In this document: positions 1 to 64,000 of the stretch, in pieces
Layout: the number at the start of each line of letters is the position of its first letter
Position numbering within the stretch: position 1 is the first letter of the stretch
IMG/VR virus record: IMGVR_UViG_3300045988_184219
DNA: 64,000 bases
DNA from: a virus
Strand: one strand, 5' to 3'
Notes under the pieces: model-generated
Databases searched by the model: none
Told to the model about the DNA's origin: nothing
Seen by the model: the letters and a program-made list of their open reading frames with translations, nothing else
Program-made: the position numbers and the translations under genes

Positions 1-211
1 AATAGGCATTTTCAATCCTCCTAACGACAAACAACAACGACTCATCTGATGTATCTATTATATAACTTTTACAAGACAAAATCTTAAATATTTGATCGAT
101 GGAAGAAATAACATTATCCATTTTTAACAACAAACCGTTTCTTTGGTCTATAAATAAAAAAGCGGATAGCAGTTTTTCTTTCTGCCGTCACGCTTCAAAA
201 CAGACATGGTT

Positions 212-490
212 TCAGAATGACATCACAACAGTTTGATTGACACCATTTCCTACCATATCAGAGGTGTATTGGTCAACAACGCGCCCAACAGGAGCCATCT
301 CAACGATAGCATCACGAACACGCTCTTCTTCTGGATATTGAAAGAATAGCTCAACGCGACCTTTTTCGGCGTTTCGAAACGCGTACTTAGGATGGCGGTC
401 AAGAATGTCCTTGAGCCACTTCGGAACAACTCGCGAAATTCCACAACAATCTTTAACATTGAATGTTTCCAGTGCGCTACCATTCATCAT
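212..490 (-). CDS. hypothetical protein (92 aa)
   Basis: ORF with SD GAAAGGAAAA 7 nt upstream of ATG at 490; cassette promoter box at 533-555. Confidence 0.6.
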   Translation of the reverse strand: MMNGSALETFNVKDCCGISRVVPKWLKDILDRHPKYAFRNAEKGRVELFFQYPEEERVRDAIVEMAPVGRVVDQYTSDMVGNGVNQTVVMSF

Positions 491-634
491 TTTGCTATTT
501 TCCTTTCTCTTTCCAACAACTCAACGATTCCGATAGATTCATTATATAACTTTTCAGCCATGCAATCTGAAAGAAATAGCAGGAACAGTAACTTTTTTGA
601 GTCACCATCTCCAGCCATCCTTTTTTCTTTTGGT

Positions 635-1195
635 CTACCTACTTCCATGTCCAATCGGGTTCATCTCATCGACAACAGCCCCAAGCAACTGAACGGGCGA
701 CGGAACAAATTCCACATACCCATCATCGTCCTCAGAGAGTAACGGAATTGGATTGTACTCCCACCCGTAATGCCACGACCAACGGTAGGCGTGCTCATAT
801 CCACCGAGCGCAATCCACCCACCCCAGTCTTTCTCAAAGGGAGCCTTAAACGGTTCGCCGAGAGAGGTGTATGGGGCAATAATTCCAAACACAGAACTAC
901 AATCCCCAGCGGCGATAAGGTTCGCAATCAGTTCTTCGCGAGAGAAGAAATTGAGAAGTGTTGAGCCAACACCATCCAAATCGCCATTATTGTGGCAGTA
1001 GATAGAATATGTCTTTCCCTTCTTGAGAGTCATAGGACGGCTGTTCTCATACGCCACTTTCAGAGCGTCATCCACCTTCCGACGATCCGAACGCCGACGA
1101 ATCCAGTCATGGATGCGTGCAGGGAGGAGATTTGGATCGAATTGGACTTCAATGTCAAGTGTTGGGATGTACGAAATAAGTGCGCGAGTGCCCAT
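635..1195 (-). CDS. hypothetical protein (186 aa)
   Basis: SD GAAAGGA upstream of ATG at 1195; cassette promoter 1216-1240; no recognisable motifs. Confidence 0.6.
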   Translation of the reverse strand: MGTRALISYIPTLDIEVQFDPNLLPARIHDWIRRRSDRRKVDDALKVAYENSRPMTLKKGKTYSIYCHNNGDLDGVGSTLLNFFSREELIANLIAAGDCSSVFGIIAPYTSLGEPFKAPFEKDWGGWIALGGYEHAYRWSWHYGWEYNPIPLLSEDDDGYVEFVPSPVQLLGAVVDEMNPIGHGSR

Positions 1196-1288
1196 TTACA
1201 GAATCCTTTCTACGAACAAAGCCAATTTTGTTGTATAACTTTTTAGATAAAGAATGGCGGTTTTTATTTCCACCGCCATCCACACATA

Positions 1289-1567
1289 TCAGCACATCTG
1301 CCAGATCCCAGCATCATAACGCTCAATCAGTCCAAACTCCATGTAAGCGTTGAGCGCAAGAAACCCATCACGCGCAACAAGACGACGCAGATAATCCTCA
1401 TCGATCGTCAAACCAAGCTCTTCCGAATGACCGAGAATTGTGTCAATCGCAGCCTCATAGATGTCTTCAGACTCAACGTCACTCGCATAGTCGTGGAAAA
1501 TATACGCGATAGCTTCCTCGCCGAAAACCTTGTGTTCAGAAGGGAAAATCTTAAGCAAGTAAACCAT
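1289..1567 (-). CDS. small acidic protein, paralog family A (92 aa)
   Basis: N-terminus VYLLKIFPSEHKVFGEEAIAYIF matches 19087..19464 and 49239..49514; SD GGAAACGGAGAG before ATG. Confidence 0.65.
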   Translation of the reverse strand: MVYLLKIFPSEHKVFGEEAIAYIFHDYASDVESEDIYEAAIDTILGHSEELGLTIDEDYLRRLVARDGFLALNAYMEFGLIERYDAGIWQMC

Positions 1568-1830
1568 TTTTCACTCTCCGTTTCCTTGTTTAACAACTCT
1601 TTCGATGTATTTATTATATAGCTTTTTACGTAGCGAGACTGAGAAAACCTGCGAGATGGCGGGTTTTCTTTCGTTTTTTGTGGATCGCGACGGGAGAACG
1701 TTTTCCTTTGGTCTATCAACTCCACTCAGTGAGAAAACATAAACTTCATCAAAATTTTTCCTTTGGCGCATAAAAAAGAACCACCTTCCAAGGAAGATGA
1801 TTCTTTTGAGAGAAGACGCTCGCTCAGAAA

Positions 1831-2385
1831 TCAGACCGTAATCTGAACCTCACGCGGGTCAAGGACACGAACACCATAAGAACTCATATCCATCTGAGCC
1901 CCAATTTTGTTCATATGGTCGATTACCTCCTCGGGAACGTAGCGGTACGTCCCACGCCGCATTTCGTTGCGACGCTTCACCTCCTCGATAGGGAGAAAGG
2001 TAAAATCGAGAATAACGACAATAGCACGTCCTTGCGTCTCCTCAAGGACGATACGCTTGATGTCCTTGATTGCGCGACCGTTCATAAACGTCGCGTCAAT
2101 AAAGGTTGCACCTACCGCATTACCGACCTTGCAGGAGAGGCGGGAACGCAAGCACTCATGTGTGAGTTCCCATGCACGCCGTGAGACATTCTGATTAATC
2201 TCGTAAGTAAACTCACCGTCTCTTGTCGTCTCGATAGGAGGTGACAACATAAGGCGAAATGCATCAGGAGAAATCACATAATCATCGCAATTATTGTTGC
2301 GAAGCCATGTGCTCTTTCCAGAACCCGGCAAGCCACGCATGAGGACAACCGTGGCAGAACGGAGAGAAATTGCATGCTTTTTCAT
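1831..2385 (-). CDS. P-loop NTPase, kinase-like (polynucleotide kinase / zeta-toxin-like fold)
   Basis: Walker A GLPGSGKST near N-terminus, ~180 aa single domain; SD GAAAGGATGA before ATG at 2385. Confidence 0.65.
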   Translation of the reverse strand: MKKHAISLRSATVVLMRGLPGSGKSTWLRNNNCDDYVISPDAFRLMLSPPIETTRDGEFTYEINQNVSRRAWELTHECLRSRLSCKVGNAVGATFIDATFMNGRAIKDIKRIVLEETQGRAIVVILDFTFLPIEEVKRRNEMRRGTYRYVPEEVIDHMNKIGAQMDMSSYGVRVLDPREVQITV

Positions 2386-2536
2386 AATAAATCATCCTTT
2401 CTTCGGGCAATACACCTCTTGTATTACCCACCTAAAAACCTACTAAGCCAAAGAGAAAAATTTGGCTTCCAACAATTAAATCATACACCTATTTAACGCG
2501 AAATGGAAATTCTATACACAAAACAAGCAAAAACAA

Positions 2537-2568
2537 AAGGACTACGTTTAACAGTAGTCCTTTTAATA
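2537..2568 (-). terminator. intrinsic terminator hairpin (aaaaggactacg tttaa cagtagtcctttt)
   Basis: perfect 11-bp stem flanked by A/T tracts directly 3' of CDS 2582..2935. Confidence 0.6.
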
Positions 2569-2581
2569 TCAGCCAGTTTTG

Positions 2582-2935
2582 TCACGCCATCCTCACGTTG
2601 TAAACAGGCTTTCCTTCCAGTTCGCGAATCCGCATAATGAGGATGTCCACCAGATCGTCTCTCACATGGACAACGCCGGGCGAGTAGACACCCATACCAG
2701 CGACATCTCCAGTGTAACGCGCATAGCTCCCCTCACTCTCAAGAAGATCGTCATCCATGCGGCGACTGCGACACTCCGCCTGAAAGAGTTTGATGATATG
2801 GTTTGACCTATCTTCAAGGGACGGTTCAACAAACTCAGCATAGTATTTCTGATGTGCAAGGTCACGCTCATACTCAAGGCATTCCTGCTTTGAGTCGAAC
2901 ACAGTTCCGTCAAACGCGGTGTATGTTACCTTCAT
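2582..2935 (-). CDS. paralog family B protein (117 aa)
   Basis: FDGTVFDSKQECLEYERD and VDILIMRIRELEGK motifs shared with 2948..3385 and 3582..3926. Confidence 0.65.
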   Translation of the reverse strand: MKVTYTAFDGTVFDSKQECLEYERDLAHQKYYAEFVEPSLEDRSNHIIKLFQAECRSRRMDDDLLESEGSYARYTGDVAGMGVYSPGVVHVRDDLVDILIMRIRELEGKPVYNVRMA

Positions 2936-2947
2936 GTTACTTCCTCC

Positions 2948-3385
2948 TCAACCTCTCGAACGAGTTCCACAGCGAGTCGAACCTGCACGACCTCGAACGC
3001 TCTTAGGTGTGGTGTCCTCACCGTGCATAATCTTCTGAACCTCGTCCCGATGGCGGGCATTCTCCTCCTCAAGCTCACGGATGCGCTCAATCAGGATGTC
3101 AACCACGTCATCACGGAGGTACATGATTCCTCTGGAGAAATCTCCACAGAAGATTGCCCCACCGTATCGGGTTTCACTTCCTTCGCACTCAAGAGAGTCA
3201 TCACTCATGCGGCGAGCATCACAAGCGTTCTCGAACCATTCAATCATGCGGTTTGCACGATCTTTGAGTTCGCCGCACTGGAAGTCTTTCACATATTTGT
3301 CCAGAGCAATGTCCCTCTCGTAGGTGAGACACTCCTCCTCGGTCGAGAACTCTTTTCCGTCATCTGAAAAGTAGCGTGCTTTCAT
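2948..3385 (-). CDS. paralog family B protein (145 aa)
   Basis: DDGKEFSTEEECLTYERD ... VDILIERIRELEEEN; SD AGAAAGGAAG before ATG 3385. Confidence 0.65.
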   Translation of the reverse strand: MKARYFSDDGKEFSTEEECLTYERDIALDKYVKDFQCGELKDRANRMIEWFENACDARRMSDDSLECEGSETRYGGAIFCGDFSRGIMYLRDDVVDILIERIRELEEENARHRDEVQKIMHGEDTTPKSVRGRAGSTRCGTRSRG

Positions 3386-3581
3386 TTTTTTGTTTCTTCC
3401 TTTCTGTTTAGGTGTCTTTCAAACAACTCATCTGATGTTTATATTATAGTATATTCGATAGGCCAAAGAGAAGAAATTCGTTGAAAACGTTGGTTTTTCT
3501 CTCGATGGTAGGTCACTTGGGAGGAGGAGAGGGTAGACCAAAGGGAATGAGTCATTAAGATTTTCTCTTTGGTCTATAAAC

Positions 3582-3926
3582 TTAGGCGCGAGAGTCTTTC
3601 AGCCGTTCCACCTCAGCCTCTAGGTTGCGAATCCTCTGTACAAGAACATCAACCATATCGTCGCGAAGGTAGATAATCCCGTAGGAAAAATCACCCATAA
3701 TCGGCACACCGCCATCATAACGCATAGGTTTCCCAATCTCTGCCAATGAAAGGTCGTCCATCTGCTTGCGCGAACACTTCTCATCGAACCAGTGGATAAC
3801 CTCGTTTGCACGCGCACGCATCGGTCGGTCAGACTGGGTGTTCTGATAGGTTTCGATTTCGTGCTTGAGACATTCTGCCTCGGAGGAGAATTCTTTGCCA
3901 TCGTTGGCGATAAATTTCGCAATCAT
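3582..3926 (-). CDS. paralog family B protein (114 aa; start moved to internal ATG with SD)
   Basis: NDGKEFSSEAECLKHE ... VDVLVQRIRNLEAE; SD AGAAAGAAGG 7 nt before ATG at 3926. Confidence 0.6.
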   Translation of the reverse strand: MIAKFIANDGKEFSSEAECLKHEIETYQNTQSDRPMRARANEVIHWFDEKCSRKQMDDLSLAEIGKPMRYDGGVPIMGDFSYGIIYLRDDMVDVLVQRIRNLEAEVERLKDSRA

Positions 3927-4166
3927 GTTTTGTCCTTCTTTCTGTTTGAGACAATAACTCAAGCGGCTGTTCTGATGTTTTTATTATATAACAAAATTGA
4001 GGTATGGGCGGGTGTTTTTGGTAGACGACAGGGAGAAATTAAACGGATTAACATAATTAACAGAGAAGAGTTAATTGAGTTAATTGAGTTAATTCCGTTT
4101 CCTTTGGTCTATAAAAAGAAAAGACTGTAAGCCATCGCCCACAATCTTTTCCTTTGGCACATCAGA

Positions 4167-4748
4167 TCAAACGATAAGTGCTCCATTGGCGTCAAACGAA
4201 AGATTCAGCTTCTCAATGTACTTCACAACAGAATCATCATTGTTCATATTGTCTAAGAAAACACGCTTCGTCTTCTCGGCAACCTCCGCACAAGCCGCAT
4301 CAAACCACTGAACGAGTAGCGCCTCAATTTCCTCTTTGGCATACTCCTTACCATCCGCGACAACAATCACACCTTGGTCGAGAACGACAGAAGCACTCGT
4401 TTTATGACTCTTACTCCCGCCCTTAACTTCGATAGAGAGGATAGAATCGAGTCCTTCCTCTACTTCAAAGAAAATGAGATCGAGAAGGTTGTCAATATCG
4501 TCACCATCTTCTGCAAACACATAAAAGCGAGCAATATCTATTCCGCCATCAGGAAGGAAAGTCTTCTCTAACACAGAAGAACAAATATCCTCAACGGGAG
4601 CAAAGTTATCATCATAGGGAACATTCCAATAGTAACGCTCAACAATGTCATTCACATGAGAACGGTAGAACGGTGTCTTACGGACGTTCTCGATAGCGAG
4701 TTTCTGAGCGGATTCGCTCAAATCAGAAAAAGAAAAAGTTGTAGGCAT
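4167..4748 (-). CDS. paralog family C protein (193 aa)
   Basis: N-term FSFSDLSESAQKLAIENV and C-term YIEKLNLSFDANGALIV match the ~14-member family. Confidence 0.65.
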   Translation of the reverse strand: MPTTFSFSDLSESAQKLAIENVRKTPFYRSHVNDIVERYYWNVPYDDNFAPVEDICSSVLEKTFLPDGGIDIARFYVFAEDGDDIDNLLDLIFFEVEEGLDSILSIEVKGGSKSHKTSASVVLDQGVIVVADGKEYAKEEIEALLVQWFDAACAEVAEKTKRVFLDNMNNDDSVVKYIEKLNLSFDANGALIV

Positions 4749-4863
4749 TCATATCATCCCTTCTAAAAAACCGATCTTTGATTACATTTATTATATAACA
4801 CGCGACAAAAAGCCGTTGAGAAAAAAGAAAATTTCTCAAATAAACGTTGAGAAGTTCAACATA

Positions 4864-6141
4864 TTAATCAGCACAATCCACAATCCGTTGAAGCACAAAA
4901 TCTGCACATGCTTGGCACATCCCATTCCCGAGTGCTTTATACCGCGCAGAATCGCTTCCACCTTCTGTCCATCCATCAGGGAGAGCTTGTAAACGTTCAC
5001 ACTCTAAAGGAGTAAGCCGCCTCACGATATTTCCAACCGCCTCAGAAGATAGAGAATCTACCACTAAACTCTCGCTTCCTCCACCATGATTTCCACCTGT
5101 CGCTCGAAGTGCTGCGCATTTATTCTCTGCATACTCACTGAATGACTGTGCGGCAAAAATCTTCGCTACAGCATGGCGGTCTATTGTGTTGAGTGTATAT
5201 GACTTTTCGGACATCACACCTGTACCATTCCCACCATTTTGTATCTGACGCTCTATAGTATTTCCTGCAATACAATAACTCTGAACAAGCGGTACTTGAT
5301 GACCACCTGTACCCATTCTTGCTGCCAAGGTAGGTGTAACCTTATTGCCTGAAACACGAACAACATCATTAGAATGTGCTATATCGTATATGACATCGAC
5401 TGTATCTCTAACTGACGTTTCAGAACCTCCGGAAGCACTCTCCCGCGCTCCTTTGCCCTGCGCAAGATTCCCGCACACGCTTTCGGACTCAAATAATGCT
5501 TTTGCGGCACATCTTCTGTCTTTTCCAAAATCTGCGATAAGGAAGATTCTCTTGCGTCGCTGGGGCACTCCCCAATATTGAGCATCGAGGATTCGCCACG
5601 CAATGTCACAGATTGGCAATTCCACCAATCCCGCGTCTGCCCATCGTGCATTGGGAGGTACTGGAAGCGAGGTTTCTCCGATTTCTTCGAGCACGGTGTG
5701 AAAGTCCATTCCCTTGTTGCTTGAGAAGGCGCCGGGGACGTTTTCCCACACGAAGAAACGAGGGTTTTTCCCGTTTGTCCTTCTTCTAAGTTCTCGAACA
5801 AGCTTAATTGCTTCGAGGAATAACCCACTTCGTACATCCTTTAATCCTCTCCTCTTTCCTGCGGTGGATAGTCCCTGACAAGGCGATCCTGAACACACTA
5901 TATCTACAGGTGGAAGTGTGTCTGGATCTATTTTTGTTATGTCTCCAAGTTGTGTAACATGGGGGAAGTGTTTTCGCGTAATAGACTCAGGAAATGGTTC
6001 TATTTCGCTAGACCAAAGGGGTTCTATACCCGCACGCGTTGAGGCGAGTAACCATCCACCTATTCCATCAAAAAAACTTCCTAGTGTTAAATGTTTTTTC
6101 AATTCTCTACCACCAATCTTTTCTTTTTTTGATTGTACCAT
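4864..6141 (-). CDS. DNA (cytosine-5)-methyltransferase
   Basis: Motif I FFDGIGGW, PCQ motif GSPCQG, ENV motif FVWENVPG, QRRKR, C-terminal LTPLECERLQALPDGWT. Start set at ATG 6141 (MVQSKKEK); longer ORF to 6210 runs into a terminator hairpin. Confidence 0.85.
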   Translation of the reverse strand: MVQSKKEKIGGRELKKHLTLGSFFDGIGGWLLASTRAGIEPLWSSEIEPFPESITRKHFPHVTQLGDITKIDPDTLPPVDIVCSGSPCQGLSTAGKRRGLKDVRSGLFLEAIKLVRELRRRTNGKNPRFFVWENVPGAFSSNKGMDFHTVLEEIGETSLPVPPNARWADAGLVELPICDIAWRILDAQYWGVPQRRKRIFLIADFGKDRRCAAKALFESESVCGNLAQGKGARESASGGSETSVRDTVDVIYDIAHSNDVVRVSGNKVTPTLAARMGTGGHQVPLVQSYCIAGNTIERQIQNGGNGTGVMSEKSYTLNTIDRHAVAKIFAAQSFSEYAENKCAALRATGGNHGGGSESLVVDSLSSEAVGNIVRRLTPLECERLQALPDGWTEGGSDSARYKALGNGMCQACADFVLQRIVDCAD

Positions 6142-6187
6142 TTTAGATAGACCAAAGGAAAAGACGGTAAGGAACTTTTTACCACAT

Positions 6188-6358
6188 ACGAAAAGAGCGC
6201 CCCTAGTCATCAGGACGCTCTCTCCGCGAGTTGTTAGTTGGTTTTAGAAAGGAGGATTCGCAACGGTGTTCCCCCGCCGCCCATTCTGCCACCATATCTA
6301 GCCGCTTGGCGACGGGGCACCGTTTGAGCCGTTCTGGGGTTCCGAACTCCCCTCGGCT
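6188..6358 (-). ncRNA. candidate small ncRNA cassette with 16S-3'-end-like tail (GGGGGAACACCGUUGCGAAUCCUCCUUUCUAAAACC) before terminator
   Basis: ORF-free GC-rich segment bounded by promoter-box variant TTTACTATTATAC (6361-6373) and hairpin+U-tract at 6196-6235; paralog at 32810..33005. Confidence 0.45.
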
Positions 6359-6435
6359 CATTTACTATTATACCTGTTTTGAAAATGTGTGCTGGGAGTT
6401 TTGCGCAACGGACGAGATTTTTTTGATAAACCAAA

Positions 6436-7155
6436 GGAAAAAAGAAAACGCCCCGCGACAAGCACGGGACGCTTTTTTGTCCTACTCCTCGGATGCAACT
6501 CACGCAGCACCCTTCCTGTTTCACCGACTACTTACGCGGGTTGTCCGCGACCTTCATCTCCACAGGCGCAACTTCCCCCACAGCAGGACGTACGGGGTAC
6601 AAACGGCACTCGCTCCACCTCTAGCCACAGGATGCGAGTTATTATCGGCTTCTCGGGGCTCACGCGGCGGGGTCACAGGACACCCTCACCCACCAGTTTC
6701 GCTCGCCACACCATCCGCTAATTTATTCCACCGTGGTTAGCCGTCATGAGGTCTTTGCGACGTAATATTTTCTATGTATCATCGTAGTTTATGGAGATTG
6801 CGCTCCAAATTAGTCCGTCACATCGGACGTTTGCCCGCCATCATAATTGCTTCTCCTCTCTAGGTCTTTGAAAACTTTGTTCAAAGTAGGGCTGTTTCCC
6901 GCATATCCGAATTATCGCGGAGCCATTATATCACCCGCCGCACCCCTCCATCGGAGTGCGTCTAGCACGCGGGGATTTTAACATTGTTTAGGCGGCACAG
7001 GGGATGCAGGGGTCGATTCCTGCGTCCTTGTGAGGGATTTGCTATCAGGAGGCTTATCGTTCCTCGCGTGTGCGCCGCAACATCCGCAGCGCGGGGCGAG
7101 TGTCGTGTCCTCTCTGTTCGATCCGCCCACCAACTTCTCGTCGGTGTCCCTCTCG
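6436..7155 (-). ncRNA. candidate large (~720 nt) structured ncRNA, copy 1
   Basis: No credible ORF, high GC, own promoter box TTTATTATAGCAGG at 7161-7174, intrinsic terminator (cguccc gugcuugucgc ggggcg + U-tract) at 6440-6480; ~85% identical paralog at 36500..37232. Confidence 0.5.
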
Positions 7156-7374
7156 ATGGTTTTATTATAGCAGGTTCGAACGAGGATGTGGAGAGTTTTT
7201 GTTAAACCAAAGATTTTCTTTTTGAAAAACTTTGCGGGCGGGGCGTTTGATGCGTGGGAGATGTGGAACGCGACGAAAGATTTTTACTTTTGGTTTATCG
7301 AATCCAACTGAACTGACAAAATCAACTCAGATTTCCGACTCTCCCGATTCGAATTTCTGACAAAAACGACTACT

Positions 7375-7402
7375 TGACAAGCAACTATTCCGACTACATA
7401 AT
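7375..7402 (+). promoter_or_regulatory. consensus sigma-70 promoter on + strand (TTGACA-16-CATAAT)
   Basis: TTGACA 7375-7380, CATAAT 7397-7402; related copies at 58868 and 37366. Confidence 0.55.
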
Positions 7403-7674
7403 CCACGCTATTTAAGATGCACCATTCCTTTGGTCTACCAATACAGACGCAACCAAAAACAAACATAAGTTCTAATAAACAAAAACAAAAAAACAACACA
7501 CCTGCAAAAGCAAGTGTGCCGTTTTTCTTCTCACCCAACAAGCCGCCCATCGCTCAGACACTCTGGGTTACGTCCCGCAAGGTATGTTACTACCATGCCG
7601 TCTGCAAAACACCCATTGTAAAAATCTTCTGCGCTTTGATGGATTTTCGCAAACAAGTCGAACATTTTGGTCTG

Positions 7675-7706
7675 GTTTCAATCCGCGCACCCGCGTAAGG
7701 TGCGAT
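7675..7706 (-). repeat. solitary CRISPR-like repeat unit (type I-C-like): minus strand ATCGCACCTTACGCGGGTGCGCGGATTGAAAC
   Basis: Close to the I-C repeat consensus GTCGCGCCCCGCACGGGCGCGTGGATTGAAAC, with hairpin plus GGATTGAAAC handle; no adjacent spacer or cas. Confidence 0.55.
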
Positions 7707-8044
7707 GGCAACACATAGCCAGATTCGCCAGTCCCAAGCACTCACCCATCCACTCAGTGTACAAAATCGACATTATTTTGAGAATCCGTTTCCACTTACG
7801 CATCCTTGCGTCCGTCCTCTCCGAGAGAAATGGTGCCGATTTTATGATCACTTGAGGTTCGCACTCGGACCGTTTACTTTGGCATATCTCACCGTCATTT
7901 GTGTTGCGGTTGTAAATTTTCGGTCGCCCCGCCCAACGACCTTCTTTTAGTCTATCGCGTCACCCAACCAAGCGACGGATTCGACCTTGCTAGACAATCA
8001 ATCGCCTCACCGCACCTTTCCTTTGGTCTATCAACAAAACATCA
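7707..8044 (-). other. conserved ~330-nt leader-like element abutting the CRISPR-like repeat (copy 1 of 3)
   Basis: Begins GGCAACACATAG; long near-identical blocks shared with 22093..22433 and 62271..62602. Confidence 0.5.
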
Positions 8045-8097
8045 ATTAAAAAAAAGTGTAGCACATTTTAAAAATATTTTTCTCCAAAAAACGAAAA

Positions 8098-8312
8098 CGC
8101 CTCGCCATATCTGACAGGGCATTTTCAAGGTGAAGGTGATCCAAAGATGGCTTCAGATGGTTACAGAAAAAGCGAGAAAGGTTCGCAAATGCCGAAGCAT
8201 GTCTGGAAGGGACGCTCTGGATGTTTGTCCGTTCTACTCATATTATACAACAAATCAAACATCTTCGAGACCACCTACGACGAACACACTAAAACGCCGC
8301 TGTCCCTTTAAC
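8098..8312 (-). ncRNA. candidate ncRNA cassette E1 (GGATGGTTACAGA...TTCGAGACCACCTACGAC family)
   Basis: ORF-free; promoter-box variant CAATTAAATTTTATCAC at 8313-8335; hairpin CGCCATATCTGACAGGGC at the 3' end; paralogs E3-E5. Confidence 0.4.
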
Positions 8313-8361
8313 AATTAAATTTTATCACAAAAAACAAATTTTGCAACAGCCATCATCTAAA

Positions 8362-8915
8362 ACGAAAACACCCCGCCATTGCTGACGGGGAGTCTTCGCT
8401 ATATGGAGATAGTCCTTCGGATGGTTACGGTGGGTTAAGTAGAGTCATGCACCCCACGACTAAAGCCGGGGTTTGTCCCAGCCGACACGCTTCCGAGCGA
8501 TGCGAGGTTCAGACGGTTGAGAGGGAAAGACCCTCCCGACCTCCCTTCGGTGGGCGGAACATAAGTGGCATGACAGCGCCCCGTGCAACGCAGGTCATGC
8601 CTACGTTGCCACATTTTTCAACGAGTGCCTTTGCGCTAAATTCTGCGCCTACAACGGTTCTCTCGTTGCTTAAATTGTACCGTTTTTCAAGGAGATTTTC
8701 AACAACTTTTAAGAAAACATCCTCGAAAAGTAAAGTTTGACCGCGCCGATTCCTCCACATGCCTGAAGGAAGGGGCTTCCTCGGCGATTGAGGTGAGTTT
8801 GGTAAGTCATCTTCTTCAAGGAGTGTGCCACTATGACGAAATGGGCAAAACCGACCGAGAAGGACGCTCTGTGTACAAGACACAAGAGACCACCCGCGAC
8901 TCAATGGAAAGCCAC
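8362..8915 (-). ncRNA. candidate ncRNA cassette E2 (contains the 77-nt block shared with 46456..46532)
   Basis: GC-rich; terminator CCCCGCCATTGCTGACGGGG + T-tract at 8365-8395; the overlapping ORF 8509..8943 has no SD. Confidence 0.35.
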
Positions 8916-8997
8916 TGTCCCTCTTATACTTTGAGTATAACATAAACGATTATATTTTTCAACATATTTTTCCTCTTGAACAATTAACAAAAGAAAA

Positions 8998-9192
8998 AGA
9001 AACCACCCTAGCCAAATAGACTAAGGTGGTTTTCGAAGGAGAAAACATTTTTTGGATGGTTGCAGAGCGGAAAGTAACGGTCTGGAAGAGATGCTCTTGA
9101 TGTTTTTTTGATGCAATCATGATCTTTGTTTTTTAACATCTTCGAGACCACCAACGACGTATATGGTTAGCAAAACGCCGTTATCTCTTTAA
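8998..9192 (-). ncRNA. candidate ncRNA cassette E3
   Basis: GGATGGTTGCAGAGCGG ... CTTCGAGACCACCAACGAC; promoter-box variant at 9193-9215; hairpin AAACCACC..GGTGGTTTT at 9000-9035. Confidence 0.4.
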
Positions 9193-9237
9193 CAATTAAA
9201 TTTTATCACAAAAAAGGTTGTTTTACAATACATCAAT

Positions 9238-9470
9238 TAACCAAAACAAAAGCGCCCCACCATTTCTGGCAGGACGCGGACGGAGTAGTCCTTTCGGGAT
9301 GGTTGCAGAGAGGGTTATCAATCCGACAAAAGAAGACCTGTCTGGAGGGAACGCTCTGAGCACCTGCTAGGCACAACACGCAGTCACGCCATGATGCTTT
9401 CGAGACCACCCACGACGAATTATGTCAGTCGCCGCTGTTCCCATGACATATAAAGTATATCAAAAACCAC
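9238..9470 (-). ncRNA. candidate ncRNA cassette E4
   Basis: CGCCCCACCATTTCTGGCAGG ... GGATGGTTGCAGAGAGG ... TTTCGAGACCACCCACGAC; ORF-free. Confidence 0.4.
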
Positions 9471-9598
9471 TTTTGTTTTCAACAATTTCTTGTTCTCGCA
9501 AAAAAACAAAATTATCTCTCACAAAAATCTAAAATCACCTTTCCATCCTTGTCAAGATGCCAAATTTTTCCATAGATAAAATTCAAATAGTTCTCCTC

Positions 9599-10189
9599 TT
9601 AATGCGCTTTTTCCCACGTATGTGTCATACGAACGACACACCTGTGGAAAATATCTGCCAGAAGCTTAAGTAACATCTGTTCAAACTCTTTGTAAAATAA
9701 AAGGTCTACAACAGGAACACATTCCTTTGGTATATCCCAATCAATAGCATCCTTAACATCAGAAAAACCTGTGCTCACAGAAGCAGAAAATTCTATACAA
9801 TGACAAGATGGAGCGTATTTGGAAACAAGCTCTACATCGTCATAAACCATATTAAACAATTTTTTAACTTGTCGATCATTTTTTGATTTAAAAGAAGCCT
9901 TAATAAACATTTGTTCATCATCATCATAACGATATTCTACAGAAATTTTACGGCAAAGAGACTCCCCGAACATATCCGCAAGATACCTTTGTGCCGCTCC
10001 AAATGTTTCTCCCCAACAGTGTCTCTTCCACTCTTTTGTACACCTAAAATCACGCAAAATACGTTCTTTATCGATGTCTGGGAGTTGCTTGAATCTACGA
10101 ATCGGTTCCTCTAGTGGAAACTCTTCGGGGAGTTGAAATTGAGGTGTGTATGGGTGTTTGTGTGTTTGGGATGTGTTTTGTGTTGACAT
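9599..10189 (-). CDS. hypothetical protein (196 aa)
   Basis: Long ORF; promoter with TATAAT at 10275-10295; SD GAAAGGA. Confidence 0.55.
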   Translation of the reverse strand: MSTQNTSQTHKHPYTPQFQLPEEFPLEEPIRRFKQLPDIDKERILRDFRCTKEWKRHCWGETFGAAQRYLADMFGESLCRKISVEYRYDDDEQMFIKASFKSKNDRQVKKLFNMVYDDVELVSKYAPSCHCIEFSASVSTGFSDVKDAIDWDIPKECVPVVDLLFYKEFEQMLLKLLADIFHRCVVRMTHTWEKAH

Positions 10190-10329
10190 GGCGGGAGAAG
10201 TCCTTTCAGAGTTGTTGTTTGTGGTATGGGTAGGGGAGGATGAGCCAAAGGGAAAGGTTGACGAAATTTTATTGTTTCGATTATACTAAAATGGTTCTTA
10301 ATTTGTAACGAACTTTTGGAAATTAAAAA

Positions 10330-10698
10330 AACACCCGCCATTTCTGGTAGGTGTTTTTACATCGCCTAGGGGATTACCCCTTTGATTTCACCGCATAGTC
10401 AGCGATTCGTTTTAACGACTTTTTTTTGTCGGCGGGAGATGTAGCGCAATATTCTCGACCCACCCACCTATTAGGAGGAGGGGAGACAGCAGGATTAGGC
10501 GGTTACGGAGGGTGTGGTAAGTTACTTGCATGCCATAAAGGAGTTCCTGCGCTATGGACGGACGCAGGATTTTGTTCGCCGTCCGAGAGAAATGCTCAAT
10601 CGGGCTATGCCGCTGTGCGCCGCCTAGTTAGCCGCGCTGATGCCACTTGTCCGATGTTTGAGACCGCCTACGACCGTCTGGATGGTCGGTGTTTCTCT
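10330..10698 (-). ncRNA. candidate ncRNA cassette E5
   Basis: Hairpin AAAACACCCGCCATTTCTGGTAGGTGTTTTT at 10330-10365; TTTGAGACCGCCTACGAC core; promoter-box variant TATTTATAACTATAAC at 10700-10720; ORF 10426..10728 judged spurious. Confidence 0.35.
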
Positions 10699-10818
10699 TA
10701 TATTTATAACTATAACAAAAATAAATGATTTTGCAAGAGATTTTTACTTTTTAGATAATATTTTTAAAACAAAAGAAAGAAGGTAAGACCACAAACAGTC
10801 AAACCTTCTTCCTTTTGA

Positions 10819-11166
10819 TCAAGCAGCGCCAACCTCATCTGGGTAAACACCCGTCAGAGATTCAACGAACCGACAGAGGAGATCATTCACAATCTCCGCA
10901 TCGCACGCAAGGTAATTGCGCGAGATGCGGTTGAATGACTCGACAAGCTCACGTCTCGGAACGACCGTTCCAAATGGTTCTCCCATTACAACGATGGCGG
11001 TATCAGGTGTAATCTGATACACGTCACCGAGGATGGAGTCCTCATCAACAACAGAACCGAAAGGAATCAAATTACGGAAAAGAGAATCCGCAACATGATT
11101 TTCGACCCCAATGACATTAGCGTACCTATTAAGTACGCCTTCTTTGGAAAGCCACCAAGTTGACAT
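10819..11166 (-). CDS. paralog family D protein (115 aa; start at MSTWW)
   Basis: Strong SD AAAGGAGGAG 5 nt before ATG at 11166; EPFGTVVP motif shared with 11421..11762. Confidence 0.6.
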   Translation of the reverse strand: MSTWWLSKEGVLNRYANVIGVENHVADSLFRNLIPFGSVVDEDSILGDVYQITPDTAIVVMGEPFGTVVPRRELVESFNRISRNYLACDAEIVNDLLCRFVESLTGVYPDEVGAA

Positions 11167-11420
11167 ATTTACTCCTCCTTTTCGCGTCCATAGAGAACGC
11201 CTACATATCAACTAATTAAATTATATAACAGTTTATAGAGGAATAGAAGGAATTAACGACTGGTTTTCTATTGGATTTTAGAGAGATATGCCAAAGGAAA
11301 AGGTAGCAAGGTAGGTGTTCGACAAGACGAAAGTCTTTGTTAAATAGCTAGAATTAAAAGAAAACAAAAGAAAAAAGAAGGAGAGAACAGATGAGTTCAA
11401 ACCTTCTTTTTTTTTGAAAC

Positions 11421-11762
11421 CTAGGCGACGGAATGCGCGTTGATGAGCGGCTCACCCGTCACCAACTCCACAAAGCGACGGAAGTACGCCTTGTGCGCAT
11501 CGCGGGTCTCATATGTGCAGAGATCCCGCGCAATACGCTCTGCATTGGCGACCACACCAGACTTTGGGACGATCGTGCCGAAAGGGTGTTCCGCAATAAC
11601 GATCGCGACAGACGGAGACGCCTCATAGAGCGCCCCGAACTCGCGACCATTACGGGTCGTGCCGACCGCATCCGCCGCCCAGACCAAATGATCAGCGCGA
11701 CGAATTCCGATGACATGCTTGTAGCCAGCCATCACTTCGGACTTATCCTTCATGTTCCACAT
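11421..11762 (-). CDS. paralog family D protein (113 aa)
   Basis: EHPFGTIVPKSGVV similar to the previous gene; SD GGAGG before ATG. Confidence 0.6.
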   Translation of the reverse strand: MWNMKDKSEVMAGYKHVIGIRRADHLVWAADAVGTTRNGREFGALYEASPSVAIVIAEHPFGTIVPKSGVVANAERIARDLCTYETRDAHKAYFRRFVELVTGEPLINAHSVA

Positions 11763-11956
11763 AATAAACCTCCATTTCTGCGGGCTTCCTATAACCCGCC
11801 TACAAAATTAACTAATAATAGTATACATTTCCTACAATCTAAACGCAAAATAAAGCCCCCGACATAAAGCGAGGACTTTATCGTTAGAACAAAAAATTAA
11901 GTTCCAATCATTTTCCTTTGGTCTATCAACAAACATTCAAATCACGCCACTCAAGT

Positions 11957-12664
11957 CTACTTAACGGAATCACACCTACTCTCCACATCCACTTCATATA
12001 AATCCATCTCCTCGCCATCATCGTCATAGTCCACATAACGGTCAGCACCGATGTAAACCACACCATCAGGATTGACATAGAACTCCTGCGCCGCCATGTA
12101 GTCCTCAATCACGGTGTCGGGGTAAGCCTTCACTCGCGACCACTCGTTCTCAAGCCACTCAACAGCGTTTTCAAAGAACGGGCGGAATTGACGGGTGATG
12201 TACTCTTTTACCTCATCCTCGGGAAAACCGTCCACAAAGATGGTTTCTCCTTTTTCTTTTGCTTCCCATACAACAATGATGTCCTCTCCTTCAGGCATAC
12301 CACTTGTAGCGAGGATGGAGATGTAGCCAACTTTTTCATAGTTGATGGGAGAGGTGGAGCGTCGGTCTCCGTAAGTGTAGTCGAGGAGGCGCTTGATTTC
12401 TTCAGGTGCTTCAAATGCGAGATTGAAACCTAGTGTAACCTCGTTGTGTCGGATGAGGTCTACTTCATAGACCAAATAAAAAGGTGTGTTGGGGAACTCC
12501 TCGGGGACGATAGTGTCACCGAAGAACCAACTTAGATATTCCTGCTGCCCGAGAGGGTAGGCGAGGCGTTTCTCAAAATAGGAGCGCACCTTATGTTTCT
12601 GCGTATAGGAGAGCGCGTCAAAAGTCTTTTTTGTGAGAGGTTTTGTCTTAGTCAAGATAATCAT
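11957..12664 (-). CDS. hypothetical protein (235 aa), second gene of a two-gene operon
   Basis: Overlaps the upstream gene by 17 nt with no cassette between them; acidic C-terminus. Confidence 0.6.
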   Translation of the reverse strand: MIILTKTKPLTKKTFDALSYTQKHKVRSYFEKRLAYPLGQQEYLSWFFGDTIVPEEFPNTPFYLVYEVDLIRHNEVTLGFNLAFEAPEEIKRLLDYTYGDRRSTSPINYEKVGYISILATSGMPEGEDIIVVWEAKEKGETIFVDGFPEDEVKEYITRQFRPFFENAVEWLENEWSRVKAYPDTVIEDYMAAQEFYVNPDGVVYIGADRYVDYDDDGEEMDLYEVDVESRCDSVK

Positions 12665-13268
12665 TCCTTTCTGTTTCTTTTTCCTTTGGGATGGCAGGAA
12701 GGAGAACGAGGTCTCCTGTCACAACGAAACTATCCTCCTTAATACGGTCAACAATGACAGATTCGATGTCTGCGTTGATACGTTCGAGGGCGAGCGTGAG
12801 CTCATCGAGGATGTTCCTATAAAACTGCCCAAAGACGCGTGCAATATCCTCTGTCACCTCTGCGCTGAGGAATCGGTCGGCAAAGATGGTTACGCCATCT
12901 TTCGGACAAGGTGTGACGAAAGGATCATCTTCCAAAAGGCTTATCCAAAGACTCTTAAGATTTTTAACGGGGAGGTTTCCTCTTTGATTCGGTGAAATGT
13001 CGGGGTAGACCAAACGGAAAAGCTCTTTAAGTGCCTTCTTGTTGTTCGCCGAGACCGTAACGTAGAGATTGATTTTTCCGTTCTTATCATAAACCTCATA
13101 GGTCATATTAAGGGAAGATTCCTTGCCGAAGAAGTTTCCAACAAGCTCGTCAAAAAGCCAATGGAAGTATCGCCGTCGCCCATCAAAAGAGGTGAGTTCT
13201 TTTCGATAGAAGTCAAGGACTTCATTTTGCTGAAACGGAGTGAGGTCGGCGTAGGATGCGGTGGGCAT
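12648..13268 (-). CDS. hypothetical protein (206 aa)
   Basis: SD AGAAAGGAA 8 nt before ATG 13268; cassette promoter 13305-13325. Confidence 0.6.
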   Translation of the reverse strand: MPTASYADLTPFQQNEVLDFYRKELTSFDGRRRYFHWLFDELVGNFFGKESSLNMTYEVYDKNGKINLYVTVSANNKKALKELFRLVYPDISPNQRGNLPVKNLKSLWISLLEDDPFVTPCPKDGVTIFADRFLSAEVTEDIARVFGQFYRNILDELTLALERINADIESVIVDRIKEDSFVVTGDLVLLPAIPKEKETERNDYLD

Positions 13269-13404
13269 ATGGAAGATTCCTTTCTATGTGATGATTTGGT
13301 GTTTTGATATTTTAATTATATAACTTTTTATTAGACAATGTAGGCATTTTTGAAAGCCAAGTACGGAAATAGACCAAAGGAAGAAGCCACGAGAGATACC
13401 ACAA

Positions 13405-14016
13405 TCAGTGTTCAAGACATAGCTTCAATTCTCCACGCTCATCCAACTCCCATACCTGCGACTCCGCATATTCCGCTAGAGATTCGGAGCCACGAGCTTT
13501 TGTATGTGCGAGGAGAAGCCTGTACACCACATATTTTATGAACCTTTTGTAACCCGCCAGCATCATCTTTTTGAACACATCTGGATCATCTGGGCGACCA
13601 CGTAAAATATGTCCCCAGCAGAGACTAGGACGAATCTCGTAGTCGATAGACACGTTTTTTGGACTCGCAATCACCTTAATAGAGTCAAATGCCCAAACAT
13701 CCCCGCCATAATCATCACCTTTACCAAGAAAGCCAAGGTCAATGAGCATATTCATGGATTCGACATTATCCGCATATAGGGTTAAAGAAAAGTCCATTTT
13801 GTACCCATTATGACGGTTTCCTAGAACATCAAACTTATAATTTAACCCAAACCCGAGCTTGTCACCAAAAGTCTCTTTCAGGATATTCTCAAGCTCGGTT
13901 TCAACACAACGATCACAAAACGAACGCCACGACTTAGAAAGCTCAATTTCGTAGTAAAGAGCGCTTTTTTCTCTTTTAGTCAAATCACTTGTCCCCGTAC
14001 CACACCTTGTCTGCAT
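13405..14016 (-). CDS. hypothetical protein (203 aa)
   Basis: Long ORF; only a short hairpin (no promoter box) separates it from the upstream gene, so likely co-transcribed. Confidence 0.6.
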   Translation of the reverse strand: MQTRCGTGTSDLTKREKSALYYEIELSKSWRSFCDRCVETELENILKETFGDKLGFGLNYKFDVLGNRHNGYKMDFSLTLYADNVESMNMLIDLGFLGKGDDYGGDVWAFDSIKVIASPKNVSIDYEIRPSLCWGHILRGRPDDPDVFKKMMLAGYKRFIKYVVYRLLLAHTKARGSESLAEYAESQVWELDERGELKLCLEH

Positions 14017-14076
14017 AACAACAATCCCTTCTTAGAGAAAATGACGGGAATATCCCGCCATCCACATATTCAACCG

Positions 14077-14568
14077 TTAGTCCATTACGGGACCAAACGC
14101 CTCGCGCTCAAAGGCATCCTCCATTTCATCAAGAACAGCTCGGGCGTAGAGGTCGCTCACTTTATCCCAAAACATCTTGCGACTTCCACTAACATCTTTT
14201 GTGTCAAACACAACATCCTGTGCACCAAACGCATAATCAAGTGCATAATCGAGCGCATAATCGTTTTCAACAACACCGTCCTGCTCAAAGAGGAAGCCAA
14301 TGCGGTTCTCCTCAACGAAATAGAACATCATGATGAGGAGGTCGGGCGAGAAACCGTGAATCAGTTTTGCCTCACCAATCAAACCACCTGTACGCGTCCA
14401 CGCACCAACACCTGTACCATGCGTAATATGTCGAACGATGTCATCCACAGTCGCGTCTGTGATGTAGTTCGCGCCATTCTCATTGCTGTTCTGGAGGGAG
14501 ACGCGCTCCTTGCGAAGAAAGCTCGCCTTGATGTCATCGAATGTGTCGCCAACCTTGAAGTTACCCAT
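14077..14568 (-). CDS. hypothetical protein (163 aa)
   Basis: SD AGAAAGGAAAG before ATG; conserved cassette block 14590-14620. Confidence 0.6.
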   Translation of the reverse strand: MGNFKVGDTFDDIKASFLRKERVSLQNSNENGANYITDATVDDIVRHITHGTGVGAWTRTGGLIGEAKLIHGFSPDLLIMMFYFVEENRIGFLFEQDGVVENDYALDYALDYAFGAQDVVFDTKDVSGSRKMFWDKVSDLYARAVLDEMEDAFEREAFGPVMD

Positions 14569-14589
14569 TTTTTTCTTTCCTTTCTGTTC

Positions 14590-14620
14590 AACAACTCTTG
14601 ATGGATTTATTATATAATAA
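14590..14620 (-). promoter_or_regulatory. representative cassette promoter / 5'-UTR block (CAACAACTCTTGATGGATTTATTATATAATAA on +)
   Basis: Block recurs with minor variation upstream of >40 minus-strand genes; contains TATAAT on the minus strand. Confidence 0.6.
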
Positions 14621-14628
14621 ATCGAATA

Positions 14629-15108
14629 TCAGTGCAGGAAAAACTCGAAAACCTTGTTGCTTGTTTTCGGGAAAGCTCCGTCAACCGATGTACGAATGAA
14701 CGCCTCAACTTTCTCACACACCACGCCAACCGTAGCAGTTGCCGAAAAGATACTGTCTCCCTTGTAGAAACACGCAACGTCCACAACATCTTGGCTTAGA
14801 AGGCGAAACGTCATAAGAGCGTCGCCACACCCGACCGAGTAGACAGGAGAGGGGGCGAAGACCTGCCCACGGAAGACAACATCATGTCCTTTGACAGTCT
14901 CTCGAATTGTCCAGTCCATGTAGTTCGCCGACATCACCTCTGTAATCTTAAGTCCAATCCAGTCGATGATTGCGACGGGGATAGAGTTCTCAAAATCGAG
15001 GTCGAGAATCTTTTTGTTTGGTTTATTCATCTCACCGACCTCAACCTCAAGGTGGGAGGTGTGGAGGAGGGAGACTTTCGAGTGGAGGGCCTGAAGAAGA
15101 GTGTGCAT
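14629..15108 (-). CDS. paralog family E protein (159 aa)
   Basis: Tandem family member; shares (N/H)GxxhxhRxFxFxxxxxxYxVxxxG pattern with 15178-18850 genes. Confidence 0.6.
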   Translation of the reverse strand: MHTLLQALHSKVSLLHTSHLEVEVGEMNKPNKKILDLDFENSIPVAIIDWIGLKITEVMSANYMDWTIRETVKGHDVVFRGQVFAPSPVYSVGCGDALMTFRLLSQDVVDVACFYKGDSIFSATATVGVVCEKVEAFIRTSVDGAFPKTSNKVFEFFLH

Positions 15109-15177
15109 TTTGTGTTCCTTTCTTTTGTTAAACCAGTTAACTCGTTCCGATAGATTTATTATATAACAAATTTTGTT

Positions 15178-15663
15178 CTACGATGCGAAAAACTCCTCGA
15201 TGGAGCCATATTTCACATAAAGTGAACCATCCACAAGAGCGTCAATAAACCGTTCCGCCCACTCACAAGCCGTCTCAACAGAAACCGTTCTCTCAAAAAC
15301 AGGCGAATCCATGCCTTTGAATGCGGAAAAGCGTAACATTCCATCATCTACAACACCTAATCCAACCGCTACGTCATAATCATCAGCGACAAGAAAAGAA
15401 ACAGCACCATCGGGAAACACAAACCCACGAACGATGAGATTCTGCCCGGTAATAACCTCCTTAACAACCCAGTCTTCCGAAACAGAGTGTGTTGCCTTGA
15501 GGAGGAAGTCTTTTTCCTTTGGCATATCAGAGACAGGAGTCTTCTCGATGTTTGTATTAATGAGTTCATCATATAGTTGTTGGTTGCCTCCATATGCGAT
15601 TTCGATGTGGTCTGTAGGGAGGTTGAGGAGTTTCTTTTGGAGGAGAGAGAGAATTTGAGACAT
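15178..15663 (-). CDS. paralog family E protein (161 aa)
   Basis: NLIVRGFVFPDGAVSFLV ... similar to neighbours. Confidence 0.6.
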   Translation of the reverse strand: MSQILSLLQKKLLNLPTDHIEIAYGGNQQLYDELINTNIEKTPVSDMPKEKDFLLKATHSVSEDWVVKEVITGQNLIVRGFVFPDGAVSFLVADDYDVAVGLGVVDDGMLRFSAFKGMDSPVFERTVSVETACEWAERFIDALVDGSLYVKYGSIEEFFAS

Positions 15664-15770
15664 TTTGTTTATGTCCTTTCTTCAATGTCGATTGCTAATA
15701 CTTAATGGTTTAATTATAAGCCAAAAGAAGCGGTCAGAGAGGATGTTTCCACTCCAACCGCCCATTTTTT

Positions 15771-16286
15771 TCACATAAAGTCAAGTCGGCGCAACAGACC
15801 TTCTTTTCGGTTGTTTTCGTCACCCGCAATCGGCGAATTTCCCATCGCGAGGACGGCGCGAGCGAACCGATTGATGTACATAGGAGCACTCTCCTCCGTC
15901 ACGGTGTCTGAGAACTTCGTCTCTGAGCCGCACATCATCTTAACCTGCGCAGTACCGTCTCCAAATACCTTTGCGCTCATCATCGAGCCACCTAGGAAGA
16001 CCGCATAGGTGACAGGATTGTCGAACTGGAATACACGGAGCGTGAGTGAGATACCATTGACCTCAAGATGGACGAGAACATCCGAAATCGCATTTTTGAG
16101 TGTTTGAACAGCAAGCGTCCGCACATCGTCGAGATTGTCACCATTCTCCGTGTTACCCAACTGTGTATAACAGAAGTTTCGCGCCGCAGCACTCAACTCC
16201 ATACTCTCAGCAGGGAGAGTTTCGAGGAGCTTAATAAAAGCGTTGCGTACCGCATCGAGGGTGTTTGTGGAGGTGTTTTCTGTCAT
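15771..16286 (-). CDS. paralog family E protein (171 aa; start at MTENTST with SD)
   Basis: SD AGAAAGGACAC 9 nt before ATG 16286; VNGISLTLRVFQFDNPVTYAVFLGG. Confidence 0.6.
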   Translation of the reverse strand: MTENTSTNTLDAVRNAFIKLLETLPAESMELSAAARNFCYTQLGNTENGDNLDDVRTLAVQTLKNAISDVLVHLEVNGISLTLRVFQFDNPVTYAVFLGGSMMSAKVFGDGTAQVKMMCGSETKFSDTVTEESAPMYINRFARAVLAMGNSPIAGDENNRKEGLLRRLDFM

Positions 16287-16465
16287 TGTGGGTGTGTCCT
16301 TTCTGTTTCTACGCCTACATTTTTTGAACAATTAAATTATATAACTTTTTATCTAACAATGTAGGTGTTTTTATGTTGAAATGGTTTTTATCGACCAAAA
16401 GAAAACGGATGGGAGCGACTTTTTCTCCTTCGTCACAACACATATTAACAGATGCGCCCATTGGT

Positions 16466-16891
16466 CTATTTAAACACATTTATAGACAAAAAACGAGAAA
16501 TGCAAACAGAAGCATCACACAACGGAATAACTCGCAACCAAACAGATTTCAACCCCTTCGACACCTCAACTGCAACATCATCACTATCGAAAACACGAAG
16601 CGAAAGAAGGCTATCGTCAACCTCAACACTGTAAGTCAAAACGTCTCCAACAACAGGAAAGGTGCGAAAACGAATATTTTTTCCACCAACCAAAACGTTA
16701 ACTACACACTCAGTAAGCTCATCAGAGATAGCGACAATAGTTTTTTGAACCGCAGAGGAAACGGATTCTTTATCACATTCTGCTCTTGCAATTTCAACAT
16801 AATTCCCTCCTGTTCGGCAACCGCAAGAAACGATTTTTTCAATAGAAAGTCCTTTGAGTTGATTGATGATTTCATTTTTGATTATATCCAT
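16466..16891 (-). CDS. paralog family E protein (141 aa; start at MDIIKNE with SD)
   Basis: SD AGAAAGAAGG before ATG 16891; GGKNIRFRTFPVVGDVLTYSVEV. Confidence 0.6.
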   Translation of the reverse strand: MDIIKNEIINQLKGLSIEKIVSCGCRTGGNYVEIARAECDKESVSSAVQKTIVAISDELTECVVNVLVGGKNIRFRTFPVVGDVLTYSVEVDDSLLSLRVFDSDDVAVEVSKGLKSVWLRVIPLCDASVCISRFLSINVFK

Positions 16892-17129
16892 TATTTTCAA
16901 CCTTCTTTCTAAGCAACAATACATTTAATCAATCCTCACAACAAAATGCCGAGGAATCCCCGTCCTTTAGACGTGGGGTATGTGACCAAAGCCATCTTTT
17001 CTTAGCTCAACCAACTGACAATTAAATTATATAACTTTTAGCAACAACACGAGCCATTTTCCACCACAAAACAAAACAATCGGTTTCAAATATCACTGTT
17101 TTGAAACCGATTGTTTTCATTTGGCTTAT

Positions 17130-17639
17130 TCAGCACTTCACAGCACCGACCACACGATTTCGTACAACACCATCGCTCTCGCCACCGTCAAGAGAAATAA
17201 TCGAATTAACGAAACGGTCAATCATTGCAATCGCATCTCGCACAGGAATCTTCTTCGAGAAGGATCGTCGCCCAAGACAATCCATCTCCACAAGTACATT
17301 CCCGTCCTTCACGATTCGAGCACTTACACCAACACCACCTGCAACGAAACGGTAGGACTGAAGATTGTCTTCAAGAGAGGTACGAAACGTAATCACGCGC
17401 CCATTGACAACAAAAGCGGCGATTGCCTCGTAAGAAGCGTCCTCAAAAACACCTAACACGGTCTGGATTGCAGATTGAACGTCGCCATCATGATCGTCGT
17501 CAACAAGGCAGATGTTTTTCTCGCCCTTGCGCCCAGCATAAGCCGTCAAATCACTACAAGGGATATTCTCGATTTGAGAACAGATTGCTTCACGAATTGC
17601 GTCCATTGTTTTCCTCCATTCTTCCATTGAACAACTCAA
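17130..17639 (-). CDS. paralog family E protein (169 aa)
   Basis: VNGRVITFRTSLEDNLQSYRFVAGG. Confidence 0.6.
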   Translation of the reverse strand: MSCSMEEWRKTMDAIREAICSQIENIPCSDLTAYAGRKGEKNICLVDDDHDGDVQSAIQTVLGVFEDASYEAIAAFVVNGRVITFRTSLEDNLQSYRFVAGGVGVSARIVKDGNVLVEMDCLGRRSFSKKIPVRDAIAMIDRFVNSIISLDGGESDGVVRNRVVGAVKC

Positions 17640-17782
17640 CCGATGTGTTTATTATACAGCTTTTTATGGGATGATGAACATATTTTCACTACAAACGCAA
17701 AAGAAAATAAGCGGTACAACCATGTGTATTGAGTGCACCTCTGCTCGCTATTCTTTCCATTTGGTCTATCAAAACACTTAAA

Positions 17783-18256
17783 TCATTTAAAAACCCCTTT
17801 GATGCTATCAATATCCATATAAAACACACGAACAACCATGTCCTCCACAAAAGCCTTTATCCACCTAGCAACTTTTTCTGCTGGCACATTGGAACCAGCA
17901 AAAAATACATCTGTGTCTTTTGCGACATCAACATTTGCGACATCATTACCCTGTGGTTGAATGGACATGTGGATTCCTTTACAGGAAACCGTATACGTTT
18001 CAGACACATTAAAAACAAACCGTCGAAGCGTTACAGATCGCCCATTGACATCAAGAGTTACCATCCACTCAAAACCATCGTCAGAGAGGATTTCTGTCGC
18101 CTTTTCAAGATAGTCAGAAAGAGAGACATTTTCGTTTCGTGTGTTGATGATAGGAGTCATCATCTTATCCCTCCGCGCCGCAAAGATAGACGCAGAATTA
18201 AATGGGAGATGTGTGGCTTGAGCAAGGATCATGTTATGGATAGCGTTTTTGTACAT
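17783..18256 (-). CDS. paralog family E protein (157 aa)
   Basis: VNGRSVTLRRFVFNVSETYTVSCKG. Confidence 0.6.
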   Translation of the reverse strand: MYKNAIHNMILAQATHLPFNSASIFAARRDKMMTPIINTRNENVSLSDYLEKATEILSDDGFEWMVTLDVNGRSVTLRRFVFNVSETYTVSCKGIHMSIQPQGNDVANVDVAKDTDVFFAGSNVPAEKVARWIKAFVEDMVVRVFYMDIDSIKGVFK

Positions 18257-18349
18257 AGGAGAATCATCCTTTCTATAACTCCTCTTTAATTATAACGAAA
18301 AGCACAAGAAAAGGTGGTACATTTCTGCACCACCCAAAATAAAATATAT

Positions 18350-18850
18350 TTAATCGAAAAGTTTAGCAATCGCTTCAATGTCTTTGAAATCGCCACTTTG
18401 ACGTATTTCTTGAAGAAAACTACTCAGCAGTACACTTGCGTATTGCTCTGGCATGATGGCGGTACGAAGAGGGTCAATATTGTCGATAATATCCTTAATT
18501 TCGATAACACCCTCTTTGTTAAACAAAGAAACAAGTGCTTTACCATCGTCGTGAGGTTGAATAAGGAGATAAATAGACTTGCACGAGATCAAGAAAGATT
18601 CAGGTACGCGGAAGTGAAGATGTTGGAAAGAAACAGTGTTTTTATTATCTGTGATTGCAACAAGCCACTCAAGATCTTTGTTTGAGACTGTTTTTAAAAC
18701 TTTCTCGATAAATTCTGTCGCTTTAAGAGATTCAGGATAACCAGTAACAACGGGCTCAATCATTCCATCAATAGGACAAGAAAAGACGGCGAGGAGGTCA
18801 AAGGGAGACTGAGAGATGATGTTGTAGGTGGTCTGGTAGATAGGAGACAT
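18350..18850 (-). CDS. paralog family E protein (166 aa)
   Basis: DNKNTVSFQHLHFRVPESFLISCKS. Confidence 0.6.
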   Translation of the reverse strand: MSPIYQTTYNIISQSPFDLLAVFSCPIDGMIEPVVTGYPESLKATEFIEKVLKTVSNKDLEWLVAITDNKNTVSFQHLHFRVPESFLISCKSIYLLIQPHDDGKALVSLFNKEGVIEIKDIIDNIDPLRTAIMPEQYASVLLSSFLQEIRQSGDFKDIEAIAKLFD

Positions 18851-18968
18851 GGTTGTAATTCCTTTCTTTTATAGTTTTTTTTAATTATAACACAGTGTTG
18901 GAAACGAGTCGATAATTTGACCAAAAGAAAAACGACTCAGGTTTGTGTGTCGCCTTTTAATTGAACTA

Positions 18969-19004
18969 CCCACGACTGAAGTCACGGGAGTGCGCGGGGA
19001 TTTT
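18969..19004. repeat. GC-rich 35-nt element CCACGACTGAAGTCACGGGAGTGCGCGGGGATTTT (copy 1)
   Basis: Near-identical copy at 24726..24760 in the TnpB 5' leader; GCGCGGGGATTTT core also in the large ncRNAs (6965, 37065, 46430). Confidence 0.5.
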
Positions 19005-19086
19005 ATTCAACGCAAGGTGAGCAAGGCGTTTTCCATTACAACATAAAACGAAGTTCAAGTTAAGAACTTCGTTCCTAAAAATAATG

Positions 19087-19464
19087 TTATTCTTTATTTT
19101 TCAACTTTCGCATCGCATTTACATATTTTTCCCATGAAGCCCCACTAAACACACGATCAGGGTGTTCAATCCACCCACCATTAGTGGAGTAACATTCGAT
19201 CACAGCCTTATCCATGTGATAATTAAGCTCGTAAAACCCTTCGTTCTTCCGAATTTCAAGAGCCTCCTCCTTCGAACAAGTAAACCCGACCTCATCATTA
19301 TGAGCAAAGAGATCACTAATTGCGTCGTTCTCAAACCACTCTTGATCATCATCCTCCGCCCACTCAGGATCTTCACGTTGGGGAGAAAATACATAAGCAA
19401 TTCGCTCAGTACCAAGAATCTTCTCACTTGTAGGAAAAACCTTTATAACATAAATCTTCGCCAT
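19087..19464 (-). CDS. paralog family A protein (125 aa)
   Basis: IYVIKVFPTSEKILGTERIAYVF matches 1289..1567 and 49239..49514. Confidence 0.6.
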   Translation of the reverse strand: MAKIYVIKVFPTSEKILGTERIAYVFSPQREDPEWAEDDDQEWFENDAISDLFAHNDEVGFTCSKEEALEIRKNEGFYELNYHMDKAVIECYSTNGGWIEHPDRVFSGASWEKYVNAMRKLKNKE

Positions 19465-19759
19465 TGTGAACCGACCTTTCTAACCACGTAAAACAACCAA
19501 CCACCAATTACGGGAAATCAACCTTTTGTAGTTTTATTATATAACTTTATTTAGACATAGGGGGAGTTTTCTCTGGAAAAGCAAAATTATTTTTTCGAAA
19601 AGAAGAAACGCTTTAACATTTTCCTTTTGGCACATCAACATCTTAAACGCCACACGCATGAAATCTATTGTCTCAAAGAAGGGGTTGTTAATAAATTGTT
19701 TCTACAACACAAACAAAAAAGACCTGTCACAAAGCAACAGGTCTTGAAAACGAATCAAC

Positions 19760-20656
19760 TTAGCTCTGAGAATAAGGAATCGTCTCATCACTGACAACAA
19801 ACGTCAGTTCATCTCCATCCGCATAAGTGCGGTTGATAACATAGCCGTTCAAAATTCTTCCTGAACTACCATCTGTGTGGTTCACAAAAGAGATCTCGTT
19901 GGGAGCTTTGTCATCATACGAGAACGAAAGGTTTGTAAAATCGGTTGGTGACTTAGCCCCACACATACGCGCTACCCACGCATTGTTAACCGCATCAGGG
20001 ACAAGTTCACCATAGTAGTCCTCACGAAGATCAGGGTACGGCTCAAGCTCAGGGCGAACCTTTCCGCCGACATAACTCATCTCATCGCGCATAGCATACG
20101 GGGACGGGTACTTGAATACCTTAGAGCCGTCCGCAGACACATAACTCTCAATCCCAGTCACACACTTAGCGACCGTGCCACCGTTCTCATCCTCACTCAC
20201 GTCGAGATCAAAGTTGCAAATCTCTCGCGGATCAGTCACAACAAGGTTGTCATGAGAGGCAAGATCGAGATGAAGGTCAAACTTGCAGAACGACTCCTTA
20301 TTGCCAGCGGCGAGACACTTGGAGGTAGTTTCCGCAACATTGGAGCACTTTCCATTCTCGCATACTTTCACATCGCCGAATGCAACGACTTCCATGTCTG
20401 CATCAGCCTTCTTCATCTTGTCCTTGTAACTCTGGCTAATGCGGTCAGCGGAATACTCACACGTTCCATCACAAACGTAAGGCTTTGCGTTCTTCGCGGG
20501 GCGCTTGTACTTTCCGTTGATATGATGTTCAACCTCAAGTTCAGCCGCCTTTTCAAAAGCGGTATCTGTGGATGTGCCAGAGGAGGCAAAGCTCACACTT
20601 GTTCCACCAATAACGATAAGACTTGCTACGGCGAAAGACTTCATAATGTTTTTCAT
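19760..20656 (-). CDS. secreted cysteine-rich protein (299 aa, signal peptide)
   Basis: N-term MKNIMKSFAVASLIVIGGTSVSFASSG after SD AAAGAAAGGAAG; multiple Cys pairs; hairpin terminator 19720-19755. Confidence 0.6.
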   Translation of the reverse strand: MKNIMKSFAVASLIVIGGTSVSFASSGTSTDTAFEKAAELEVEHHINGKYKRPAKNAKPYVCDGTCEYSADRISQSYKDKMKKADADMEVVAFGDVKVCENGKCSNVAETTSKCLAAGNKESFCKFDLHLDLASHDNLVVTDPREICNFDLDVSEDENGGTVAKCVTGIESYVSADGSKVFKYPSPYAMRDEMSYVGGKVRPELEPYPDLREDYYGELVPDAVNNAWVARMCGAKSPTDFTNLSFSYDDKAPNEISFVNHTDGSSGRILNGYVINRTYADGDELTFVVSDETIPYSQS

Positions 20657-20731
20657 CTTGAGCATCTTCCTTTCTTTTAACAGCTCGTTCAACATGATAA
20701 GTATAGCACTTTTTAGAGAAACGTGTTTGAT

Positions 20732-21187
20732 TTAAGCATCTGTCAGCATATTTTTAAGAGCGTTACGAAACAAAATGACGTTTTCAGGCTTCATAATGTT
20801 AATACGTGTTGATGATGTTCCACAAAACACATGCATCTCACAAAATGAATCAGAATAAACCAAGACAATCCTTTGGCTTATTCCTAGGGATACGATCATC
20901 TCTCGTTTTTCAGTAGAACCGTCAACAGAAAGATCTTGAACGGCCAAACGATTTTTTCCAAACAGACCTTTAGGAAGATATGGAATCGTAAGTGTTAATT
21001 TGAAATCACAATCATACCGCTGGACAAGCTCTTTCAACAGAGCTATGTGTTTTTCGAGAATGTCATCACAACGATTATTTTTCTCGACAAAACTAGACTT
21101 TATACCACCACCACAAAAAGAATATCCAGAGAAAGCAATCCCCAAAACAACATCCAAAAGGAATGTTCGCATGATCTGTTTTTCCAT
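20732..21187 (-). CDS. hypothetical protein with N-terminal hydrophobic segment (151 aa)
   Basis: LLDVVLGIAFSGYSFCGGG possible signal/lipobox-like region. Confidence 0.5.
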   Translation of the reverse strand: MEKQIMRTFLLDVVLGIAFSGYSFCGGGIKSSFVEKNNRCDDILEKHIALLKELVQRYDCDFKLTLTIPYLPKGLFGKNRLAVQDLSVDGSTEKREMIVSLGISQRIVLVYSDSFCEMHVFCGTSSTRINIMKPENVILFRNALKNMLTDA

Positions 21188-21190
21188 AGA

Positions 21191-21670
21191 TTAAACTCCT
21201 CCCTTCAAATCTTGAATCATAATCGTAATCGCATTTCGGAACGGAACAAGATGTTCCACGCCATTCATTTCAAGTGCTTTATATTCATCATTCGTATAAC
21301 GCACAATCATATCGGCGTCGGTGTCTGTATAACGCAACGTGATTTTACGGTTAATACTTGCCGCATAGATGGTTAGTTTTCTTGCATTTATGCCAAGAAT
21401 CGCCTCATCATGCAGATGTACTTCATTGGTATAAAGTGCATCATTATGTCTTCCAGCAATAGTCCACAGCATTTGAAAAGAAGATGTATTATGTCTTATC
21501 GCATATTCAAGACGCTCAAAACGCTTTGCTCGCTCCACACCACGTAGAGCCTCATCATTTCGAAAATGTGACTCTCTGCCACCACCTGAGTATTCCCACG
21601 TTGCAAAATCGGCTGAGAGCAAAATATCATTGATGTGATCGCGGATGGTTTTGTTAGTTTTATTATCCAT
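21191..21670 (-). CDS. hypothetical protein (159 aa)
   Basis: 4 nt from the downstream gene, so an operon; promoter-box variant at 21675-21700. Confidence 0.55.
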   Translation of the reverse strand: MDNKTNKTIRDHINDILLSADFATWEYSGGGRESHFRNDEALRGVERAKRFERLEYAIRHNTSSFQMLWTIAGRHNDALYTNEVHLHDEAILGINARKLTIYAASINRKITLRYTDTDADMIVRYTNDEYKALEMNGVEHLVPFRNAITIMIQDLKGGV

Positions 21671-21719
21671 AATCTAGTCTTTCTTTCTAAACCAAGATTT
21701 TATATAAGCTAAAGGAAAA

Positions 21720-22076
21720 TTACTTGCGATGGGAATGAGAGATTACCTCATCCAACATAATTACAAGCCAGTCAGGTTTGTTCGTCAGCCTATTGGTCAA
21801 GTGTTCAAGAGAGGCCACTTGTTGCGGGGAGGAAAGTGTGTGATGTTTAACAATCAGAGTTAGCCCACGAACGAGAGCTGTGAGACGTTCGTGGGGAGGC
21901 TTATGCGATTGGACGTTATTGATAAGTGTATCAATTTGCTCGTTGACAAGTTTTTGTTGTTCAACCTGCCAAGTCGCAACCTCTCGTTGAGCGTCAGCAA
22001 GATGACGGCTTTTGGATATGTTTGGGGTTTTCAAAGAGAACACCTTCTTTTTGGCGATGGGTTTCAATCCGCGCAC
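21720..22076 (-). CDS. doubtful ORF (118 aa, no ATG start, no SD), runs into the CRISPR-like repeat
   Basis: Only a GTG start inside the repeat; no cassette. Confidence 0.2.
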   Translation of the reverse strand: MRGLKPIAKKKVFSLKTPNISKSRHLADAQREVATWQVEQQKLVNEQIDTLINNVQSHKPPHERLTALVRGLTLIVKHHTLSSPQQVASLEHLTNRLTNKPDWLVIMLDEVISHSHRK

Positions 22077-22092
22077 CTACAATAGGTACGAT
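22061..22092 (-). repeat. solitary CRISPR-like repeat unit (type I-C-like): minus strand ATCGTACCTATTGTAGGTGCGCGGATTGAAAC
   Basis: Same GCGGATTGAAAC handle and a compensated hairpin as at 7675 and 62075-62270. Confidence 0.5.
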
Positions 22093-22433
22093 GGCAACAC
22101 ATAGAAAGATTCGCCCGTTCCGAGTGCCTTCCACTCCACACAGATCACAAAATCGACGTATTTTAGGGAATCTATTCCCACTATCGCATCCTTGCGACCC
22201 TTCTCGATGAGAGGAAACGAGTCGATTTTATGTTCACTTGAGGTTCACACTCAGACGTTTTCTTTGGCATATCCAACGATTATTTGTGTCGCGGTTGTAA
22301 ATTTTCGGTCGTCCGCGCAAAACGACCTTCTTTTGACCAAATTCACGTCACCCAACCAAACGCCGGGTTCGACCTTACCACACAATCAATCCTCTCACCA
22401 CACCTTTCCTTTAGGCTATCAACAAGACTTCAT
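22093..22433 (-). other. conserved ~330-nt leader-like element (copy 2 of 3)
   Basis: GGCAACACATAG ... CGCATCCTTGCGACC ... GCGGTTGTAAATTTTCGGTCG ... shared with 7707..8044 and 62271..62602. Confidence 0.5.
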
Positions 22434-22529
22434 TTACAGAAAGTGTAACACATATTAAAAATTATTGTTCTGCAAAAAGAAAAACACCTGTCAAGCAAGT
22501 GTTTTTCAAGGAAGAGATTTGAGAAAGAA

Positions 22530-22994
22530 TTAAGCCTTTGCAATCAAGCTGAAAAATTCCCCCCAAACCTCATCCTGTGTCAATGCTGCAACCCAACCAA
22601 AGTCGAGCGCACCACCTCCATAGAGGAGATGCCCCTTAAGATCGTAACCGAAACGGTACGACCGCCGTCCCCTTACGTTACGACCAAGGAGAGAGAAAAT
22701 GAACTCTCCGATGTTATCATCATCGACATCACGACGATACGAAACACTAAGAGACGAGTCTTCACCACTGGAAAGAACAAGCGTCCAGTGATGTTCTGTG
22801 TCACTCATCGCCACAAGCAACACACGACTCAAAAGTTCACGCGGCAGGAGAGGATTCCCCTCATCATCAGCAGCGAGCTCGAAATCAATGCTCGCATCCC
22901 ACTTCTTGAAGTGAGCCGACGAAAATTCAACAGCATCAAGCAACATTTCCACAATGTGCTTGTGTGTCTCCTCAAAAAGATTAGCCGTTTTCAT
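22530..22994 (-). CDS. hypothetical protein (154 aa; start at MKTANLF with SD)
   Basis: SD AAGAAAGGGTGG before ATG 22994; terminator hairpin 22460-22490. Confidence 0.55.
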   Translation of the reverse strand: MKTANLFEETHKHIVEMLLDAVEFSSAHFKKWDASIDFELAADDEGNPLLPRELLSRVLLVAMSDTEHHWTLVLSSGEDSSLSVSYRRDVDDDNIGEFIFSLLGRNVRGRRSYRFGYDLKGHLLYGGGALDFGWVAALTQDEVWGEFFSLIAKA

Positions 22995-23099
22995 AAAACC
23001 ACCCTTTCTTAAAAACACGTTGAATACGTGTTTTATAAAAAACCAACAATACCTTAACAACTTAATTATAATTTCTTTCTATTAAAAAGACAAAAGAAA

Positions 23100-23520
23100 A
23101 CCCACTCATTATTATAAAGGTGAGCTATCTTTCCGTTTCATTAATCAAGCTGTTTTATATCAACCAACCATCCTTTTCGTCTTTCCAAGTTCATCATACT
23201 GCTCCACCCAATTCTTCAAATGAGCATCCGCAACAGAGAGAGACACGGACGGATAGCGACGAATACAGTTGCCATTCTTATAATATCGCACTTGAACTCC
23301 CCACGACTCTCATCGCGGGATTCTCGGGTCGTTCGCAACTTAGACACCTTCTCACCGCAAATGAGACGTTGATCCAGTGCCCAGAGGTCGCGAAAAATTA
23401 CCGAGCTATCCCCGTCGTCCCAACGGTTCGGTAAGGCGAAAAGTTCGTTGATAAGCCAAAGGATTAGGCGGATTTGTCGCGAAACTTTTCATCGAGTTCT
23501 ACGAGGAGCCGAAGCCCTTC
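23100..23520 (-). ncRNA. candidate TnpB guide RNA (omega/reRNA) region: 3' end of tnpB plus downstream right end
   Basis: ~400 nt ORF-poor segment downstream of tnpB where IS605-family elements encode their guide RNA; not verified structurally. Confidence 0.3.
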
Positions 23521-24621
23521 GCAGAGAATATTCTGTGCCGCGTTGAGGTCGCGGTCGTGATGATGCCCACACTTCGGGCAGATCCACTCACGCACGCTGA
23601 GTTCCTTGACGGCGGGGTTTTTGAAGCCGCAATTTCCGCAGGTCTGCGAGGAGGCGTAGAACCTGTCCACAGTGAGGAGAACGCGTCCGCGCCAGAGAGA
23701 CTTGTATTCGAGCTGTCGTCTAAGTTCACCCCACGAGGAATCCGCGATGTGACGGGCGAGACAGTGATTCTTTATCATCCCGCTCACGTTGAGGTCTTCA
23801 ATGAAGATAACCCCGTACTTTTTTGTGACAAAGTTCGTTAATTTATGAAGGTAGTCCTCTCGTTGTGCCGCAATTTTTGCGTTCAGCCGTGCCACCTTGA
23901 CCCGAGCCTTCTCGCGACGCGCACTCGACTTTGATTTTCGGTCGAACGAGCGTTGCAGAAATTTCAGGCGATTTAAGGAGGTATTGAGCGGCTTGAGCGC
24001 GTCAAACTGCGTGCCATCGGAGAGGATTGCGAGGTCTTTGATGCCAAGGTCGATGCCGACAGGATCTTCATTGTGCTCCAACACAGGCGCAGGAACGTCG
24101 GTTGCGCAGATCGAAATGTAGTACCGCCCGTCTGGTTCGATACGCACGGTCGCACTGAGGATTCTGCCCTCTGGAATGAGGTTCTTCCCTCCGCGAATCC
24201 GCACCCTGCCGAGCTTCGGAAGCTTGATATGCGTCCCCTCAAACGCGATGTTGTTATTCGTGAAATTCGTCCGATAACTCTGATAGTTGTCGCGTTTGGA
24301 CTTGAAGCGTGGATAACCAAACTTCCTCTTGCGCGACGAGTTGACCGTTCCAAAGAAATTATCATAGGCTTTATCGAGATCGCGAAGGGCGTTCTGTAAC
24401 GCACATTTATCGGGTTCGAGGAGGAACGGGAGTTCACGTTTGAGGTCGGTCAGCCGTTTGCTACACGCGTTGTAACCGAGCGTTTTCTTCGTTTCCGCGT
24501 ATGTGTCGATTCGGAGTCGAAGAAAATAATTGTAAATAAATCGTTTACACCCGAACGTCTTTTTAATCAAGTCACGTTGCTTTGCGTTCGGGTAGGCACG
24601 GTACACGTACCCCTTTTCCAT
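23464..24621 (-). CDS. tnpB: IS200/IS605-family TnpB (RNA-guided RuvC nuclease, OrfB)
   Basis: RuvC-I GIDLGIKD, RuvC-II IFIEDLN, zinc finger CGNCG...CPKCG, RuvC-III RDLNAAQNI; 385 aa; no tnpA. Confidence 0.85.
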   Translation of the reverse strand: MEKGYVYRAYPNAKQRDLIKKTFGCKRFIYNYFLRLRIDTYAETKKTLGYNACSKRLTDLKRELPFLLEPDKCALQNALRDLDKAYDNFFGTVNSSRKRKFGYPRFKSKRDNYQSYRTNFTNNNIAFEGTHIKLPKLGRVRIRGGKNLIPEGRILSATVRIEPDGRYYISICATDVPAPVLEHNEDPVGIDLGIKDLAILSDGTQFDALKPLNTSLNRLKFLQRSFDRKSKSSARREKARVKVARLNAKIAAQREDYLHKLTNFVTKKYGVIFIEDLNVSGMIKNHCLARHIADSSWGELRRQLEYKSLWRGRVLLTVDRFYASSQTCGNCGFKNPAVKELSVREWICPKCGHHHDRDLNAAQNILCEGLRLLVELDEKFRDKSA

Positions 24622-24725
24622 TTGGTCAATCCACCTCCTTTTATCTCAAAACTTCATTGTTATTATAACATTTTCTCTATCGAAAATCTACCGATTTTCG
24701 AAGACTTTCCTTTTTACCCGCTATC

Positions 24726-24760
24726 CAACGACTGAGGTCACGGGTGTGCGCGGGGGATTT
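24726..24760. repeat. GC-rich 35-nt element (copy 2) in the tnpB 5' leader
   Basis: CAACGACTGAGGTCACGGGTGTGCGCGGGGGATTT, near-identical to 18969..19004. Confidence 0.5.
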
Positions 24761-24810
24761 AATCAAAGGTATACAGCTTACTTGTGTGTTTATTATATAG
24801 CTTTTTAAGT

Positions 24811-24896
24811 GAGCCAAAGAGAAAATCGGAGGTAACGGTAGTTTTCCTTTCTGTCGTCACACTCCGACTACTCGACACCTTTTCTTTGGTCTACTC
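24811..24896 (-). terminator. cassette terminator with both inverted arms (GAGCCAAAGAGAAAA ... hairpin ... TTTTCTTTGGTCTAC)
   Basis: Representative of the inverted CCAAAGG/CCTTTGG arms flanking a GC hairpin. Confidence 0.5.
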
Positions 24897-25328
24897 AACC
24901 ACACCAAAACAAGCAAGGAAGTCGTATTTTAATTTATTGCAAACTGTTTTGATAGGGAGGAGAATTCTTTTTGTTTTCTTCCCATTCTCATAACCTTCAA
25001 CCTCACACCACTTACTCGTAGTTGGACGAATAAGAATAGAGTTAGTGCGGTTATTCGTCACTTTACGAAGTGAAACAAAAACGGAATCATCGCTTGCAAA
25101 ACGCTCAATCATTAGTTTGTCACCAGAACAAAAGAGTTCGATGGTGCTCTCTAAGTCCCATTTAGAAATGGAACTTAAAAGAATCTCTCGCGACTCCTCA
25201 TCCACATAGCCGCCACAAAACGATTTTTCGAGAACCAACTCACAATTCAAGTAAATTGTTGCTTGGTTAAACGAAACGTTTTTGCACCAGTCATAGATAA
25301 TTTGTTGAATCTTATCCAACAGAATCAC
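24891..25328 (-). CDS. paralog family F protein (145 aa)
   Basis: ILLDKIQQIIYDW ... WDLESTIELFCSGDKLMIERF shared with next two genes. Confidence 0.55.
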   Translation of the reverse strand: MILLDKIQQIIYDWCKNVSFNQATIYLNCELVLEKSFCGGYVDEESREILLSSISKWDLESTIELFCSGDKLMIERFASDDSVFVSLRKVTNNRTNSILIRPTTSKWCEVEGYENGKKTKRILLPIKTVCNKLKYDFLACFGVVE

Positions 25329-25385
25329 ACCTTCCTCAAATCACAAAAACTACAAAAAATCACAAAAACTACAAACTTGCATCCA

Positions 25386-25826
25386 TTACGTTCCAAAATT
25401 CGACAAGACACAATTTTCAAGTTCTGCACAAGCAACTCGTATATTTGACAATAAGAGGTCAATAGTCGCACCGTTGGAAAGGTGTCTAACGATACAATCA
25501 TGAGATCTTCTACGAACCATAATACCAGTGCTATGTTCACACATAGACTTTTCAAGGATAAGAATGAAAGAATTATCATAAACCAATCTTTCTATCATGA
25601 TTTTGTCGCCAGCTCGAAAAAGCTCAACAATCCAATCAACATCTTCGCGAGCAACAACACTTAAAATATAATTTCTCGACACATCATCAATATCATTATT
25701 TAAGAATTCCTGTTCAAAAACAGTTTTATAATTAAGCTGAACTATTGCGCGATCAACGGGGGAATCCGCAACAAAATCATAGATTGCTTTTTGAATTTTG
25801 TTCAAAATAAAACCTCCAAATCTCAA
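25386..25826 (-). CDS. paralog family F protein (~140 aa; true start probably the TTG after SD GGAGG)
   Basis: ILNKIQKAIYDF ... VDWIVELFRAGDKIMIERL. Confidence 0.55.
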   Translation of the reverse strand: MRFGGFILNKIQKAIYDFVADSPVDRAIVQLNYKTVFEQEFLNNDIDDVSRNYILSVVAREDVDWIVELFRAGDKIMIERLVYDNSFILILEKSMCEHSTGIMVRRRSHDCIVRHLSNGATIDLLLSNIRVACAELENCVLSNFGT

Positions 25827-26257
25827 AACTCAGCATATAAAAGACGTTTGATAGTTGCCATTGCCGACCGAATCGCACAAAACCGCTCCTCTATCAAGTC
25901 CGCGCCCTCATAACGCTCCAACCTGCACCCATTCTTTAGGTACTCAACAAAATAGGAATCGTTACGCTTGTTTTGCTCATCCCGCACAACCGAAACAAGA
26001 TAACCCTTTCCATCGCTATCGGTTTCTGCATAGTATTTGGCAACGAGCATCTTTCCACTGCCAATAGCTTCAACCCACCAATCCTTATCACAGCTTGCAA
26101 TCATGTCAAGCACTTTGTTTTGAGCCACAATATTGGGACGAAGGTCAAGACAGCGCATATCTTCGGCAACAACAAGTTTTCCGTTTTTGCGAGCCGTGAT
26201 AAACCCAAAGTCGATGTTGCGGAGAGCGTAGTAGATTGTCGATTGAATTATATCCAT
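25823..26257 (-). CDS. paralog family F protein (144 aa; start at MDIIQSTIYY)
   Basis: SD AAGAAAGAGAG before ATG 26257; DWWVEAIGSGKMLVAKY. Confidence 0.55.
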   Translation of the reverse strand: MDIIQSTIYYALRNIDFGFITARKNGKLVVAEDMRCLDLRPNIVAQNKVLDMIASCDKDWWVEAIGSGKMLVAKYYAETDSDGKGYLVSVVRDEQNKRNDSYFVEYLKNGCRLERYEGADLIEERFCAIRSAMATIKRLLYAEF

Positions 26258-26424
26258 AGTTACTCTCTTTCTTGTTTGTTTTGATGGTTTTATTATATAA
26301 CAAAATGTAAGTTGAAAAAGCATTTTTTCGTTGTAAGAGATGGTTAATAGACCAAAGAAAAGACAGGGTTGGAAAACAGTTTTTTGCATCCACTCTGCCT
26401 ATTTTTTGGCCTATAAAATTGATC

Positions 26425-26934
26425 TCAAAACCGCTTGATTACCTTATGGGTGCAACCAATCGCGGCAATCATAGATCTCAAGTGTTTACGAACAAGAGTG
26501 TTTGTCATCTCTGCTCCGCACACCTTGTGGTGTTCATCAACAAAAGGTGCATTGACATCCCACCTATCGCCGTAGAACCCACCATTATTATTTTTTACCG
26601 CGCTAACTCGCAGAACAAGTGGTTTAGGATTGGATGCTAAGGAGAAAACAATGCAGAAAGACTGAGTTCCTTTGCGCCAATCGACTCGAACATTCTCATT
26701 CTTTCTTCCGACGAGCTCAAAAGACCAATCTCGATCAAGCGAACCTGCGGGAGAATGTTTGAGGAATGCTCCAAAATCCTTAATTGGATTGTCTTTTGGG
26801 GAGAATGCGAGCGCTCCAACATGTTCCGCATAAGCATCAGCGTCAGCCCCGATAAACGAGCCACTGAACTTATCTGGCATGAGGGATGGAACAGCAAGGA
26901 GATTGTAGATCGTTTTCTGGAATTTTCTCATCAA
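26425..26934 (-). CDS. hypothetical protein (169 aa)
   Basis: ORF overlapping the upstream gene by 4 nt (operon). Confidence 0.55.
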   Translation of the reverse strand: MMRKFQKTIYNLLAVPSLMPDKFSGSFIGADADAYAEHVGALAFSPKDNPIKDFGAFLKHSPAGSLDRDWSFELVGRKNENVRVDWRKGTQSFCIVFSLASNPKPLVLRVSAVKNNNGGFYGDRWDVNAPFVDEHHKVCGAEMTNTLVRKHLRSMIAAIGCTHKVIKRF

Positions 26935-27422
26935 ATACCAACCTTTCTATCTTCCATAAGCTGAACATTTTCCGAAACAAAGTTCCGAAAATATTCGATG
27001 GCGTTATCTCCATCCCGGAAAGAGAATGTACGCTTATCGCCAAAACTCTTCGTGACATCAACCCAATCTTTATGGACGACAAGACGAATTTTCCGCTCCG
27101 TACTCGGACATTCAACAGCAACGTCGTAGTAACCCAAAAAGTTGGGATGGATTGCGATCTGGACAGCCTTTGCGTACTTTGCATGACCTTCATTTGAAAA
27201 GAAAATTGTCACACCAAAGTGTTTGTTATTAAATGCAGCCATAAGCTGTCCGCGCAATTTGTGGAACTTCTCGCTCACATCCTCGCCACGCTCGATCTCA
27301 GCAAAACTAACATTAAGTGCTGTATCACTACCGTGGACGCGGAACGCAGGGAAGTCGAGCTCCATAATCGCGTCAATGATGTAAGGTGCGATGCGAGAAG
27401 GATGGATGTGTTCTTTGTTCAT
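26931..27422 (-). CDS. hypothetical protein (163 aa)
   Basis: SD AGAAAGGAAAACAT before ATG; cassette block 27455-27495. Confidence 0.55.
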   Translation of the reverse strand: MNKEHIHPSRIAPYIIDAIMELDFPAFRVHGSDTALNVSFAEIERGEDVSEKFHKLRGQLMAAFNNKHFGVTIFFSNEGHAKYAKAVQIAIHPNFLGYYDVAVECPSTERKIRLVVHKDWVDVTKSFGDKRTFSFRDGDNAIEYFRNFVSENVQLMEDRKVGI

Positions 27423-27680
27423 GATATGTTTTCCTTTCTGTTTTTGTCTTGATGTTGACGATCAACAACTTTTGATGGATTTATTATATAATAAAATGTA
27501 GAGCAGGGATAGAGTTTTTTGGTTGGTCGAGTTTGTTTGTTGAGTTGTTGTTGGTGTTGGACGGCGGTTTTCTTGATAGATCAAAGGAAAAATGTCGTTG
27601 GATTGAGGGGTTCTAATTCCAAACGGCACATATTTTTTCCTTTTGGCTAATTGTCAGAAAACGAATCTACGCATCGTAGG

Positions 27681-27709
27681 TTGATATTTTCTAGTAAAAT
27701 CAATATGAT
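27681..27709 (+). promoter_or_regulatory. sigma-70 promoter for the + strand module (TTGATA-17-TATGAT)
   Basis: Ideal spacing, 27 nt upstream of SD AAAGGAGGA / ATG 27736. Confidence 0.6.
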
Positions 27710-27735
27710 TTTTGTAAAGGAGGATAAATATTAAA

Positions 27736-28359
27736 ATGGAAGATGGCACAAACAAAACAACAGTTTTAACAAAAGAAGAATGTATAAAACTTAGAAAAGA
27801 ATTGCTAGGGGAAGAAGAAATAAATTTTCAAACATTTATTAAAAGCCGTTTAACCGAATTAAACCTACAACAAAAACACCTAGCAGATATGTGCAACGTA
27901 AGCGATAAGACAATTTCTAAGTGGTGTTCTGGAAGGGGGCTTCCCGACATAATGATGATTCCTGTTTTGGCAGAGACATTAGATGTTTCAATACATGCGA
28001 TTACAAACTCCATTTTTGGAATTCGAGATTATTATACGGTTGATGATTTAACTTCGAGAGCTATTTTAGATGGAGTGATAAAAGAAAAGAACGAATTTCC
28101 TGATGCAGATTGTATAGCGGGAGCTTTTATTGGAAAAAGTGAATATAACCTATATTTACTCTTAAAACACATATATAAAACAAATGGTGTAGAATATACG
28201 ATTAACGATTTTCTCAAAAGTGATGAGTTTCGTCGGATTTGTTCAATTAAGCGTATAGCAGTATTGCAAAAGGTGTTCATGTGGTTCCAGAACGTCAAGA
28301 TCTATAATTGGGATAAAGAAAGAGATTTTGAGTTTAGAAAAGAGGTTAAAGTAAAATGA
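27736..28359 (+). CDS. XRE-family helix-turn-helix transcriptional regulator (207 aa)
   Basis: HTH LTELNLQQKHLADMCNVSDKTISKWCSG; low-GC codon usage unlike its neighbours; opposite strand. Confidence 0.7.
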   Translation: MEDGTNKTTVLTKEECIKLRKELLGEEEINFQTFIKSRLTELNLQQKHLADMCNVSDKTISKWCSGRGLPDIMMIPVLAETLDVSIHAITNSIFGIRDYYTVDDLTSRAILDGVIKEKNEFPDADCIAGAFIGKSEYNLYLLLKHIYKTNGVEYTINDFLKSDEFRRICSIKRIAVLQKVFMWFQNVKIYNWDKERDFEFRKEVKVK

Positions 28360-28667
28360 AGTTAGTAGGAAATGAACAAGACGTTCTTTTTTTACAAGAC
28401 GTACATCAGTTATTGTTATCAAAACATAAAGACGATATAGAAAAATTATTATTTATAAGTGGCTGGAAAGAAACACAGATAAAAGTATTTCTTTATTTGT
28501 TAAAGTCTATTTGTTTCGAGATAAATGAAAAAGAGTTGTCTTTACTATTTGGTGTATATGATAGAAGATCAGGGGGAGCACTATCCTTTCGAGGTGACAA
28601 CGGGGGGTATCATTGGGATGTCATGTCTCAAGAAAATGTAAAAAGTTGTTTAACTAAATTGATGTGA
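28356..28667 (+). CDS. hypothetical protein (103 aa), co-transcribed with the XRE regulator
   Basis: 4-nt overlap with upstream stop; same low-GC composition. Confidence 0.55.
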   Translation: MKLVGNEQDVLFLQDVHQLLLSKHKDDIEKLLFISGWKETQIKVFLYLLKSICFEINEKELSLLFGVYDRRSGGALSFRGDNGGYHWDVMSQENVKSCLTKLM

Positions 28668-28668
28668 T

Positions 28669-28698
28669 AAAAACCACCTAATATATTAGGTGGTTTTT
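28669..28698. terminator. bidirectional intrinsic terminator AAAAACCACCTAATATATTAGGTGGTTTTT
   Basis: Perfect 9-bp stem with A/T tracts on both sides, between convergent genes. Confidence 0.7.
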
Positions 28699-28716
28699 AC
28701 TGACACTACAAAATTT

Positions 28717-29136
28717 TTAACTAAGCATATCAAACACCTCTCTCATCTCCTTAGTCATCGGAGGAAACGGTGGCAACTCATATCCACTATTCCGCTCCTT
28801 CACATCGTTGTAAATCATTCGATAGCACAAATCCGCCCACACATAAATCTTCGCATAGTATTCCTTCTCCTCCGTAGAAATCTCACAACATCTAGAAATC
28901 TCATTCGACAACTTCCTCAATAAGTACCAGTGTTCAAAAGCTCCACGAGACACATCGTTTGGGTCAGGAAGATTGACCAAAAGACGGTGTATAATCATCT
29001 CGTTTTCTACAAGTACATAGCACTTATCTGAAGGAATCATTTCCTTCTTTTTGTAATAATAGTTTCGGTTTATATTGTACTCGCTACTACGATGAGCAGA
29101 CTTCTTGTTTCTGTTTTTGTTGCGATTGTTAGCCAT
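28717..29136 (-). CDS. hypothetical basic protein (139 aa; start at MANNRNKNRNKK)
   Basis: SD AAGAAAGGAAAATC before ATG 29136. Confidence 0.55.
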   Translation of the reverse strand: MANNRNKNRNKKSAHRSSEYNINRNYYYKKKEMIPSDKCYVLVENEMIIHRLLVNLPDPNDVSRGAFEHWYLLRKLSNEISRCCEISTEEKEYYAKIYVWADLCYRMIYNDVKERNSGYELPPFPPMTKEMREVFDMLS

Positions 29137-29302
29137 GATGATTTTCCTTTCTTGAAAAACATTATAAAAATTTTTCAACTCCTTCCATACACGGGAAGCA
29201 GTTTTCAAAGCACCACTTCCCGCATCAGGAAGGTTGAGAGAGGAGAGAATTAGAAAAATGGAATTAAACTAATTGGTTGTCTTATGTTTTGGGAAAGTAA
29301 GA

Positions 29303-29644
29303 TTATAGATATGGGAACATATCCAAATCTTCCTCGGAATACCCACAAGTTTTAAGAGACGTGTAGATGTCATAATAGAGCCAAGACTCCTCAGCATAAA
29401 TCTTCAAAAGTTGAAGCCGTTTCAGTTCAGAAAACCCTTCATACCGATAAAGGGAACCAGCCTCGTTTCGCATTTGCAGGTGATGGAGAAGAGAGTCGAT
29501 TGAGTAAAGCTCTTGCGGAGCTTCTTTTAATTTCTTATCCAATTCTGCGGCGCGATTGTAATGTTCAAGATTATTTTCACGCTCAGACTTGTGAATAATT
29601 TTAACTTCTTGACCGTTCTCATAGATTGTTGTTTCGTTTGTCAT
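29303..29644 (-). CDS. hypothetical protein (113 aa)
   Basis: SD AAAAGAAAGGCAAAGG before ATG 29644. Confidence 0.55.
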   Translation of the reverse strand: MTNETTIYENGQEVKIIHKSERENNLEHYNRAAELDKKLKEAPQELYSIDSLLHHLQMRNEAGSLYRYEGFSELKRLQLLKIYAEESWLYYDIYTSLKTCGYSEEDLDMFPYL

Positions 29645-29689
29645 AGTTGTACCTTTGCCTTTCTTTTGCAGAAAAATTTTCTCGGAGAT

Positions 29690-30160
29690 AATCTCTCCCT
29701 CTCAATAGAGAGCGGACACAAAACCGCGTTTTGGTCACTCTTTTTAAATTAGAAGTTAATTAAGATTTTTCTCGTCATTAACACCTTCTTTTTGATACCA
29801 AACTTTAACTGATTAGTTTCTATCCCCCTTTCAATAGAGTGCAGATAGATAAGTCGGTTTTGGTCACTCTTTTTTGATGAAAGTTCGATTAGGTTTTTGA
29901 ATGACCACGTTTTTAATAACTTTTTCCTCCTTTCAATAGATGTAGACATTAACAAGCGTTTTGGTCACTCCATTTCAAAAAAATTTTTTAAAAGTTCTTT
30001 TGATAGACCAAAGGGAAATCTGTAAGTGGATTCTCCTTCCTATAATAAAGAGGACATTGATAGGTGGTTTGGACACCTGTTTTTGAAAATTTTTCTATAA
30101 AAATTTCCCCTCTACTATTGAAAGGACAGAAATCATCAATCTTAGCGGATTTTTTGCAAT
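29690..30160. repeat. tandem array of 4-5 imperfect ~110-bp direct repeats (CTTTCAATAGAG...GTTTTGGTCACTC + T-tract)
   Basis: Units starting ~29697, 29825, 29928, 30036, plus an inverted-looking unit ~30105; each contains 2-3 small hairpins; no ORF. Confidence 0.55.
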
Positions 30161-30222
30161 TTATTTTTGGAAACAAAAAAAGAAGCCCTAAACAGGACTT
30201 CTTTTTCTTTTGTATCATCCGA

Positions 30223-30699
30223 TTAGTAGAGACACATCTGTTCCGCAGACTCCACCTTCTCAGACTCAACCGCCACCTTGTCAGGGTTCTCCCCACGTAG
30301 CTCGGCACGAACACGCATGAGGATCTTCCCCAACATATTCTTTCCGTAACCTTTGTAGACCCCCCAGTAGATGTCACCCCAATCGTTTCCCTCAACGAGC
30401 TCCTCATCGCCTGTAGCGAGAAGTTTCTGAGCGAGGTCGGGGTGTTGATCAAATTTTGCTCGCACAACATCAAGCATCACTTGATCTTTAACCTGCTCCC
30501 AGTCAGAACGCAACCGCACTCGCCGACCGAGCCTCTTTGCCTCAGATGGGTTCAATTTCGTGAACTCACCTGAGCGGACGGGGCACTTCTCGGAGTGGAA
30601 GGCCGCCTCTGTGTTTGTGAATGTGAGAAACCCGTGCTTGACAGGTACGGAATAGAAGTTGGAAAGGAAATAATACTTTCCTCGAAATTCGTTGATCAT
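30223..30699 (-). CDS. NADAR (YbiA/DUF1768) family protein
   Basis: Hallmarks YYFLSNFY, EAAFHSEKC, DWGDIYWGV, GKNMLGKILMRVRAEL; 158 aa. Confidence 0.75.
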   Translation of the reverse strand: MINEFRGKYYFLSNFYSVPVKHGFLTFTNTEAAFHSEKCPVRSGEFTKLNPSEAKRLGRRVRLRSDWEQVKDQVMLDVVRAKFDQHPDLAQKLLATGDEELVEGNDWGDIYWGVYKGYGKNMLGKILMRVRAELRGENPDKVAVESEKVESAEQMCLY

Positions 30700-31384
30700 A
30701 AAACCATCCTTTCTGAATCAAGAAAACGAACTCGATATATTTATTATATAACAAGGATGGATAGAAAGAAAGATAAACGCCTAGAGGAAGCGAGAAGAAA
30801 AGGGAGGAAGAGAGGAAAAACAGATGTTAAAGAAAACAAAAACTGCGCACCGTTATTTATCGGTACGCAGTTTTCGCGAGTTGGTTTATGTTCCTCGTCA
30901 TTTGACAAGGTAGAAAGGAGGCTTATTTATGCGGAGGGGTCGCTAACAGAAAGGATACGAAACCGTAACAACCAGTTCTCCGCCTGTACCATCGTGCCAT
31001 TACGACCACATGCGCAACTGCTCGGTACAGTTTCTATTATAATCATTGAAAGAGAAGGTATTTGGAGTTTTAATTTTAGATGTGTTTTTTGTTTTCAAAA
31101 CGAAAAAACGCCCCGTGACCATTCGGGACGTTTTTTCTGAGTTGTGTCAACCTATTGCCCACTATGAGCAAGCAGAAAGGAGGATCGAGAAGAGCGGCCA
31201 TTGCCCATCTCGATACACATATATTCTACCACAAACAAAAAAGTTTGTGGAGATATTTTCACAAGACAAGCAAAATTTTCTTTTATATCCGACAAAAACG
31301 ACACCAAACGAGAAAGCCTCAACCTCACGCTAGATGCCGCCGTTTCCTTTGGTTTATCAAATAAGATTAATTCATAAAAGAAAC

Positions 31385-32338
31385 TTACTTAATCAAATCA
31401 GCTCCAACGATAATCCCATTACCACCAACAATCTTAGGAAGCTCACCATTCCACTTTTCAATTCGTCTCTGCTCAATAACGCTCTGTGTCAAAGACTGTT
31501 GTAGCTTATAGTTCGCGGCCGACTGACCGTCAGCCTGAATGATAAGCGCATCCGACTCACCTTTTGCCTTAATCCGCGCAGTCTCAGCTTCAACTTCTGC
31601 CCGCTCCTTCTCGATCTTCGAGCGTTCAAGTTCATTTTGTGCGTTGACAACATTTTGAATTGCCTGAGCCGTCGCCTCGTCAGGGACAACATCCGAGAGG
31701 TTGAACGTCTCAATCACGATTCCGTAAGGCAATAAACTATCACGAAATTTTTCAAAGATTTTTGTATTAACATCAGGACGCTTATCTCCAACAAGTTCCA
31801 TAAGAGAATATTGAGATGTCACGTTGTTGACAGCCTCATACATTGAGTTTTTCATATACCCCGATTCAATCAACTCTATTTTCTGTCCTCGGAACTTCTC
31901 AAACACACGCGGGAGTGTTTCTACATCCATGTGATACGAGTAAGTGATAGAGACGTTGACCTGCTTACCATCTTTGGTGTTGACGTTAATCGAGCGATCT
32001 GTTTTCTCTGTCTCATTCCCCTTGGTATAGTAGACGGTCTCTGTCGAAATCGGATAGGAGGTTACGTGCTTCCAAGGCGCAACAAGGTGAAATCCCTGCG
32101 CCAAAGTTTCTCCCTCAATCCCTCCATCCATGTTGTACACAACTCCTGCGTAACCGGGGTTGATACGACACGTACAAGTGAACAAGACTATTACACCTAG
32201 GAGTAGGGCGACAGTCACACCTATGATTCCTGCCGCACGAGACTTCAACGCTACGATTTCAGTAGAGAGATGTTCTTTAGAGTTTGATGGAGTGAAATTA
32301 GAGTTATTTTTGTTACCGAATATCATCTTGAATATCAT
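31385..32338 (-). CDS. SPFH/band-7 (prohibitin/HflK-like) membrane protein (318 aa; start at MIFKMIFG)
   Basis: N-terminal TM IIGVTVALLLGVIVLF, SPFH core, Ala/Glu-rich coiled coil ERAEVEAETARIKAKGESDALIIQADGQSAANYK. Confidence 0.7.
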   Translation of the reverse strand: MIFKMIFGNKNNSNFTPSNSKEHLSTEIVALKSRAAGIIGVTVALLLGVIVLFTCTCRINPGYAGVVYNMDGGIEGETLAQGFHLVAPWKHVTSYPISTETVYYTKGNETEKTDRSINVNTKDGKQVNVSITYSYHMDVETLPRVFEKFRGQKIELIESGYMKNSMYEAVNNVTSQYSLMELVGDKRPDVNTKIFEKFRDSLLPYGIVIETFNLSDVVPDEATAQAIQNVVNAQNELERSKIEKERAEVEAETARIKAKGESDALIIQADGQSAANYKLQQSLTQSVIEQRRIEKWNGELPKIVGGNGIIVGADLIK

Positions 32339-32461
32339 TCCTTCCAATGAATTTGTTAAACGTTTTTTGAATGAAAAGTGTTGCGGATTTTCCATAGCGA
32401 ATACATAAGTAGACCCATAAGACAAACAATGTAACAACGAGGATGATAGCAAAGCCTCGCA
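32312..32461 (-). CDS. possible small membrane peptide (49 aa, MRGFAIILVVTLFVLWVYLCIRYGK...) upstream of the SPFH gene
   Basis: ATG 32461 preceded by strong SD AGAAAGGAAG; one TM helix; below the ORF-track size cutoff. Confidence 0.35.
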
Positions 32462-32809
32462 TAGTGCAATCTTCCTTTCTTTGAGAGATTTTTTATTTTG
32501 AAAGATATTTCTATGATAGCACTTTTTAGTGTGATTTTGGAGGTAAAAATTGTAGGCATTTGTTAGATGCAAAAAGAACGCCCAATTAAGGACGCTCCGT
32601 TTGCAGATTGTTTTTTAGAAAGGAGGCGATGCTTTCAATCACCCTAAACCAACAAGAATTTTACGTGTCAGCTTGGTCAAGCATCGTAGGGTGTTTCCTG
32701 ACTTCTTTGACAGTATAACTGATAGTTAAGTTCCACGATGAAGTTTTTGTTTTTACGTGGATTTTTTTTGATAAGCCAAAGAAAAGGTTGCAAGGAACGT
32801 TTCGGTGCA

Positions 32810-33005
32810 TACGAAAAGAGCGCCCTTAGCCATCAGGACGCTCTCTCCGCGAGTTGTTAGTTGGTTAGTTGCTATCTTTCGATAGCCAGTCAGAAAGGAG
32901 GATTCGTAACGGTGTCCCCCGCGGCCCATTCTGCCGCATATCTAGCCGCTTGGCGACGGGGCACCGTTTGAGCCGTTCTGGGGGCTACGCTCGCTCCCTC
33001 GGCTC
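32810..33005 (-). ncRNA. candidate small ncRNA cassette with 16S-3'-end-like tail (paralog of 6188..6358)
   Basis: Near-identical promoter-proximal 150 nt to 6210-6365, with an extra GCTATCTTTCGATAGC hairpin inserted; ORF 32869..33342 shares only the nt-identical part. Confidence 0.45.
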
Positions 33006-33214
33006 ATTTACTATTATACCTATTTTGAAAATGTGTGCTGGGAGTTTTGCGCAATGGACGATTTTTCTTTTTCTATTTTCTTTTTTCCACCCTCACACAC
33101 AAAAAACCGACAACAATAAAACAAACACTTATTCCCGCAAAGAAACACAAAAGAAAAGACCATTGGAAGATGAAAGAGTTTCTTCCTTTGATCTATGTCC
33201 TTTCGACAAAACGG

Positions 33215-33559
33215 TTATGTGGTCTGAGCTAACTTCGCCATTTCAAGATACGATAACACAGTCGTCATCACCTGTTTTGAGGAATCCTCGGCGACCGAGA
33301 ACGGCGACCCTGCCCAATAATCCTCGTTTAAGGCTTGATTAAGGGCGAAATGCGCAAGCTTCTTTCCATGACGGAGCTTTCGGAAGTCCGAGATTCTCCA
33401 TACATAGACGATCAACCCAGCCCGGATGCGCTCTAACTTCTTTTTGTAGAGTCCGCGCATTTGCTCGTTGTCGTAATTGTTGATGTACTTACGCTTTTCT
33501 GAGTGGTAGCGCGTCAACCACATATCGAACTCCTCAAAACTATCAATCAAAACATCCAT
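33215..33559 (-). CDS. paralog family G protein (114 aa)
   Basis: KKKLERIRAGLIVYVWRISDF matches KKLARIRAEIVIYVWRVLGF in 45210..45567. Confidence 0.6.
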   Translation of the reverse strand: MDVLIDSFEEFDMWLTRYHSEKRKYINNYDNEQMRGLYKKKLERIRAGLIVYVWRISDFRKLRHGKKLAHFALNQALNEDYWAGSPFSVAEDSSKQVMTTVLSYLEMAKLAQTT

Positions 33560-33683
33560 CTCAAAACCTCCATTTCGAAAACAAAAATTATAAACTCGAT
33601 AGCTTTATTATATAGCTTTCCTCCAACACAAACCACAAAAAGCGACACACCTACCAAATAAGTGTGTCGCCACATTGTTTTTG

Positions 33684-34013
33684 TTAAACCTTACCTTTTT
33701 TAGATACCATCGCATTCTTGATACACAACGCCACAAAATCCTCCCACGCATCCTTGTCTTCGACCTCACCAATACGACCCATAATCACGATCTCGCACAG
33801 AGCGTCGGTAACGCCATCACGAAGAACATCAACCTCACCGCCGTGAAATTTGAAGTCAGGGTGTTCATCTAAATAGGCAACAACAGTGTCAAGAGTATGC
33901 TTATAAGAAATAAGTTCCTCCACATCTCCAGAACCACACAGCATTGCTTCGTTCCAAAACTCCTCAAAAGCATCACGAGCAGGGAACTCATCGTTTTTCC
34001 ACATAGCCGTCAT
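33684..34013 (-). CDS. paralog family H protein (109 aa)
   Basis: Similar size and acidic/aromatic pattern to 34070..34429 and 34446..34757. Confidence 0.5.
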   Translation of the reverse strand: MTAMWKNDEFPARDAFEEFWNEAMLCGSGDVEELISYKHTLDTVVAYLDEHPDFKFHGGEVDVLRDGVTDALCEIVIMGRIGEVEDKDAWEDFVALCIKNAMVSKKGKV

Positions 34014-34069
34014 CTTCTCACCGCACCGTTCTTTTGGTCAACTTACCACACAATAAATAACCCAAACAA

Positions 34070-34429
34070 CTACTCCTCGCCATAGAACTCCGCCTCCGTC
34101 CTCCAAAATAACGGGAGATTGCGAAGGTTGTTTGCCTGAACAAGAACAATTCTAGAAAACGCATCAAACGAACCATCTCCTGAAAAACGAGGAACAGCCA
34201 TAATCGCAAGGGCAGTCTTAACGATCACGCAAATTAACTCTCTATCGCCGTTAAGGAACGCGAAGTCAGAATCCTGTTCGATGTAATCTGCAAGAATACC
34301 ACGATAGCGACCAATATCATAGATTCGCGACATTGCATTGTCATGATCCCAATCACCTGAGTTATGGATTTTCTTCCAACGCTCAAATGCGTCGCGAGCA
34401 TCTTTTTCGACCTTAGTTATTTTAGCCAA
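34070..34429 (-). CDS. paralog family H protein (119 aa)
   Basis: ORF with SD; tandem position. Confidence 0.5.
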   Translation of the reverse strand: MAKITKVEKDARDAFERWKKIHNSGDWDHDNAMSRIYDIGRYRGILADYIEQDSDFAFLNGDRELICVIVKTALAIMAVPRFSGDGSFDAFSRIVLVQANNLRNLPLFWRTEAEFYGEE

Positions 34430-34445
34430 AATGTAGACCTTCTTC

Positions 34446-34757
34446 CTATTTATACGTCAACACATCCTCTGGAACAATCAGCGACATATACTTAGCCGTT
34501 TCAACCATAAACCGCTCAGGTGTAGTCTTATTAGAATCTCCGACCTTCACAAAGGTATCGAGAGCGTTCTTGGTTGCAATCTGGAGGATTTCATCCTTAC
34601 CACTGAAATGGAAGTGTCGATAGTTCCACTGAACATAGCGCAGAATCCCGTCAAACAGAAAGTTCCCGTCAAACTCCATTTCACCCGTCTTTCGAGCAAG
34701 CGCGAGGAAACCACTTAGATCAATCTTGAAATCATCGAATCGAACCATAGTTTTCAA
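34446..34757 (-). CDS. paralog family H protein (103 aa)
   Basis: ORF, 4-nt overlap with the upstream gene. Confidence 0.5.
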   Translation of the reverse strand: MKTMVRFDDFKIDLSGFLALARKTGEMEFDGNFLFDGILRYVQWNYRHFHFSGKDEILQIATKNALDTFVKVGDSNKTTPERFMVETAKYMSLIVPEDVLTYK

Positions 34758-35194
34758 TACCCCCTCCGCGTATTTCGATCAAGCTCCGTCATTCCATCGT
34801 TTTTGTAAAGGTCAACGAGAAAACGGCTCAAAGCAACAAACAGTCCATTAGACTCTTTCCCGCTATTGTGTTGATAGAGGAGAACAAACTCTCGCGACGA
34901 GAATGGAACCACCATCTTAACCGTCTCTCCGTCAAAGAAAGTCGCCTCAATTACATCATCCCGCTCACCGAGGATTGCAGAGCGAGGGGAAAACACAAGG
35001 TTGACACGAGAAATTCCTTCAGGACTATCAGGGAACGGAATTATGCCAAGGGAAAACCGTCCACTCCCAATCGGCTCAAATCCATGTTCCTCTTTGAGGG
35101 GAGTCTCCCAGTAAAGGAATCCACAAAGCTTCTTGAACATAAAAGGAGAGAGTCTTTTCGAATTGGAGATGATTTCTGCGATTGTGCGTGCCAT
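34754..35194 (-). CDS. hypothetical protein (146 aa; start at MARTIAEII)
   Basis: SD GGAGGAAAATCAAT before ATG 35194. Confidence 0.55.
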   Translation of the reverse strand: MARTIAEIISNSKRLSPFMFKKLCGFLYWETPLKEEHGFEPIGSGRFSLGIIPFPDSPEGISRVNLVFSPRSAILGERDDVIEATFFDGETVKMVVPFSSREFVLLYQHNSGKESNGLFVALSRFLVDLYKNDGMTELDRNTRRGY

Positions 35195-35207
35195 ATTGAT
35201 TTTCCTC

Positions 35208-35438
35208 CTACCCGACGACCTTAAACGAGTCCACACTGGGAATCAGGCTTAATGTTGAACCTGTCTCCCAACGCATCATTAACTGACCTGAATCATCCAC
35301 AGCAATAACCGTTCCGATTGTACCCGGAGGAGGGTTCTTTTCCTCATCCATTTCAATTAACTCGATTTTTGTTCCTTCAGGGTATCGCTCTCTGAGGGCT
35401 GCGACCTGTTCTCTGCTTGGAAATCTCATGTTAGGCAT
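35208..35438 (-). CDS. hypothetical small protein (76 aa)
   Basis: SD AAGAAAGGATC before ATG; cassette block 35455-35480. Confidence 0.5.
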   Translation of the reverse strand: MPNMRFPSREQVAALRERYPEGTKIELIEMDEEKNPPPGTIGTVIAVDDSGQLMMRWETGSTLSLIPSVDSFKVVG

Positions 35439-35580
35439 TTTAGATCCTTTCTTTTTTCTTCCAACAACTTTTGTATCTTTATTATATAACTTTTCGCTAG
35501 ACCAAAAGAGAAAAACGGCACAACCGTGAGTTTTCTTTCTCGACGGGATGTGTCGTTTTTGAGTTAAGTGTCCCTTTAGG

Positions 35581-35910
35581 TTATTTCAATTTGGCAAACG
35601 AGAGGTAGAAATCCTCATAGTCATCAACGAGGTCAATCATCGCCACAGAATCCAAATCACCATCATGTGCATGAAGGCAACAATGTTCATAAGCAAGCTT
35701 GAATGCTCGTTCAAGAACCTCAACGTTCTGCGTTTTGGAGTCCAAAAGGAGAAGGTCGATGATTCTATTTAGTCTTTCACGGCGAGCATGTTCGTACCGA
35801 CTAACTTCATCAGGATAGTTCGGACGCACCCCCCAACGGAGCACATCACTATAGCAACGAAGGCAGTGGTCGAATTTGCGGGCATTTTCTTCTTGCTCAA
35901 TCTTTCTCAC
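35581..35910 (-). CDS. hypothetical protein (109 aa)
   Basis: ORF with SD AAGAAGGTTTC. Confidence 0.5.
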   Translation of the reverse strand: MRKIEQEENARKFDHCLRCYSDVLRWGVRPNYPDEVSRYEHARRERLNRIIDLLLLDSKTQNVEVLERAFKLAYEHCCLHAHDGDLDSVAMIDLVDDYEDFYLSFAKLK

Positions 35911-35942
35911 AATGAAACCTTCTTTCTTTGTCCGCGCACAAA

Positions 35943-36293
35943 TTAGTCAAGTCCCGCCGCCATCCGAGCGACATCGAGGTAGGACTCAGCCTCAGAGCAA
36001 AAACGACGATAGATTTCAAGCATAGAATCATCCACGTCATCATCAAGAGAAACCTCACGGTTCTCATTACACTCAACAGCTTCCCAAACGCGGTCAAAGA
36101 TGCGACGACCATTCGGGAGTTCAGCAAACGCAGAATTTCCGAACACATTGTCACGCGCACAAGCCATTTCGTAGCACTGACGATCAGTCATCTCGCGCAG
36201 AGAGATTCCACTACGACGGATTTCCTCAACCTTCTCATCGACGAAAATCATAATATCTTCCACATCGCGAACCATAACATTCTTCTTGCTCAT
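35943..36293 (-). CDS. hypothetical protein (116 aa)
   Basis: SD AAGAAAGCGGAGGAA before ATG 36293. Confidence 0.55.
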   Translation of the reverse strand: MSKKNVMVRDVEDIMIFVDEKVEEIRRSGISLREMTDRQCYEMACARDNVFGNSAFAELPNGRRIFDRVWEAVECNENREVSLDDDVDDSMLEIYRRFCSEAESYLDVARMAAGLD

Positions 36294-36399
36294 TTTTAAT
36301 TCCTCCGCTTTCTTTCGTAGATCAACAAATCATTTCGATAGTTTTATTATATAACAAAATTGATGGATGAGCTGAGGTTTTTCGTTGGGAAAGAGGATT

Positions 36400-36480
36400 T
36401 AATTGGATTAACTCAATTAACAGAGTCTTGTTAATTGAGTTAATCGAGTCAACAAGGTCAACAAGGTCAACAAGGTCAAC
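36400..36480. repeat. AT-rich 17-bp-arm palindrome (GATTAACTCAATTAACA..TGTTAATTGAGTTAATC) followed by GTCAACAAG x4
   Basis: Occupies the position normally taken by the GC hairpin terminator; related TTAATTGAG tandem at 4040-4095. Confidence 0.5.
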
Positions 36481-36499
36481 AATCTTCCCCTTTGGGCTA

Positions 36500-37232
36500 T
36501 AAAAAATGAAAACGCCCTGCGACAAGCACAGGACGTTCTCTCGAACACTTTCCACACAATAAGTCACGGGATCATCCCCCTCGGGATTCAACGGCAACTC
36601 ATTGTACTGCAACCACCGATGTTCACACGGCTGGTATCATCATCCTCGCGCCCCACAACGAGGAAACCACAAGATTTTGGGGCAATATTTGACGGCACTC
36701 GCACCACCTCTAGCCACGCGTGATTTGCAGTTACGAGCGACTTGTCGGGACGTATCTTCGCGGCGGGGTCAACGGGTGTTATGCCCTCTCCCACCATCCA
36801 GTCCACCATCCACTCCTCTTGTGCGTGGTTAGCCGTCATGAGGTCTTTGCGACGTAATGTATGTTATCAGCCGTAGTTTAGGGAGATTGCACTCCGAATC
36901 AGTCTATCACATCGGACGTTTACCCGCCATCATGGTTGCTTCTCCTCTCTAGGTCTTTCAAGCTCTTTTTTCAAAGTAGGGCTGTTTCCCGCTTATCCGA
37001 ATTCTCGCGAAGCCCTTATATCACCCGCCGCACCCCACCATCGGAGTACGTCTAGCACGCGGGGATTTTAACATTGTTTAGGCGGTCGAGGTTGCTCGCG
37101 GAGGTCGATTTCCACGTCCTCGGGAGAGACTCTCAACAGGTGTCTAGCGTTCCTCATGTGCGCCGCTTTAGCTGCGCGGAGTTGCGTCAACCTGCCTGAG
37201 CCGCCTACCAACTTTTCGTCGGTGTCCCTCTC
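36500..37232 (-). ncRNA. candidate large (~730 nt) structured ncRNA, copy 2
   Basis: Paralog of 6436..7155: shared blocks GGTTAGCCGTCATGAGGTCTTTGCGACGTAAT and GTCTAGCACGCGGGGATTTTAACATTGTTTAGGCGG; promoter box 37238-37250; terminator 36510-36545. Confidence 0.5.
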
Positions 37233-37365
37233 GATGGTTTTATTATAGCAGGTTCAAACGAGAATGTGGAGAATTTTTGTTGAGTCGAAGGTTTTTCTTT
37301 TTCGAGAGAGGTGGGAGGTGTCGGGAACCAGTTTCTTTGGCTTATCCTATCCGACTTAACCGACT

Positions 37366-37394
37366 ATGACGGGCGACTTTCCAGACTACATAAT
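37366..37394 (+). promoter_or_regulatory. sigma-70-like promoter on + strand (TATGAC-18-CATAAT)
   Basis: Related to 7375 and 58868; downstream ~85 nt conserved with the 58897 region. Confidence 0.45.
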
Positions 37395-37825
37395 CCACAC
37401 CATCTCAGACAAACCTTTCCCTTGGTCTATCCACAAAAAAACGGCGCACCTGCCACATAACGAGCACGCCGAAATAGTTTCAAAACCCATACACAAATGT
37501 GACAAGGTTAAGTTTGCAGAGCACCGAACGCTTGACTGAGGAGCGCCCGAAGGTTCTCCACGCGTTCACGAACGGGTCATACTGGCGCAACTACGACGCC
37601 CCTACACGCGCACTTTCTTACGTTTCTGCACGCTTACTTTTGCGAGTTTTTATACTCCGACTTTTCTCGTTTGTCGCGCATACCGTCCCATCCTTCTTTT
37701 CGACAAGGCGAACTCGCTTGCGTTTAGTATAACAAAACTTTGCTCGTTTGTCAATAAAAATTTACGTTTGTTTAATGGTTAAGTGAAGTTTTACAATACG
37801 CCTAACAACAAACAATCCCCTTGGT

Positions 37826-38419
37826 TTATCCATTCCGCTCATCCACTTCGTAAATCATTCGTCCATCTTCCGTATAGTCCATGTCCAACTCCTCAAGGTG
37901 CGCCCGAATAGATTCGTCCGAGAAATATTCTTTTGCCTTCTCCTTTACATATCCTTCTGCAAAGTGACCAATAAGGCTCATAATACCCGACACAACATCT
38001 TCCAGTGCGACCAAATCAATCTCTTTCATAGTAAGAGAACATTCGATTCGTCCAGAAGAAAAACCATCCATGTAGATAGCGTCTAAACCAAGAACGTCTC
38101 TCTCATCAAAACTGAACTGCACACGATCCTTGAGTTGCGAGCGAACAAAGTCCTTGAGATCATCTTCGTCTGTACTCTGCAACCGAACCATGACGGAAGG
38201 AATCGGATAATCGTCTTCAATCGACCAGCGGAACGCACTGAACATAGGTTCGATACGAAGAACACTGTATAAGAGTCGGAATCGCTCACATATCGCATCC
38301 TTCACATCAAGACTGATCTTATCAAGTACAGTATCAAGATACCAAACGGAGCGAAACGCTTCCATAATCGCCGTTTTCTGGGCGTCAGGAGAAAGATTTG
38401 TAAAGCTGATTTTCTGCAT
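37826..38419 (-). CDS. paralog family C protein (197 aa; start at MQKISFTNLS)
   Basis: SD GAAAGGAAGGAAAATC; N-term FTNLSPDAQKTAIMEAF; C-term HLEELDMDYTEDGRMIYEV. Confidence 0.65.
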   Translation of the reverse strand: MQKISFTNLSPDAQKTAIMEAFRSVWYLDTVLDKISLDVKDAICERFRLLYSVLRIEPMFSAFRWSIEDDYPIPSVMVRLQSTDEDDLKDFVRSQLKDRVQFSFDERDVLGLDAIYMDGFSSGRIECSLTMKEIDLVALEDVVSGIMSLIGHFAEGYVKEKAKEYFSDESIRAHLEELDMDYTEDGRMIYEVDERNG

Positions 38420-38481
38420 GATTTTCCTTCCTTTCAAAGAGAAAACGGCATATTTTCTTCTATATGCCGTTTCTCATAACC

Positions 38482-39054
38482 TCAAATTTCTTCTTCCGCA
38501 ATCATCCCATCTTCGTAGCACTCAAGATCATTGTTCGCAAGCCAACGTCCGACCTCATAATCAGAGAAATAGTGGTTGATTGCCCCCTGCGCCGCCCTCT
38601 GTGCGTGCTCGCCGATGCGTTTTATAATATGCACAAGTTCTGTTTCCATACGCTCAATAGTTGTGTCCGAGAGACCAGCATAAGCCGTAACCTCAACACC
38701 AACAACCCCGTCGATGTAGCGTATTTTGAGGCGTTGAACGAGCTTGAGTTCGGTCTCCGTAGGAACACCAAAGGAGTCCTTACGAAGTGAAACACCGAGC
38801 CACTGTGCGACGTTCGAGGAGTCGATAGTGACGTTTGCAATAACAAGCGGGTTGCCTTCTGCATCATAACCATCGAACATAGGGCGAACCGAGCTTGAAC
38901 CTTCAGGGAGGCAGAAGGTTTCGTCGATGTCGAGCTCTGCGTCTTGCCGTGCGCTGTCGAGACTCATATTAAGATACTCTGTGCGGTTGCGGAGAGAGTT
39001 CCATGCGATGATGCGCTCATTTGCGCCGAGTTCGCTGTAATTTACTACTTCCAT
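38482..39054 (-). CDS. paralog family C protein (190 aa)
   Basis: C-term WLANNDLECYEDGMIAEEEI. Confidence 0.65.
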   Translation of the reverse strand: MEVVNYSELGANERIIAWNSLRNRTEYLNMSLDSARQDAELDIDETFCLPEGSSSVRPMFDGYDAEGNPLVIANVTIDSSNVAQWLGVSLRKDSFGVPTETELKLVQRLKIRYIDGVVGVEVTAYAGLSDTTIERMETELVHIIKRIGEHAQRAAQGAINHYFSDYEVGRWLANNDLECYEDGMIAEEEI

Positions 39055-39259
39055 TTTTTGTGTCCTTTCTGTTTGTCATTTGCTTAACCAACTCTTGATG
39101 GGTTTATTATATAACTTTTGAAACGATAGTGTATGTGTTTTTGTGTGGAGTGCGTAGAATATGCCAAAGGAAAAAATGGCGGTTGTCGATAGGTTTTGTT
39201 CCTGCCGAAGTGTACCGCCATCCGTTTTGTTCCTTTGGTTTATCTATTCGCTCAACAAA

Positions 39260-39838
39260 TTAAAGGACAATATTGCCATTCTTATCAAACTTTACACCAA
39301 CATGTAAGATGTAGTTCACAACCTCTTTATATGACATCAACTTTGCGTTCAGTTGAGCACTCTCGACATAGATTCGCGACACAACGGCAAGCATCCAATG
39401 CTTAATCATTCCCGCCAGTACCCCAAACGACACATCTCCAGCATCCTCGATTGCCAATTCTGCATAAAGATCACAATATACACCTTTTTTGTTGTAACCA
39501 AACGAGATTTTGTCGATAGCACCCGCATCAATAACGCAAGTGACACCTGTCAGAGCTGTAAGGCACTCAAGAAACTTTTCGATGTCATCATAATCCTCCA
39601 AAATGCCGTCAATAGATTGTGCGAAATATCCCCCCGTCATCTCCTCGCGGTCAAAAAACGCCTCAACAAGAGCAACATCTAAACCACGGAGAGATTTCTC
39701 ATATAGAACCTCGTCCACATAATCGCGAACCTTGTCACGCACAATCGCCTGATAGAAAGGTGTCTCTCTGACGTTCTTGACAGCGACTCCTTGAATGTCT
39801 GCTCGAAGGTCATTAAAATTAAAGACTTCTTTTTCCAT
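39260..39838 (-). CDS. paralog family C protein (192 aa)
   Basis: N-term FNFNDLRADIQGVAVKNV, C-term YILHVGVKFDKNGNIVL. Confidence 0.65.
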   Translation of the reverse strand: MEKEVFNFNDLRADIQGVAVKNVRETPFYQAIVRDKVRDYVDEVLYEKSLRGLDVALVEAFFDREEMTGGYFAQSIDGILEDYDDIEKFLECLTALTGVTCVIDAGAIDKISFGYNKKGVYCDLYAELAIEDAGDVSFGVLAGMIKHWMLAVVSRIYVESAQLNAKLMSYKEVVNYILHVGVKFDKNGNIVL

Positions 39839-39847
39839 TCTTATACC

Positions 39848-40393
39848 TCACTCAAATTCTTTCTTATCGAAAATTCGCCCTCGTCGCGTAAACACAATAT
39901 CGTGTTTTTTACAAAATCCAGAAACGCCTTCTTCACTACGCTCAAACTGAACAACTTTCAAAAGTCGAGCGCGAATACGGTCAATAACCTTGCTCAACCA
40001 AGTGCTAACATGTTCATGGAAACGCTCATTTTCATTCGTCGCGCCAAAAATTCCTTGTTCGCTATAACGCAACTCAATGGGAACAGAGGAAAACGAATCT
40101 TCTTCTCCATACTCAGAAATCTGTCTTAGAGCTGCAAGTTTCGACGGGTTTTTTGTACGGAAGATGCAAACGATAACAGGAATGTTCCATTCGTCTATAT
40201 CAGCACACAAACTCGCACAATTTGCAAGATCTTCTCCAACTTCTTCAGCGAACAGCCTCTCAAACAACTCGCCAAGATTTTCACTGACTTCTCGCTTCCA
40301 AAGATCATATCTCGCCACACTTTCTACCGCACAAGCACGCGGCAACTCGTCTAATTCCTCAAACAAGAAAACTCTAACGACAACTTCTCGCAT
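39848..40393 (-). CDS. paralog family C protein (181 aa)
   Basis: C-term FCKKHDIVFTRRGRIFD; 9-nt gap to the upstream gene. Confidence 0.6.
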   Translation of the reverse strand: MREVVVRVFLFEELDELPRACAVESVARYDLWKREVSENLGELFERLFAEEVGEDLANCASLCADIDEWNIPVIVCIFRTKNPSKLAALRQISEYGEEDSFSSVPIELRYSEQGIFGATNENERFHEHVSTWLSKVIDRIRARLLKVVQFERSEEGVSGFCKKHDIVFTRRGRIFDKKEFE

Positions 40394-40546
40394 TTCTTAA
40401 CCTTCTTTCCGAACAAAGATATATTTATATTATATAACTTTTTCACAAACACAAAACACAAAAAAACGAAGCGCGACAGCACTTTCTTCTATGCCACAAC
40501 GCTCCGTCTTAAACGACCTTTCCATTGGTCTATCTATTATTCCGAC

Positions 40547-41086
40547 TTATCCACATAAGCCAGAAATCATTTTTCCATTATTATTAAATCCAATATCATT
40601 CAAATAACAATATGATTCGATTTGTGAATCCTCCAACCTCCAAACAAAATCTCTCATAACTCGTGCTCGAATCAAATTCGCGGCATCGAGCAACCAATCA
40701 CCGACATATTCCCCGAACCTACTATTAGACAAAAGTTGCTCTGCGACAGGATCGGTACTTACAGAGATGGAAAGGTGGGTATTGGGTTCGACATATCCGC
40801 CATATCCAGTTATGCGACGAAGTTCTTTAATGTCGTTTTCTGTCTTTGCGTCCAAGATGAACGAAACGGCGATGTTGTTCAAATGAATTCGTTGAATATG
40901 TAGAGAAAGGAACGTTAGAGAATGACATCCTGTAACCTGTTCAAAAGCAATTTTCTCCAAAGAAGAAAGAGACTTGTCGAGAGAATCGAGGAAACTATGT
41001 GTTCCGAGAATTGTCTGACGTGCCTTTGCGCGTGCATATTCTGAGAGTTCGGAGAATGTGTAGAGCGTGGTTAAAACGGTTTGCAT
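40547..41086 (-). CDS. paralog family C protein (179 aa)
   Basis: N-term YTFSELSEYARAKARQTI, C-term YCYLNDIGFNNNGKMI. Confidence 0.65.
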   Translation of the reverse strand: MQTVLTTLYTFSELSEYARAKARQTILGTHSFLDSLDKSLSSLEKIAFEQVTGCHSLTFLSLHIQRIHLNNIAVSFILDAKTENDIKELRRITGYGGYVEPNTHLSISVSTDPVAEQLLSNSRFGEYVGDWLLDAANLIRARVMRDFVWRLEDSQIESYCYLNDIGFNNNGKMISGLCG

Positions 41087-41279
41087 GATTGTACTTCCTT
41101 TCTTTTTAATTAAGAACGAACAAGATTAAACGAGTTAATTATACGATAAAAAGAAATTATTTGCATTAGAAAAATAAAAAATAATTCAAAAGGAAGATTA
41201 TTTTACTCTGGAAAAACTTTGAACAAAAAAGACAACACACATTAAGTGTATTGTCTTTTTCTTGGAGCGTCAGGAAATA

Positions 41280-41813
41280 TCACAGATTCTTCCGCATCAT
41301 CCCGTCAGTTTCAAACTCAATGTCGTGAGTTAAGCAATAATCTGCCAACCCATCATCCGACAGATAACGTTCGAGATCCTCAACAACCCTATCTTTCACA
41401 GACCACGCAACATTGTCGAGATAGCGAGCGATCTGGGTCGAGCACTCGTCATCTGGAAACAAATGTGGGAGCATCGAGTCTGTAGCGACACGGATGTCAA
41501 TATCGCCAAAAAGCTCAACATTTTTGCCCCATCCAGAGACTTCTGCAAAACGCTGAAGCAGTGTCTTTGTGCCGATATGAGCGCGAAGATCAACCGATAC
41601 GCAGTCTCCTCCATAATAGAGACTCTGTACAGTCATCGCCTCCACGATCTCAGTAGGAACGACCCTACGGAGATGTGACTCCACTCTAACGTCAACAAAA
41701 CTGTTGGTGTTGATGACAAAATCTCTGTCATCAAGGATAGCCCTACGCGCTCGCGAACGATGCTTGTCGTCGAGCTCGTTGAACCGAAATAGAGAAATCG
41801 AAATAACACGCAT
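41280..41813 (-). CDS. paralog family C protein (177 aa; start at MRVISISLF)
   Basis: SD GGAAAGGAGAAAATACT; C-term YCLTHDIEFETDGMM. Confidence 0.65.
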   Translation of the reverse strand: MRVISISLFRFNELDDKHRSRARRAILDDRDFVINTNSFVDVRVESHLRRVVPTEIVEAMTVQSLYYGGDCVSVDLRAHIGTKTLLQRFAEVSGWGKNVELFGDIDIRVATDSMLPHLFPDDECSTQIARYLDNVAWSVKDRVVEDLERYLSDDGLADYCLTHDIEFETDGMMRKNL

Positions 41814-41947
41814 AGTATTTTCTCCTTTCCAATGAGAAAACCAATTAAAAAACTCTAGTAAAAGAATAACACATTTCACAAACCAACAAAAGAAAAAGAC
41901 GGTCAATCAACCGCCTTTTCTTAAACACTAACCTCTATTTCAATATG

Positions 41948-42622
41948 TCACATAGAGCACGACAACCAATCCTTAATCATCATCCGACAATTCTTGTCAT
42001 CTACTTGCGGGAGAATATTAGAGCGAAGGCGCATAACACCCGCGAGCATCTCATAGACAACATCATCGTCATCAGAGGTCAAAACTCCCTTTGAAAGTCG
42101 CTGTTCGATTTCCTCACTCAGCGAACGAATATGCCCGAGTATGTCCACATTTTCCTCGCGGTGTGTCTCAAAATCAAACGAACACTCCTCCTTACCAGTA
42201 AGGAACTCGTTTTCAGTGATCTCACCGTCAAGAATCATACGAACAATCGTGTGCTCAAACTCATTAAGAATGTCATACACAATCTTGTCACGAAGCTCCT
42301 CTGTAGTCAGACCAGACGTTGTAAGAAGCGCCTCAACACCATTATCCAAAATTGACTTGGCGATTTTATTCGTGTAAGTGAAGAATCCAAGTTCAAGCGT
42401 CTTGTTATGGAGGAGGAAAACTTCGACACGACGACGCTGAACACCATTTCGGAGCTTTGTGTAGTCCTCAAGTGTAATATCGCCGATGTAGACCTTTGCC
42501 GCTGCGTCTACTTTGTCGATAGGTGGCGGGGCGGTGAGAGCGTCACGGAGTCCAGAAATTGTAAATGTGGATTCCGCCGAAATGTCTGCATTCCAAAGGG
42601 CTGTGTGGATGGATTGGATCAT
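41948..42622 (-). CDS. hypothetical protein related to family I (224 aa)
   Basis: RMILDGEITENEFLTGKE resembles EAMLDGYLTEDEFF in 58987/59744 genes. Confidence 0.55.
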   Translation of the reverse strand: MIQSIHTALWNADISAESTFTISGLRDALTAPPPIDKVDAAAKVYIGDITLEDYTKLRNGVQRRRVEVFLLHNKTLELGFFTYTNKIAKSILDNGVEALLTTSGLTTEELRDKIVYDILNEFEHTIVRMILDGEITENEFLTGKEECSFDFETHREENVDILGHIRSLSEEIEQRLSKGVLTSDDDDVVYEMLAGVMRLRSNILPQVDDKNCRMMIKDWLSCSM

Positions 42623-42764
42623 GTTGACTGTCCTTTCTTTGATAGGTGTTTAACATTTTTAATAGAATAACATAGTTTTTAATGTTTTGCAGAGTGTTTT
42701 GATAAACCAAAGAAAAAGATGTGTCGATAGGACTTCTTACCTATCGACACACTCACTTACCCCA

Positions 42765-43409
42765 TCATCTCGTAGCCTTTCCCCACGAGTGACGCAAAGC
42801 CGTAATGACCATGTTCTCGTAATAACTGTACCATGACGAAAACTCCTCAAAGTCCCAGTGGTTGCACATCACATTGTCAACACTCTCAACCACATGATCG
42901 TGCAACTTCTTTCCATAGGAGATTTCCGTGAAACGTGAGTTGTTGTAAAGCATCGAAAGAAACTTCTTGGCGTTCTCAACCTTACTCCATCCTTCTTCGC
43001 ACTCACTGAACTCAGCGATAACGTGGTAGGGGATGTTCATAGTGTAAGTGCCAATGTCATCTGGAAAGCCCTTCCCAGCAGAAATTCCAAGCGCGACCGA
43101 AACAAGATCTTCAAACTCGCAGAACCACTCATACACATCGATCCAACTGCACATATCGCCAGCTTCGTCGATAGCGCACGAGAATACATTTTCGAAAATC
43201 TCGCGCCCATGCTCCTCATAACGGAAGTCAGAGTTCTCAAAGATAAGATCCTTCACCTCGTCTTGAATCGCATCCAGCTTATTGAGGTATTCCTTCAATG
43301 CCGACTCACGCTCAGGCGAGCCAAATGGGAAATCTTCGGAGATGAACTGAACTTCGTCTTCGCGGGCATCAAATGTGCGGAGAATGTCATTTGAAATAGG
43401 ATTATGCAT
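42765..43409 (-). CDS. hypothetical acidic protein (214 aa)
   Basis: SD AGAAAGGAAAATGTAGC before ATG 43409. Confidence 0.55.
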   Translation of the reverse strand: MHNPISNDILRTFDAREDEVQFISEDFPFGSPERESALKEYLNKLDAIQDEVKDLIFENSDFRYEEHGREIFENVFSCAIDEAGDMCSWIDVYEWFCEFEDLVSVALGISAGKGFPDDIGTYTMNIPYHVIAEFSECEEGWSKVENAKKFLSMLYNNSRFTEISYGKKLHDHVVESVDNVMCNHWDFEEFSSWYSYYENMVITALRHSWGKATR

Positions 43410-43476
43410 GCTACATTTTCCTTTCTAATTCATAAAATCATTAAAGATTTTAATAAAAAACGGTAAATTTCATTAT

Positions 43477-44823
43477 TCACGCGGACTCCCGACGAGGCGA
43501 GTCTGTTGGACGAGCAGCCAAACCAGCACAGGCGATCCTTGTCGGCGCTACCATAATCGGGCGTAGCACAACGCCCTCTATCCCGTCGGCAAACGCGTTC
43601 GGGACTACTTTTTTCACGATCTGCAACGCTCCGTTTACGTCCGCATTCACGCGTGTTCCGTCGTTTGAACGGAATAATCCTCGATGAATACGACGCTTTT
43701 TGTTGTAAAATTCGCGTGTCGGGGGCTCTCCGTCCAGAAATGATGTACCGCTCGTATAGCTTTCTTCTGTTACGACAACAGCTATACCATGTTCATACGC
43801 TTTGTACTCGATCATTTCTATCAATCGGGCGAACGGGAGTCCTACAAAATGCTGGTTCTCCTTCGCCGTGAACGGGGTGCGCTCCTTCCAGTCGCGGTTT
43901 AGACCAATGATAAGTGTCGGAATATTCTGTGCGACGAGGCGATCTACGATGAGGCGCGAGGTCTTGTGCAGGTAATCCTTGAGTTTTGCGTTCCTTTTGT
44001 CAATCAGGCGTTGGATTCTCCGCGTCACTTTCCTCCCATTGAGGTGCTCCGACATCTCACGGAGAGACGCCAAACGCTTGTTGTAGAACTGGTTGATCGA
44101 CTTCGGGATGCGACCGTTTACGATGATCGGAGCGTCCCCCGTGGAGAACGCCATCGTAACGAAGTTGTTTACGCCGAGGTCAATTCCTGCGTATCTCCCG
44201 TTGGGCTTTCTCTGAGGAACTTCCTTGATTCTGTAAACGATTTCAAGGGTGATGAACCCTCCGTGCGGGACAAATCGAACCTGTTGAAACGACTTTATTT
44301 CACGAGGGCTGTTAGTGTCCTCGCGGATGAACTGCGGCTCAACCGTGAACCCCTTGAAAACTTTTGGAAACACGATTTTTCCATCCCGAATTTTACACTC
44401 TTGACTCGTTAAAGTTAGAACGTGCTTTCCATCCTTCTTTAGAAAATGAGGCGGTTTCGGACGACCCTTATACTTTTCAGGGTGCTTTTTCCAATCTTTA
44501 AGTTCTTCCCAAAAACTTTTCCAGTCTGTCACGAGCAAGCGTAAATTCTGCTGTGCGCTCTGTGCCGTCGGCATGTTCCGATAGTCGGGAAAGTCCGTTT
44601 TCGACTTCAGGATTTTGTCAAGTTGTTCATAACTCGACTGTTTCTCGTGCGCGAAAAACTGTTGCCGAAGTAGATAATTCCCTTGATTATAAAGGTTTTT
44701 TGACATGTGACAAAACTCCGCGAGCATTTCATACGCGGGGTGAGTCTCCTTGATGATGTGTTGCTCCACGCGAACAAAGGGATCTTTCTTTTTCTTCGTT
44801 TTTGGCTTTTCTTCCGTTTTCAC
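43477..44823 (-). CDS. TnpB-derived protein lacking zinc finger and RuvC-II Glu (possible nuclease-dead, TldR-like)
   Basis: RuvC-I GIDLGVNN present, DYLHK block aligns with the intact TnpB, RuvC-II position reads IIGLN (no Glu), YTSGTSFLDG replaces the CxxC zinc finger, NADVNGALQI retained; ~200 aa N-terminal extension; standard cassette promoter at 44878-44900; only 67 nt to the next gene. Confidence 0.6.
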   Translation of the reverse strand: MKTEEKPKTKKKKDPFVRVEQHIIKETHPAYEMLAEFCHMSKNLYNQGNYLLRQQFFAHEKQSSYEQLDKILKSKTDFPDYRNMPTAQSAQQNLRLLVTDWKSFWEELKDWKKHPEKYKGRPKPPHFLKKDGKHVLTLTSQECKIRDGKIVFPKVFKGFTVEPQFIREDTNSPREIKSFQQVRFVPHGGFITLEIVYRIKEVPQRKPNGRYAGIDLGVNNFVTMAFSTGDAPIIVNGRIPKSINQFYNKRLASLREMSEHLNGRKVTRRIQRLIDKRNAKLKDYLHKTSRLIVDRLVAQNIPTLIIGLNRDWKERTPFTAKENQHFVGLPFARLIEMIEYKAYEHGIAVVVTEESYTSGTSFLDGEPPTREFYNKKRRIHRGLFRSNDGTRVNADVNGALQIVKKVVPNAFADGIEGVVLRPIMVAPTRIACAGLAARPTDSPRRESA

Positions 44824-45209
44824 TGGGACGTTCCTCCTTTCCAGTGTTCTCTTTGGTCTATTTAAGACGCAATCTCGATGTATTTATTATATAACTTTTC
44901 GACAGACCAAAAGGAGAAATCGGCACGTATCGCAAGTTTTCTTTTTTAACAATACATGCCAACTTCGACCGATTCCTCCACACGCCTAAAGACGGGGGCT
45001 TTCTCGGCGTTTGTGGTGATGTTTTCGGTAGGGTAGCGCATAATCGGCATTATTCTTCCTCCTTGTAGAAGACAATGTTTTCGACAGGATGTCGTTTGAT
45101 GTGTTTATTATATAGCTTTATAGATGAAGATGTGCGGGTTTTATGTTTTTTGGAATAAGAAAAATAGACCAAGAGGATTAGTTACAACATTTCCTTTGGT
45201 CTATTTTTA

Positions 45210-45567
45210 TCAGGCAGCCTTCTCAGCGAACGCCGCATCCTGCGCCATCACCATAAGTCGCTCTATGGTAATGACACGCTTCAAAAACTCTTCCGCACCA
45301 ATCTCATCGCCATCATAATTCACCCCGAATAAGAAATACTTGCTAAGAACGGAGCCAACCGCCTTATAAGCCAAAAACTTCCCTCTCGCGAGAGAGTGAA
45401 ATCCAAGAACTCGCCAGACATAAATGACTATCTCTGCACGAATACGGGCGAGCTTCTTCTCATAGATAGCCACAACCGAATTATCGGTGATATGGTTAAT
45501 CAACTCTCTCTGGTTTATCCAGTAGGAGGAAAGAGCCGACTGAAGATCCTCATAGTTACCAATCATA
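45210..45567 (-). CDS. paralog family G protein (119 aa; start at MIGNYEDLQ)
   Basis: SD AAGGAAAGGATGG before ATG 45567. Confidence 0.6.
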
Positions 45568-45697
45568 GAAAACCATCCTTTCCTTAGAAACAAACAACTC
45601 AATTTATGTATTTATTATATAACATTTTCGATAACTAGAAAGAGAAAACGAGTGTTGCAACAGTTTTTCTTTTTGCTCCCAAACTTATTCAAAACGC

Positions 45698-46189
45698 TTA
45701 AACTTTTCCGTAGTTGTTGACGATCTTCTCCACCTTATTTTGAATCTGCACCATCATCTTGAGCAATCCACAGTAGATGTAGTCATGCGCCTTCACCAAG
45801 TCTGTATCATCAACATCCGCCTCAACCTCTACCATCACGCTCCCGTTCGAGTAGATGGCAAAAACATCCTTTACGTTCTCTAACACATAAACAGGAAGAG
45901 GAATGTTCGTGTACTTGCGGACACCATAAAGAACCGAACGAGCACATTCCTCCTCAAACTCCGTGTTGATATGAATTGCGAGGCTGATGTTATCCATCGA
46001 ATTCCAAAGACCATCCAAACTCTGCCACTTAAGGCTGTTCTTCCACCCGAGGTGAACCTCTATCTCGTCTTCGGTGAGAGAAGGGAAAACTCCCGCAAGA
46101 ACCTTCTCGATGTACTTGTGCCCCTCACAAAGCGCCGCCTCAAGCTGCGTGCAATCACGGAATTCACCATAATTTTCCATTTTGTACAA
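45698..46189 (-). CDS. hypothetical protein (163 aa)
   Basis: SD AAAAGAAAGG before ATG; cassette block 46215-46240. Confidence 0.55.
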   Translation of the reverse strand: MYKMENYGEFRDCTQLEAALCEGHKYIEKVLAGVFPSLTEDEIEVHLGWKNSLKWQSLDGLWNSMDNISLAIHINTEFEEECARSVLYGVRKYTNIPLPVYVLENVKDVFAIYSNGSVMVEVEADVDDTDLVKAHDYIYCGLLKMMVQIQNKVEKIVNNYGKV

Positions 46190-46274
46190 ACCTTTCTTTT
46201 AAAACCGACTAAACTCCATTGATATATTTATTATATAACTTTTGCATACGAAGATAAGAAAAACGAGCAGACTC

Positions 46275-46690
46275 AGCGCTTTCTTTACGCTGTTTTTGCT
46301 CGTTTTCCTTTGGCTTACAACGCCGATTTTGTAACTCCCAAGTCCATTATGGCAAGGGAGATAGCACCTCGCGCTTCCGAATTGTCGCGAGAGCCGATTA
46401 TTTCCACCCGCCCGCACCTTTCGGCACGATCTAGCGCGCGGGGGATTTACTTAGTCATGCACCCCACGACTAAAGCTAGGGGCTTGTCCCAGCCGACACG
46501 CTTCCGAGCGATGCGAGGTTCAGACGGTTGAGAAGGAGAACGGGGCTCAATTTGCGAGTTGGTTTAGAAAGGAGGCTTTTCCCCGCACACAGTAAAAGCG
46601 GGAATTCATGGAAACCGAGGCTGTGCCCCGCCGAGCCGACATGCCGACGGAAGCCACCCCTAGCTGACAGCCGCATTCTTCGCAGCTACT
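46275..46690 (-). ncRNA. candidate mosaic ncRNA cassette (shares 77-nt block with 8447-8523, GCGCGGGGGATTT module and CCUCCUUUCUAAACC tail)
   Basis: ORF-free GC-rich; promoter-box variant CACATTATAGCGCAAC ~46715; hairpin + T-tract terminator 46270-46305. Confidence 0.4.
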
Positions 46691-46849
46691 TGAGCACCAT
46701 CGTCCGTGCCATCAGCTATGTTCACATTATAGCGCAACAGGAAGGTGCGTGGGGAGAAAAAGAGAAAACGGTAGAAAAGTTTTTTGATTTTCAACAAAAG
46801 CCCCTTCCCAATAACGGAAGTCTTTTCCTTTGGCATATTTTACAAAAGA

Positions 46850-48121
46850 TTAAACAGGTAGCAATCTTCTTCCTCCATACGCTTTTAACTGTGGATAGAC
46901 AGGCTTAGACAAGAAACAATTTTTCAAACGCCACTCAGACTCGCCGTCTTTGAGTACCAAACGGGTTCGACCAGATAAAAACGTCTCAGAATTATATCCC
47001 TCTACAGAAGGGAGCCCCTCAATAAATAACTCAAAATCGGAACCTTTAAACTTCTTATCCCGAACCAAGGAACAAAACAAAAGTTCAGCCTCCACATAAT
47101 AGTGCGTAGAAAGAAGATCCTTATTACGTTCAAAAAACTCAGCAGAGAATGCACGCCACCCATCACAATTCCGCAAACGGTGAACCGTTGCTTGACTGCA
47201 TAAAGTTCCGTAACTCAACCCAAAATCTTTTGCAAAGACAGGGAGCTCCATTACGGGAATTTTACGACCATCCTCATGTATCAACACCCAACGGCAAGAA
47301 CGCTCTTTTTTCTTCTTTGTAATGCGTTTAACAAAGTGACAAGATTCAAGCCCCCACTCAGAGCCTTTTTCTTTCAAGGAAAGTTTAATCTTTTTACGGA
47401 AGAAGGAGTCATCATATCCTTCGATTTTACGAAAATCACGAATAAAAGCACCAACCTGCGACCATTCGGGAGAACGATTTTTCATCCTGCGCCATAAAGC
47501 GTAAACAGTAGAATAAAGGTATCGGCGCAAACGACCATTTTTCCAAGCCTTAAAGTCTTCTGGATATTCTTTATTTTGATAGATAGAATCATCAAGACCA
47601 ATTTCCCCAAAATCTTCGTAAAGCTCATAAAGCCTGTAAACGAAATCCATACCGACATTCAGTGGATTTTTCATTCGCGTATATATCAAGTTACTGTCAA
47701 TATAATCCATAACGATTGCAAGACGTTCTTCTTTTGTCGTTTCTATCGCATCTCTCGCCTGTTTGCGTGGAAAATCTTGAAAACTACTTCGCTTCATATA
47801 ACGAACCCATGCACGAAGGGTTTCTACACGAGAAATATGATGTTTTTTGCACACATCACTCAAACTCATGCCAGAAAGGACATCCTCTACCGCACACTTT
47901 TTCTCATCAAAAGAAAATCGGGCGCGTGAAGGATAGAGAAATTCCTCATCGCTCTCACACAACTCATAAATCTTAATCCAAGACTGAATTTGTTGATAAC
48001 GAATTCCATGTTCTTGAGCAAAAGAAGATAAAGATTGTTTTCTTTTCTTTGCTTCGAGGATAATTTTTAACTTGTACTCATTAGAAACGCGCATCCTCTT
48101 TTTTTGAACTTTATCAGACAT
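46850..48121 (-). CDS. HTH-domain protein with transposase-OrfA-like N-terminus and large unknown C-terminal region (423 aa)
   Basis: Two HTH-like segments (LSSFAQEHGIRYQQIQSWIK; LSDVCKKHHISRVETLRAWVR); SD AGAGGTG before ATG 48121. Confidence 0.5.
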   Translation of the reverse strand: MSDKVQKKRMRVSNEYKLKIILEAKKRKQSLSSFAQEHGIRYQQIQSWIKIYELCESDEEFLYPSRARFSFDEKKCAVEDVLSGMSLSDVCKKHHISRVETLRAWVRYMKRSSFQDFPRKQARDAIETTKEERLAIVMDYIDSNLIYTRMKNPLNVGMDFVYRLYELYEDFGEIGLDDSIYQNKEYPEDFKAWKNGRLRRYLYSTVYALWRRMKNRSPEWSQVGAFIRDFRKIEGYDDSFFRKKIKLSLKEKGSEWGLESCHFVKRITKKKKERSCRWVLIHEDGRKIPVMELPVFAKDFGLSYGTLCSQATVHRLRNCDGWRAFSAEFFERNKDLLSTHYYVEAELLFCSLVRDKKFKGSDFELFIEGLPSVEGYNSETFLSGRTRLVLKDGESEWRLKNCFLSKPVYPQLKAYGGRRLLPV

Positions 48122-48141
48122 AATCAATACACCTCTGAACC

Positions 48142-48402
48142 CTACCGCCGCCACCCACTGACGACAATAGCACCATCCTCCACATCCACAATATACCCAT
48201 GCGCCAAGAGCGTCTTTCGGATAGTCGGAATGTTTTTTGACGCAACACCGACTCGCACAGAGTCTTTGGGTGTACTTAGAATCAGACCCGCTATCTGGTT
48301 GAGGATTTTCTGCCGTTTGTCTTGTGTCTGCACCTGCTTAATATGCGGAAAATAGGGTTTCTGCGAGGTGTTGCTTTTGTTTGCTTTTCCAGATTCAGTC
48401 AT
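48142..48402 (-). CDS. hypothetical small protein (86 aa), upstream partner of 46850..48121
   Basis: SD AGGAAGGAAAAC before ATG; 20-nt gap to the downstream gene. Confidence 0.5.
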   Translation of the reverse strand: MTESGKANKSNTSQKPYFPHIKQVQTQDKRQKILNQIAGLILSTPKDSVRVGVASKNIPTIRKTLLAHGYIVDVEDGAIVVSGWRR

Positions 48403-48424
48403 GACATGTTTTCCTTCCTATTTC

Positions 48425-49045
48425 TCAATCATCAACAATCTCTCCATCCTCGCAACACATAACGTTGCGCTCAACAAGGTACGCGTGTATGGTAGCACGG
48501 TAGTACGAATCGAGCACAAAATCCTCAGAAACCTTCTGTGCGATGACATCAATCTTTCTAGCATATCCCGTCAGGATATTCTGTATCTCTGCGATTGTTT
48601 CGTCCTCCAACCCAGCACATGCTTCAACCTTAGCGATACACACACCACCGATTGCGCGGATTGTAACAGACCGAATGAGTTTGAGTTCGAATTCGTTGCG
48701 AACTCCCAAAAAGCGAAACTGCGAAAGAAAGTTCACAATCGCATCCTCTTGGTCTATTGAGATTGCGAGGGAAGAAATGACATGCGGGATATTATATCGG
48801 TCAAACTCCTCAAAAAGCACCTTAGATCGCACGAAAGACTCATTGATGGAACAACGAGAAACGATTGCGTTTGCGACGCATTCAGCCGCATTTTTGAGTT
48901 GTTCTTGTAGGTAGTCCAGACTCTCGCGCAAATTGTACTGCGCCATAATTTGTGCATCCTCCGATAGTTGTGTGTAGGGCACGATAACATCGTCCTCGGG
49001 CATCCAGTTTTCGTCGTCTGTGTATTTGTCTGTCATACCTATCAT
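48425..49045 (-). CDS. paralog family C protein (206 aa)
   Basis: N-term YTQLSEDAQIMAQYNL, C-term YLVERNVMCCEDGEIVDD. Confidence 0.65.
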   Translation of the reverse strand: MIGMTDKYTDDENWMPEDDVIVPYTQLSEDAQIMAQYNLRESLDYLQEQLKNAAECVANAIVSRCSINESFVRSKVLFEEFDRYNIPHVISSLAISIDQEDAIVNFLSQFRFLGVRNEFELKLIRSVTIRAIGGVCIAKVEACAGLEDETIAEIQNILTGYARKIDVIAQKVSEDFVLDSYYRATIHAYLVERNVMCCEDGEIVDD

Positions 49046-49116
49046 CCTTTCTTGTTATAGCAAAGAGATTGTTTGCTTTATTGTATAACATTTTGGCAGT
49101 AGAAACTTGCTTTTTA

Positions 49117-49180
49117 GATAGACCAAAGGAAAAACGGCACAAATCGTGAGGTTTTCTCCTCAACGATATGTGCCGTTCTT
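49117..49180 (-). terminator. representative cassette terminator: GATAGACCAAAGGAAAA + hairpin AACGGCAC(A)...GTGCCGTT + T-tract
   Basis: 8-bp outer stem with an inner CGTGAGG/CCTCA(A)CG stem; on the minus transcript the hairpin is followed by UUUUUCCUUUGGUCUAUC. Confidence 0.55.
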
Positions 49181-49238
49181 GTGTTGTGTGGTTGGATTGG
49201 ACGGGATGTTGGGGCAGGTGGTTTGTTTTTCGTGATCT

Positions 49239-49514
49239 TCAGTCTTTGTACCAAACATCGTCATATAGCATCTCGATGTTTGCATAGTCCATATATCTAT
49301 TGAGGGCGCAAATACCGCGACTCCGCACAACCTCACGAGCGTAATCATCGTCCACAAGCAGACCGACCCGATCTCTGTGATCGAGAATCTGACAAAGAGC
49401 ATCGTCAAAAACATCGCCAGAATCGTCTGCGCGTACGTCCGAGAAAGCGTATGCGATGCGCTCCTCACCGTGGATTTTGTGTTCCAATGGGAAGATTTTT
49501 ACAAGATAAATCAT
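49239..49514 (-). CDS. paralog family A protein (91 aa; start at MIYLVKIFPLEH)
   Basis: SD AAAAGGAAAGG before ATG 49514. Confidence 0.6.
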   Translation of the reverse strand: MIYLVKIFPLEHKIHGEERIAYAFSDVRADDSGDVFDDALCQILDHRDRVGLLVDDDYAREVVRSRGICALNRYMDYANIEMLYDDVWYKD

Positions 49515-49659
49515 TTTTCTCAACCTTTCCTTTTCTGCGTTAATCAACTCACTTGATATGTTTATTATATAACACTTTCGCCCATAATAAAGAGAAAATC
49601 GGCACATATCGTAAGTTTTTTCCTTTAACAATACGTGCCAACCTAGACCGTTTCCTTGG

Positions 49660-50028
49660 TCAACGCTCCATAATCTTTATTGATGTTGTCAGAATTTCTT
49701 CGAGAAATGCAAACTCGTTGTATGCGTCCACAAATGTTCCTACGACACCAATATCGACCTCATCCTCTGCTCGCGACCAAAGGAAGTTGAATAAATCTCG
49801 ACCATTCGGCACATCCGTCAAAGAGGAAGCCAAAAAGACGGCGTTCTGAACCTCCTCGTTCAACGCGTCTGCCGCCTCTTGAAATCGCGCCTCAGCAACA
49901 TCGAACTTATGCCCATTCAAATCATAATAATCGCGACCTTCATTGAGAGCGGTCATTCGCTTTTCGCAAGACTCAAGAAAATCCACATCAACAACTCCAC
50001 GCATTTGTAATCCAACCTTTCTTAACAA
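49660..50028 (-). CDS. hypothetical acidic protein (122 aa)
   Basis: SD AAGAAAGGTTGG before ATG. Confidence 0.55.
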   Translation of the reverse strand: MLRKVGLQMRGVVDVDFLESCEKRMTALNEGRDYYDLNGHKFDVAEARFQEAADALNEEVQNAVFLASSLTDVPNGRDLFNFLWSRAEDEVDIGVVGTFVDAYNEFAFLEEILTTSIKIMER

Positions 50029-50183
50029 CCATTAACAATAAATCTTACCAGATTTATTATATAACTTTTTATCAACGCAAGAGAGAAAAACGGCACGCAC
50101 AGCAAGTTTTCTTTTTCGACAATGTGTGCCTCCACCCGTGCTTTTTCTTTGGTCTATTCAACAGACATGCCAACGAAACCAGC

Positions 50184-50276
50184 CCTTCAGAACGCCTTGT
50201 CGCAAACATCGACATCATATTTGTCGAGGATGTCGCAGTAGCGGCGCTCATAATTGCAAAGGATGTCATATTTCAT
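50184..50276 (-). CDS. possible small Cys-rich peptide (30 aa, MKYDILCNYERRYCDILDKYDVDVCDKAF)
   Basis: Strong SD GGAGGAAAGACT before ATG 50276; 4 Cys; below ORF-track cutoff. Confidence 0.3.
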
Positions 50277-50299
50277 AGTCTTTCCTCCCTCTACGAGCC

Positions 50300-50680
50300 T
50301 TAATAGTTCTCCACCACCAACCTTAACACGGATGACGGGATGTCCTTCGTGTAGATGAACGAGTAAATATCTTCGCTACCATCAAAAACAATATTTGGAT
50401 CAGCTTGAAGAATACTTTTGTCAATAGCATCCACATCCACCTCAAACACACAGATTCCACTCTCAAGCACACACTCGTCCACAAGATCAGCACACTCCGC
50501 AAACGAACCCGCTACGTCAACATCATCAGCGAGATAGATAACGCCACAACAATCCATCCCATTCCAATTCGGATTTCTACCAGTTTTCAGACCTTCCGAA
50601 AGGATGGAGTTTTTGTATACATCGTAGGAGGCGTGATAGAGCTTTTTGATGTGGGAAGGGAGGAAGGACTTTATAGACAT
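50300..50680 (-). CDS. hypothetical protein (126 aa), N-terminus weakly reminiscent of DarT/ART-like LYH[AF][ST]..N..SIL..GL
   Basis: KLYHASYDVYKNSILSEGLKTG; SD AAGAAGGGAATAATCC. Confidence 0.5.
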   Translation of the reverse strand: MSIKSFLPSHIKKLYHASYDVYKNSILSEGLKTGRNPNWNGMDCCGVIYLADDVDVAGSFAECADLVDECVLESGICVFEVDVDAIDKSILQADPNIVFDGSEDIYSFIYTKDIPSSVLRLVVENY

Positions 50681-50974
50681 TGGATTATTCCCTTCTTATG
50701 GGTGGTGGAGTATTTCGATAGATTTATTATATAACTTTTTAGAATCGCAGGTGGGTAATTCAGATTTAATTGGCGCAGATTTCCTCTGAAAGTCATTGTT
50801 TTCCTTTGGGCTATAAAAAGCAAAAGCGACACGCCGTCGTCCAAAAGCGTGTCGCCCGAAAGGAGTGTGCAAAACTAGAGTTAGTTCAGCGCAAATCAAT
50901 TATAACAAATTTTAAGAGCAGAAAACTCAAAAAGAGAAGATGGAAAATCCACCTTCTCCTTTTTTTAGACGAGA

Positions 50975-51352
50975 TTAACTCAAATGGAATCCGTTCTTCT
51001 CGTCATCCTTATAGAGCGAAAGAAGAATCGCCGCATCACGCGACTGGCGCTTAATAAGGCTCTTAATGTACGACGCGTCTTTGTACTCGTAGTCAAAGAA
51101 CTCATCGAAACACGCCCAACACGCACCCCTAAGACCAACAGACTCAATCCAAGCGTTGATTCCAAGCTCAACCATCTCGGGGATAGAATCCATTCCCTCA
51201 TCCAGACGGTCGGCTTCAATCGCCTCAGCCGCCATCCCGCGCACCACATCCAAAAGGGAGTAGCCGTGGGACATCAACCAGTCGAGCTGATAGAGCTCAT
51301 AGATTCGCTGACGAACCTGTTCGATTGTTTTGTAATGCGCTTTACTGTTCAT
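50975..51352 (-). CDS. hypothetical protein (125 aa; start at MNSKAHYK)
   Basis: SD AGGAGAAAAATAAAA before ATG 51352. Confidence 0.55.
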   Translation of the reverse strand: MNSKAHYKTIEQVRQRIYELYQLDWLMSHGYSLLDVVRGMAAEAIEADRLDEGMDSIPEMVELGINAWIESVGLRGACWACFDEFFDYEYKDASYIKSLIKRQSRDAAILLSLYKDDEKNGFHLS

Positions 51353-51369
51353 TTTTATTTTTCTCCTAA

Positions 51370-51792
51370 TCAAATATCATAGAATGCAAACTCACGCCGC
51401 ACATACGGAGCGGCTTCGTAGGGGAGCATATTGTCAAGCTCGCCGATTCCTCCATAGTCTACACGATTCTCGAAAGTTTCCTGATCTTCTATGTCATCCA
51501 ATCCAAGAACTGTAATTTTGTAGGGGCGCAGACCATCGTCGTATTCGTTCTCTTTGTCGCCGTTCAGGAAGCGCATCAGAATGCCAGCCCACGCATCTTC
51601 GGATTCAGGACGCCAATAACATTCGTCGCGAAATAGAGTAACAGTCTTAACCCCTCGAACATCCGATGGCGACTCAGAATCGAAATTGAACTCCCCCTGC
51701 GTGTATTCGTCCTTGATGGTTTTCACGAATTCGCGAAGCTCATCCAAGTCTTTCTGTAACATAGTGATAGCGACATTACAACGATAACCCAT
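51370..51792 (-). CDS. hypothetical protein (140 aa; start at MGYRCNVAI)
   Basis: SD AAAGAAAGGTTGG before ATG 51792; operon with 50975..51352. Confidence 0.55.
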   Translation of the reverse strand: MGYRCNVAITMLQKDLDELREFVKTIKDEYTQGEFNFDSESPSDVRGVKTVTLFRDECYWRPESEDAWAGILMRFLNGDKENEYDDGLRPYKITVLGLDDIEDQETFENRVDYGGIGELDNMLPYEAAPYVRREFAFYDI

Positions 51793-51970
51793 TTTACAAC
51801 CAACCTTTCTTTTTAACAAATTTTTATTGGTCAACCCTGACCGTATTTTTATTATATAACTTTTTATTGTAACGGCAGGGAATTTTCGGGATAGACCAAA
51901 GAAAAAATAAACGGCATATCTGATAGTTTTTATACTATCAGACACGCCGTTGTTTTCCTATTGGAGAATC

Positions 51971-52297
51971 TTAAGCCAGACAAGCCTCGTTAATAAATCT
52001 TGAGAGAATATTCCATCGAGTAAAGCTATCACGAGGATAACCATTATCGACAGCATCTTTCGCCTCACGCTCATATTTATCTACGAGTTCTCGTGGCACA
52101 CTCTTCCCAAAAGGACGAACGCCACAAACGATAGCCACACCATCCATAGAATAAACGTGAGCATTTACACCATAGACTCCTTCTGTGTGAGCCCACTCAT
52201 CCAAACAGGAAAGCAAATTTGCTCCCTGCCCAGAAAGCAACCGAAGGGTTGCTCCATGTGTAGACATAACCGCTTTCTTTGTCATTTTAACCGACAT
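51971..52297 (-). CDS. hypothetical protein (108 aa; start at MSVKMTKK)
   Basis: SD AGGAGGATTTCAA before ATG 52297. Confidence 0.55.
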   Translation of the reverse strand: MSVKMTKKAVMSTHGATLRLLSGQGANLLSCLDEWAHTEGVYGVNAHVYSMDGVAIVCGVRPFGKSVPRELVDKYEREAKDAVDNGYPRDSFTRWNILSRFINEACLA

Positions 52298-52459
52298 TTG
52301 AAATCCTCCTGTTCTCAAAAACAACAAAACTCTTTTTCTATTATAAGTATTTTCTCTTTCTCCATCAACACAAACCAACAACCATCCACACACTTTCTCA
52401 AAAAAAAAGAAAAGACCATTAAAAGCAATAACTTCCTTTGGTCTATCAACAATTTCAAC

Positions 52460-54193
52460 TCAAAACAACACATTGTTGTCAGAAACGAAATCTTCTTTCT
52501 TCTTCCCACCATTCCCTTTCTTCTTCGTTCTCACAGCCCCCAACGCAGGAGAAAGGAACTCTACCATCTTATCCAGAATCTTATCGCCTTGCTCCACATC
52601 AACACCTTCAATCGCCTCTTTGGTCGCTCCCGATTTAATATCAATCAACGCGGCAATCTCAACATCAATCGTATCTTTTGCGAGTAAGTACCACACATTA
52701 ACCGCATTACGTTGTCCAATACGGTATACACGATCTTCTGCCTGTTGCATATCAGCGGGGGTCCAGCCAAGCTCCAAAAACGCCACATTAGATGCCGCCG
52801 TAAGCGTAATTCCAGTAGAAGCAGCCTTTAGACCAAGAACCGCAAGCCTTACGTTCTCATCGTTTTGGAACTTCTCAACCACTCGTTGACGCTCCTCAGC
52901 GGAGGTTTCACCGGTGATGGACACAGCATCAGGGAACGCTTCGCAAAGCGATTCAATGACCTCAAGATGTGTCGCAAAGACAACGAGTTTTTCTCCACTT
53001 TCGAGAAACGTCGAAACCCACTCTTTCGCATCATCGAGCTTCTGCTTCGCGACGAGATTTTTTAAGACCTCAATCCGTACAAGCATCTCAGCCTTCATCG
53101 ACTTCTTAATCTCACGCTCGTCCTTTTGGAGATTCTCGCGGAGATAATCTTCAAGCTGTTTCTTTGCCTTCTCGTATTCTTTCATTTGAGGTTTTGTGAG
53201 TTCAAAGAACACCTGCGAGCGTGTTTTGTCAGGAAGGTCTTGAAGGACGGCTTTCTTGTCATGACGGATGTAACATAGCTCACGAAGCCGCGTGTTGAGT
53301 TCTTTGAGGTTCGCACTTCCAGAGATGTCCCATCCCCACGGCTTACGCTTTTTCGCACAATAACGATCGGTAAACCGATTCCACCCACCAAACTCATCGA
53401 ATCGAGAGATAACACGAAGCTGTTCAATGAGTTCTGCGGGACGGGAAAGGAGGGGTGTGCCTGAGAGGAGGAGAACGTAGTCGATTTCTTTGGCAAACGC
53501 CTTAACAATTTTAGTGCGTTTAGCGGTTCCGTTTTTGACATAGTGCGATTCGTCCAAAATCATAAAGCGGAACTTGATTTCGACAAGGTTCTTCGAGAGC
53601 TTCGTAAAAAGATCGTATGTAAGGACGACAACATCTGCGTTCACCGCATCGTTGACACTCTTTGCGTCCTTAATCACAACCACACGCACATCGTTCGGAA
53701 GCCACCTTTCCGCCTCTACCGCCCAATTATACTTAACAACCGCAGGGCAGATAATAATGGCAGGATAGTGCTGTGTCGCGTGGAGTGTTGCAAGAGCCTG
53801 TACCGTTTTACCGAGTCCCATCTCGTCGGCGAAAAAGAGGTGCTTCTTTTCGAGCGCATACGCAACAGACTCTCTCTGGAAGGGCATAAGTGTGCCATTG
53901 AGTGTGTCAAGGCGTTCCATCATTTTATTGATAGACGCGTTAGAGATTTTTGCTCGTTTTTCGGGTTTATCGAGCGTACGGGATTTGTTTATGTATTTCG
54001 AGAGTCCGAACTGTTTGTATGCGGTAGGAAAGACTTTTTTAATATTTTCTAGGACGGTGAGGGAGAACTCGTACTGCCAGCACTTGAGGTCGGGATTCCA
54101 ACGGCGTGTCGGGATGGACTTACAAGCGTCTTTATCAACATACTCCCCGTAGATACGGATTCCGAGTTTTGTAACTTCGATGTTTTTTATCAT
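52460..54193 (-). CDS. SNF2-family DNA/RNA helicase (577 aa)
   Basis: Motif I DEMGLGKT, motif II DESHYVKN, LLSGTP, helicase-C block GITLTAASNVAFLELGWTPADMQQAEDRVYRIGQ. Confidence 0.85.
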   Translation of the reverse strand: MIKNIEVTKLGIRIYGEYVDKDACKSIPTRRWNPDLKCWQYEFSLTVLENIKKVFPTAYKQFGLSKYINKSRTLDKPEKRAKISNASINKMMERLDTLNGTLMPFQRESVAYALEKKHLFFADEMGLGKTVQALATLHATQHYPAIIICPAVVKYNWAVEAERWLPNDVRVVVIKDAKSVNDAVNADVVVLTYDLFTKLSKNLVEIKFRFMILDESHYVKNGTAKRTKIVKAFAKEIDYVLLLSGTPLLSRPAELIEQLRVISRFDEFGGWNRFTDRYCAKKRKPWGWDISGSANLKELNTRLRELCYIRHDKKAVLQDLPDKTRSQVFFELTKPQMKEYEKAKKQLEDYLRENLQKDEREIKKSMKAEMLVRIEVLKNLVAKQKLDDAKEWVSTFLESGEKLVVFATHLEVIESLCEAFPDAVSITGETSAEERQRVVEKFQNDENVRLAVLGLKAASTGITLTAASNVAFLELGWTPADMQQAEDRVYRIGQRNAVNVWYLLAKDTIDVEIAALIDIKSGATKEAIEGVDVEQGDKILDKMVEFLSPALGAVRTKKKGNGGKKKEDFVSDNNVLF

Positions 54194-54452
54194 GTGGAGA
54201 ACGGGTCCCCTTTCTATTTTAATTGATGTATTTATTATATAACTTTTTTCGTCGTTTCGTTAAAATTTCTTGATATGCCAAAGAAAAAGGTTGGCGAGGA
54301 GGCGTTCTGTTTCAAGAGTGATTGGATGGCGGTGAGGAAGATTTTCCTTTGGTCTATCAAAAAACAAAAAAGAAAATGCGCCAAGTTGTCCCAAGCGCAC
54401 AATTTTGTCCAATACTCTGTCCTATTTATCCTAGGAAAGAACTATATATGTC

Positions 54453-55064
54453 CTACACACCCATCCCTACGTTTCGTTTCAGTTCGTCCACATTCGACAA
54501 CAGTTTTCCAAACCGCTTTTCAGCACTCTCATCATCATTCATAGCGAGATCGAGAGATAAGTCGCAAGCGTAGACTTTAACACCTTGCAGAAGTTCAAAA
54601 TTCTCATCATACTTTTGTCCGAATGACAACGGTTTCGATCTCCACAAAAACTCATCTTCTTTGAGTTCCCCATAATGGATAGCAAGGGCGACAACTTTGC
54701 AAAAACGGTCAACAACCCGTGAGAGAAACACATTATATTGAGCTTCGAGAGTCTTTCGTTTTAGCCCCATCAGATCAAAGCGAGAAAAATGATTGATGCA
54801 ATTCCCTCGAAGCTTTTTGGAATCGTGCACAAAAGAAAGCTCTACATGATTATCCCTTTTACAATGGAAAACCTCAACAGAGCGGTCTTTAGAACAATTT
54901 CCGACAAGAATGATTTTTCCATAAGATTTAAGTTGATTTCCGACGTAACCGTCATATGTAATAACGCTATTTTCAATAAGCTCATTGAGTTTATTAGGCG
55001 TAAACGTACTTTCAAGAGAGACTTTTTGTCCCATAAGTGAGCCAGCAATTTCTTTTGTTCGCAT
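54453..55064 (-). CDS. hypothetical protein (203 aa)
   Basis: SD GGAGGAACTTGTAA before ATG 55064. Confidence 0.55.
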   Translation of the reverse strand: MRTKEIAGSLMGQKVSLESTFTPNKLNELIENSVITYDGYVGNQLKSYGKIILVGNCSKDRSVEVFHCKRDNHVELSFVHDSKKLRGNCINHFSRFDLMGLKRKTLEAQYNVFLSRVVDRFCKVVALAIHYGELKEDEFLWRSKPLSFGQKYDENFELLQGVKVYACDLSLDLAMNDDESAEKRFGKLLSNVDELKRNVGMGV

Positions 55065-55215
55065 TTACAAGTTCCTCCATTTTCGCGCTGACAGAATATT
55101 TGAAAAGGCGTGTGTTTTTAACACAAAGATATTGTAAAAGAAGGAGGAGCGAAAGGTCAAACTTAACCAAAAAGAAAAAGCCAACGAAAATCGTTGACTT
55201 TGTTAATGTGTCGAT

Positions 55216-55638
55216 TTAATATGTCGCTCCAAACTCCTCAGCCAATATCTCAACCAAAGAAGTATCCTTTCGTGGCTTTCCGCTAAGTTGTCCTACAACC
55301 AAAACAGATTCATACCGCGCACCACGCTTACCACGAAACTCCTGCTCAACCTTACCGTGAGAACGCGAATCAGACCACACCTTGTCACCGTACCAGCACC
55401 CACGTAGAGCTCGATAACAGGCGGGATAAGCCTGAGAGTCCCAAAGGACAGTGGCGAGCCAGATTGTGCCAGACGAGTAAACAATGACAACCGAGCCAGA
55501 TAAGATCGGATTACCACGCATATCTGTGTAGCCCGTGTCTACGCCGAGCTCACTCTCACGACGATCACGAGCCACATACTTTTCCTTCCGTACGCGTAGG
55601 TTACGGTACTTTTTGTTATCTGTACGACGCATCAACAA
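55216..55638 (-). CDS. hypothetical protein (140 aa)
   Basis: SD GAAAGGAAG before ATG; terminator AAGCCAACGAAAATCGTTGACTTT at 55185-55208. Confidence 0.55.
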   Translation of the reverse strand: MLMRRTDNKKYRNLRVRKEKYVARDRRESELGVDTGYTDMRGNPILSGSVVIVYSSGTIWLATVLWDSQAYPACYRALRGCWYGDKVWSDSRSHGKVEQEFRGKRGARYESVLVVGQLSGKPRKDTSLVEILAEEFGATY

Positions 55639-55896
55639 AACTTCCTTTCACATCAAGATGTTGGATGTATTTATTATATAATTTTTTCGAGAACTGGTTT
55701 TAAAAAAAAGAAAAAAACAATGAAAACCGTTGATCTTTTTGCAAATTTTTGTTCTAACCAACACTCATTTCGCTTTCAAGGTTTCAATCCGCACCCTCCA
55801 AATAAAGAGCGATAACAACATTCAGACTTGTCAAACATAAAACTAACAGAACTTAAAACAAAAGCGACAACCTAGAAAGGTCGCCGCCAATGTAAC

Positions 55897-56433
55897 TTAA
55901 CCGACAATAGATCCGTTTTCAGTGAAAACCGTATCGAACTCTTGGAAGTAGTCGATCACACATTCATCAGAGTACAACTCCTCAAACCACTTAGGCAAGA
56001 GCTCTGTGTTAAGTTTGTTGATGAAACTCTCAAAAACCGCAAAAACCCGTCTTTCGATTTCCTTTGTGTCGCCATTGTCACAACGCACAGAAATCTCTAC
56101 GCGCCCGTTCTCACGAAACTCGAACTCAATATCCCGAACATTAAGGCTCTTTCGCCAGTCACCGCCAACGAGATCATAAATCTCGCGGTAGTCACTTATA
56201 GACGTTGCACTCCCCTTGAGATGTCGAACGTGAACACGAGGAACACCACCAACAAACTCTGGTTCAGAGAGAGCGAAATCGAATAGACGACGTGAGATTG
56301 GAGACTCCTCAAACACTCGTTCACGTACCATATCGCGAGAGCGTCGGTAGTAGAAGCCACCAGCCTTCATATTGTCAAGAACACGACGTTGAATATCGGG
56401 TGAGAGTCCCGAAAACGAAACAAGATTTTCCAT
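55897..56433 (-). CDS. paralog family C protein (178 aa; start at MENLVSFSGLS)
   Basis: SD GGAGGATGTTTT before ATG 56433; C-term FQEFDTVFTENGSIVG. Confidence 0.65.
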   Translation of the reverse strand: MENLVSFSGLSPDIQRRVLDNMKAGGFYYRRSRDMVRERVFEESPISRRLFDFALSEPEFVGGVPRVHVRHLKGSATSISDYREIYDLVGGDWRKSLNVRDIEFEFRENGRVEISVRCDNGDTKEIERRVFAVFESFINKLNTELLPKWFEELYSDECVIDYFQEFDTVFTENGSIVG

Positions 56434-56548
56434 AAAACATCCTCCATTCAAAACCAAGAAAACAAATCTCTACAACGATTATACAACAAACCAACACATA
56501 GAAAAACAAAAACGGCGACTTTCCAATGCCGCCGTAATCGTTCACAAC

Positions 56549-57148
56549 TCAGATTTTGCAAACCCCACAAAATCCGTCCAACTCGGGCAAAACGAAGCAC
56601 ATCGGATTCCGCTCTGAAAGATAGGAGTCAACCTCACTATCATAGAACATCTTTCCTAAATACTCACGTCCTCGAAACGCCACATCCGAAAACATCTTCT
56701 GCGCAGGATCGGTCATCCAGTGGATAACGTCCTCAATATCCTCGTCGTCCAATCTCCACTCCCCACCACACTTAAACAGAATCTCCGTCATGGCATAGGA
56801 GAGATCAAAATCACCCATCAGGTCACGAGTGTCATCAGGAATCTTGTCCTCATCAGGCACAAGGGCATCCACAACCTGACGTGCCGCCACTTTGTTACCA
56901 ATCGTCACAACACGAAAATCAATAGAGATGTCGTGCGACACCCGACCATCTGCGAGAGTTGTCATATTGCGCCATGTGACATAGGCGTTCGTGCCGTTGC
57001 GTGGCATTCCCATCTTGCAGAGTTGTCGCTCGCAGTATTCGCGAGTCTTTTCAAGAGCGTAAGCGAGATAATTGGCGTTTCGCTTTGTGGCAGAGATGAC
57101 TTTCTGGCGAGAGATCATGCCAAGTTCGTTGTAGTTGTAGGTTTCCAT
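56549..57148 (-). CDS. paralog family C protein (199 aa)
   Basis: N-term YNYNELGMISRQKVISATK, C-term YLSERNPMCFVLPELDG. Confidence 0.6.
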   Translation of the reverse strand: METYNYNELGMISRQKVISATKRNANYLAYALEKTREYCERQLCKMGMPRNGTNAYVTWRNMTTLADGRVSHDISIDFRVVTIGNKVAARQVVDALVPDEDKIPDDTRDLMGDFDLSYAMTEILFKCGGEWRLDDEDIEDVIHWMTDPAQKMFSDVAFRGREYLGKMFYDSEVDSYLSERNPMCFVLPELDGFCGVCKI

Positions 57149-57324
57149 TTGAGTCCTTCCTTTCTGTGCGGGGAGAGTGCTTCGTTCAACTCATCTTGCA
57201 TATTTATTATATAACTTTTTAGATGAGCCCAAATGGAAAACGGAGCGGACGGGAGATTTTCTTTTTGCCGTCACGCCCCCGATCTCTCAGGACATCTCCT
57301 TTGGTTTATTCTCTTAACAACTCA

Positions 57325-57945
57325 CTAATTCCGCGCAGGAAGATCGTAGACAAGAGAACCATCCGCATCAAACAGATACCCCAATCCATCCTCGATCCAA
57401 GACATAATCGCACCATCCGTGTAGTATTCATCAATCATCTCAGATAGAGCCACATTTTCAGAGCGAACATACTTCTGCAACTCAACGAGAATATCCGTCT
57501 CAATTCGCCCGACCTCAATCTCGTCACCACCAAGAGCAACGACAGCGACCATTTCGCGGTTGTAATCCTGACCAACAACACCGACAATACTCGTCACATT
57601 GAGGTAATCATAGACAACATCCAAACCGAGCTCCTTTAGGAGATCCCACACAGAGTCGGGAGTATGTGCGGAAACAACCATTCTCTCAATGCGATAATTC
57701 GGAGTTCCATCGGGAGCATAACGATCAACCGATTCATCCATCGTACCGAGGCAGAGTGAGAAATCAACACCACAATCGGCAACAAGAAAGCCTTCTTTGA
57801 GGCGACGAACGAGATCGGGGTAGACGTAACCGTGGTAGAGGTACTTGTTCTTTCCACTGCGGAACGATTCAATGACCTCCCGCCGCACAGCGGGAGAGAG
57901 TACGCCGAACTTGATAGGGTTGGAGATGCGTTTGATTTCTGTCAT
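57325..57945 (-). CDS. paralog family C-like protein (206 aa; start at MTEIKRISN)
   Basis: SD AGAAAGGAAAATCAAC before ATG 57945; C-term WIEDGLGYLFDADGSLVYDL. Confidence 0.6.
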   Translation of the reverse strand: MTEIKRISNPIKFGVLSPAVRREVIESFRSGKNKYLYHGYVYPDLVRRLKEGFLVADCGVDFSLCLGTMDESVDRYAPDGTPNYRIERMVVSAHTPDSVWDLLKELGLDVVYDYLNVTSIVGVVGQDYNREMVAVVALGGDEIEVGRIETDILVELQKYVRSENVALSEMIDEYYTDGAIMSWIEDGLGYLFDADGSLVYDLPARN

Positions 57946-58073
57946 GTTGATTTTCCTTTCTGATGTCATTAACTAACTTTGTGTATTTATTATATAACTT
58001 TATTATGTTTTGTGTGGAGTGTTTTCGATAGACCAAAGGAAAAGCGCACCCAATTTGAGTGCGCCATTTTTCC

Positions 58074-58652
58074 TTAGTCGATGTCCTGCCCGTCCGACCA
58101 ATATAGGTCGTTCTTCCCAACCAGATAAGCGTCCACGGTGATGTCCCAGTACGCTTCCGAAAGAAGTTGGAGGACGTTGAGTCGAACCTTGGAACAGAGA
58201 ACATAGAGCGCGTCCCTTGCCCACATACCAGCTTTAAAGAAATCATCGTTTCCGATCTTTGCGTCCGTGTCAACATCACTGAAAACTCTGTCGTTGACGC
58301 AAACCGCGTTGATTTCCGCGAGTGTTTCGATAACACCGTCACAAATCGGATAGGTGGAGAGATTGCGAATTTTCCCGACGAACTTCTGAGTCGCCTCTTT
58401 ATTGTAGATTCCAAAATCCACACTCACAACCGCGCCGTACGGACGACCCTCCTTGTCCAGATCACCCTCCCAACCGACGTGGATCTCAACGTCGTTCTTA
58501 GTGAGTCCGAACTCATTGTAGAGCGTACTCTCTGCGTTCAGTCGCGCCGCTTCGATTGCGTGGGCGAGATAGGCGAGGCTTGCCTTTGTACGCGCCATAA
58601 CACGATCTTTTGCGACTGGGTGGAGGTCAACGTAGCACTCTTTTGTTTCCAT
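58074..58652 (-). CDS. paralog family C protein (192 aa)
   Basis: C-term YLVGKNDLYWSDGQDID; cassette block 58671-58707. Confidence 0.6.
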   Translation of the reverse strand: METKECYVDLHPVAKDRVMARTKASLAYLAHAIEAARLNAESTLYNEFGLTKNDVEIHVGWEGDLDKEGRPYGAVVSVDFGIYNKEATQKFVGKIRNLSTYPICDGVIETLAEINAVCVNDRVFSDVDTDAKIGNDDFFKAGMWARDALYVLCSKVRLNVLQLLSEAYWDITVDAYLVGKNDLYWSDGQDID

Positions 58653-58867
58653 AATTTTTCTTCCTTTCTTTTCAACAACTCTTGATGTATTTATTATATA
58701 ACTTTTCTTAGAAGGATGAGCGTATTTTCAGTAGGGAAAGTTTTTTTTGAAAAGAAATGTTGTCTGAGATGTGTCCTTTAGTCTATTCGCTCAAACCTTT
58801 CCGACAAAAGCGACTAATCCGACTCAGATTTCCGACTCATCCGACTTTCTCGACAAAACCGACTACT

Positions 58868-58896
58868 TGACGGGCAACCTTCCAGACTACATAATC
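58868..58896 (+). promoter_or_regulatory. sigma-70 promoter on + strand (TTGACG-17-CATAAT), antisense to gene 58987..59592
   Basis: Third copy of the CGACTACTTGAC...GACTACATAATCCAC module; conserved ~85-nt downstream region shared with 37395-37480. Confidence 0.5.
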
Positions 58897-58986
58897 CACA
58901 CACTCTCAGTCACACTTTTCCCTTGGTCTATCCACACAAAAACAGCGCACCCGCCACATAACGAGTACGCCGAATATCGCTCTAAA

Positions 58987-59592
58987 TCACTTTTCAGACG
59001 AAACAAGGATGTTTTTCTTGATTCCACTAATCGCTTCAAACAAGCGATCAAACGCTGCCTCTGTATCACCATCTAACCGATCTGTATGTCGAACCGAATA
59101 ATCGTCCAAAAGCACATTAGCGGCATCCAGAGCGACACAAAGAAAGTGTTCCGTCTCTCCACGATTGTTGTGCAACTGGTAGCGCGGAGCATAACTGTGG
59201 AACTCTGCCTCGGTCAGAATACCATCCAGAATCGCCTCGATAATTGCACGCTCAACGATGTCCTTGACATATTCGACCAAAGCACATCTCAGTTCCTCCT
59301 GACGGCATTTTCGTAGAGAGTCGAGTTGTGCCGAGAAAAGGTGGTACGGATCGTTTTCGCTCGTCAGAAGCTTTCCGTTGTGGGCAACATGAACTTCAAC
59401 AACATTGTCTTTGTCGTCTTTTACGAGGCGTGCGACGGTGGGGTTGTGGTTGTCCCCATAAAAAGTAATTGTGCCACATTCAAAACTGTGTTCCGAGACA
59501 GGCGAGCCAACGAGCATATTGATGATGTCGCCCTCAGAAATTCCTTTAGTATTTTGTGCGTCAAGAACGGTACGGATACTTTCAATAATCAT
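58987..59592 (-). CDS. paralog family I protein (201 aa)
   Basis: IIESIRTVLDAQ ... IEAILDGILTEAEF matches 59744..60361. Confidence 0.6.
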   Translation of the reverse strand: MIIESIRTVLDAQNTKGISEGDIINMLVGSPVSEHSFECGTITFYGDNHNPTVARLVKDDKDNVVEVHVAHNGKLLTSENDPYHLFSAQLDSLRKCRQEELRCALVEYVKDIVERAIIEAILDGILTEAEFHSYAPRYQLHNNRGETEHFLCVALDAANVLLDDYSVRHTDRLDGDTEAAFDRLFEAISGIKKNILVSSEK

Positions 59593-59743
59593 GTTGTTTT
59601 TCCTTTCTGATTGTTCAACAACTCAACCGATGGTTTTATTATATAACTTTTTTAGATAAGCCAAAGGGAGAAAATGACGGGAGAGTGGTTTTTCTTTCCA
59701 CCGACACATCCCGCCATCCGTTTGTTTCCTTTGGGCTATCAGC

Positions 59744-60361
59744 TTAATATCCTCTATCCGTGTGCTCCTTCAGAGCCTCCACAGACGCAACAACCTCGTC
59801 CATCCAGATCTCCATGTTCCGTTTATTCGCTCCGCCGTTCTCCATCGCCTCTTTCAGACTGGTTGAAACAGCGCAGAGGGTGCGGAGCGTACCGATGATG
59901 CTTTCGTTTTTAGACGCAAAGTCATACTTGACGGGAGGGGCAAAAAACTCATCCTCTGTCAGATAACCGTCAAGCATCGCCTCAACGACAGCTCGCTCCA
60001 TCAGTTCGACAACCTTGCCGATAAATGCGCCCCAACGGTCTGCGTCATTCAACTTCTGAAAGAAACGGAAGTCACCCTCATTGATAATGTGATGGCGGTC
60101 TCCTCTCTGAATGAGTGCGCCATTGACAACGAAGATGAGGTCGAGGTGGCGGGCGTGGCGGTCATAAATAAACTTAACCATGCGGTCAGAATGTCCATTT
60201 CCGTGAAACAGCAGATTCCCTATGTTATCACGAGCGTATTCAGCCGACTCATAGAGAATATTGCCCATCACCTGATTCAGTTTCTCGCGGTCGAACTTGA
60301 CCTCGCCAAAGCCGTCAACGCGCTGTGCGGAGATTGATTCGTTGATTTCCTTGATAATCAT
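59744..60361 (-). CDS. paralog family I protein (205 aa)
   Basis: IIKEINESISAQ ... VEAMLDGYLTEDEF. Confidence 0.6.
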   Translation of the reverse strand: MIIKEINESISAQRVDGFGEVKFDREKLNQVMGNILYESAEYARDNIGNLLFHGNGHSDRMVKFIYDRHARHLDLIFVVNGALIQRGDRHHIINEGDFRFFQKLNDADRWGAFIGKVVELMERAVVEAMLDGYLTEDEFFAPPVKYDFASKNESIIGTLRTLCAVSTSLKEAMENGGANKRNMEIWMDEVVASVEALKEHTDRGY

Positions 60362-60513
60362 TTGTTTTCTTCCTTTCTTCTAACAACCATTTCTTATTTT
60401 CATTATATAACTTTTTGCACACACAAAAACAAAAAATGACACTAACGGCAGTTTTCTTTCTACCGCCTGAGCCGCAATATTTCGCTTAATAGTTCCTTTG
60501 GTTCACTACTTTT

Positions 60514-60984
60514 CTACTTATACCCCTCCATTGTTTGTACAGCCTCCATAATAGCCAACTCGTCGCGCTCAAAACGACTTAAAACTTCAAAAAGCGTCCC
60601 CGCAATCCCATGCACGCTTTCAGACTTAATCCAACCACTAATCGACCGTTCATAGACACCATCAAACACCTTATTCCCATTCGCCAAACTAGGAAGTTCA
60701 GAATTGAAATAGAAAGCGTCCCGCAGGTCAGACTCCTCAACGATTTTTACGCGCTTACTAAAATAACGCTCTTTCAGGTAATCAGCATAATCTTCATCTG
60801 CCTTTTCCTTTACAGCCGCGACCTCAGCACACAATTCAGTATAAGTACCAACCACACCCTTTCCCACCCACTCTGCGACACACCATTCAGCATAGGTATT
60901 GCGGTCAAGAACAGGAACGGCGGCAAGTTTCTTATTGATGAGATTGATCTCTGCCTCGATTGCTTCGCGATTTTCTTTTGTCAT
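60514..60984 (-). CDS. hypothetical protein (156 aa; start at MTKENREAIE)
   Basis: SD AGAAAGGAAAACAAA before ATG 60984; first gene of a three-gene operon. Confidence 0.55.
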   Translation of the reverse strand: MTKENREAIEAEINLINKKLAAVPVLDRNTYAEWCVAEWVGKGVVGTYTELCAEVAAVKEKADEDYADYLKERYFSKRVKIVEESDLRDAFYFNSELPSLANGNKVFDGVYERSISGWIKSESVHGIAGTLFEVLSRFERDELAIMEAVQTMEGYK

Positions 60985-61013
60985 TTTGTTTTCCTTTCTG
61001 TTTAATCCACAAA

Positions 61014-61481
61014 TTAAGCCACTAATGCGACACTCGCGCACTGTACGCAAGCGCGAAGAAAACGGTCAGCCTCAACGAGTCCCATACTCTCCTGAGAGAT
61101 GATAAATCCATTGAGAGCAAAGACAACTTCAACTCGTTTCCCCGTAACGTGCAACAGCACATCACTCACATCAACCATCTCTGTGGTAGAACGGTCGATT
61201 CGGACGGAGTAAGAGGGATAGGGCTTAGTTTGAGCAGAAGGATAGTGTTCGACGATCTGAATAAAATTCTGGTAGACCGACGTGACACTCCACTCATTCT
61301 TCTCATCCGCAACGACCTCAGAGATGGTTTTGTAGACAGTATGATTTTGAAGAGTTCCGCCGATGTCGCCATTATAGAAAGGCTTATGTGTCTTATTGTC
61401 AGGCGTTCCGTGCCAACCGTAGATGTGGGTTGCGCCGTTGGTCTTAGCGAGTGTGCCGAGGGTTTTCTGGATGATGTTCAT
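61014..61481 (-). CDS. hypothetical protein (155 aa; start at MNIIQKTLG)
   Basis: SD GAAAGGAGAAAAACA before ATG 61481. Confidence 0.55.
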   Translation of the reverse strand: MNIIQKTLGTLAKTNGATHIYGWHGTPDNKTHKPFYNGDIGGTLQNHTVYKTISEVVADEKNEWSVTSVYQNFIQIVEHYPSAQTKPYPSYSVRIDRSTTEMVDVSDVLLHVTGKRVEVVFALNGFIISQESMGLVEADRFLRACVQCASVALVA

Positions 61482-61494
61482 TGTTTTTCTCCTT

Positions 61495-61947
61495 TCAAGC
61501 AAGCGCGATAATACAGAATCGCTGGAACAACTCAATAGCTTTATCTTCTTTGACAACATTTAAATCGTCAGAGATAAGAAAACCTTCTGTCCGAACCTCG
61601 ATTTCTTCCGAACCTGCGATGGGGGTGAGTTCTATAACCTCAAGACTAGGGCGGTTAATATCAGGAGAGATCTCAACACGGAATCCGTGCTCGAAAACAC
61701 TGTATTGGACACGAACAATTCCTTTGAGTGTTTTAATGCCGATACGCCAAGAGTAGCGTTCCTCCTTGATCGCACGAAGGAATGAAGCGAGAGAAGGTGT
61801 GCCGTTGAGTATTTCTCCGCGAGGAGCCTCATCTTCGAGTACGCCACGCTCATAATCGGGCTGGTGAGGTAGGCGGTGGTCGTAGATGTACTTAATGATG
61901 TCCAAAGAGGAGATGAATGAGTGGATGGCGGAGTGAAGTTTTGTCAT
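61495..61947 (-). CDS. hypothetical protein (150 aa)
   Basis: SD AGAAAGGATAG before ATG 61947; cassette block 61975-62005. Confidence 0.55.
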   Translation of the reverse strand: MTKLHSAIHSFISSLDIIKYIYDHRLPHQPDYERGVLEDEAPRGEILNGTPSLASFLRAIKEERYSWRIGIKTLKGIVRVQYSVFEHGFRVEISPDINRPSLEVIELTPIAGSEEIEVRTEGFLISDDLNVVKEDKAIELFQRFCIIALA

Positions 61948-62074
61948 TTTTTTCTATCCTTTCTGTGAGAGATCTTTTAACAACTCTTGATAGATTTATT
62001 ATATAGCTTTTTACTAGACCAAAAGAGAAAAACGACACGCGAACAAGATTTTGTTTCTTGTAGGTGTGTCGTTT

Positions 62075-62270
62075 GTTTCAATCCGCGCACTCCATACAGA
62101 GTGCGATTTTGCGCTCAATGGCTTTATTGTCTCTCAGGTTTCAATCCGCGCACCCACGAAGGGTGCGATGGGCATAATTTCAACCCACACTACCTATACG
62201 GGTAGTGTTCTCTTTACACTGAGCACAATAGAATCGGGTTTCAATCCGCACGCCCTATACGGGGCGTGAT
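62075..62270 (-). CRISPR. mini CRISPR-like array, type I-C-like repeats: R1 62075-62107, spacer 62108-62137 (30 nt), R2 62138-62169, degenerate repeat ~62178-62207, spacer ~62208-62237, R3 62238-62270 (leader-proximal)
   Basis: Minus-strand repeats ATCGCACTCTGTATGGAGTGCGCGGATTGAAAC / ATCGCACCCTTCGTGGGTGCGCGGATTGAAAC / ATCACGCCCCGTATAGGGCGTGCGGATTGAAAC; constant GCGGATTGAAAC handle, hairpin stems kept by compensatory changes; no cas genes in the window. Confidence 0.55.
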
Positions 62271-62602
62271 GGCAACACATAGCAAAATTAACCAAATCCG
62301 CGCACTCACTACTCCACTCACCCATCAAAATCGACGTAATTTAGGAAATCCATTCCCGATCACGCATCCTTGCGTCGATCCTCTCCGAGAGAAACGTGTC
62401 GATTTTATGTTCGTTTAGGATTCGCACTAAAACTGTCCTTTGGCTAATCCAACCGTCATTTTTGTGTTGCGGTTGCAAGATTTCGGTCGCCACCGCCAAA
62501 CGACCTTCTTTTGGTCAAATTCACGTCGCCCAACCAAGCGACGGGTTCGACCTTGCTAGACAATCAACGGTCTCACCGAACCTTTCCCATTGGTCTATTA
62601 AC
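62271..62602 (-). other. conserved ~330-nt leader-like element (copy 3 of 3) adjacent to the mini-array
   Basis: GGCAACACATAG ... CGCATCCTTGCGTCGATCCTCTCCGAGAGAAA ... GCGGTTGCAAGATTTCGGTCGCC ... shared with copies at 7707 and 22093. Confidence 0.5.
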
Positions 62603-62702
62603 AAAACATCATTTACAGAGAGTGTAGCACAGATTCAAAAGAGTTTCCTGCAAAAAAGAAAAACCAACACATGATTTTTAAAATATGTGTTGGTTCTCGA
62701 CA

Positions 62703-63032
62703 TCAATCCGAAAGAGCAATCTTGAGGACGGAAACTGTCAGGGTCTCAAGGCTGATGAAGTGGTTGTATACCTCGTGGTATCCAGCATCATGCCCAGACT
62801 CCCACGCTTCGGCGAAAACTTCGTCGAAGATGGCGCGACCTCTCTCCATGCCAGCGAACTCGGAGTTCTTAAACACCAATGTCTTAAACTCCTCGTAGAC
62901 CTCACCAAGCCTACGGTTGTAGTCCCGATGAACGCCCGTAATCCCTTCGGTTGGAATGAGGCTTTTGTCCATATGGATAGTCCCAGCCTTAACCTCAAGC
63001 ACTCTCACCTCATCATAGATGTCTTTCTTCAT
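62703..63032 (-). CDS. hypothetical protein (109 aa)
   Basis: SD GAAAGGAGCG before ATG 63032. Confidence 0.55.
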   Translation of the reverse strand: MKKDIYDEVRVLEVKAGTIHMDKSLIPTEGITGVHRDYNRRLGEVYEEFKTLVFKNSEFAGMERGRAIFDEVFAEAWESGHDAGYHEVYNHFISLETLTVSVLKIALSD

Positions 63033-63106
63033 TTGTGAACGCTCCTTTCAAAATCAAAAACCAAACATCTTCTTAAATTATAACACTACAGCACACTCCA
63101 AACAAA

Positions 63107-63481
63107 TCAAACAAACGAATAATCCTTCGCTAGAGAAACATATCGCTCCAATTCCCCGCCAATCTCACGGAGAGCGGCGACAACATCATCACGCACCAGA
63201 AAATCGATCCCATTTTCCTCGATCCACTCACGGACATCGCTCGTGTTATCCTCATAATCCACGCGAACATCAATGGGATTCGCGACCTCGAACGAGACAC
63301 AAAAGTTGGCGTACTTCTTGTTCCCCAACTTATTATAACCAGTGTAGAGCGTATACGCCCGAACACGATGATGGTCCACAAGAACCGTCCAATCATCATA
63401 ACTATCTCCCGTCGGGAGCGCCTTTTCAACAAGATATTCCACTTTGTCTTGCTCTTTAAGATCCAGCGCAACTCGCATCAT
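63107..63481 (-). CDS. hypothetical protein (124 aa)
   Basis: Long ORF; cassette block 63525-63550. Confidence 0.55.
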   Translation of the reverse strand: MMRVALDLKEQDKVEYLVEKALPTGDSYDDWTVLVDHHRVRAYTLYTGYNKLGNKKYANFCVSFEVANPIDVRVDYEDNTSDVREWIEENGIDFLVRDDVVAALREIGGELERYVSLAKDYSFV

Positions 63482-63663
63482 ATTTTATCAAACTCGCTTT
63501 CCAAATCAACATTCAACAATTTAACTTACATTTTTATTATATAACTTTATTAAGCGACAAACACGCAAAAACACGGTAGGGCGCAAACTTTCTTTTTGTC
63601 AGCGCACCACCGCTAACCGTTCCGTTCCTTTGGTCTATCTAAAATAACAATCCAACCAAAGCC

Positions 63664-63981
63664 TTACTTGATTTCGATAATCATGCCCTTACTGTCTAGA
63701 ACAACACTTTCCCCTCTCAAAAACTCCAACAAAAACGCCTCATCATAATATCCATTAAACGCAACAAGAGATACCCGATGCACATTTTTCCCAACATCGG
63801 AAAGCCACTCCCGCACAGCCTTCTCTACCTGTAAAATTAACGACTCTGATTCCCTCAAATCCCCACTAACCTTAACACCACACCCGTTGAGGGAGTATAC
63901 GCCTGTAATCCTCAGTTTCTCGGGATAAGACAGCGGAAGATCCTCCACATTCGAGAACGAGAGAATCTGCTCAATTTCCAA
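63664..63981 (-). CDS. hypothetical protein (105 aa), close to the window edge
   Basis: ORF to 63981; upstream region truncated by the window. Confidence 0.45.
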   Translation of the reverse strand: MEIEQILSFSNVEDLPLSYPEKLRITGVYSLNGCGVKVSGDLRESESLILQVEKAVREWLSDVGKNVHRVSLVAFNGYYDEAFLLEFLRGESVVLDSKGMIIEIK

Positions 63982-64000
63982 GAGCGTGTTGGTTTTTAAT

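Follow-up and report, generated by a model that had tools for sequence, protein, structure and literature searches.

The window, the 64-kb stretch of DNA analysed in the present study, carries five strong type I-C CRISPR repeats, all of which lie on the minus strand: two are solitary and three form a mini-array at 62 kb. The plus strand reads GTTTCAATCCGCGCACC at positions 7675, 22061, 62075, 62138, and 62238, and the 16-mer GTTTCAATCCGCGCAC gave eight matches in the window at three mismatches or fewer, against 0.41 expected by chance. The functional strand is minus, on which the unit reads ATCGCACC-loop-GGTGCGCGGATTGAAAC; each unit consists of (A)TCGCACC, a loop, and GGTGCGCGGATTGAAAC, which form a hairpin of 7-8 bp followed by an 11-nt tail. 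A covariance model of the I-C repeat, which was built from 21 repeats (12 of the element family and nine of cellular arrays), detected the five strong units with E values between 7e-12 and 9e-7 and, beyond these and a degenerate unit at 55781-55813, nothing else of note in the 64 kb. The repeats and the hairpins related to them are as follows.

7487-7528, minus strand: intrinsic terminator that ends the 7.7-kb unit, with a 44-codon paralog remnant between terminator and repeat
7675-7706, minus strand: solitary type I-C repeat ATCGCACCTTACGCGGGTGCGCGGATTGAAAC (E=2.2e-11), a 7-bp hairpin and then an 11-nt handle
22061-22092, minus strand: solitary type I-C repeat ATCGTACCTATTGTAGGTGCGCGGATTGAAAC (covariance model E=3.1e-9)
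55781-55813, minus strand: leaderless and degenerate solitary repeat ATCGCTCTTTATTTGGAGGGTGCGGATTGAAAC (covariance model E=0.0023)
62075-62107, minus strand: distal repeat of the mini-array (covariance model E=8.6e-7), with a terminator hairpin directly after it
62138-62169, minus strand: second repeat of the mini-array (covariance model E=7e-12)
62177-62209, minus strand: decayed repeat-like hairpin within a 67-nt 'spacer', read from the sequence (covariance model weak, E=6.7)
62238-62270, minus strand: leader-proximal repeat of the mini-array ATCACGCCCCGTATAGGGCGTGCGGATTGAAAC (covariance model E=3.8e-7)

An initial annotation of this DNA had described single I-C-like repeats at 7675-7706 and 22061-22092 without a second repeat. 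Both were recovered at these positions by the covariance model (E=2e-11 and 3e-9, respectively), and a second repeat is absent at both loci, which have zero spacers; at the 62-kb locus, the repeats are unlike one another and one spacing is irregular. The 7.7-kb unit follows the terminator of the upstream gene and then its own promoter-like motif, and its repeat adjoins a truncated paralog gene of which the final 44 codons are left; the full version of this gene is present at the same locus in a related contig (L043). The 22-kb unit similarly begins past a terminator (22507-22479), and its repeat lies in the 5' region of a downstream 106-codon ORF (21720-22040), with no terminator between them. 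A crRNA-like role for the 40 nt that follow the solitary repeats was considered and rejected, the second-site matches of these nucleotides being syntenic homologues only.

Regarding the repeat class, a bacterial genome (L049) carries an array of repeats with the same ...GCGCGGATTGAAAC end immediately downstream of Cas8c/Csd1, Cas7/Csd2, Cas4, Cas1c, and Cas2 and on the same strand. The position of this array beside a I-C cas operon identifies the repeat class as type I-C and the crRNA strand as minus, in agreement with the earlier description of the repeats as I-C-like. Near-identical repeats are also present in two cellular I-C arrays (L052 and L234). The five strong units and 24 variants from relatives all fold as a I-C repeat of approximately 32 nt with an invariant handle. 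In the 21 repeats of the covariance model, four of the seven stem pairs have changed on both sides, and the observed covariation score was reached by none of 500 shuffles. Compensated changes within the element family include CGCACCC/GGGTGCG, CGCACTC/GAGTGCG, CACGCCC/GGGCGTG, and CGCCACC/GGTGGCG, and the handle is constant across the repeats of this family while their stems vary.

Each leader-associated unit is preceded by a module of approximately 420 nt, which comprises a promoter-like motif and a non-coding leader of approximately 340 nt. The copies in the window are listed below.

7707-8048, minus strand: leader of approximately 340 nt, non-coding, with a predicted fold on this strand and a putative 5' end (nhmmer E=7e-119)
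8055-8065, minus strand: promoter-like motif TGTGCTACACT, resembling an extended -10 (TGnTACACT) and near-invariant in 12 of 12 copies
22093-22435, minus strand: leader copy 2, from the alignment (nhmmer E=4e-117)
22442-22452, minus strand: promoter-like motif TGTGTTACACT, past the terminator of the upstream gene at 22479-22507
62271-62614, minus strand: leader copy 3, from the alignment (nhmmer E=4e-113)
62621-62631, minus strand: promoter-like motif of leader copy 3, from the alignment

The initial annotation had noted a shared element of approximately 330 nt beside both solitary repeats and the 62-kb mini-array and had called it leader-like. Alignment confirmed that this flank is common to all three loci at 74-83% identity, and it occupies the position of a leader because it lies upstream of the repeat on the minus strand. 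Conservation runs approximately 80 nt beyond this flank, upstream to the near-invariant TGTGCTACAC motif, and the alignment of 12 leader copies has a mean column identity of 81%. The GC content of the leader is approximately 48%. At the leader-repeat junction, 12 of 13 copies share the same 15 nt, CTATGTGTTGCCATC. A simple scan found no canonical sigma-70 -35/-10 pair, and the promoter is therefore a putative one.

A protein-coding origin of the 330-nt element had been named beforehand as a finding that would overturn the first proposal on this locus. The open frames differ between copies, and substitutions occur without 3-periodicity. No conserved ORF was found on the sense strand of the leader, and indels between copies are mostly not multiples of three. 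Stop-free antisense frames are long in several copies; since they fall in different frames in different copies and each of the three phases has a similar share of the variable sites, they were rejected as an effect of composition. Two other candidate identities were also discarded. Hairpin-plus-GATTGA-like tails suggested by eye that the leader is built of degenerate repeats, but the covariance model found none inside any leader at E<=10. A search of Rfam over the whole window found no known RNA family at the gathering score, and its sole match over the element at E<=10 was a weak CRISPR-DR9 match on the repeat. Using nhmmer, we found no homologue of the leader in 120 genome loci and 48 IMG/VR cas7 loci (approximately 170 loci with or flanking I-C arrays, from unrelated bacteria), and the junction pattern had no match in 185,579 species genomes.

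The junction pattern retrieved one IMG/VR contig (L004, 145 kb) and seven metagenome contigs, the latter all being true homologues; three further patterns yielded no relative in IMG/VR besides L004. The element is classed as viral from the IMG/VR label of L004 only. A profile search identified 13 full leader copies in the window and the eight related contigs, ten of them outside the window, as well as two fragments. Five of the 13 modules have a single repeat (the two in the window, one in L004, and two loci in L043); the other eight have two to five repeats, with spacers of mostly 30-36 nt, the native range of I-C spacers (PMC5602111). In four relatives (L038, L039, L041, and L044), repeats 1 and 2 are identical and enclose a unique spacer, and the older repeats beyond them are divergent. 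This identical leader-proximal pair is, as a sequence pattern, the signature of spacer acquisition at the leader end. In half of the arrays with more than one repeat, repeats 1 and 2 are not the same, for which later recombination or mutation would be needed if the modules are read as arrays, and irregular spacings of 7, 22, and 28 nt are present around the decayed repeat at 62 kb and in L038.

The modules vary in both size and position among relatives. At the locus syntenic with the 62-kb array, where the flanking genes are shared, one repeat is present in L004, two in L042, and three together with the decayed one in the window. Across the mosaic relatives, at least seven positions hold a module, and homology to module-less relatives restarts no more than 1-2 bases from the end of the last repeat, as exemplified by the L043 module in comparison with window position 30904; this also applies where the window has the module and the relative lacks it. 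The 62-kb array region, when searched against plasmids, gave nothing beyond two weak Paenibacillus matches.

The first proposal had regarded the solitary units as either RNA anti-CRISPRs or orphan leader-repeat relics. The observation of the units themselves stood, whereas neither of the two readings is the best one. According to the latter, the solitary units are what is left of arrays after spacer loss, or are passive scars of recombination, and are functionless now. Repeat-repeat recombination commonly deletes spacers, the 7.7-kb repeat abuts a truncated gene, and L004 has one leader copy split by an IS605-family TnpB element and one leader fragment fused to a decayed repeat, all of which are in line with decay. 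However, the leader and repeat are conserved although the flanks of the element are otherwise mosaic, and all 13 full leaders retain an intact repeat; with the near-complete identity of the 15-nt junction, this indicates that the solitary units are under selection. Both match the spacer-bearing copies in the conservation of the leader, junction, hairpin, and handle, and solitary copies recur in relatives (L004 and the two L043 loci). Copies that have truly decayed, namely the L004 fragment and the hairpin at 62177-62209, look different. We therefore regard decaying remnants as an extremely unlikely explanation of the two units.

The arrays are orphan as far as visible, because no Cas family was found by Pfam in the window ORFs scanned (nearly all of those of at least 70 aa, a few spurious-looking ones being left out) and because L004 was in neither of two IMG/VR contig sets. 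These sets were obtained by motif-based scans from alignments of I-C Cas7 and Cas1c, which retrieved 48 and 22 contigs, respectively. Pfam matches in the window ORFs comprised an SNF2 helicase, a C5 methylase, two IS605-type TnpB proteins, an HTH transposase, and Band 7, AAA_33, HTH_3, and DUF4314 domains; the remaining ORFs are ORFans. One of ten proteins tested had a match in PHROGs, and exact-protein look-ups of two window proteins returned no record. A genome scan with the repeat alone retrieved mostly Verrucomicrobiota and Planctomycetota among the matches listed, and a literature search with the repeat sequence was uninformative.

Two of approximately 15 spacers have a known target, and both concern related elements.

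61092-61121, plus strand: diverged copy of the protospacer in the window, with four to five mismatches and the flank CTC, inside the gene at 61014-61559 (minus strand)
62108-62137, minus strand: spacer matching a gene in L004 (6964-6994) at 29 of 31 positions and the window's own copy at only 26 of 30
62871-62903, plus strand: protospacer of the spacer in the syntenic L042 array, matching at 31 of 33 positions, with the flank CTT

The target gene of the window spacer in L004 is located approximately 1 kb from the L004 array, and the target of the L042 spacer, which is the single spacer of that array, is located just upstream of the window's own 62-kb cassette. The 5' flanks of the matched protospacers, CTC and CTT, are functional interference PAMs of type I-C, the canonical acquisition PAM of which is TTC (PMC5602111). 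The other spacers had no match in the sequences of the window and its relatives or in the INPHARED phages, and one spacer core had no exact match in IMG/VR; among 1,648 spacers from the cellular arrays examined, none matches the element. The 62-kb locus is a short leader-bearing array in a window in which no cas genes were found, with a spacer that matches a relative and a mutated site in the carrier itself.

Taken together, the two solitary units are probably the spacer-free representatives of a family of cas-less I-C cassettes that exists in several copies and is used in conflicts between related elements, and the best explanation of the 62-kb locus is that it represents the same cassette filled with spacers. 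The cassette comprises the promoter-like motif, the conserved and putatively structured leader of approximately 340 nt, and at least one repeat, and is dispersed over the element. Cas proteins may come in trans from the host or from a part of the element outside the sampled sequence, and would add new spacers where leader and repeat meet; the transcript may then be cut at the repeat hairpins, and the resulting crRNAs would be turned against closely related competing elements. The observations behind this reading are the anatomy of the cassettes, their conservation in multiple copies, the differing array sizes at one syntenic locus, the sequence signature of spacer acquisition, and the matches of spacers to relatives.

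The RNA anti-CRISPR (Racr) reading merits closer consideration. By analogy with known cases, abundant leader-repeat RNA may act as a decoy that titrates Cas5c or Cascade subunits of a I-C host and shields the element. Solitary repeat units in viruses have been reported to follow a promoter directly in many cases, and clustering with acr genes is frequent among racr candidates (Camara-Wilpert et al., 2023; PMC10651486). The existence of a I-C class, which had been mentioned in the initial annotation, is established by RacrIC1, a validated I-C Racr, and a non-targeting crRNA also lowers interference by competition (PMC10651486). Consistent with such a decoy, the repeats at 7675-7706, 22061-22092, and 55781-55813 are solitary and none is beside cas genes, in an element in which no cas genes were found; the hairpin and handle are perfectly kept, and more than a third of the modules (5/13) are solitary. 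Nevertheless, the sole conserved promoter-like motif is located approximately 350 nt upstream of both flagged repeats, with the conserved 340-nt leader between motif and repeat rather than a promoter close upstream. The same module heads real, spacer-bearing arrays in relatives, and spacers need a working Cascade. Moreover, the junction motif is conserved as would be expected of an integration site, and no acr-like neighbour was recognised, all neighbours being ORFans. Because of the long leader, the integration-type junction, and a targeting use that needs active Cascade, the two flagged units are not considered to serve primarily as Racrs, and we judge the decoy reading unlikely for them; it is compatible with the cassette explanation and possible as a side-effect. 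Among the solitary repeats of the window, the leaderless unit at 55781-55813, the hairpin of which has a folding energy of -6.6 kcal/mol and which lies approximately 50 nt past a terminator (55888-55863), fits the Racr layout best and is a better Racr candidate than the two flagged units.

The leader itself likely folds as a structured RNA on the crRNA strand. In comparison with column-shuffled alignments, the predicted consensus fold of the 12 copies had a z-score of -8.0 on the crRNA strand and was only weakly favoured on the antisense strand (-2.5), and the single-sequence fold had a z-score of -2.75. Across the 92 predicted pairs, 95.8% of the cells are paired, and variation in the leader consists mostly of transitions that are G-U compatible on the crRNA strand only. 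The 8-mer GCAACACA and the junction TGTGTTGC, both of them invariant, are complementary to each other, and the 5' segment of the leader, GGTGCGGTG, is predicted to be able to base-pair with the first repeat in its 5' half. Support for the structure thus comes from energy z-scores and one-sided G-U changes; three of the 92 pairs have changed on both sides, which did not exceed the shuffle control. Given this mixed evidence, with strand-specific z-scores and pairing on one side and no supported covariation on the other, the structure is called likely and not proven.

These features raise the possibility that the functional product is the leader, namely a new structured RNA of approximately 340 nt for which the I-C repeat may serve as a 3'-end processing or Cas-docking signal, the arrays being secondary. 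Its possible roles include gating the maturation of the first crRNA and acting as an antiterminator or a stabiliser. The strand-specific folding signal and the predicted pairings are consistent with such an RNA, as are the lack of homology in the approximately 170 I-C array loci and of a Rfam match to the leader. Conversely, covariation is without statistical support, the structure was scored on the same alignment from which it was derived, and the changes of the repeat stem in the 62-kb copy of the window and in L044 are not matched by co-variation in its predicted pairing with the leader. Furthermore, no complete leader without a repeat was found and truncated leaders accompany decayed repeats, so that the leader appears to be non-autonomous. 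We consider it very unlikely that the leader RNA is the main product, and the reading of the units as zero-spacer cassettes is retained.

Cassettes of this kind resemble several known systems. The mini-arrays of the Saccharolobus viruses SPV1 and SPV2 are cas-less, have leaders, and carry spacers against close relatives (Medvedeva et al., 2019; PMC6858448); their targets are close to the arrays, as noted by the authors, and the phage mini-arrays reported earlier were described as leaderless (PMC6858448). Similar to those of the element, the SPV arrays are cas-less, hold one or two spacers behind a promoter-bearing leader at the same position, and differ in their spacers between relatives. The likeness extends to spacers against close relatives near the array, a mutated copy of the target in the carrier, and the presence of stand-alone repeats. 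In contrast, the system described herein is a bacterial-type I-C one, with at least three leader cassettes per 64 kb at variable positions and a leader of approximately 340 nt that is predicted to be structured. The leaders of SPV resemble those of the host, whereas the present leader is without similarity to any cellular I-C leader examined.

As with Racrs and other solitary repeat units, the element has a single repeat mimic with a conserved hairpin in a mobile element, away from cas genes; unlike them, it has a long conserved leader, no recognised acr-like neighbour, and homologous cassettes with spacers. Chromosomal I-C arrays share with it the 32-33-nt repeat, the 7-bp hairpin, the GGATTGAAAC handle (or a version ending in T), spacers of 30-36 nt, duplication of the leader-proximal repeat, and a conserved leader-repeat junction. 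They differ in having an adjacent cas operon, which was not found here, and the repeats of the element vary within an array. The one bacterial I-C leader measured (L049) is shorter than 100 nt, in comparison with approximately 340 nt for that of the element. Low-GC I-C arrays have AT-rich sequence on their upstream side, whereas the present leader has a GC content of nearly one half, and the GGTTCGCG motif, which is located approximately 55 nt upstream of repeat 1 in many bacterial I-C leaders, is missing from that position. A stand-alone repeat joined to non-spacer sequence could give a crRNA-like RNA, as in CreA/CreR (Shmakov et al., 2023); however, CreA and CreR are found inside cas loci and have partial matches to the promoters that they regulate, while no cas locus was found here.

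Mini-arrays and solitary repeat units are therefore already known as kinds, and what is new is a bacterial-type I-C case with full leaders. Also new are the several dispersed cassettes per genome, their polymorphism in presence and size, and the empty state, as well as a long and apparently structured leader for which no cellular counterpart was found. Although the idea is quite unlikely as a whole, the leader may be an undescribed structured RNA of mobile-element cassettes that favours the arrays of the element over those of the host, and the cassettes may represent homing-like devices. Such an advantage could possibly arise if the predicted pairing of the 5' segment of the leader with the repeat controls how far the first repeat is exposed, or if Cas loading or spacer insertion is favoured. 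Since the cassettes target genes that flank the array in relatives, they could act in CRISPR-guided allele replacement, in which cleavage beside the cassette of a rival would be followed by repair from the carrier genome.

Cas-less inter-viral mini-arrays have been documented mainly in archaeal viruses, and the present element provides a bacterial-type I-C example with complete leaders. When a single repeat is found in a mobile element, an RNA anti-CRISPR should not be the default interpretation; the sequence context upstream of the repeat and the orthologous loci are decisive for the choice between readings. The leader described herein represents a candidate new leader RNA that is testable in a tractable I-C host.

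A sixth, degenerate type I-C repeat was found in the window. It lacks the leader, the conserved non-coding element of approximately 340 nt that lies upstream of the other repeats.

55781-55813, minus strand: degenerate I-C repeat, ATCGCTCTTTATTTGGAGGGTGCGGATTGAAAC

A terminator is located approximately 50 nt before this repeat and a T-rich stretch follows it. Regarding the rival reading of solitary repeats as RNA anti-CRISPRs (Racr), which act as decoys, this is the unit of the window that resembles a Racr most.

Every leader starts with the motif GATAGACCAAAGGAAA, which occurs at approximately 20 sites in the window in both orientations and, in inverted pairs, forms intergenic hairpins of approximately 90 nt; in the sense orientation, it looks like the 5'UTR and ribosome-binding site of a gene.

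Examples of GATAGACCAAAGGAAA sites
Window 8017-8035
Window 22405-22423
Window 62584-62602
Window 54246-54361
L043 (a related metagenome contig) 1760-1840

A highly conserved, promoter-like box on the minus strand, GTTATATAATAAA, is present at 18 or more sites in the window (repeat families D1-D13) and precedes the majority of its small minus-strand genes, and terminator-TTTTCTCTTTTGGTCTAG also precedes many of these genes. Another promoter-like site was detected at the position at which L043 carries a leader and the window does not.

30835-31050, minus strand: promoter-like site followed by an RNA-like segment of approximately 130 nt with strong folding (z=-5.9)

This segment takes the exact place of the L043 leader and repeat, and the two share a 3' trailer and terminator.

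In L004, a related 145-kb contig, one leader copy runs for approximately 140 nt before an IS605-family TnpB element breaks it, and a decayed repeat is joined to another, separate leader fragment (L004 123-258 and 2568-2642). The window itself carries two IS605-type TnpB genes.

23464-24621, minus strand: TnpB gene, preceding the 22-kb leader by approximately 1 kb
43477-44823, minus strand: TnpB gene

No link was found between the RNA of the former gene and the 22-kb leader. The truncated gene adjoining the 7.7-kb repeat belongs to a family of at least eight paralogous proteins of approximately 190 aa in the window, which share an N-terminal motif resembling xFSDLSxxAQxxAIxNVR; none of the scanned members matched Pfam, and a PHROG comparison of three of them was likewise negative.

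Examples of the paralogs, all minus strand
4167-4748
37826-38437
38482-39054
39260-39838
55897-56457
57325-57969

Two further segments recur in the window and its relatives.

ORF-poor element, approximately 1.1 kb: window 6231-7445 and ~36300-37440; L043 39-1252
Short segment: window 8443-8786 and 46454-46537; L043 5625-5794 and 12563-12899; L040 (another related contig) 634-766

The two window copies of the former, where the GC content of the window is highest, are 94% identical over 121 nt and approximately 79% elsewhere, and neither matched Rfam. The short segment at 8443-8786 lies within a stretch with few ORFs that precedes the 7.7-kb leader, and one copy of its type is directly upstream of a leader.

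For both placed spacers, namely, that of the window's 62-kb array and that of the related contig L042, the upstream repeat ends in the base (C or T) with which the protospacer 5' flank (CTC, CTT) also ends.

Window 62107 and window 61091: matching bases, window spacer
L042 5032 and window 62870: matching bases, L042 spacer

Judging from these two sequence cases, the spacer seems to have brought this final repeat base along.

Follow-up and report, generated by a model that had tools for sequence, protein, structure and literature searches.

What do five similar, GC-rich elements crowded into 2.6 kb (8098-10698) of the window, as we call the whole 64,000-nt stretch of DNA that was analysed, encode, and what might their products do? 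The carrier is a giant, mostly uncharacterised mobile element of human mouth bacteria. We conclude that the elements, E1-E5, very probably constitute a previously undescribed family of structured small non-coding RNAs encoded on the minus strand, an assignment made from sequence comparison.

Five RNA genes on the minus strand

A covariance model built from E1-E5 finds all five, close to where the original prediction had placed five paralogous elements, and detected no further copies elsewhere in the whole window. The motif GGYGGTCTC occurs six times against 0.57 expected, a count reached in 0 of 100 shuffles. A consensus scan returned 16 promoter-like sites in the region, compared with 6.4 in shuffles, and the sites assigned to E1-E5 are five sigma-70-like consensus matches on the minus strand, four to five of them with a TG extension and all with matching terminators. 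The E RNAs are thus predicted to be discrete small transcripts, each with its own promoter and terminator. The island and its neighbours are laid out as follows.

7675-8045, minus strand: CRISPR neighbour, not a family member; conserved ~330-nt leader and a single repeat (7675-7712)
8086-8312, minus strand: E1 RNA gene, ~225 nt; core 8149-8312, 141.6 bits by the covariance model
8319-8346, minus strand: predicted E1 promoter, TTGCAA-16-TAAAAT with TG extension (consensus scan), kept in L045 and L050
8270-8275 and 8156-8161, minus strand: E1 pseudoknot strands (structure from alignment)
8121-8155, minus strand: E1 tail; terminator hairpin 8099-8120 with U-tract
8359-8927, minus strand: E2 RNA gene, ~569 nt; covariance model match on its 5' half (8776-8927, 67.7 bits)
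8934-8962, minus strand: predicted E2 promoter, TTGAAA-17-TATACT with TG extension (consensus scan)
8889-8894 and 8420-8425, minus strand: E2 pseudoknot strands; terminator 8371-8390
8443-8792, minus strand: tnpB-less mini-IS inside E2 P4; left-end-like 5' part and right-end/omegaRNA-type module including the 77-nt block
8990-9193, minus strand: E3 RNA gene, ~204 nt, the minimal form, whose P4 loop has 8 nt; 135.1 bits (9048-9193)
9200-9228, minus strand: predicted E3 promoter, TTGTAA-17-TAAAAT with TG extension (consensus scan)
9147-9152 and 9055-9060, minus strand: E3 pseudoknot strands; terminator 9000-9032
9242-9447, minus strand: E4 RNA gene, ~206 nt; 125.5 bits (9291-9447)
9454-9482, minus strand: predicted E4 promoter, TTGAAA-17-TATACT with TG extension (consensus scan)
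9405-9410 and 9298-9303, minus strand: E4 pseudoknot strands; terminator 9252-9277
9282-9295, minus strand: E4 tail, GAAAGGACTACTCC, similar to the ribosome-binding region of the neighbouring ORF
9599-10189, minus strand: orphan protein gene orf226 (196 aa here), embedded between E4 and E5; not an RNA gene
10325-10701, minus strand: E5 RNA gene, ~377 nt; core 10491-10701, 85.0 bits
10709-10736, minus strand: predicted E5 promoter, TTGCAA-16-TATAGT with TG extension (consensus scan), kept in relatives
10663-10668 (GGCGGT) and 10498-10503 (ACCGCC), minus strand: E5 pseudoknot strands
10354-10490, minus strand: extra conserved 3' domain of E5 (alignment); terminator 10332-10353 with U-tract

A typical E RNA is ~200-225 nt long; E5 is longer because of its extra 3' domain, and E2 because the mini-IS landed in a tolerant stem. 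All promoters and terminators lie on the minus strand, which reverses the direction originally given to the elements, and a plus-strand reading was dropped on this ground. The small hairpin taken as the start of each element (CGCCATTTCTGGCAGG) is an intrinsic terminator at the 3' end, the E3 terminator hairpin being different, and the supposed promoter box, CAATTAAATTTTATCAC, corresponds, once reverse-complemented, to an extended -10 element (TGTGATAAAAT) and the start region; it is present at E1 and E3 only. The idea of a separate promoter per element nevertheless holds as a prediction, with a promoter-like consensus match at each of the five. The shared consensus originally quoted fails for E1, which deviates from it (AGATGGTTACAGAAA), and the island is not ORF-free as had been stated: the ORF at 9599-10189 has 51-88% identity in relatives.

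A common pseudoknotted core

In the core common to E1-E5, a 7-bp helix, P1, closes a three-way junction with P2, a hairpin, and P3, which combines an invariant 3-bp base (CUC/GAG) with a variable distal part. P1 is followed by P4 (CAGA-c-NN / NN-c-UCUG), which contains a conserved C·C mismatch and ends in a tip that varies or takes up insertions; 3' of P4, an invariant AA precedes the strand ACCAUC, which forms a pseudoknot with GGUGGU, located in the P2-P3 junction. Downstream of the core come a tail of 20-35 nt and then the terminator. Tails differ from paralog to paralog, are conserved from orthologue to orthologue, and contain GAAAGG, which is SD-like, and the CU-rich UCUCC, frequently within a small hairpin.

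E2 was placed by a hand alignment from which its insert had been trimmed. When the five paralogs were aligned with MAFFT, 95.3% of cells were paired and 17 of the 35 pairs changed on both sides, compared with 39-50% paired cells in slid controls. Across 33 distinct sequences from 13 loci, 94.6% of cells are paired and 22 of the 35 pairs are compensatory, values reached by 0 of 500 shuffles, in alignments built with the covariance model and hence biased towards its structure; many of the compensatory cells go back to few events, because the family comes from one narrow lineage. The pseudoknot helix is 98.3% paired in this set, with three covarying pairs, and P4 appears as CAGA/UCUG, CGGU/ACCG, CGGA/UCCG and UGUA/UACA, its C·C mismatch being retained in 25 of 26 and 23 of 26 sequences. 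Since the substitutions in the helices are compensatory, we argue that selection acts on RNA structure. Several candidate features were considered by eye and dropped for want of conservation among the five types: a K-turn in the internal loop of P3, a tRNA-like 'CCA' following P1, UGGU:ACCA pairing of the T-box kind, and mimicry of the 16S 3' end.

No known family accounts for these RNAs. A search of the whole window with 4227 Rfam models gave no match at the gathering threshold; between 6500 and 11500, relaxing the cut-off to E<=10 gave 11 sub-threshold matches, at chance level and none credible, and no tRNA or tmRNA was found. Together with the strong covariation and the lack of a conserved frame described next, this bears out the proposal of a new family of independently transcribed small RNAs, their transcription being predicted.

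Two other readings can be weighed at this point. That the elements encode proteins, or are non-functional repeats in decay, has a probability close to negligible. Mechanical ORFs do overlap them, and one (8509-8943, minus strand, 144 aa) is called as a gene in one assembly, but that frame depends on the IS insertion, which the orthologues lack; no conserved reading frame was found across the orthologues, whose longest open stretches switch strand and frame from one to the next. Most improbable, too, is a role as HDV-like ribozymes that remove their 5' leader by self-cleavage. The strand topology is described as known only from HDV-type ribozymes (PMC4836649). The helix order is the same (P1, J1/2 insert, P2, P3, P1', P4, J4/2, P2'): P1 (5-11/183-189) crosses the pseudoknot helix (41-47/307-313), with P3 inside and P4 between, and the helices are 94-100% paired. 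P1 has 7 bp and P3 has 3, an invariant AA stands before the P2 3' strand, and variability falls in J1/2 and P4, where HDV-like ribozymes mainly vary (PMC4836649). Against catalysis, the place of the catalytic C is taken by U in 21 of the 33 sequences, by C in 7 and by A in 5, and its identity differs even between near-identical orthologues; in the window, E3 and E4 have C there and E1 has U. L3 is replaced by an internal loop and a helix, continuous in the E2 type, and no P1.1 pseudoknot is evident; the candidate P1.1 pair 51-165 (GC 14, AU 5, GU 4, UU 3) is explained equally well if P3 is extended. The base of P1 lacks a conserved G·U, its first pair being GC in 16 sequences, AU in 8, GU in 3 and other in 6, and the HDV-family models (RF00094 and relatives) give no match even at E<=10. 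The likeness is one of topology, not of membership, and a topology of this kind without the catalytic residue raises the question of what else the architecture can do.

Distribution and genomic neighbourhood

All family members that were found belong to a single lineage of human oral elements, 220-390 kb in size. A blastn search of phage and plasmid records gave no E homologues, and neither did IMG/VR, scanned with two patterns and the covariance model, or GTDB genomes, scanned with a pattern and the model; the pattern matches were due to chance. A further locus, L035, scored 22.5 bits and was rejected as a member, having neither P1 nor the pseudoknot; an identification of the carrier with the giant oral element 'Inocle' was also discarded, given a GC content of 24-32% there versus ~44% here. 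In each of the 12 related loci that are positive with the covariance model (as listed: L031=L057, L041-L045, L047, L048, L050, L052, L056, L068, L070, L071), a copy of the E5 type stands at the equivalent position, and copy number ranges from 1 to 5 among otherwise syntenic loci, L048 and L052 having the E5 type only. The stretch around the island is hypervariable and is flanked by a restriction-modification module on one side and mini-CRISPR arrays on the other.

The exceptional length of E2 comes from a 350-nt insertion that breaks its P4 stem; orthologues in L045, L050 and L056 lack it and have a core of ~165 nt. The 3' part of the insert matches L048 11642-11483, from the stop codon of a tnpB gene (415 aa) onwards, and its 5' 55 nt match tnpB-upstream regions in the window (45024-44969) and in L048 (13035-12987; all by blastn). 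TnpB-like genes lie at 23464-24621 and 43477-44823 in the window, the latter matching Cas12f models, and more occur in related loci. The 77-nt block of E2 does recur elsewhere, as had been noted (95% identity over 85 nt to 46453-46537), and is there because a tnpB-less IS with an omegaRNA-type module inserted into the variable P4 stem. The picture of a modular, recombining family thus retains this one clear module, which IS insertion explains. Evidently, insertion of a tnpB-less IS and its guide-RNA module into another structured RNA can leave the conserved core of that RNA intact. Other short blocks are also common to the elements.

On the other side of E1, the 'CRISPR-like repeat' is the sole repeat left of a genuine mini-CRISPR array. 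The feature is present three times in the window, and in L041 and L048 its leader stands in front of arrays whose 4-7 repeats recur every 66 nt; this regular spacing led us to drop a reading of the element that ends in the hairpin as a transposon with an omegaRNA. Leader and repeat are fused to a 3' remnant of a protein gene (7540-7674) that matches the 3' end of a 193-aa gene in L031. The adjacency of RNAs and repeat that had drawn attention is real, and no relation in sequence between them was found. A role of the E RNAs as tracrRNA or repeat mimics (RNA anti-CRISPRs) of the 38-nt repeat was rejected, alignment and duplex energies being no better than those of shuffles for all five.

The ORF between E4 and E5, orf226, has homologues of 225-230 aa in relatives; here an in-frame TAA (9599-9601) shortens it, and the frame runs on to 9512 in agreement with the homologues' C-terminus. 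It matched nothing in Pfam, PHROG or PADLOC, a profile search of 1.84 billion proteins returned its own lineage only, and the predicted structure is poor (pLDDT 40) with no recognisable nuclease fold. The protein is 52% identical where a flanking 130-aa protein is 99% identical. L054, a more distant relative, has the gene and no E RNA. The E4 tail matches the orf226 translation start region, which is kept in all relatives, at 13 of 14 positions (local-alignment p ~0.006), and the two are the sole zero-mismatch sites in the window; once five or six comparisons are allowed for, the similarity is modest, and a past duplication could have left it behind.

Possible roles and comparison with known systems

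As the best overall explanation, we propose that the E RNAs would be abundant, stable and trans-acting. The shared pseudoknotted core would be the handle by which one partner, most likely a protein from the element or its host, recognises all of them, and the paralog-specific tail would supply specificity, by mimicking a ribosome-binding region (E4 and orf226) or by base pairing. We give this explanation a probability of roughly 40%, a figure that reflects the mechanism, not the anatomy; the trans-acting mechanism of common handle and specific tail is, as such, possible and put forward tentatively. Pairing of the tails with translation start regions of window genes is not enriched (0-13% of the top 15 sites per tail versus 5.5% background). 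We think that the E RNAs serve the giant element in regulation or conflict because the island lies between the restriction-modification module and the mini-CRISPR arrays and its copy number turns over; the hypervariable setting likewise suggests, as circumstantial evidence, a conflict role. A bolder version, which we regard as doubtful, would join the E RNAs and orf226 in a new RNA-protein conflict module of giant oral extrachromosomal elements. The non-catalytic, HDV-type double-pseudoknot fold would then be the handle of orf226, and tails imitating its start region would let the RNAs titrate or redirect it, in autoregulation, antitoxin-like neutralisation or as a decoy for host defence; the array would grow and shrink beside the restriction-modification genes and mini-CRISPR arrays. 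Were this the case, an HDV-type fold would for the first time be seen in nature in a role other than that of a ribozyme.

Other functions fit parts of the same evidence. Nuclease-dead TnpB relatives carry out guide-directed repression, and the E RNAs might be guides of the omegaRNA or sgRNA type, used in trans by a TnpB/Cas12f-like or other effector for DNA targeting or repression. The order of scaffold, pseudoknot 3' strand, paralog-specific tail and terminator would suit guides, the element carries several TnpB-like genes, and the E4 tail matches the non-template strand of the orf226 start region. Yet E genes never lie at a tnpB 3' end, the one tnpB checked (in L048) has an unrelated omegaRNA-type module of its own, from the family of the 77-nt block, and several loci have E RNAs with no tnpB within 8 kb. 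The tails, moreover, share GAAAGG and UCUCC instead of being free in form, and no tail target, protospacer-like or full-length, was found in the window or related loci; we consider guides unlikely. Quite unlikely as well are E RNAs acting as inhibitors or antitoxins that bind and neutralise orf226, in the manner of a type III toxin-antitoxin system. The order E5, terminator, orf226 in the window and L045, an E4-type RNA directly after orf226, the restriction of both partners to one lineage, and the fast evolution and premature stop of orf226 would all agree with it, but short tandem repeat units of the ToxI type are absent, a two-gene restriction-modification module separates E5 from orf226 in most relatives, protein and RNA occur apart (L054 without E RNA; L048 and L052 with the E5 type only), and orf226 shows no recognisable nuclease fold. 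Orphaned, riboswitch-like cis-regulatory leaders, with the pseudoknotted domain as their aptamer, are very unlikely: the SD-like GAAAGG directly 3' of the pseudoknot strand, before the terminator, and a terminator 3' half (GGUGGGG/GGCGGGG) that resembles the pseudoknot 5' strand and could pair alternatively would fit a switch, whereas the terminators lead into a new promoter or another RNA gene with no regulated frame downstream, start codons stand at no consistent distance from the SD-like sequence, no riboswitch family matches, and a tandem array of five leaders without genes to control would be unusual.

Very few structured RNAs are known from giant 'dark-matter' elements of the human microbiome, and the E family extends this small set by a well-supported class. 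Because the stretch is fast-evolving and holds restriction-modification genes, TnpB elements and cas-less mini-CRISPR arrays, its RNAs are candidates for RNA-based regulation or counter-defence, and since the family is small, compact (~150-nt core) and easily synthesised, structure and function are directly testable.

Set beside known systems, the E RNAs resemble omegaRNA (reRNA) and Cas12f/Cas12k scaffolds in being structured over 100-250 nt with a pseudoknot 3' strand beside a variable 3' segment, and differ in having their own promoter and terminator, lying off the transposon end, sharing motifs among tails and belonging to another sequence family. In ToxI/ToxN systems, a pseudoknot RNA gene with tandem repeats of 36-45 nt and a terminator precede a small protein gene. 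An RNA and terminator upstream of a protein gene, in a mobile, conflict-related setting, recall this arrangement, but the E system has no 36-45 nt repeats and no RNase of the ToxN/AbiQ type, and its linkage is broken in most relatives. The multicopy sibling sRNAs LhrC1-5 of Listeria and csRNA1-5 of Streptococcus are simple stem-loop RNAs of 90-150 nt; they share with the E RNAs the tandem paralogs, the individual promoters and terminators and the CU-rich exposed loops or linkers, whereas the E RNAs have a large pseudoknotted core and no detectable enrichment of ribosome-binding-site targets. ROOL, GOLLD, HEARO and raiA are likewise GC-rich structured RNAs of unassigned function on mobile elements, sometimes in several copies, from which the E RNAs are set apart by their smaller size, different architecture and lack of a covariance-model match.

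Transcription and common fold of the E RNAs

Reading 7000-11500 on both strands and scanning it for promoters and terminators identified the five GC-rich elements, E1-E5, as predicted transcription units on the minus strand, with promoter-like sites of the TTGnAA-16/17-TAnAnT type (TG extension in four of five).

Predicted signals of the E units (promoter scan; terminator scan)
E5, minus strand: promoter-like site 10736-10709; intrinsic terminator hairpin and U-tract ~10353-10325
E4, minus strand: promoter-like site 9482-9454; intrinsic terminator hairpin and U-tract ~9277-9242
E3, minus strand: promoter-like site 9228-9200; intrinsic terminator hairpin and U-tract ~9032-8990
E2, minus strand: promoter-like site 8962-8934; intrinsic terminator hairpin and U-tract ~8390-8359
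E1, minus strand: promoter-like site 8346-8319; intrinsic terminator hairpin and U-tract ~8120-8086

The original prediction was largely right in its observation but implied the plus strand, against the orientation of all these signals, and the small hairpin at which each element was said to start is therefore its 3'-end terminator. Each element does have a promoter-like site, but the proposed promoter box, CAATTAAATTTTATCAC, corresponds to TGTGATAAAAT and the start region read in reverse complement, and only E1 and E3 have it. At least 18 copies of another, near-identical minus-strand promoter motif (GTTATATAATAAA...; e.g., 1575-1622, 14571-14618, 49526-49573, 58655-58702) are spread across the whole window ahead of small genes, often directly after a terminator; E RNA genes differ from these in their canonical -35 and TG-extended -10.

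The claim of five paralogous elements holds: GGYGGTCTC has six sites in the window where 0.57 would be expected, a count matched by 0 of 100 shuffles, and the five sites that fall inside the island are all minus-strand. A covariance model trained on the five copies gives them 141.6, 135.1, 125.5, 85.0 and 67.7 bits and finds no further copy within the 64-kb window. RNAalifold on E1, E3 and E4, together with a hand alignment of all five (long E2 and E5 inserts trimmed), yielded a single architecture.

Common E-RNA core, 5' to 3'
P1: 7 bp, AAGGGAC/GUCCCUU
P2: hairpin, GCGGCG/CGUCGU
Junction strand: (A/G)GGUGGU
P3: invariant CUC/GAG base and variable distal helix
After P3: one nucleotide, then the P1 3' strand
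P4: CAGA-c-NN/NN-c-UCUG, conserved C·C mismatch
After P4: N-A-A, then ACCAUC(C)

The P4 tip varies in length between 8 nt, as a loop in E3, and hundreds of nucleotides in E2, and ACCAUC(C) and the junction strand form a predicted pseudoknot. In the five-paralog MAFFT alignment 95.3% of cells pair, with both sides changed in 17 of 35 pairs, against 39-50% paired when partners were shifted 1-3 columns as a control. P4 covaries as CAGA/UCUG, CGGU/ACCG and CGGA/UCCG (UGUA/UACA in relatives), and the pseudoknot as GGUGGU/ACCAUC versus GGCGGU/ACCGCC. Across 13 loci and 33 distinct sequences, in an alignment fitted to the covariance model, pairing holds in 94.6% of cells and compensatory change in 22 of 35 pairs, counts that are not independent events because the sequences are related; pairing reaches 98.3% in the pseudoknot helix, where three pairs covary, and none of 500 shuffles reached the observed values. 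No reading frame is conserved, the longest stop-free stretches switching strand and frame among orthologues, and a 144-aa ORF over E2, accepted by one assembly's gene caller, needs an insertion absent from orthologues. Covariation across relatives and the lack of a conserved frame support E1-E5 as a new small-RNA family.

Relatives and gene content of the island

No similar sequences were found in phage or plasmid records, and no E-family relatives in IMG/VR or GTDB genomes. One metagenome contig, L031, carries five E copies, and further related contigs (220-390 kb, human oral metagenomes; one record so labelled, PRJEB6997) were reached via the orphan protein embedded in the island and a neighbouring 115-aa protein. 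An E5-type RNA follows the 115-aa gene in every one of these loci, with 0-4 further copies after the orphan gene; a more distant relative, L054, has no E RNA.

The orphan gene, ORF 9599-10189(-) between E4 and E5, is conserved in relatives, so the island is not ORF-free as originally described. An in-frame TAA at 9599-9601 shortens it to 196 aa, and the 28 codons beyond still encode the C-terminus (EENYL..ILDFCER) of the 225-230 aa homologues, which would be explained either by read-through or by a nonsense mutation of recent origin. The window consists of small, mainly orphan genes in a row on the minus strand, each under its own promoter and ending in its own terminator, and also encodes a C5 methylase, an SNF2 helicase, an SPFH protein and two TnpB-like proteins (23464-24621(-), 385 aa; 43477-44823(-), 448 aa). 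The larger is hit by Cas12f models in PADLOC (E 3e-16); with the next ORF only 67 nt away, it has no obvious guide RNA of its own. After the RNA cluster, L031 563-2734 (minus) holds three paralogous orphan genes in tandem, of 234, 202 and 193 aa; their family may also include many of the window's orphan ORFs of ~190-235 aa.

Relatives carry, between E5 and the orphan gene, a restriction-modification pair (methylase/type IIG-like enzyme and specificity subunit). Cargo in this slot, or just upstream of E5, differs by relative (L041 4998-7932; L045 4059-6226; L031 4603-7771), examples being a type IIG-like methylase with specificity subunit and an EcoRI-like methylase with GmrSD/HNH nuclease; the window's E5 slots hold none. 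Between two relatives compared, the flank is 99% and the embedded protein 52% identical, which marks the island as a hot spot. 'Inocle' was rejected as the element's identity on GC content (24-32% there versus ~44% here).

The E2 insert and the mini-CRISPR arrays

TnpB guide RNAs (omegaRNAs) are encoded at the tnpB 3' end, from the stop codon position. Orthologues of E2 in L045, L050 and L056 are of ordinary size; the window's E2 is longer by 350 nt (8443-8792) within P4. The 3' part of this insert holds the 77-nt block, which is 95% identical to 46453-46537, bearing out the near-identity proposed for 46456-46532, and matches L048 11642-11483, beginning at the stop codon that ends a tnpB gene of 415 aa; the first 55 nt of the whole insert match upstream-of-tnpB regions in the window (45024-44969) and L048. 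Judged by these matches, the insert is a tnpB-less mini-IS, left end plus right end/omegaRNA, which explains the E2 module without recombination among E RNAs. Of the proposed modular, recombining family, the shared module is real, but the recombination mostly reduces to IS insertion.

Another promoter-to-terminator non-coding unit, 46260-46740 (minus), carries the omegaRNA-type 77-nt module at 46453-46537 and a second module (AAATCCCC..GGTGCGGGCGGGTG..AATTCGGA) common to a GC-rich non-coding element at 6760-7200 (minus). The latter has at least two copies (also 36965-37251, minus; L031 1-230), with 94% identity across 121 nt; a 19-nt block (GGCTAACTAGGCGGCGCA) is common to the copy in L031 and the E5 P3 arm.

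A ~330-nt segment ending in the CRISPR-like repeat has three copies in the window and in relatives precedes 4-7 repeats with a 66-nt period, marking it as the leader of mini-CRISPR arrays.

Mini-CRISPR leader/array regions
Window, minus strand: 7675-8045, 22060-22442, 62076-62620
Relatives: L048 9092-9532; L041 1551-1789

Each giant mobile element bears several such cas-less arrays of 1-7 repeats (…ATCGCACC-loop-GGTGCGCGGATTGAAAC; 66-nt period), each conserved leader with its own promoter, and the repeat hairpin shows compensatory changes; within the loci bearing them no cas genes were detected, only TnpB/Cas12f-like genes. At 7675 a single repeat is left, a deletion having fused the array to the tail of a ~193-aa gene (3' remnant 7540-7674, minus; intact copy L031 563-1144, minus). 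In L047 (6776-7115) a CRISPR leader replaces the tail and terminator of an E4-type RNA, joining straight after the pseudoknot strand (..AACCATCC|AAAGGAAAGGGTCGG..).

Possible roles and the HDV-like topology

A putative regulatory or conflict role is plausible. Our preferred, still tentative mechanism (probability about 0.35) is that the E RNAs would act in trans, a common core binding protein and a tail differing by paralog. The tails after the pseudoknot, with SD-like GAAAGG and CU-rich UCUCC, frequently within a small hairpin, are conserved among orthologues and differ among paralogs. At 13 of 14 positions the E4 tail agrees with the sequence around the orphan gene's translation start (local-alignment p ~0.006); no third exact site exists in the window, and all relatives conserve this start region. 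Predicted tail duplex targets at start regions within the window show no enrichment over background. Rival readings are that the E RNAs are RNA inhibitors of the orphan protein, orphan riboswitches, guide RNAs or ribozymes. Protospacer-like matches of the tails were not found in the window or the related loci, and a tracrRNA or repeat-mimic role was rejected, as the E RNAs have neither complementarity nor similarity to the 7675 repeat.

The ribozyme reading draws on a likeness to the HDV ribozyme, a fold described as known only from HDV-type ribozymes, with J1/2 and P4 as its main variation (PMC4836649). The E RNAs share its strand order (P1, insert, P2 strand, P3, P1', P4, P2'), its dimensions (P1 7 bp, P3 3 bp, J1/2 and P4 variable) and the invariant AA before the last strand. 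Yet the catalytic-C position is U in 21, C in 7 and A in 5 and varies among near-identical orthologues, a helix takes the place of L3 and P1.1, the conserved G·U pair is absent, and HDV covariance models do not match the island. An HDV-type ribozyme was rejected on these grounds, and since the catalytic features fail, the resemblance appears to be topological only.

Follow-up and report, generated by a model that had tools for sequence, protein, structure and literature searches.

A very probable tnpB-only IS200/IS605 insertion sequence with an ISDra2-like design in an uncultured mobile element of the human mouth

Introduction

ISDra2 combines a TTGAT target/TAM with a right-end RNA of about 150 nt, a flank-derived guide of about 16 nt and a TnpB with residue D191 (PMC8612924). 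In IS608 of Helicobacter pylori, the left cleavage point lies 19 nt 5' of the hairpin foot and the right one 10 nt 3' of it (PMC3201880).

Here we describe an element at positions 23292-24761 (minus strand, 1470 bp) of a 64-kb stretch of DNA, the whole of which was analysed and is called the window below. With high confidence, we identify it as a non-autonomous IS200/IS605 insertion sequence (IS) of the tnpB-only 'IS1341-type', close in design to ISDra2 of Deinococcus radiodurans (PDB 8bf8, 8exa, 8h1j). The insertion sequence is ordinary in kind yet intact, and its cargo is limited to the RNA-guided nuclease TnpB and a predicted guide-RNA scaffold.

Results

The element encodes a complete TnpB and no Y1 transposase

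The single gene of the element is the following:

23464-24621, minus strand: tnpB, encoding 385 aa, a predicted RNA-guided endonuclease of the ISDra2 type

The protein matches the Pfam families HTH_OrfB_IS605, OrfB_IS605 and Cas12f1-like_TNB, and its residues 3-370 align to ISDra2 TnpB with 47% identity over 368 residues (E=9e-99). Catalytic residues and zinc finger are the same in both proteins: the RuvC triad D191/E275/D358 is aligned with D191, E278 and D361 of ISDra2, and the zinc finger cysteines are complete (C328, C331, C348 and C351). An earlier reading of the DNA letters by themselves (the sequence-only reading) had credited the 385-aa TnpB with all catalytic motifs, and the alignment of the RuvC D-E-D residues and the four-cysteine zinc finger to ISDra2 bears this out. 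At E<=1e-20 we found 7932 homologues, the closest of which are 77-93% identical and lie in metagenome contigs; among the species representatives of a GTDB scan the best identity was 54%. A second TnpB is encoded in the window at 43477-44823.

In ISDra2, tnpA overlaps tnpB, whereas the window element has no tnpA. As the sequence-only reading had stated, there is none: a search of both strands of the 64-kb window, covering every stop-to-stop ORF of 95 aa or more, gave no Y1 transposase (Y1_Tnp) match. The gap between the left end (LE) and tnpB measures only 140 nt, and no gene lies between LE and tnpB in any of about 30 fetched loci. Since no tnpA was found, the element is filed as non-autonomous and tnpB-only rather than as an autonomous IS605. 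It resembles IS1341-type (tnpB/orfB-only) elements in that a single orfB is placed between family ends, with TnpA needed in trans. A cognate TnpA was not found anywhere, so any current mobility is putative.

Independent insertions define the ends of the element

The sequence-only reading had proposed to define the ends against an empty site in related genomes. We set them by comparing more than 12 independent insertions in other metagenome contigs, which fixed them at 23292-24761, and they are also backed by one empty site and one uninterrupted joint of TAM and target. Every locus compared contains one LE and one right end (RE), about 1.44 kb apart. The insertion sites, at least 12 of which are different, lie in replicons of GC 0.38 to 0.55, and copies are also found in unrelated neighbourhoods (phage-like, pilus/SSB). 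Comparison of flanks places the insertion 3' of TTGAT/TTGAA without target duplication; the window flanks, ...CCTTTGAT and GTGCGATA... (TTGAT / GTGCG), are not duplicated. As in IS608, and as expected of the family, subterminal imperfect palindromes are present at both ends and terminal inverted repeats are absent. The target TTGAT/TTGAA differs from the TTAC of IS608, and tnpA is missing here.

With a complete ORF, catalytic residues and defined ends, the locus deserves the description 'intact tnpB-only IS605-type element' that it had been given. The element boundaries could have coincided with ordinary cassette boundaries only; they do not, since the insertion lies within the leader of a cassette, with the host -10 box 30 nt upstream of it. 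The interrupted leader belongs to a small gene cassette that is carried by an uncultured mobile element of human oral origin, and the samples with the IS are human oral metagenomes. A phage-database DNA search with positions 22000-26000 gave no match.

The left end holds a GC-rich hairpin and a promoter-like box

On the left side, the following features were delimited:

24762-24766, minus strand: target/TAM pentanucleotide TTGAT, directly 5' of the left end; host DNA, outside the IS
24622-24761, minus strand: LE, 140 nt, from TAAATCCCCC... up to the base before the tnpB ATG; holds the 35-mer discussed below
24717-24754, minus strand: LE subterminal imperfect palindrome, outer stem CCCGC/GCGGG, inner hairpin CCCGTGAC-CTCA-GTCGTTGG
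24662-24670, minus strand: extended -10 box TGTTATAAT, promoter-like, inside the IS and 40 nt ahead of the tnpB ATG; putative function, from consensus only
24792-24797, minus strand: TATAAT, the -10 box of the interrupted cassette, outside the conserved IS and 30 nt ahead of it

The LE boundary is the point at which conservation across independent insertions starts: TTTGAT followed by TAAATCCCCC is common to three unrelated contexts (the window, L003 and L099), upstream of which the sequences diverge. TTGAT or TTGAA stands ahead of LE in eight contexts. ISDra2 likewise has its TTGAT target/TAM 5' of the left end; unlike in ISDra2, the flanks TTGAA, CTGAA and TTGAC also occur in the family of the window element, where they precede LE in other copies.

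The GC-rich 35-nt element singled out by the sequence-only reading has one exact copy in the window (24726-24760) and is the left-end hairpin of the IS. DNA folds place the foot of the inner hairpin 17 nt from the predicted cleavage point. This left cleavage point, outside the element, is thus located 17 nt 5' of the hairpin foot as against 19 nt in IS608, and its right counterpart 8 nt 3' of the hairpin foot as against 10 nt. The LE hairpin (24717-24754) and the RE hairpin (23300-23319) have the core G(T/C)GAC...GTCGTKGG in common; the hairpin sequence of the ends can be written G(T/C)GACYTYAGTCGTKGG. The outer LE stem covaries, reading CCCAC/GTGGG in L099 (a compensatory change), as does helix 8 at the RE. 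The energy of the DNA hairpins was not significant for LE and marginal for RE (z -1.96).

The TGTTATAAT box is kept in every IS copy, whatever the context, and the TATAAT box belongs to the GTTATATAATAAA family, of which the window contains 38 copies at <=1 mismatch. The proximal promoter is probably the IS's own and the distal one that of the interrupted host cassette. Lacking -35 elements, the two -10 boxes escaped a sigma-70 consensus scan, so both promoters are assigned purely from the -10 consensus and conservation. Two promoter boxes reused from the cassette had been proposed; both -10-like boxes exist, but their owners differ and the idea of reuse finds no support, the proximal box lying within the IS and being kept even in phage-like and pilus/SSB contexts. 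The 35-mer and the proximal promoter are transposon parts and should be dropped from models of array function.

A conserved structured region ends at the right end

Downstream of the tnpB stop and at the end of the gene, we delimited four features:

23292-23430, minus strand: predicted omega RNA (right-end) scaffold, conserved core with helices 5-8, wholly downstream of the tnpB stop
23431-23501, minus strand: possible 5' extension of the scaffold with helices 1-4, covering the 3'-terminal 38 nt of tnpB plus the post-stop motif TCCTTTGGCTTATCAAC
23300-23319, minus strand: RE subterminal hairpin CCCGCGAU-GAGA-GUCGUGGG, followed by the RE terminus GAGTTCAA (23292-23299)
23272-23291, minus strand: predicted guide position, host sequence GTGCGATATTATAAGAATGG directly 3' of the right end

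Sequence comparison shows that purifying selection acts on the stretch of about 140-210 noncoding nt that separates the tnpB stop from the right end, and the predicted fold of this stretch has covariation behind it. Identity in the conserved core amounts to 85-95%, compared to 57-74% at third codon positions, and the 172 nt after the stop (23292-23463) as a whole are likewise better conserved than synonymous sites. Compensatory changes were found in 26 of the 49 scaffold pairs in 23 sequences, a count reached by 0 of 500 shuffles, and this strong signal depends on six distant sequences that were aligned to the model's own structure, a kind of alignment that leans towards that structure; taken by themselves, the 17 close copies have three compensatory pairs, a count reached by 87 of 500 shuffles and hence not significant. 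In the scaffold alignment, 96% of cells pair as against at most 49% when it is slid. A homologous RNA lies at the same position downstream of distant tnpB loci.

The sequence-only reading had expected a guide (omega) RNA 3' of the tnpB stop, and the conserved structured region is found there; the structure prediction it had suggested yields a covariation-supported fold once distant relatives are added, and the contrary outcome it had named, no conserved structure 3' of tnpB, is not what we see. Its ORF-poor segment of about 360 nt (23100-23463) was drawn too wide: 23292-23463 (about 172 nt) belongs to the element and the remainder lies outside.

The predicted scaffold is similar in size to that of ISDra2 and would likewise end at the right end with a flank-derived guide, the two RNAs being likened by size and position. 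Its conserved core lies downstream of the stop, whereas that of ISDra2 is largely inside the 3' end of tnpB. Helices 1-4, predicted by alifold, may weakly be counted as part of the scaffold: they are mostly absent from distant homologues, helix 1 is without covariation, and third-position conservation goes up only slightly over the last 11 tnpB codons (to 0.80). The RE hairpin, in which five of eight pairs show compensatory changes (helix 8), would by analogy play two parts, being recognised by TnpA in the DNA and forming the final helix of the scaffold.

The IS stops at ...GTCGTGGGGAGTTCAA, with the guide position beginning at 23291. All copies diverge exactly after TTCAA, and the terminal TCAA equals the right cleavage tetranucleotide of IS608 (PMC3201880). 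The sequence at the guide position occurs once in the window and is different at every insertion site. Rfam gave no gathering-score match in the window; in 23150-24900 matches were at chance level only (E>=1.5), and for the RNA of the element no family came up even at E<=5. The scaffold RNA family is absent from Rfam.

Related loci contain uninterrupted target sites

The window itself holds an unoccupied site:

36425-36447, minus strand: unoccupied target site of a sibling IS copy (L001/L002/L010/L092), TCGAT/TAACTCAATTAACAAGAC (TCGAT/TAAC...)

The left flank of L001 corresponds to 36723-36475 at 97% and its right flank, which begins directly after ...TTCAA, to 36442-36188 at 89%. The predicted guide of the L001-type copies agrees with this empty site, which adjoins TCGAT, in all but 1 of 18 positions. 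For the window insertion, L096 provides the uninterrupted joint GCGCGTTGAT/GTGCGATATTACAAG (TTGAT/GTGCG...), which has the guide sequence with 1 mismatch in 20; TAM and right flank are common to L096 and the window, the left flank is not. The empty joint of the window insertion would read ...GTATACCTTTGAT/GTGCGATATTATAAG...; an exact junction pattern search of JGI metagenomes returned no full empty site, and contigs with the neighbouring genes contain either the IS or a break within it.

A 45-nt remnant fuses both ends, and the ncRNA modules have a short core only

A short relative of the element was found elsewhere in the window:

18961-19005, minus strand: tnpB-less remnant, 45 nt, LE start TAAAATCCCCGCGCACTCCCGTGAC joined to the RE terminus GTCGTGGGTAGTTCAA through the hairpin common to both

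The remnant is preceded by TTGAA (19006-19010). It matches the 35-mer in 26 of 28 nt of the core (E=7e-6) and about 31 of 35 nt overall with one indel, and beyond this match it runs on with 16 of 17 nt identical to the RE terminus of the IS. It is probably the leftover of another IS copy, in which a deletion joined the near-identical hairpins of LE and RE (GACTTCAGTCGTGGG). The GC-rich element had been described as repeated at 18969-19004; that copy is indeed IS-derived, but it is an LE/RE chimera and not a repeat. The remnant is kept at the same site in L081-L083, its sole known site; no further copies were found in other loci, and IMG/VR scans with the remnant, the scaffold core and LE found nothing. 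Because it is seen at one site only, it looks like a deletion scar and not like a mobile family. PATEs measure roughly 100-400 bp and have both hairpins. The remnant resembles them in having both termini and no ORF, in the fashion of a miniature derivative, and differs in being far shorter (45 nt), with a single hybrid hairpin at one site only. The window thus holds three states of the IS, namely occupied, empty and collapsed.

A 13-14-nt match, TAAA(A)TCCCC(C)GCG, recurs in the large ncRNA modules at 6968-6980, 37058-37070 and 46436-46449 (E about 0.03-0.04 each). The sequence-only reading had placed the core of the GC-rich element inside these ncRNAs. The short core does recur there; the exact 12-mer GCGCGGGGATTT does not, being found elsewhere only in the copy at 18969, and the modules show ACGCGGGGATTT instead. 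The ncRNA modules have no similarity to the left end beyond this core. Run on the whole window with filters off, the scaffold covariance model scores 257 bits at the IS and 17 bits at the 18961 remnant, every other match having E>=0.18, and BLAST gave no further scaffold copy. Rfam assigned no family to the ncRNA region 6400-8600. Two further interpretations of these modules were rejected: 46436-46475 as an RE-LE junction of tandem elements (the sister copy 8443-8526 has no LE-like core following it), and the modules as scaffolds of the second TnpB, the flanks of which show no similarity to them.

Discussion

From the literature on ISDra2 and IS608, the 3' region would be transcribed as an omega or right-end RNA, either by processing of a tnpB mRNA from the IS's own TGTTATAAT promoter or by read-through from the host promoter that lies 30 nt upstream; the RNA is predicted here from sequence, as are its promoter and its 5' end. 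Its 3' end would carry about 16-20 nt of host flank (GTGCGATATTATAAGA...), and the RNA-loaded TnpB would cut copies of the locus that read TTGAT followed by GTGCGATATT..., i.e. the empty donor joint, after which recombination with an occupied copy could restore the IS. Movement would require a Y1 TnpA in trans, for which the window has no gene; acting on the top strand in single-stranded form, this TnpA would read both hairpins and cleave 3' of TTGAT and of TTCAA.

The view first taken of this locus was of a cassette-like module that borrows the promoters of the array and has disseminated pieces of its ends or scaffold into the ncRNA modules. Several features speak for it: the TAAA(A)TCCCC(C)GCG core opens a GC-rich module of about 100 nt present in three copies, the 13-nt post-stop motif CCTTTGGCTTATC has 41 copies at <=1 mismatch, more than any other motif between the genes of the array, and the repeat 46453-46537 / 8443-8526 holds CTTTAGTCGTGGGG, which resembles the RE hairpin. 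The proximal promoter, however, goes with the IS in all contexts, element and cassette boundaries differ, neither covariance model nor BLAST yields an extra scaffold copy, and the ncRNA similarity ends after 13-14 nt, with two of the three matches being copies of one repeat. Promoter ownership and the covariance scan largely refute this view, and we regard it as highly improbable. Equally little credit is due to the proposal that TnpB has been domesticated by its carrier as a TldR-like RNA-guided repressor or as a weapon against competing elements. It would fit the surrounding array, whose small genes are for the most part unknown and include anti-defence-like functions, namely a C5 methylase, NADAR and an SNF2 helicase (named homologues of the last are distant); tnpB points in the same direction as the entire array and follows closely on a host promoter. 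Yet the catalytic triad is intact, unlike in the nuclease-dead TldR proteins (PMC10705468), neither transposon end has been lost and nor has the TAM, the predicted guide is the neighbouring flank here and in all other copies, and the same element occurs in unrelated contexts.

More weight, though still well short of an even chance, goes to a refinement of the IS1341-type reading, in which the IS would be a stranded relic, structurally intact but no longer able to transpose for want of a matching TnpA. Such a relic would persist by vertical inheritance of its carrier only, perhaps with TnpB-guided homing. This would agree with the missing tnpA in the 64-kb window and in the space between LE and tnpB of the roughly 30 fetched loci, with the fact that all samples with the neighbouring genes also have the insertion, and with L001-type copies that have lost about 20 nt at the start of LE, and with them the cleavage site, and still have an intact TnpB. 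On the other hand, the window copy has both ends intact, and the insertion sites (at least 12, in replicons of GC 0.38-0.55) all lie next to TTGAW, which therefore indicates repeated and fairly recent insertion of the TnpA type. Improbable too, though less so than domestication or dissemination, is a lineage maintained and spread among oral mobile elements without any TnpA, in which TnpB and the omega RNA would cut the TTGAW-flanked leaders of paralogous cassettes and recombination would copy the IS into them; in that case the 45-nt LE/RE chimera would represent the smallest outcome of such a lifestyle, or a REP-like unit that can still be mobilised, and CCTTTGGYYTATC may have been captured as a signal for making guide RNA. 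CCTTTGGYYTATC is the commonest intergenic motif of the carrier.

For the IS1341-type element that we favour, the analysis adds a well-delimited ISDra2-type TnpB element with TAM, ends, scaffold and guide position defined, which matters little beyond annotation. It comes from an uncultured human oral mobile element and has no close relative in the GTDB species representatives (best 54% identity), and its compact, intact TTGAT-type TnpB with scaffold is a candidate for testing as an editor.

An intact tnpB gene between two sharply defined ends

The sequence-only reading was right in its identification: window positions 23292-24761 (minus strand) hold a real, intact tnpB-only member of the IS200/IS605 family (the IS), which is of ISDra2 type and now delimited with precision. 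Its 385-aa protein, encoded at 23464..24621 on the minus strand, carries all three TnpB Pfam domains and aligns from end to end with the structurally solved TnpB of ISDra2 (E=9e-99, 47% identity), D191, E275 and D358 falling on the catalytic residues D191, E278 and D361 of ISDra2. Since the four zinc-finger cysteines are also all kept, tnpB is, judged by its sequence, intact. The absence of tnpA was likewise borne out, no Y1 transposase being found among ORFs of at least 95 aa on either strand of the window.

Relatives of this TnpB are numerous on metagenome contigs (77-93% identical), and the ends of the IS were set by cross-genome comparison, aligning the flanks of about 30 fetched tnpB loci. 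At the right end (RE), all copies could be aligned for 172 nt past the stop codon and then diverged at a single point, after ...GTCGTGGG(G/T)AGTTCA(A/G), the last base of which is 23292 in the window. At the left end (LE), three unrelated contexts (the window and contig loci L003 and L099) could be aligned from TTTGAT|TAAATCCCCC(G/A)CGCAC and were unrelated before it; in other copies the junction reads TTGAA|TAAAATCC, CTGAA|TAAAATCC or TTGAC|CACCCC. Because this junction is shared across contexts, we place the start of LE at 24761, after the target pentanucleotide (TAM) TTGAT at 24762-24766, which gives an IS of 1470 bp. Every locus contained exactly one LE motif and one RE motif, about 1.44 kb apart, and target duplication was absent at the flanks of the IS in the window.

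Features of the IS and of related sites in the window
24792-24797, minus strand: second promoter box TATAAT, outside the IS, of the host cassette family
24717-24754, minus strand: LE palindrome, outer stem CCCGC/GCGGG, inner hairpin CCCGTGAC-CTCA-GTCGTTGG
24662-24670, minus strand: extended -10 box nearest tnpB, TGTTATAAT, inside the IS
23300-23319, minus strand: RE hairpin, similar to that of LE, CCCGCGAT-GAGA-GTCGTGGG
23272-23291, minus strand: guide position, host flank directly 3' of RE
23100-23271: rest of the interrupted host cassette and promoter of the next cassette
36425-36482, minus strand: empty target site for a sibling IS, with the preceding repeat, TCGAT|TAACTCAATTAACAAGAC
6905-6980, 36995-37070 and 46375-46449, minus strand: GC-rich module of about 100 nt with a short LE-like string at its 5' edge

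The junctions are confirmed, at sequence level, by two further sites. The window holds the unoccupied site of a sibling insertion carried by L001, L002, L010 and L092: the left flank of L001 matches window 36723-36475 (97%) and its right flank, which starts directly after TTCAA, matches 36442-36188 (89%). In addition, L096 carries an uninterrupted ...GCGCGTTGAT|GTGCGATATTACAAGAATGG..., that is, the TAM joined to the right flank of the window's IS (93% over 214 nt); this is only half an empty site because its left side differs from that of the window. A full empty site for the window's own insertion was found neither on contigs with neighbouring genes nor by a junction search of metagenomes.

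Before the sibling empty site stands a 9-nt tandem repeat (CCTTGTTGA x3.9, 36448-36482) that contains repeated TTGAC; the site itself differs from the L001-type guide at 1 base in 18. In the four L001-type copies the first ~20 nt of LE (TAAATCCCCCGCGCAC...) and the adjacent flank are gone, about 130 nt upstream of tnpB, the LE start having been lost together with part of the tandem repeat. These copies are probably no longer excisable, yet their TnpB (93% identical) is intact and their scaffold is kept, so loss of mobility need not entail loss of TnpB and scaffold.

End hairpins and a chimeric remnant

The GC-rich 35-nt element that had been singled out lies at 24726-24760, inside LE, and covers its subterminal imperfect palindrome. 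In IS608 (PMC3201880) the left cleavage point lies 19 nt from the hairpin foot and the right one 10 nt; the corresponding distances here are 17 nt, 5' of the foot, and 8 nt, 3' of the foot, and both elements end in the tetranucleotide TCAA. As far as sequence can tell, the end geometry is that of IS608.

The reported TnpB-less copy of the 35-nt element does exist (18961-19005, minus strand) but is not a plain copy. On the minus strand, 19010-18953 reads TTGAA|TAAAATCCCCGCGCACTCCCGTGACTTCAGTCGTGGGTAGTTCAA|TTAAAAGG, the first part matching LE at 26/28 nt and the last part the RE terminus at 16/17 nt. As these matches overlap in the hairpin, the remnant is a 45-nt LE/RE chimera, which would most economically have arisen when a former full copy underwent deletion between its two near-identical hairpins. 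Three other contigs keep the remnant at the corresponding site, and it was found at no other site among the other fetched loci or in IMG/VR.

A predicted scaffold RNA downstream of tnpB

A guide RNA had been expected in a 360-nt ORF-poor segment. A conserved fold does lie 3' of the stop, but only 172 nt of that segment (23292-23463) belong to the IS. These are 85-95% identical between copies, compared with only 57-74% at third codon positions, so the noncoding sequence is under purifying selection. RNAalifold predicted a consistent multi-helix fold, and in 17 close copies 98% of pairs were compatible (36-46% when slid); compensatory changes affected only 3 pairs, a number reached by 87/500 shuffles and hence not significant. 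A covariance model built from the close copies detected homologues of this RNA right at the 3' ends of distant tnpB genes (Clostridium sp. CAG:221, a Eubacteriales MAG, a Bacillales MAG and Methanococcoides). With these included, 26/49 pairs were compensatory (0/500 shuffles), mostly in helices 5-8, in an alignment that was fitted to the model and thus favours structure. Support is weak for the 5' helices 1-4, with their extension of 38 nt into tnpB, as part of the modelled scaffold. Its conserved core (23292-23430) plus a 16-20-nt guide amounts to about 155-160 nt, near the ~150-nt right-end RNA of ISDra2 (PMC8612924). No Rfam family matched the scaffold region or the window.

A second, divergent match to the model (43 bits) lies without an adjacent tnpB ORF at 8257-8420 of L094, minus strand, and adjoins an apparent CRISPR-type repeat array (8500-9700; repeated peptide strings in ORF translations). 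A second, unrelated TnpB-like ORF of the window (448 aa, 43477-44823, minus strand) has OrfB_IS605 and Cas12f1-like_TNB domains and no N-terminal HTH match. The next gene begins ~50 nt past its stop, so any guide RNA there must overlap the ORF; its flanks show no similarity to the first IS or to the ncRNA modules.

Promoters and proposed working

Both promoter boxes noted in the tnpB leader are present, but the distal TATAAT lies outside the IS and is host-owned. The TGTTATAAT box is kept in all IS copies, phage-like and pilus/SSB contexts included, and would be the IS's own promoter; being internal and conserved whatever the context, it does not support the idea that cassette promoters are reused. 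The IS sits 30 nt downstream of the host box in the same orientation, so host read-through into tnpB and scaffold is possible, as a by-product of position. Lacking a -35 element, both boxes were missed by a consensus promoter scanner.

While the anatomy of the IS is read from these comparisons, its working is modelled on ISDra2 (PMC8612924) and the homing model (bioRxiv 10.1101/2023.03.14.532601), which the proposed steps follow. TnpB would bind the scaffold RNA, whose 3' tail would be the flank GTGCGATATTATAAGA..., and would cut TTGAT-flanked copies of GTGCGATATTATAAGA..., i.e. empty donor joints, and recombination with an occupied copy would then restore the IS. Transposition proper would need TnpA in trans; none was found.

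Relation to ncRNA modules and the surrounding array

The proposal that IS ends or scaffolds had been spread through the ncRNA modules found no support: neither BLAST with both IS ends nor the covariance model with filters off detected any further piece of the scaffold or the hairpins in the window besides the remnant. The string TAAA(A)TCCCC(C)GCG (13-14 nt) recurs at the edge of the three GC-rich modules, two of which come from a single 81-94% repeat; similarity to LE stops there (E about 0.03-0.04 per match), and as a link it is at most suggestive.

A GC-rich module of ~300 nt is present on the minus strand at 6860-7180 and 36950-37270, with a partial homologue at 46375-46475. It follows a cassette-type -10 box directly and closes with a terminator-like hairpin, and its fold (-112.7 kcal/mol, z -3.8) is far more stable than those of shuffled sequences. 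No Rfam family matches it, and it has the appearance of a structured ncRNA driven by a promoter. A plus-strand repeat family of ~380 nt (7674-8054, 22060-22442, 62263-62620; 72-83% identical) terminates in a CCTTTGGTCTATCAAC motif, one copy lying 1 kb from the IS.

Small genes on the minus strand make up the window, strung together in one long array, and a -10 box of the GTTATATAATAAA type (38 copies at <=1 mismatch) stands before nearly all of them. Its 82 minus-strand ORFs matched only 4 Pfam families (NADAR, DUF4314, AAA_33 and a weak kinase match); a C5 DNA methylase, an SNF2 helicase and an SPFH protein were also noted. All genes point the same way, and what they encode is suggestive of an accessory or anti-defence island belonging to a mobile element. 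Human oral metagenomes are the source: neighbouring genes identical to those of the window occur in their assemblies, and related contexts contain SSB and Tad-pilus genes.

CCTTTGG(Y)(Y)TATC occurs 41 times on both strands at <=1 mismatch (e.g. 58027-58039(-), 52435-52447(+), 45193-45205(+)), usually directly after a terminator-like hairpin and T-run; near cassette boundaries it is often arranged as inverted pairs with 20-60 nt between them. Within the IS, the motif follows the tnpB stop immediately (23450-23462(-)) in all copies of the lineage, without counterpart in distant relatives. An 85-nt repeat (46453-46537 and 8443-8526, minus strand; 95% identical) contains CCCC(TA)GCTTTAGTCGTGGGG, which resembles the RE hairpin and also the IS608 palindrome. 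The repeat may mark where a further element of IS200/IS605 type ends. A 434-aa protein (46850-48154, minus strand), with transposase-type HTH_28 and HTH_Tnp_1 domains at its N-terminus and no domain assigned to its C-terminal part, is encoded a short way upstream of the repeat modules at 46375-46537.

Follow-up and report, generated by a model that had tools for sequence, protein, structure and literature searches.

Five direct copies of a conserved unit form a probable start and leader region upstream of two small genes in an uncultured gut phage

At the head of the early operon of phage T7, the tandem early promoters A1, A2 and A3 are spaced about 125 bp apart. A different kind of control element is represented by the nut sites of phage lambda and the put sites of HK022, which are leader RNA elements for processive antitermination. 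In Firmicutes, Shine-Dalgarno (SD)-like tracts and small stem-loops in the 5' region of a transcript can mask ribosome-binding sites. They also protect the 5' ends of Firmicutes mRNAs and thereby act as stabilizers (PMC4113751; PMC7509114). One such element is the STAB-SD of Bacillus thuringiensis cry3A, an SD-like 5' stabilizer without a start codon (PMC4113751), and another is the polypurine 5' stabilizer of Bacillus phage SP82 (Hue et al., 1995, cited in PMC7509114). Here, a 470-base repeat stretch from an uncultured large gut phage is compared with these systems. The most likely role of the array is that of a start and leader region, present in multiple copies, that serves two small genes, and not that of a replication origin. 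Tandem promoters and SD-like leaders are already known kinds of control region, whereas the element family to which one of the copies belongs, the upstream boxes and the five-copy arrangement are uncatalogued.

The window, i.e., the whole stretch of 64,000 nt that was analyzed, is a dense array of small minus-strand genes, and at least 65 of its 84 predicted proteins are without a family match. It also holds tandem paralogue families, an SNF2 helicase, a C5 methylase and TnpB genes. The repeats occupy a gene-free stretch (29645-30222) between a minus-strand gene for a NADAR-domain protein and a minus-strand gene for a 113-aa protein, which is followed by a gene for a 139-aa protein (Table 1). 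All neighboring genes are encoded on the minus strand, except for an island at 27736-28667, and the GC content of positions 28001-30000 is 0.35, compared with about 0.44 for the window. The hairpin that ends the NADAR gene delimits the module on its upstream side; this terminator and the next ~25 nt are conserved in those relatives that possess NADAR. Elsewhere in the window, 36 genes are preceded by a promoter-like motif, AAAAAG-TTATATAATAAA-tacATCaAgAGTTGTTGA, for which no site was detected between 30751 and 27491. Since the NADAR terminator lies upstream and this motif is absent, the 113-aa and 139-aa genes need a start signal of their own, and the module is the only candidate for it. The 113-aa protein has five close homologues and a 102-aa homologue in the distantly related contig L069, and searches of Pfam, NCBIfam and PDB yielded no relatives. 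For the 139-aa protein, 24 homologues were found, with the module upstream in all whose context was examined; it has no family match, PDB profile searches gave nothing useful, and the pLDDT of its AlphaFold model (58.8, and below 50 for residues 1-43) is too low for a fold search. A reading of the region as integron attC sites with gene cassettes was also considered and rejected, as inspection of the repeats by eye found no RYYYAAC/GTTRRRY cores and the genes carry individual promoter-like motifs.

Table 1. Coordinates of the repeat units and of the features that surround them, counted from the first letter of the window.
Feature	Position	Strand	Description
NADAR gene	30699..30223	-	Pfam match 5e-27
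Intrinsic-terminator-like hairpin with T run	30172..30211	-	Inverted repeat I3, 18-nt arms; ends the NADAR gene
U5	30104..30150	-	TCCGCTAAGA, N10, TCTGTCCTTTC-AATAGTA-GAGGGGA; true copy of the widespread element as judged by its sequence
U4	30027..30084	-	AAAAACA-GGTGTCCAAACC-N9-TGTCCTC-TTTATTATAGG-AAGGAGAA; unit profile E 1.7e-12; orthologue in most relatives
Window-wide motif CTTTGGTCTATC, one sense-strand copy	30002..30013	-	Invariant in the module alignment
U3	29921..29976	-	GGAGTGACCAAAAC-N-TGTCTAC-ATCTATTGAAAGGAGGA; unit profile E 6.7e-13
U2	29818..29875	-	AAAAAAGAGTGACCAAAAC-N-ATCTGCAC-TCTATTGAAAGGGGGATAGAA; unit profile E 2.3e-13; orthologues in all close lineages
U1	29684..29746	-	AAAAAGAGTGACCAAAAC-GCG-GTTTTGTGTCCGCTC-TCTATTGAGAGGGAGA; unit profile E 1.2e-17; two hairpins
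113-aa gene	29303..29644	-	First downstream gene; own ribosome-binding site AAAGAAAGGCAAAGG at ~29653-29667
139-aa gene	28717..29136	-	Basic disordered N-terminus, helical remainder; always accompanies the module

The array consists of five direct copies of a 45-55 nt unit, all of them in the sense of the neighboring genes, i.e., on the minus strand. From U5 to U1, the units follow each other at 72, 108, 101 and 129 nt and are separated by A/T-rich, unrelated spacers. Read in the sense of the genes, a unit starts with an A tract and box A (GGTG(A/T)CCAAAAC), continues with 8-9 variable bases, box M (TGTCC or TGTCT) and a further 6-8 bases, and ends with box B (TA(T/G)T(G/A)) and a purine run of the form GAAAGGAGGA, GAAAGGGGGA, GGAAGGAGAA or GAGAGGGAGA. 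The core of the unit can thus be written as TGTCC-N6-8-TA(T/G)T(G/A), followed by an SD-like purine run that has no start codon behind it. The upstream box GGTG(A/T)CCAAAAC is confined to U1-U4, whereas U5 presents TCCGCTAAGA-N10. Box A in its exact form, the 13-mer GAGTGACCAAAAC, has exactly three minus-strand copies (29728-29740, 29857-29869 and 29958-29970), which lie within 240 nt, and no other copy in the 64 kb. A profile of the unit matched the window at four places (E 1e-17 to 2e-12) and nowhere else; as this profile contains the window's own copies, the exact count of the 13-mer serves as the independent evidence. In addition, a repeat search returned direct families of two to three copies at spacings of 129 and 101-102 nt. 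Several elements of a preliminary description of this DNA are borne out by these results: the 13-mer and the profile matches place repeated units where it had located them, the TTTGGTC core that it reported is found on the plus strand of three units, and the T tracts that it saw behind each unit on the plus strand are the A tracts that precede the units in the sense of the genes. TTTGGTC also forms part of the intergenic motif CTTTGGTCTATC, which has 24 sense-strand copies in the window and is elsewhere placed behind terminator hairpins between genes.

The arrangement of the units differs in two respects from what had been described. Instead of an array of ~110-bp tandem repeats, the units are interspersed direct repeats, because their spacers are non-homologous and their spacing is irregular (72-129 nt), and Tandem Repeats Finder, applied to positions 28000-32000, reported 0 rows even at a minimum score of 30; the region is therefore not a head-to-tail array. 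The last copy (~30105), for which an inverted orientation had been suspected, aligns directly with the other units on the minus strand. The 12-nt inverted match at this fifth copy (I7) arises because the core CCTTTCAATAG is the complement of the CTATTGAAAGG box, i.e., box B. The idea that U5 is inverted and pairs with U2 or U3 was rejected, since the direct alignment accounts for the match and an apparent co-variation between U5 and U1 in L001 was absent in L061 and L065.

Direct repeats with a conserved core, embedded in an AT-rich noncoding stretch and variable in copy number among lineages, are also shared by iteron origins and centromere-like partition sites, and a replication origin or partition site was among the proposals of the preliminary description. 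That the module serves as a multi-copy DNA site for a phage protein, be it in replication, partition or packaging, is quite unlikely, even though A and T tracts flank the units and a gene for a basic protein of 139 aa adjoins. Iteron origins carry at least three direct repeats of 17-22 bp in helical register, whereas the units found here are 45-55 nt long, irregularly spaced and show no short phased repeat. An adjacent Rep gene is likewise missing, as the NADAR, 113-aa and 139-aa proteins gave no Rep match, and no Rep, Par or sigma families were detected among the 84 proteins of the window. The same holds for ParA and ParB families, and thus for an adjacent operon of the parA/parB type, and for terminase families, both next to the module and elsewhere in the window. 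No cluster of DnaA boxes was found, nor any TTATCCACA-like site within 29650-30170. Two of the checks that the preliminary description had put forward, an inflection of the GC skew and a nearby Rep or Par gene, came out negative; the cumulative GC skew falls steadily across the site without a turn at the module. Finally, the units are polar relative to the genes, and the homologous element described below is strictly co-oriented with genes and can even carry their ribosome-binding site.

The widespread occurrence of this element was recognized through U5. A search of IMG/VR with the 17-mer core of U5 led to unrelated viral contigs and, from these, to a degenerate pattern that retrieved 71 instances in 47 stretches of IMG/VR viral contigs. 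The consensus comprises an A/T-rich stretch, YCCGCT(A/G)AA, a variable spacer of 8 nt and the invariant TTCTGTCCTTTC, followed by a variable loop of 6-8 nt and a purine run that also varies. Two blocks are invariant, CnGCTnAnA (block 1) and TnCTGTCCTYTC (block 2), and the spacer between them varies in sequence, with no indel between the two blocks among 41 distinct sequences. The element is always located upstream of genes and in the same orientation, typically as two tandem copies plus a divergent one. Several copies begin 0-3 nt past the T run of a terminator, which leaves no room for another promoter, and in L143, L144, L157, L162 and L183 the purine run doubles as the ribosome-binding site of the next gene. 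Some of the contigs present a replication module alongside (PD-(D/E)XK/DUF2800, Enc34-like ssDNA-binding, VapE and VRR-NUC proteins). Another neighbor, encoded behind the element in contigs such as L143 and L147, is a protein of 136-151 aa whose helix-turn-helix is region-4-like and which is a candidate sigma-like factor; in some contigs, large serine recombinases come next. Temperate-phage-like contigs contain the element in both arms of divergent early regions. A small upstream hairpin between the box and the spacer of the element was also considered; its stems of 3-4 bp fall into inconsistent registers and it is not claimed here.

A second profile was built solely from the unrelated IMG/VR contigs, with the lineage of the window excluded. 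In the window, this independent profile produced a single match of 45 nt (30150-30106, minus strand; E 1.4e-11), which corresponds to U5, while it scored U1 at E 1.1 and left U2-U4 undetected. U5 presents CnGCTnAnA, the 8-nt spacer, TKCTGTCCTYTC, a loop of 6-8 nt and the purine run, and by these sequence features it belongs to the widespread element family; U1-U4 do not show the full set. In the reverse direction, a profile of U1-U4 found the U5-type copy of L069 at E 0.003, from which it follows that the two unit types are probably homologous. Therefore, U1-U4 are probably diverged derivatives of the widespread element, in which the upstream box has been replaced by GGTG(A/T)CCAAAAC and the core has changed. 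According to the alignment, the distance between their upstream box and the TGTCC block equals that in the element. The placement in the window also resembles that of the element elsewhere, i.e., between a terminator and the first gene of an operon: the hairpin at 30172-30211 is followed by U5 to U1 and then by the 113-aa gene, all co-oriented. The difference lies in the number of copies, which is five here compared with the usual one to three.

Known RNA families and sequenced genomes offered no counterpart. At the gathering threshold, Rfam 15 gave no match in the window, and within 29100-30300 nothing credible appeared at E values up to 1; on other element-bearing contigs, Rfam reported nothing for the element and only a RAGATH-18 elsewhere in L061. 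When other element-bearing regions were compared with cultured-phage and plasmid records by distant blastn, one irrelevant match was returned, and the region itself had no megablast match in collections of phages and plasmids. In 185,579 species genomes, the exact 17-mer occurred 60 times, approximately as expected by chance, and none of these sites was accompanied by the upstream box or recognized by the unit profile. Searches of the literature with sequence strings of the element retrieved nothing relevant. No regulator common to this phage and the other element-bearing contigs was detected; only the SNF2 helicase and the C5 methylase are shared.

The whole module, with its order unchanged, is shared by at least six lineages of phage-like contigs that measure at least 140 kb. 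Contigs of 140-408 kb from human gut samples, which include a 145-kb IMG/VR viral genome, are the closest relatives, whereas in the distant relative L069 the homologous genes are adjoined by RecA, GyrB and a phage metallopeptidase. The gene immediately downstream of the module is the 113-aa gene in all relatives that possess it, and the 139-aa gene in those that do not. The upstream side varies: most relatives have NADAR with its terminator there, and L061-L064 have 1.5 kb of noncoding sequence that contains CRISPR-like repeats. The number of units ranges from two to five between lineages. U5 is conserved in all relatives, including L069, which has proteins 55-63% identical to those of the window and keeps only U5 and U1, with a U5 core identical at 19 of 19 positions. 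U3 is an extra unit that is confined to the lineage of the window, where it derives from a 101-nt duplication, and it is absent from L001, L053, L061-64, L065, L067 and L070. When the unit profile was applied to 532 kb of related loci, the array was recovered only at the orthologous place.

One might view such an array as a decaying remnant, in which junctions between genes, each with a hairpin and a ribosome-binding site, have piled up after deletion of the genes, so that no copy except the gene-proximal one has a present function. Box A (GAGTGACCAAAAC) does resemble GATAGACCAAAGG, which is the left arm of the long inverted repeats that separate most genes of the window. Furthermore, the purine runs have the appearance of orphan ribosome-binding sites, and the lineage of the window gained a unit by simple duplication of 101 nt. 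Nevertheless, decay is a quite unlikely explanation. The unit order and the boxes are maintained across lineages with proteins that differ by 10-40%, which argues for function; the distant L069 retains two units with almost unchanged boxes, and no unit-like sequence exists at other junctions of the window or in the 532 kb of related loci. From this pattern of sequence conservation, the module appears to be under selection and tied to the downstream genes.

The purine runs of U1-U4 raise the question of translation. No ATG, GTG or TTG occurs 5-12 nt downstream of these SD-like runs (GAGAGGGAGA in U1, GAAAGGGGG in U2, GAAAGGAGG in U3 and GGAAGGAGA in U4), and a small ORF behind each run was ruled out by the absence of a canonical start codon at a suitable distance. 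The absence of an ORF from the preliminary description can be maintained in the sense that no ORF is conserved: mechanical ORFs exist (e.g., 68 aa at 29955..29749), and no frame is conserved because of the 101-nt indel and many indels of 1-2 nt between relatives. The runs would thereby represent strong SD-like sequences in a putative 5' UTR that are apparently not used for initiation, as in STAB-SD and the SP82 stabilizer, and the host of the phage is likewise probably a member of the Firmicutes. The run of U3, GAAAGGAGG, presumably matches the STAB-SD sequence of cry3A. In contrast to the single copy of STAB-SD and SP82, four to five copies are present here and each is coupled to conserved upstream boxes.

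The preliminary description had also called the region rich in hairpins, and this applies to the gene-proximal unit only. U1 (29676-29747) folds at -20.8 kcal/mol with a z score of -2.77 relative to shuffled sequence, whereas U2-U5 range from -0.03 to -0.7. The first hairpin of U1 (29741..29709) joins box A to box M; 95.5% of the cells are paired across 11 distinct sequences, compared with 27-60% when the partners are slid, two pairs show compensatory changes and three pairs switch between A-U and G-U. The second hairpin, GGAGA/TCTCC at 29698..29684, joins the purine run and a downstream pyrimidine tract and is kept with other sequences in L001 (GGGAG/CTCCC) and L069 (GGGAA/TTCCC). Pairing of the purine run in these three lineages fits a stem-loop at the 5' end of a transcript. 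A comparable pairing is possible in the widespread element, between the purine run and its invariant block TTCTGTCCTTTC. Here, the sense RNA is more stable than the antisense RNA in 21 of 25 cases, and the hairpin outperforms shuffled 3' arms in 27 of 28, individually reaching 0.05 in 9 of 28. Two variants have both arms changed (CCTCTCC with GGAGAGG), and RNAfold predicts pairing of the purine run in some contigs related to L135 and L148. For the consensus fold of the whole module, the covariation term is small (-1.88).

These structures could be taken to mean that the module is a single long 5' leader, structured or bound by protein, or a separate noncoding RNA, with one start near U5. The boxes would then be RNA binding sites and the SD-like tracts would bind 30S subunits, with possible roles in stabilization of the STAB-SD type, as SP82-like processing sites and stabilizers, or as a sponge for ribosomes or an RNA-binding protein. 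Such a leader would account for the compensatory and A-U to G-U changes in the conserved hairpins of U1, for the purine runs GAAAGGAGG, GAAAGGGGG and GGAAGGAGA without a start codon behind them and for the preference for sense-strand pairing in the widespread element, and SD-like stabilizers are documented in the literature (PMC4113751; PMC7509114). It is nonetheless an unlikely account of the whole region, given that U2-U5 fold no better than shuffled sequence, that the consensus fold has the low covariation term given above, that Rfam returned no match at E values up to 1 and that the number of units changes from two to five among lineages. The boxes are conserved in sequence and not in structure, which for U2-U5 is as expected for recognition by a protein or a polymerase. 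The earlier suggestion of a repetitive structured RNA can accordingly be retained for the conserved RNA-type hairpin of U1, whereas four of the five units fold like their shuffles.

A row of intrinsic terminators on the plus strand, insulating the genes against antisense transcription, is very improbable, and with it the multi-terminator insulator of the preliminary description. On that strand, each unit does end in GTTTTGGTCACTC followed by a T run, and U1 folds equally well (z -2.88). However, a scan with a terminator consensus identified no plus-strand terminator within 29690-30160, i.e., no repeated G+C-rich stem of at least 5 bp with a T run, U2-U4 have nonconserved stems of 5 bp or none at all, and there would be little to insulate in a neighborhood of minus-strand genes with one island at 27736-28667.

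The evidence is mixed in that a promoter-like conservation of two blocks coexists with real but variable RNA-type pairing that masks an SD-like tract. The reading that accommodates both, to which we assign a probability of roughly one half, is that the region is a compound promoter and 5'-leader control region of the 113-aa/139-aa operon; its promoter activity, its start sites and a cognate factor are what we infer from the observed arrangement. The region would be built from tandem, diverged copies of one operon-start cassette. Its upstream block corresponds to TCCGCT in U5 or GGTGAC/GGTGTC in U1-U4, its downstream block to TGTCC with the neighboring bases, and the two lie 16-17 bp apart, a spacing typical of promoters of the sigma-70 family. 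About 7 nt past the second block, the strong SD-like purine run begins, and a non-housekeeping form of RNA polymerase may start at or just before it. This form would use a specialized sigma-like factor or an activator encoded outside the window, within which no activator gene was found. Hexamers at promoter-like spacing are present (GTGACC/TCCGCT and CCGCTC/CCTTTC), and the blocks do not match the housekeeping -35/-10 consensus. A scan for housekeeping sigma-70/sigma-A sites gave 5 in 2.3 kb, compared with 5.0 expected, and none at the core of a unit. For U1-U4, status as promoters is tentative and depends on distant homology, because the independent profile recognizes only U5. The earlier idea of a shared protein-binding core survives to the extent that boxes at fixed spacing fit recognition by RNA polymerase or a regulator, while the concrete proposals attached to it did not fit the locus.

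Transcripts from such a compound region would begin with or contain SD-like tracts and small stem-loops. Since transcripts of the upstream copies would run through the downstream copies, U1 would also act as RNA, and its conserved hairpins may be explained in this way. The first hairpin of U1 joins its own putative -35 and -10 blocks and tolerates G-U pairs, and it therefore fits a leader better than an active promoter. Likewise, if the hairpin of the widespread element works as RNA, the start must lie upstream of block 2, which would then be part of the leader and not a -10 region. Multiple copies would raise or tune expression, or would provide two start specificities, one of the U5 type and one of the U1-U4 type. 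The T7 promoters A1-A3 offer a parallel, with co-oriented start signals 70-130 bp apart, A/T-rich sequence upstream of each and a gene-free stretch before the first gene. In contrast to the T7 promoters, which match the sigma-70 consensus of the host, the putative promoters described here do not, and they are located inside a long gene array and not at a known genome end.

A more speculative extension, which we consider a long shot, assigns a specific partner to the element. The element and its four lineage-specific copies could be RNA loading sites for processive antitermination in Firmicutes phages, similar to nut and put, with the 139-aa protein as an N-like factor that would allow read-through of the terminator-like hairpins behind almost every gene of the phage. 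The conserved linear box at a fixed distance of 8 nt from a stem-loop recalls nut and put, and the gene that the element precedes here encodes a small protein whose N-terminus is basic and disordered. Unlike those sites, the element directly follows and does not precede a terminator in several contigs, its loop is not conserved, and neither an N-like protein nor a match to boxA or boxB was found. Nearly on a par with antitermination, mobile elements could carry a sigma-like factor that targets the element, which would thus be a new promoter class common to gut phages and integrative elements.

The array alone would be a lineage-specific control region of an uncultured phage and of modest interest. 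Its wider meaning is given by the element, which marks operon starts in gut phage-like and recombinase-bearing elements with probable Firmicutes hosts. If a dedicated factor indeed acts on the element, be it as a promoter class or as an RNA control site, the annotation of transcription units in uncultured gut phages would benefit, and hosts that resist engineering might gain a compact part for expression or regulation. The five-copy version would represent a natural test case for the effect of copy number.

Outside the direct repeats U1-U5, the window contains a minus-strand motif, AAAAAG-TTATATAATAAA-tacATCaAgAGTTGTTGA, which occurs at 36 sites and stands ahead of nearly all small genes. It includes a perfect TATAAT but lacks a -35 element, and conservation extends over the first ~20 transcribed bases. 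This motif probably represents the main promoter class of the phage. Another TATAAT-containing sequence, GAAAAATTTTTATAATG, precedes the 139-aa gene, the second gene downstream of U1-U5, and may provide an additional start signal in lineages that retain the 113-aa gene. In several blocks, small genes are arranged as tandem paralogue arrays, including seven consecutive paralogues at 14.6-18.9 kb, and no family annotation was obtained for any gene in these arrays.

The intergenic regions additionally contain long imperfect inverted repeats (GATAGACCAAAGGAAA ... TTTCCTTTGGTCTATC), the right arm of which is frequently found after a terminator hairpin. With up to two mismatches allowed, the motif is present in 24 sense-strand and 42 antisense-strand copies in the window, and these repeats may serve as processing or termination signals. 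Box A, the upstream box of U1-U4, resembles their left arm.

The window also carries copies of a palindromic, CRISPR-like 37-nt repeat, GTTGCCATCGCACCTTACGCGGGTGCGCGGATTGAAAC, for which a motif count across the window returned 8 matches versus 0.13 expected. Its end, ATTGAAAC, is typical of type I-C repeats. At three loci in the window a noncoding block of ~330 nt, itself conserved, stands ahead of the repeat, and the same arrangement is found at 2690-3115 of L061, a relative contig that carries the orthologous U-unit module. These sequences could be a solitary repeat or mini-array carried by the phage, or they could act as an RNA anti-CRISPR or as the scaffold of a guide RNA. Two TnpB/IS605 OrfB genes are present in the window, and L061 contains a RAGATH-18 RNA (see table).

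Coordinates of the features discussed (in the window unless a contig is named)
Feature	Position	Strand	Remark
CRISPR-like repeat	7675-7711, 22061-22097	minus	single copies
CRISPR-like repeat	62075-62254	minus	three copies
CRISPR-like repeat	55307-55323, 55781-55797	minus	degenerate copies
Noncoding blocks before CRISPR-like repeats	7674-8054, 22060-22442, 62263-62620		conserved
AAAAAG-TTATATAATAAA-tacATCaAgAGTTGTTGA	58701, 49572, 35489, 14617	minus	example sites
GAAAAATTTTTATAATG	29155-29175	minus	25 nt upstream of ribosome-binding site of 139-aa gene
Inverted repeats	59600-59744, 58008-58044, 39194-39244		examples
Tandem paralogue arrays	14629-18850, 37826-39054, 39848-41813, 54453-60361		
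TnpB/IS605 OrfB genes	23464-24621, 43477-44823	minus	two genes
RAGATH-18 RNA	L061 6495-6580		E 4.5e-11; adjoins TnpB gene
Widespread element	L135 3000-3300; L136 900-1100; L148 9650-9850		tandem and divergent copies
Low-GC island	27736-28667	plus	immediately downstream of 139-aa gene, opposite strand

The widespread element of gut viral contigs, of which U5 is the copy in the window, is also present in temperate-phage-like contigs (L135, L136 and L148), where two tandem copies are accompanied by one divergent copy and the upstream tandem copy sits within a long hairpin, perfectly paired over 9-18 bp. This layout recalls a genetic switch region.

Finally, the low-GC island encodes a 207-aa HTH_3 protein together with a 103-aa protein; relatives carry other cargo beside an HTH_3 gene at this position (411 aa; 525 aa; or 238 + 125 aa). 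The island looks like a variable hotspot, perhaps one that carries defence or counter-defence genes.
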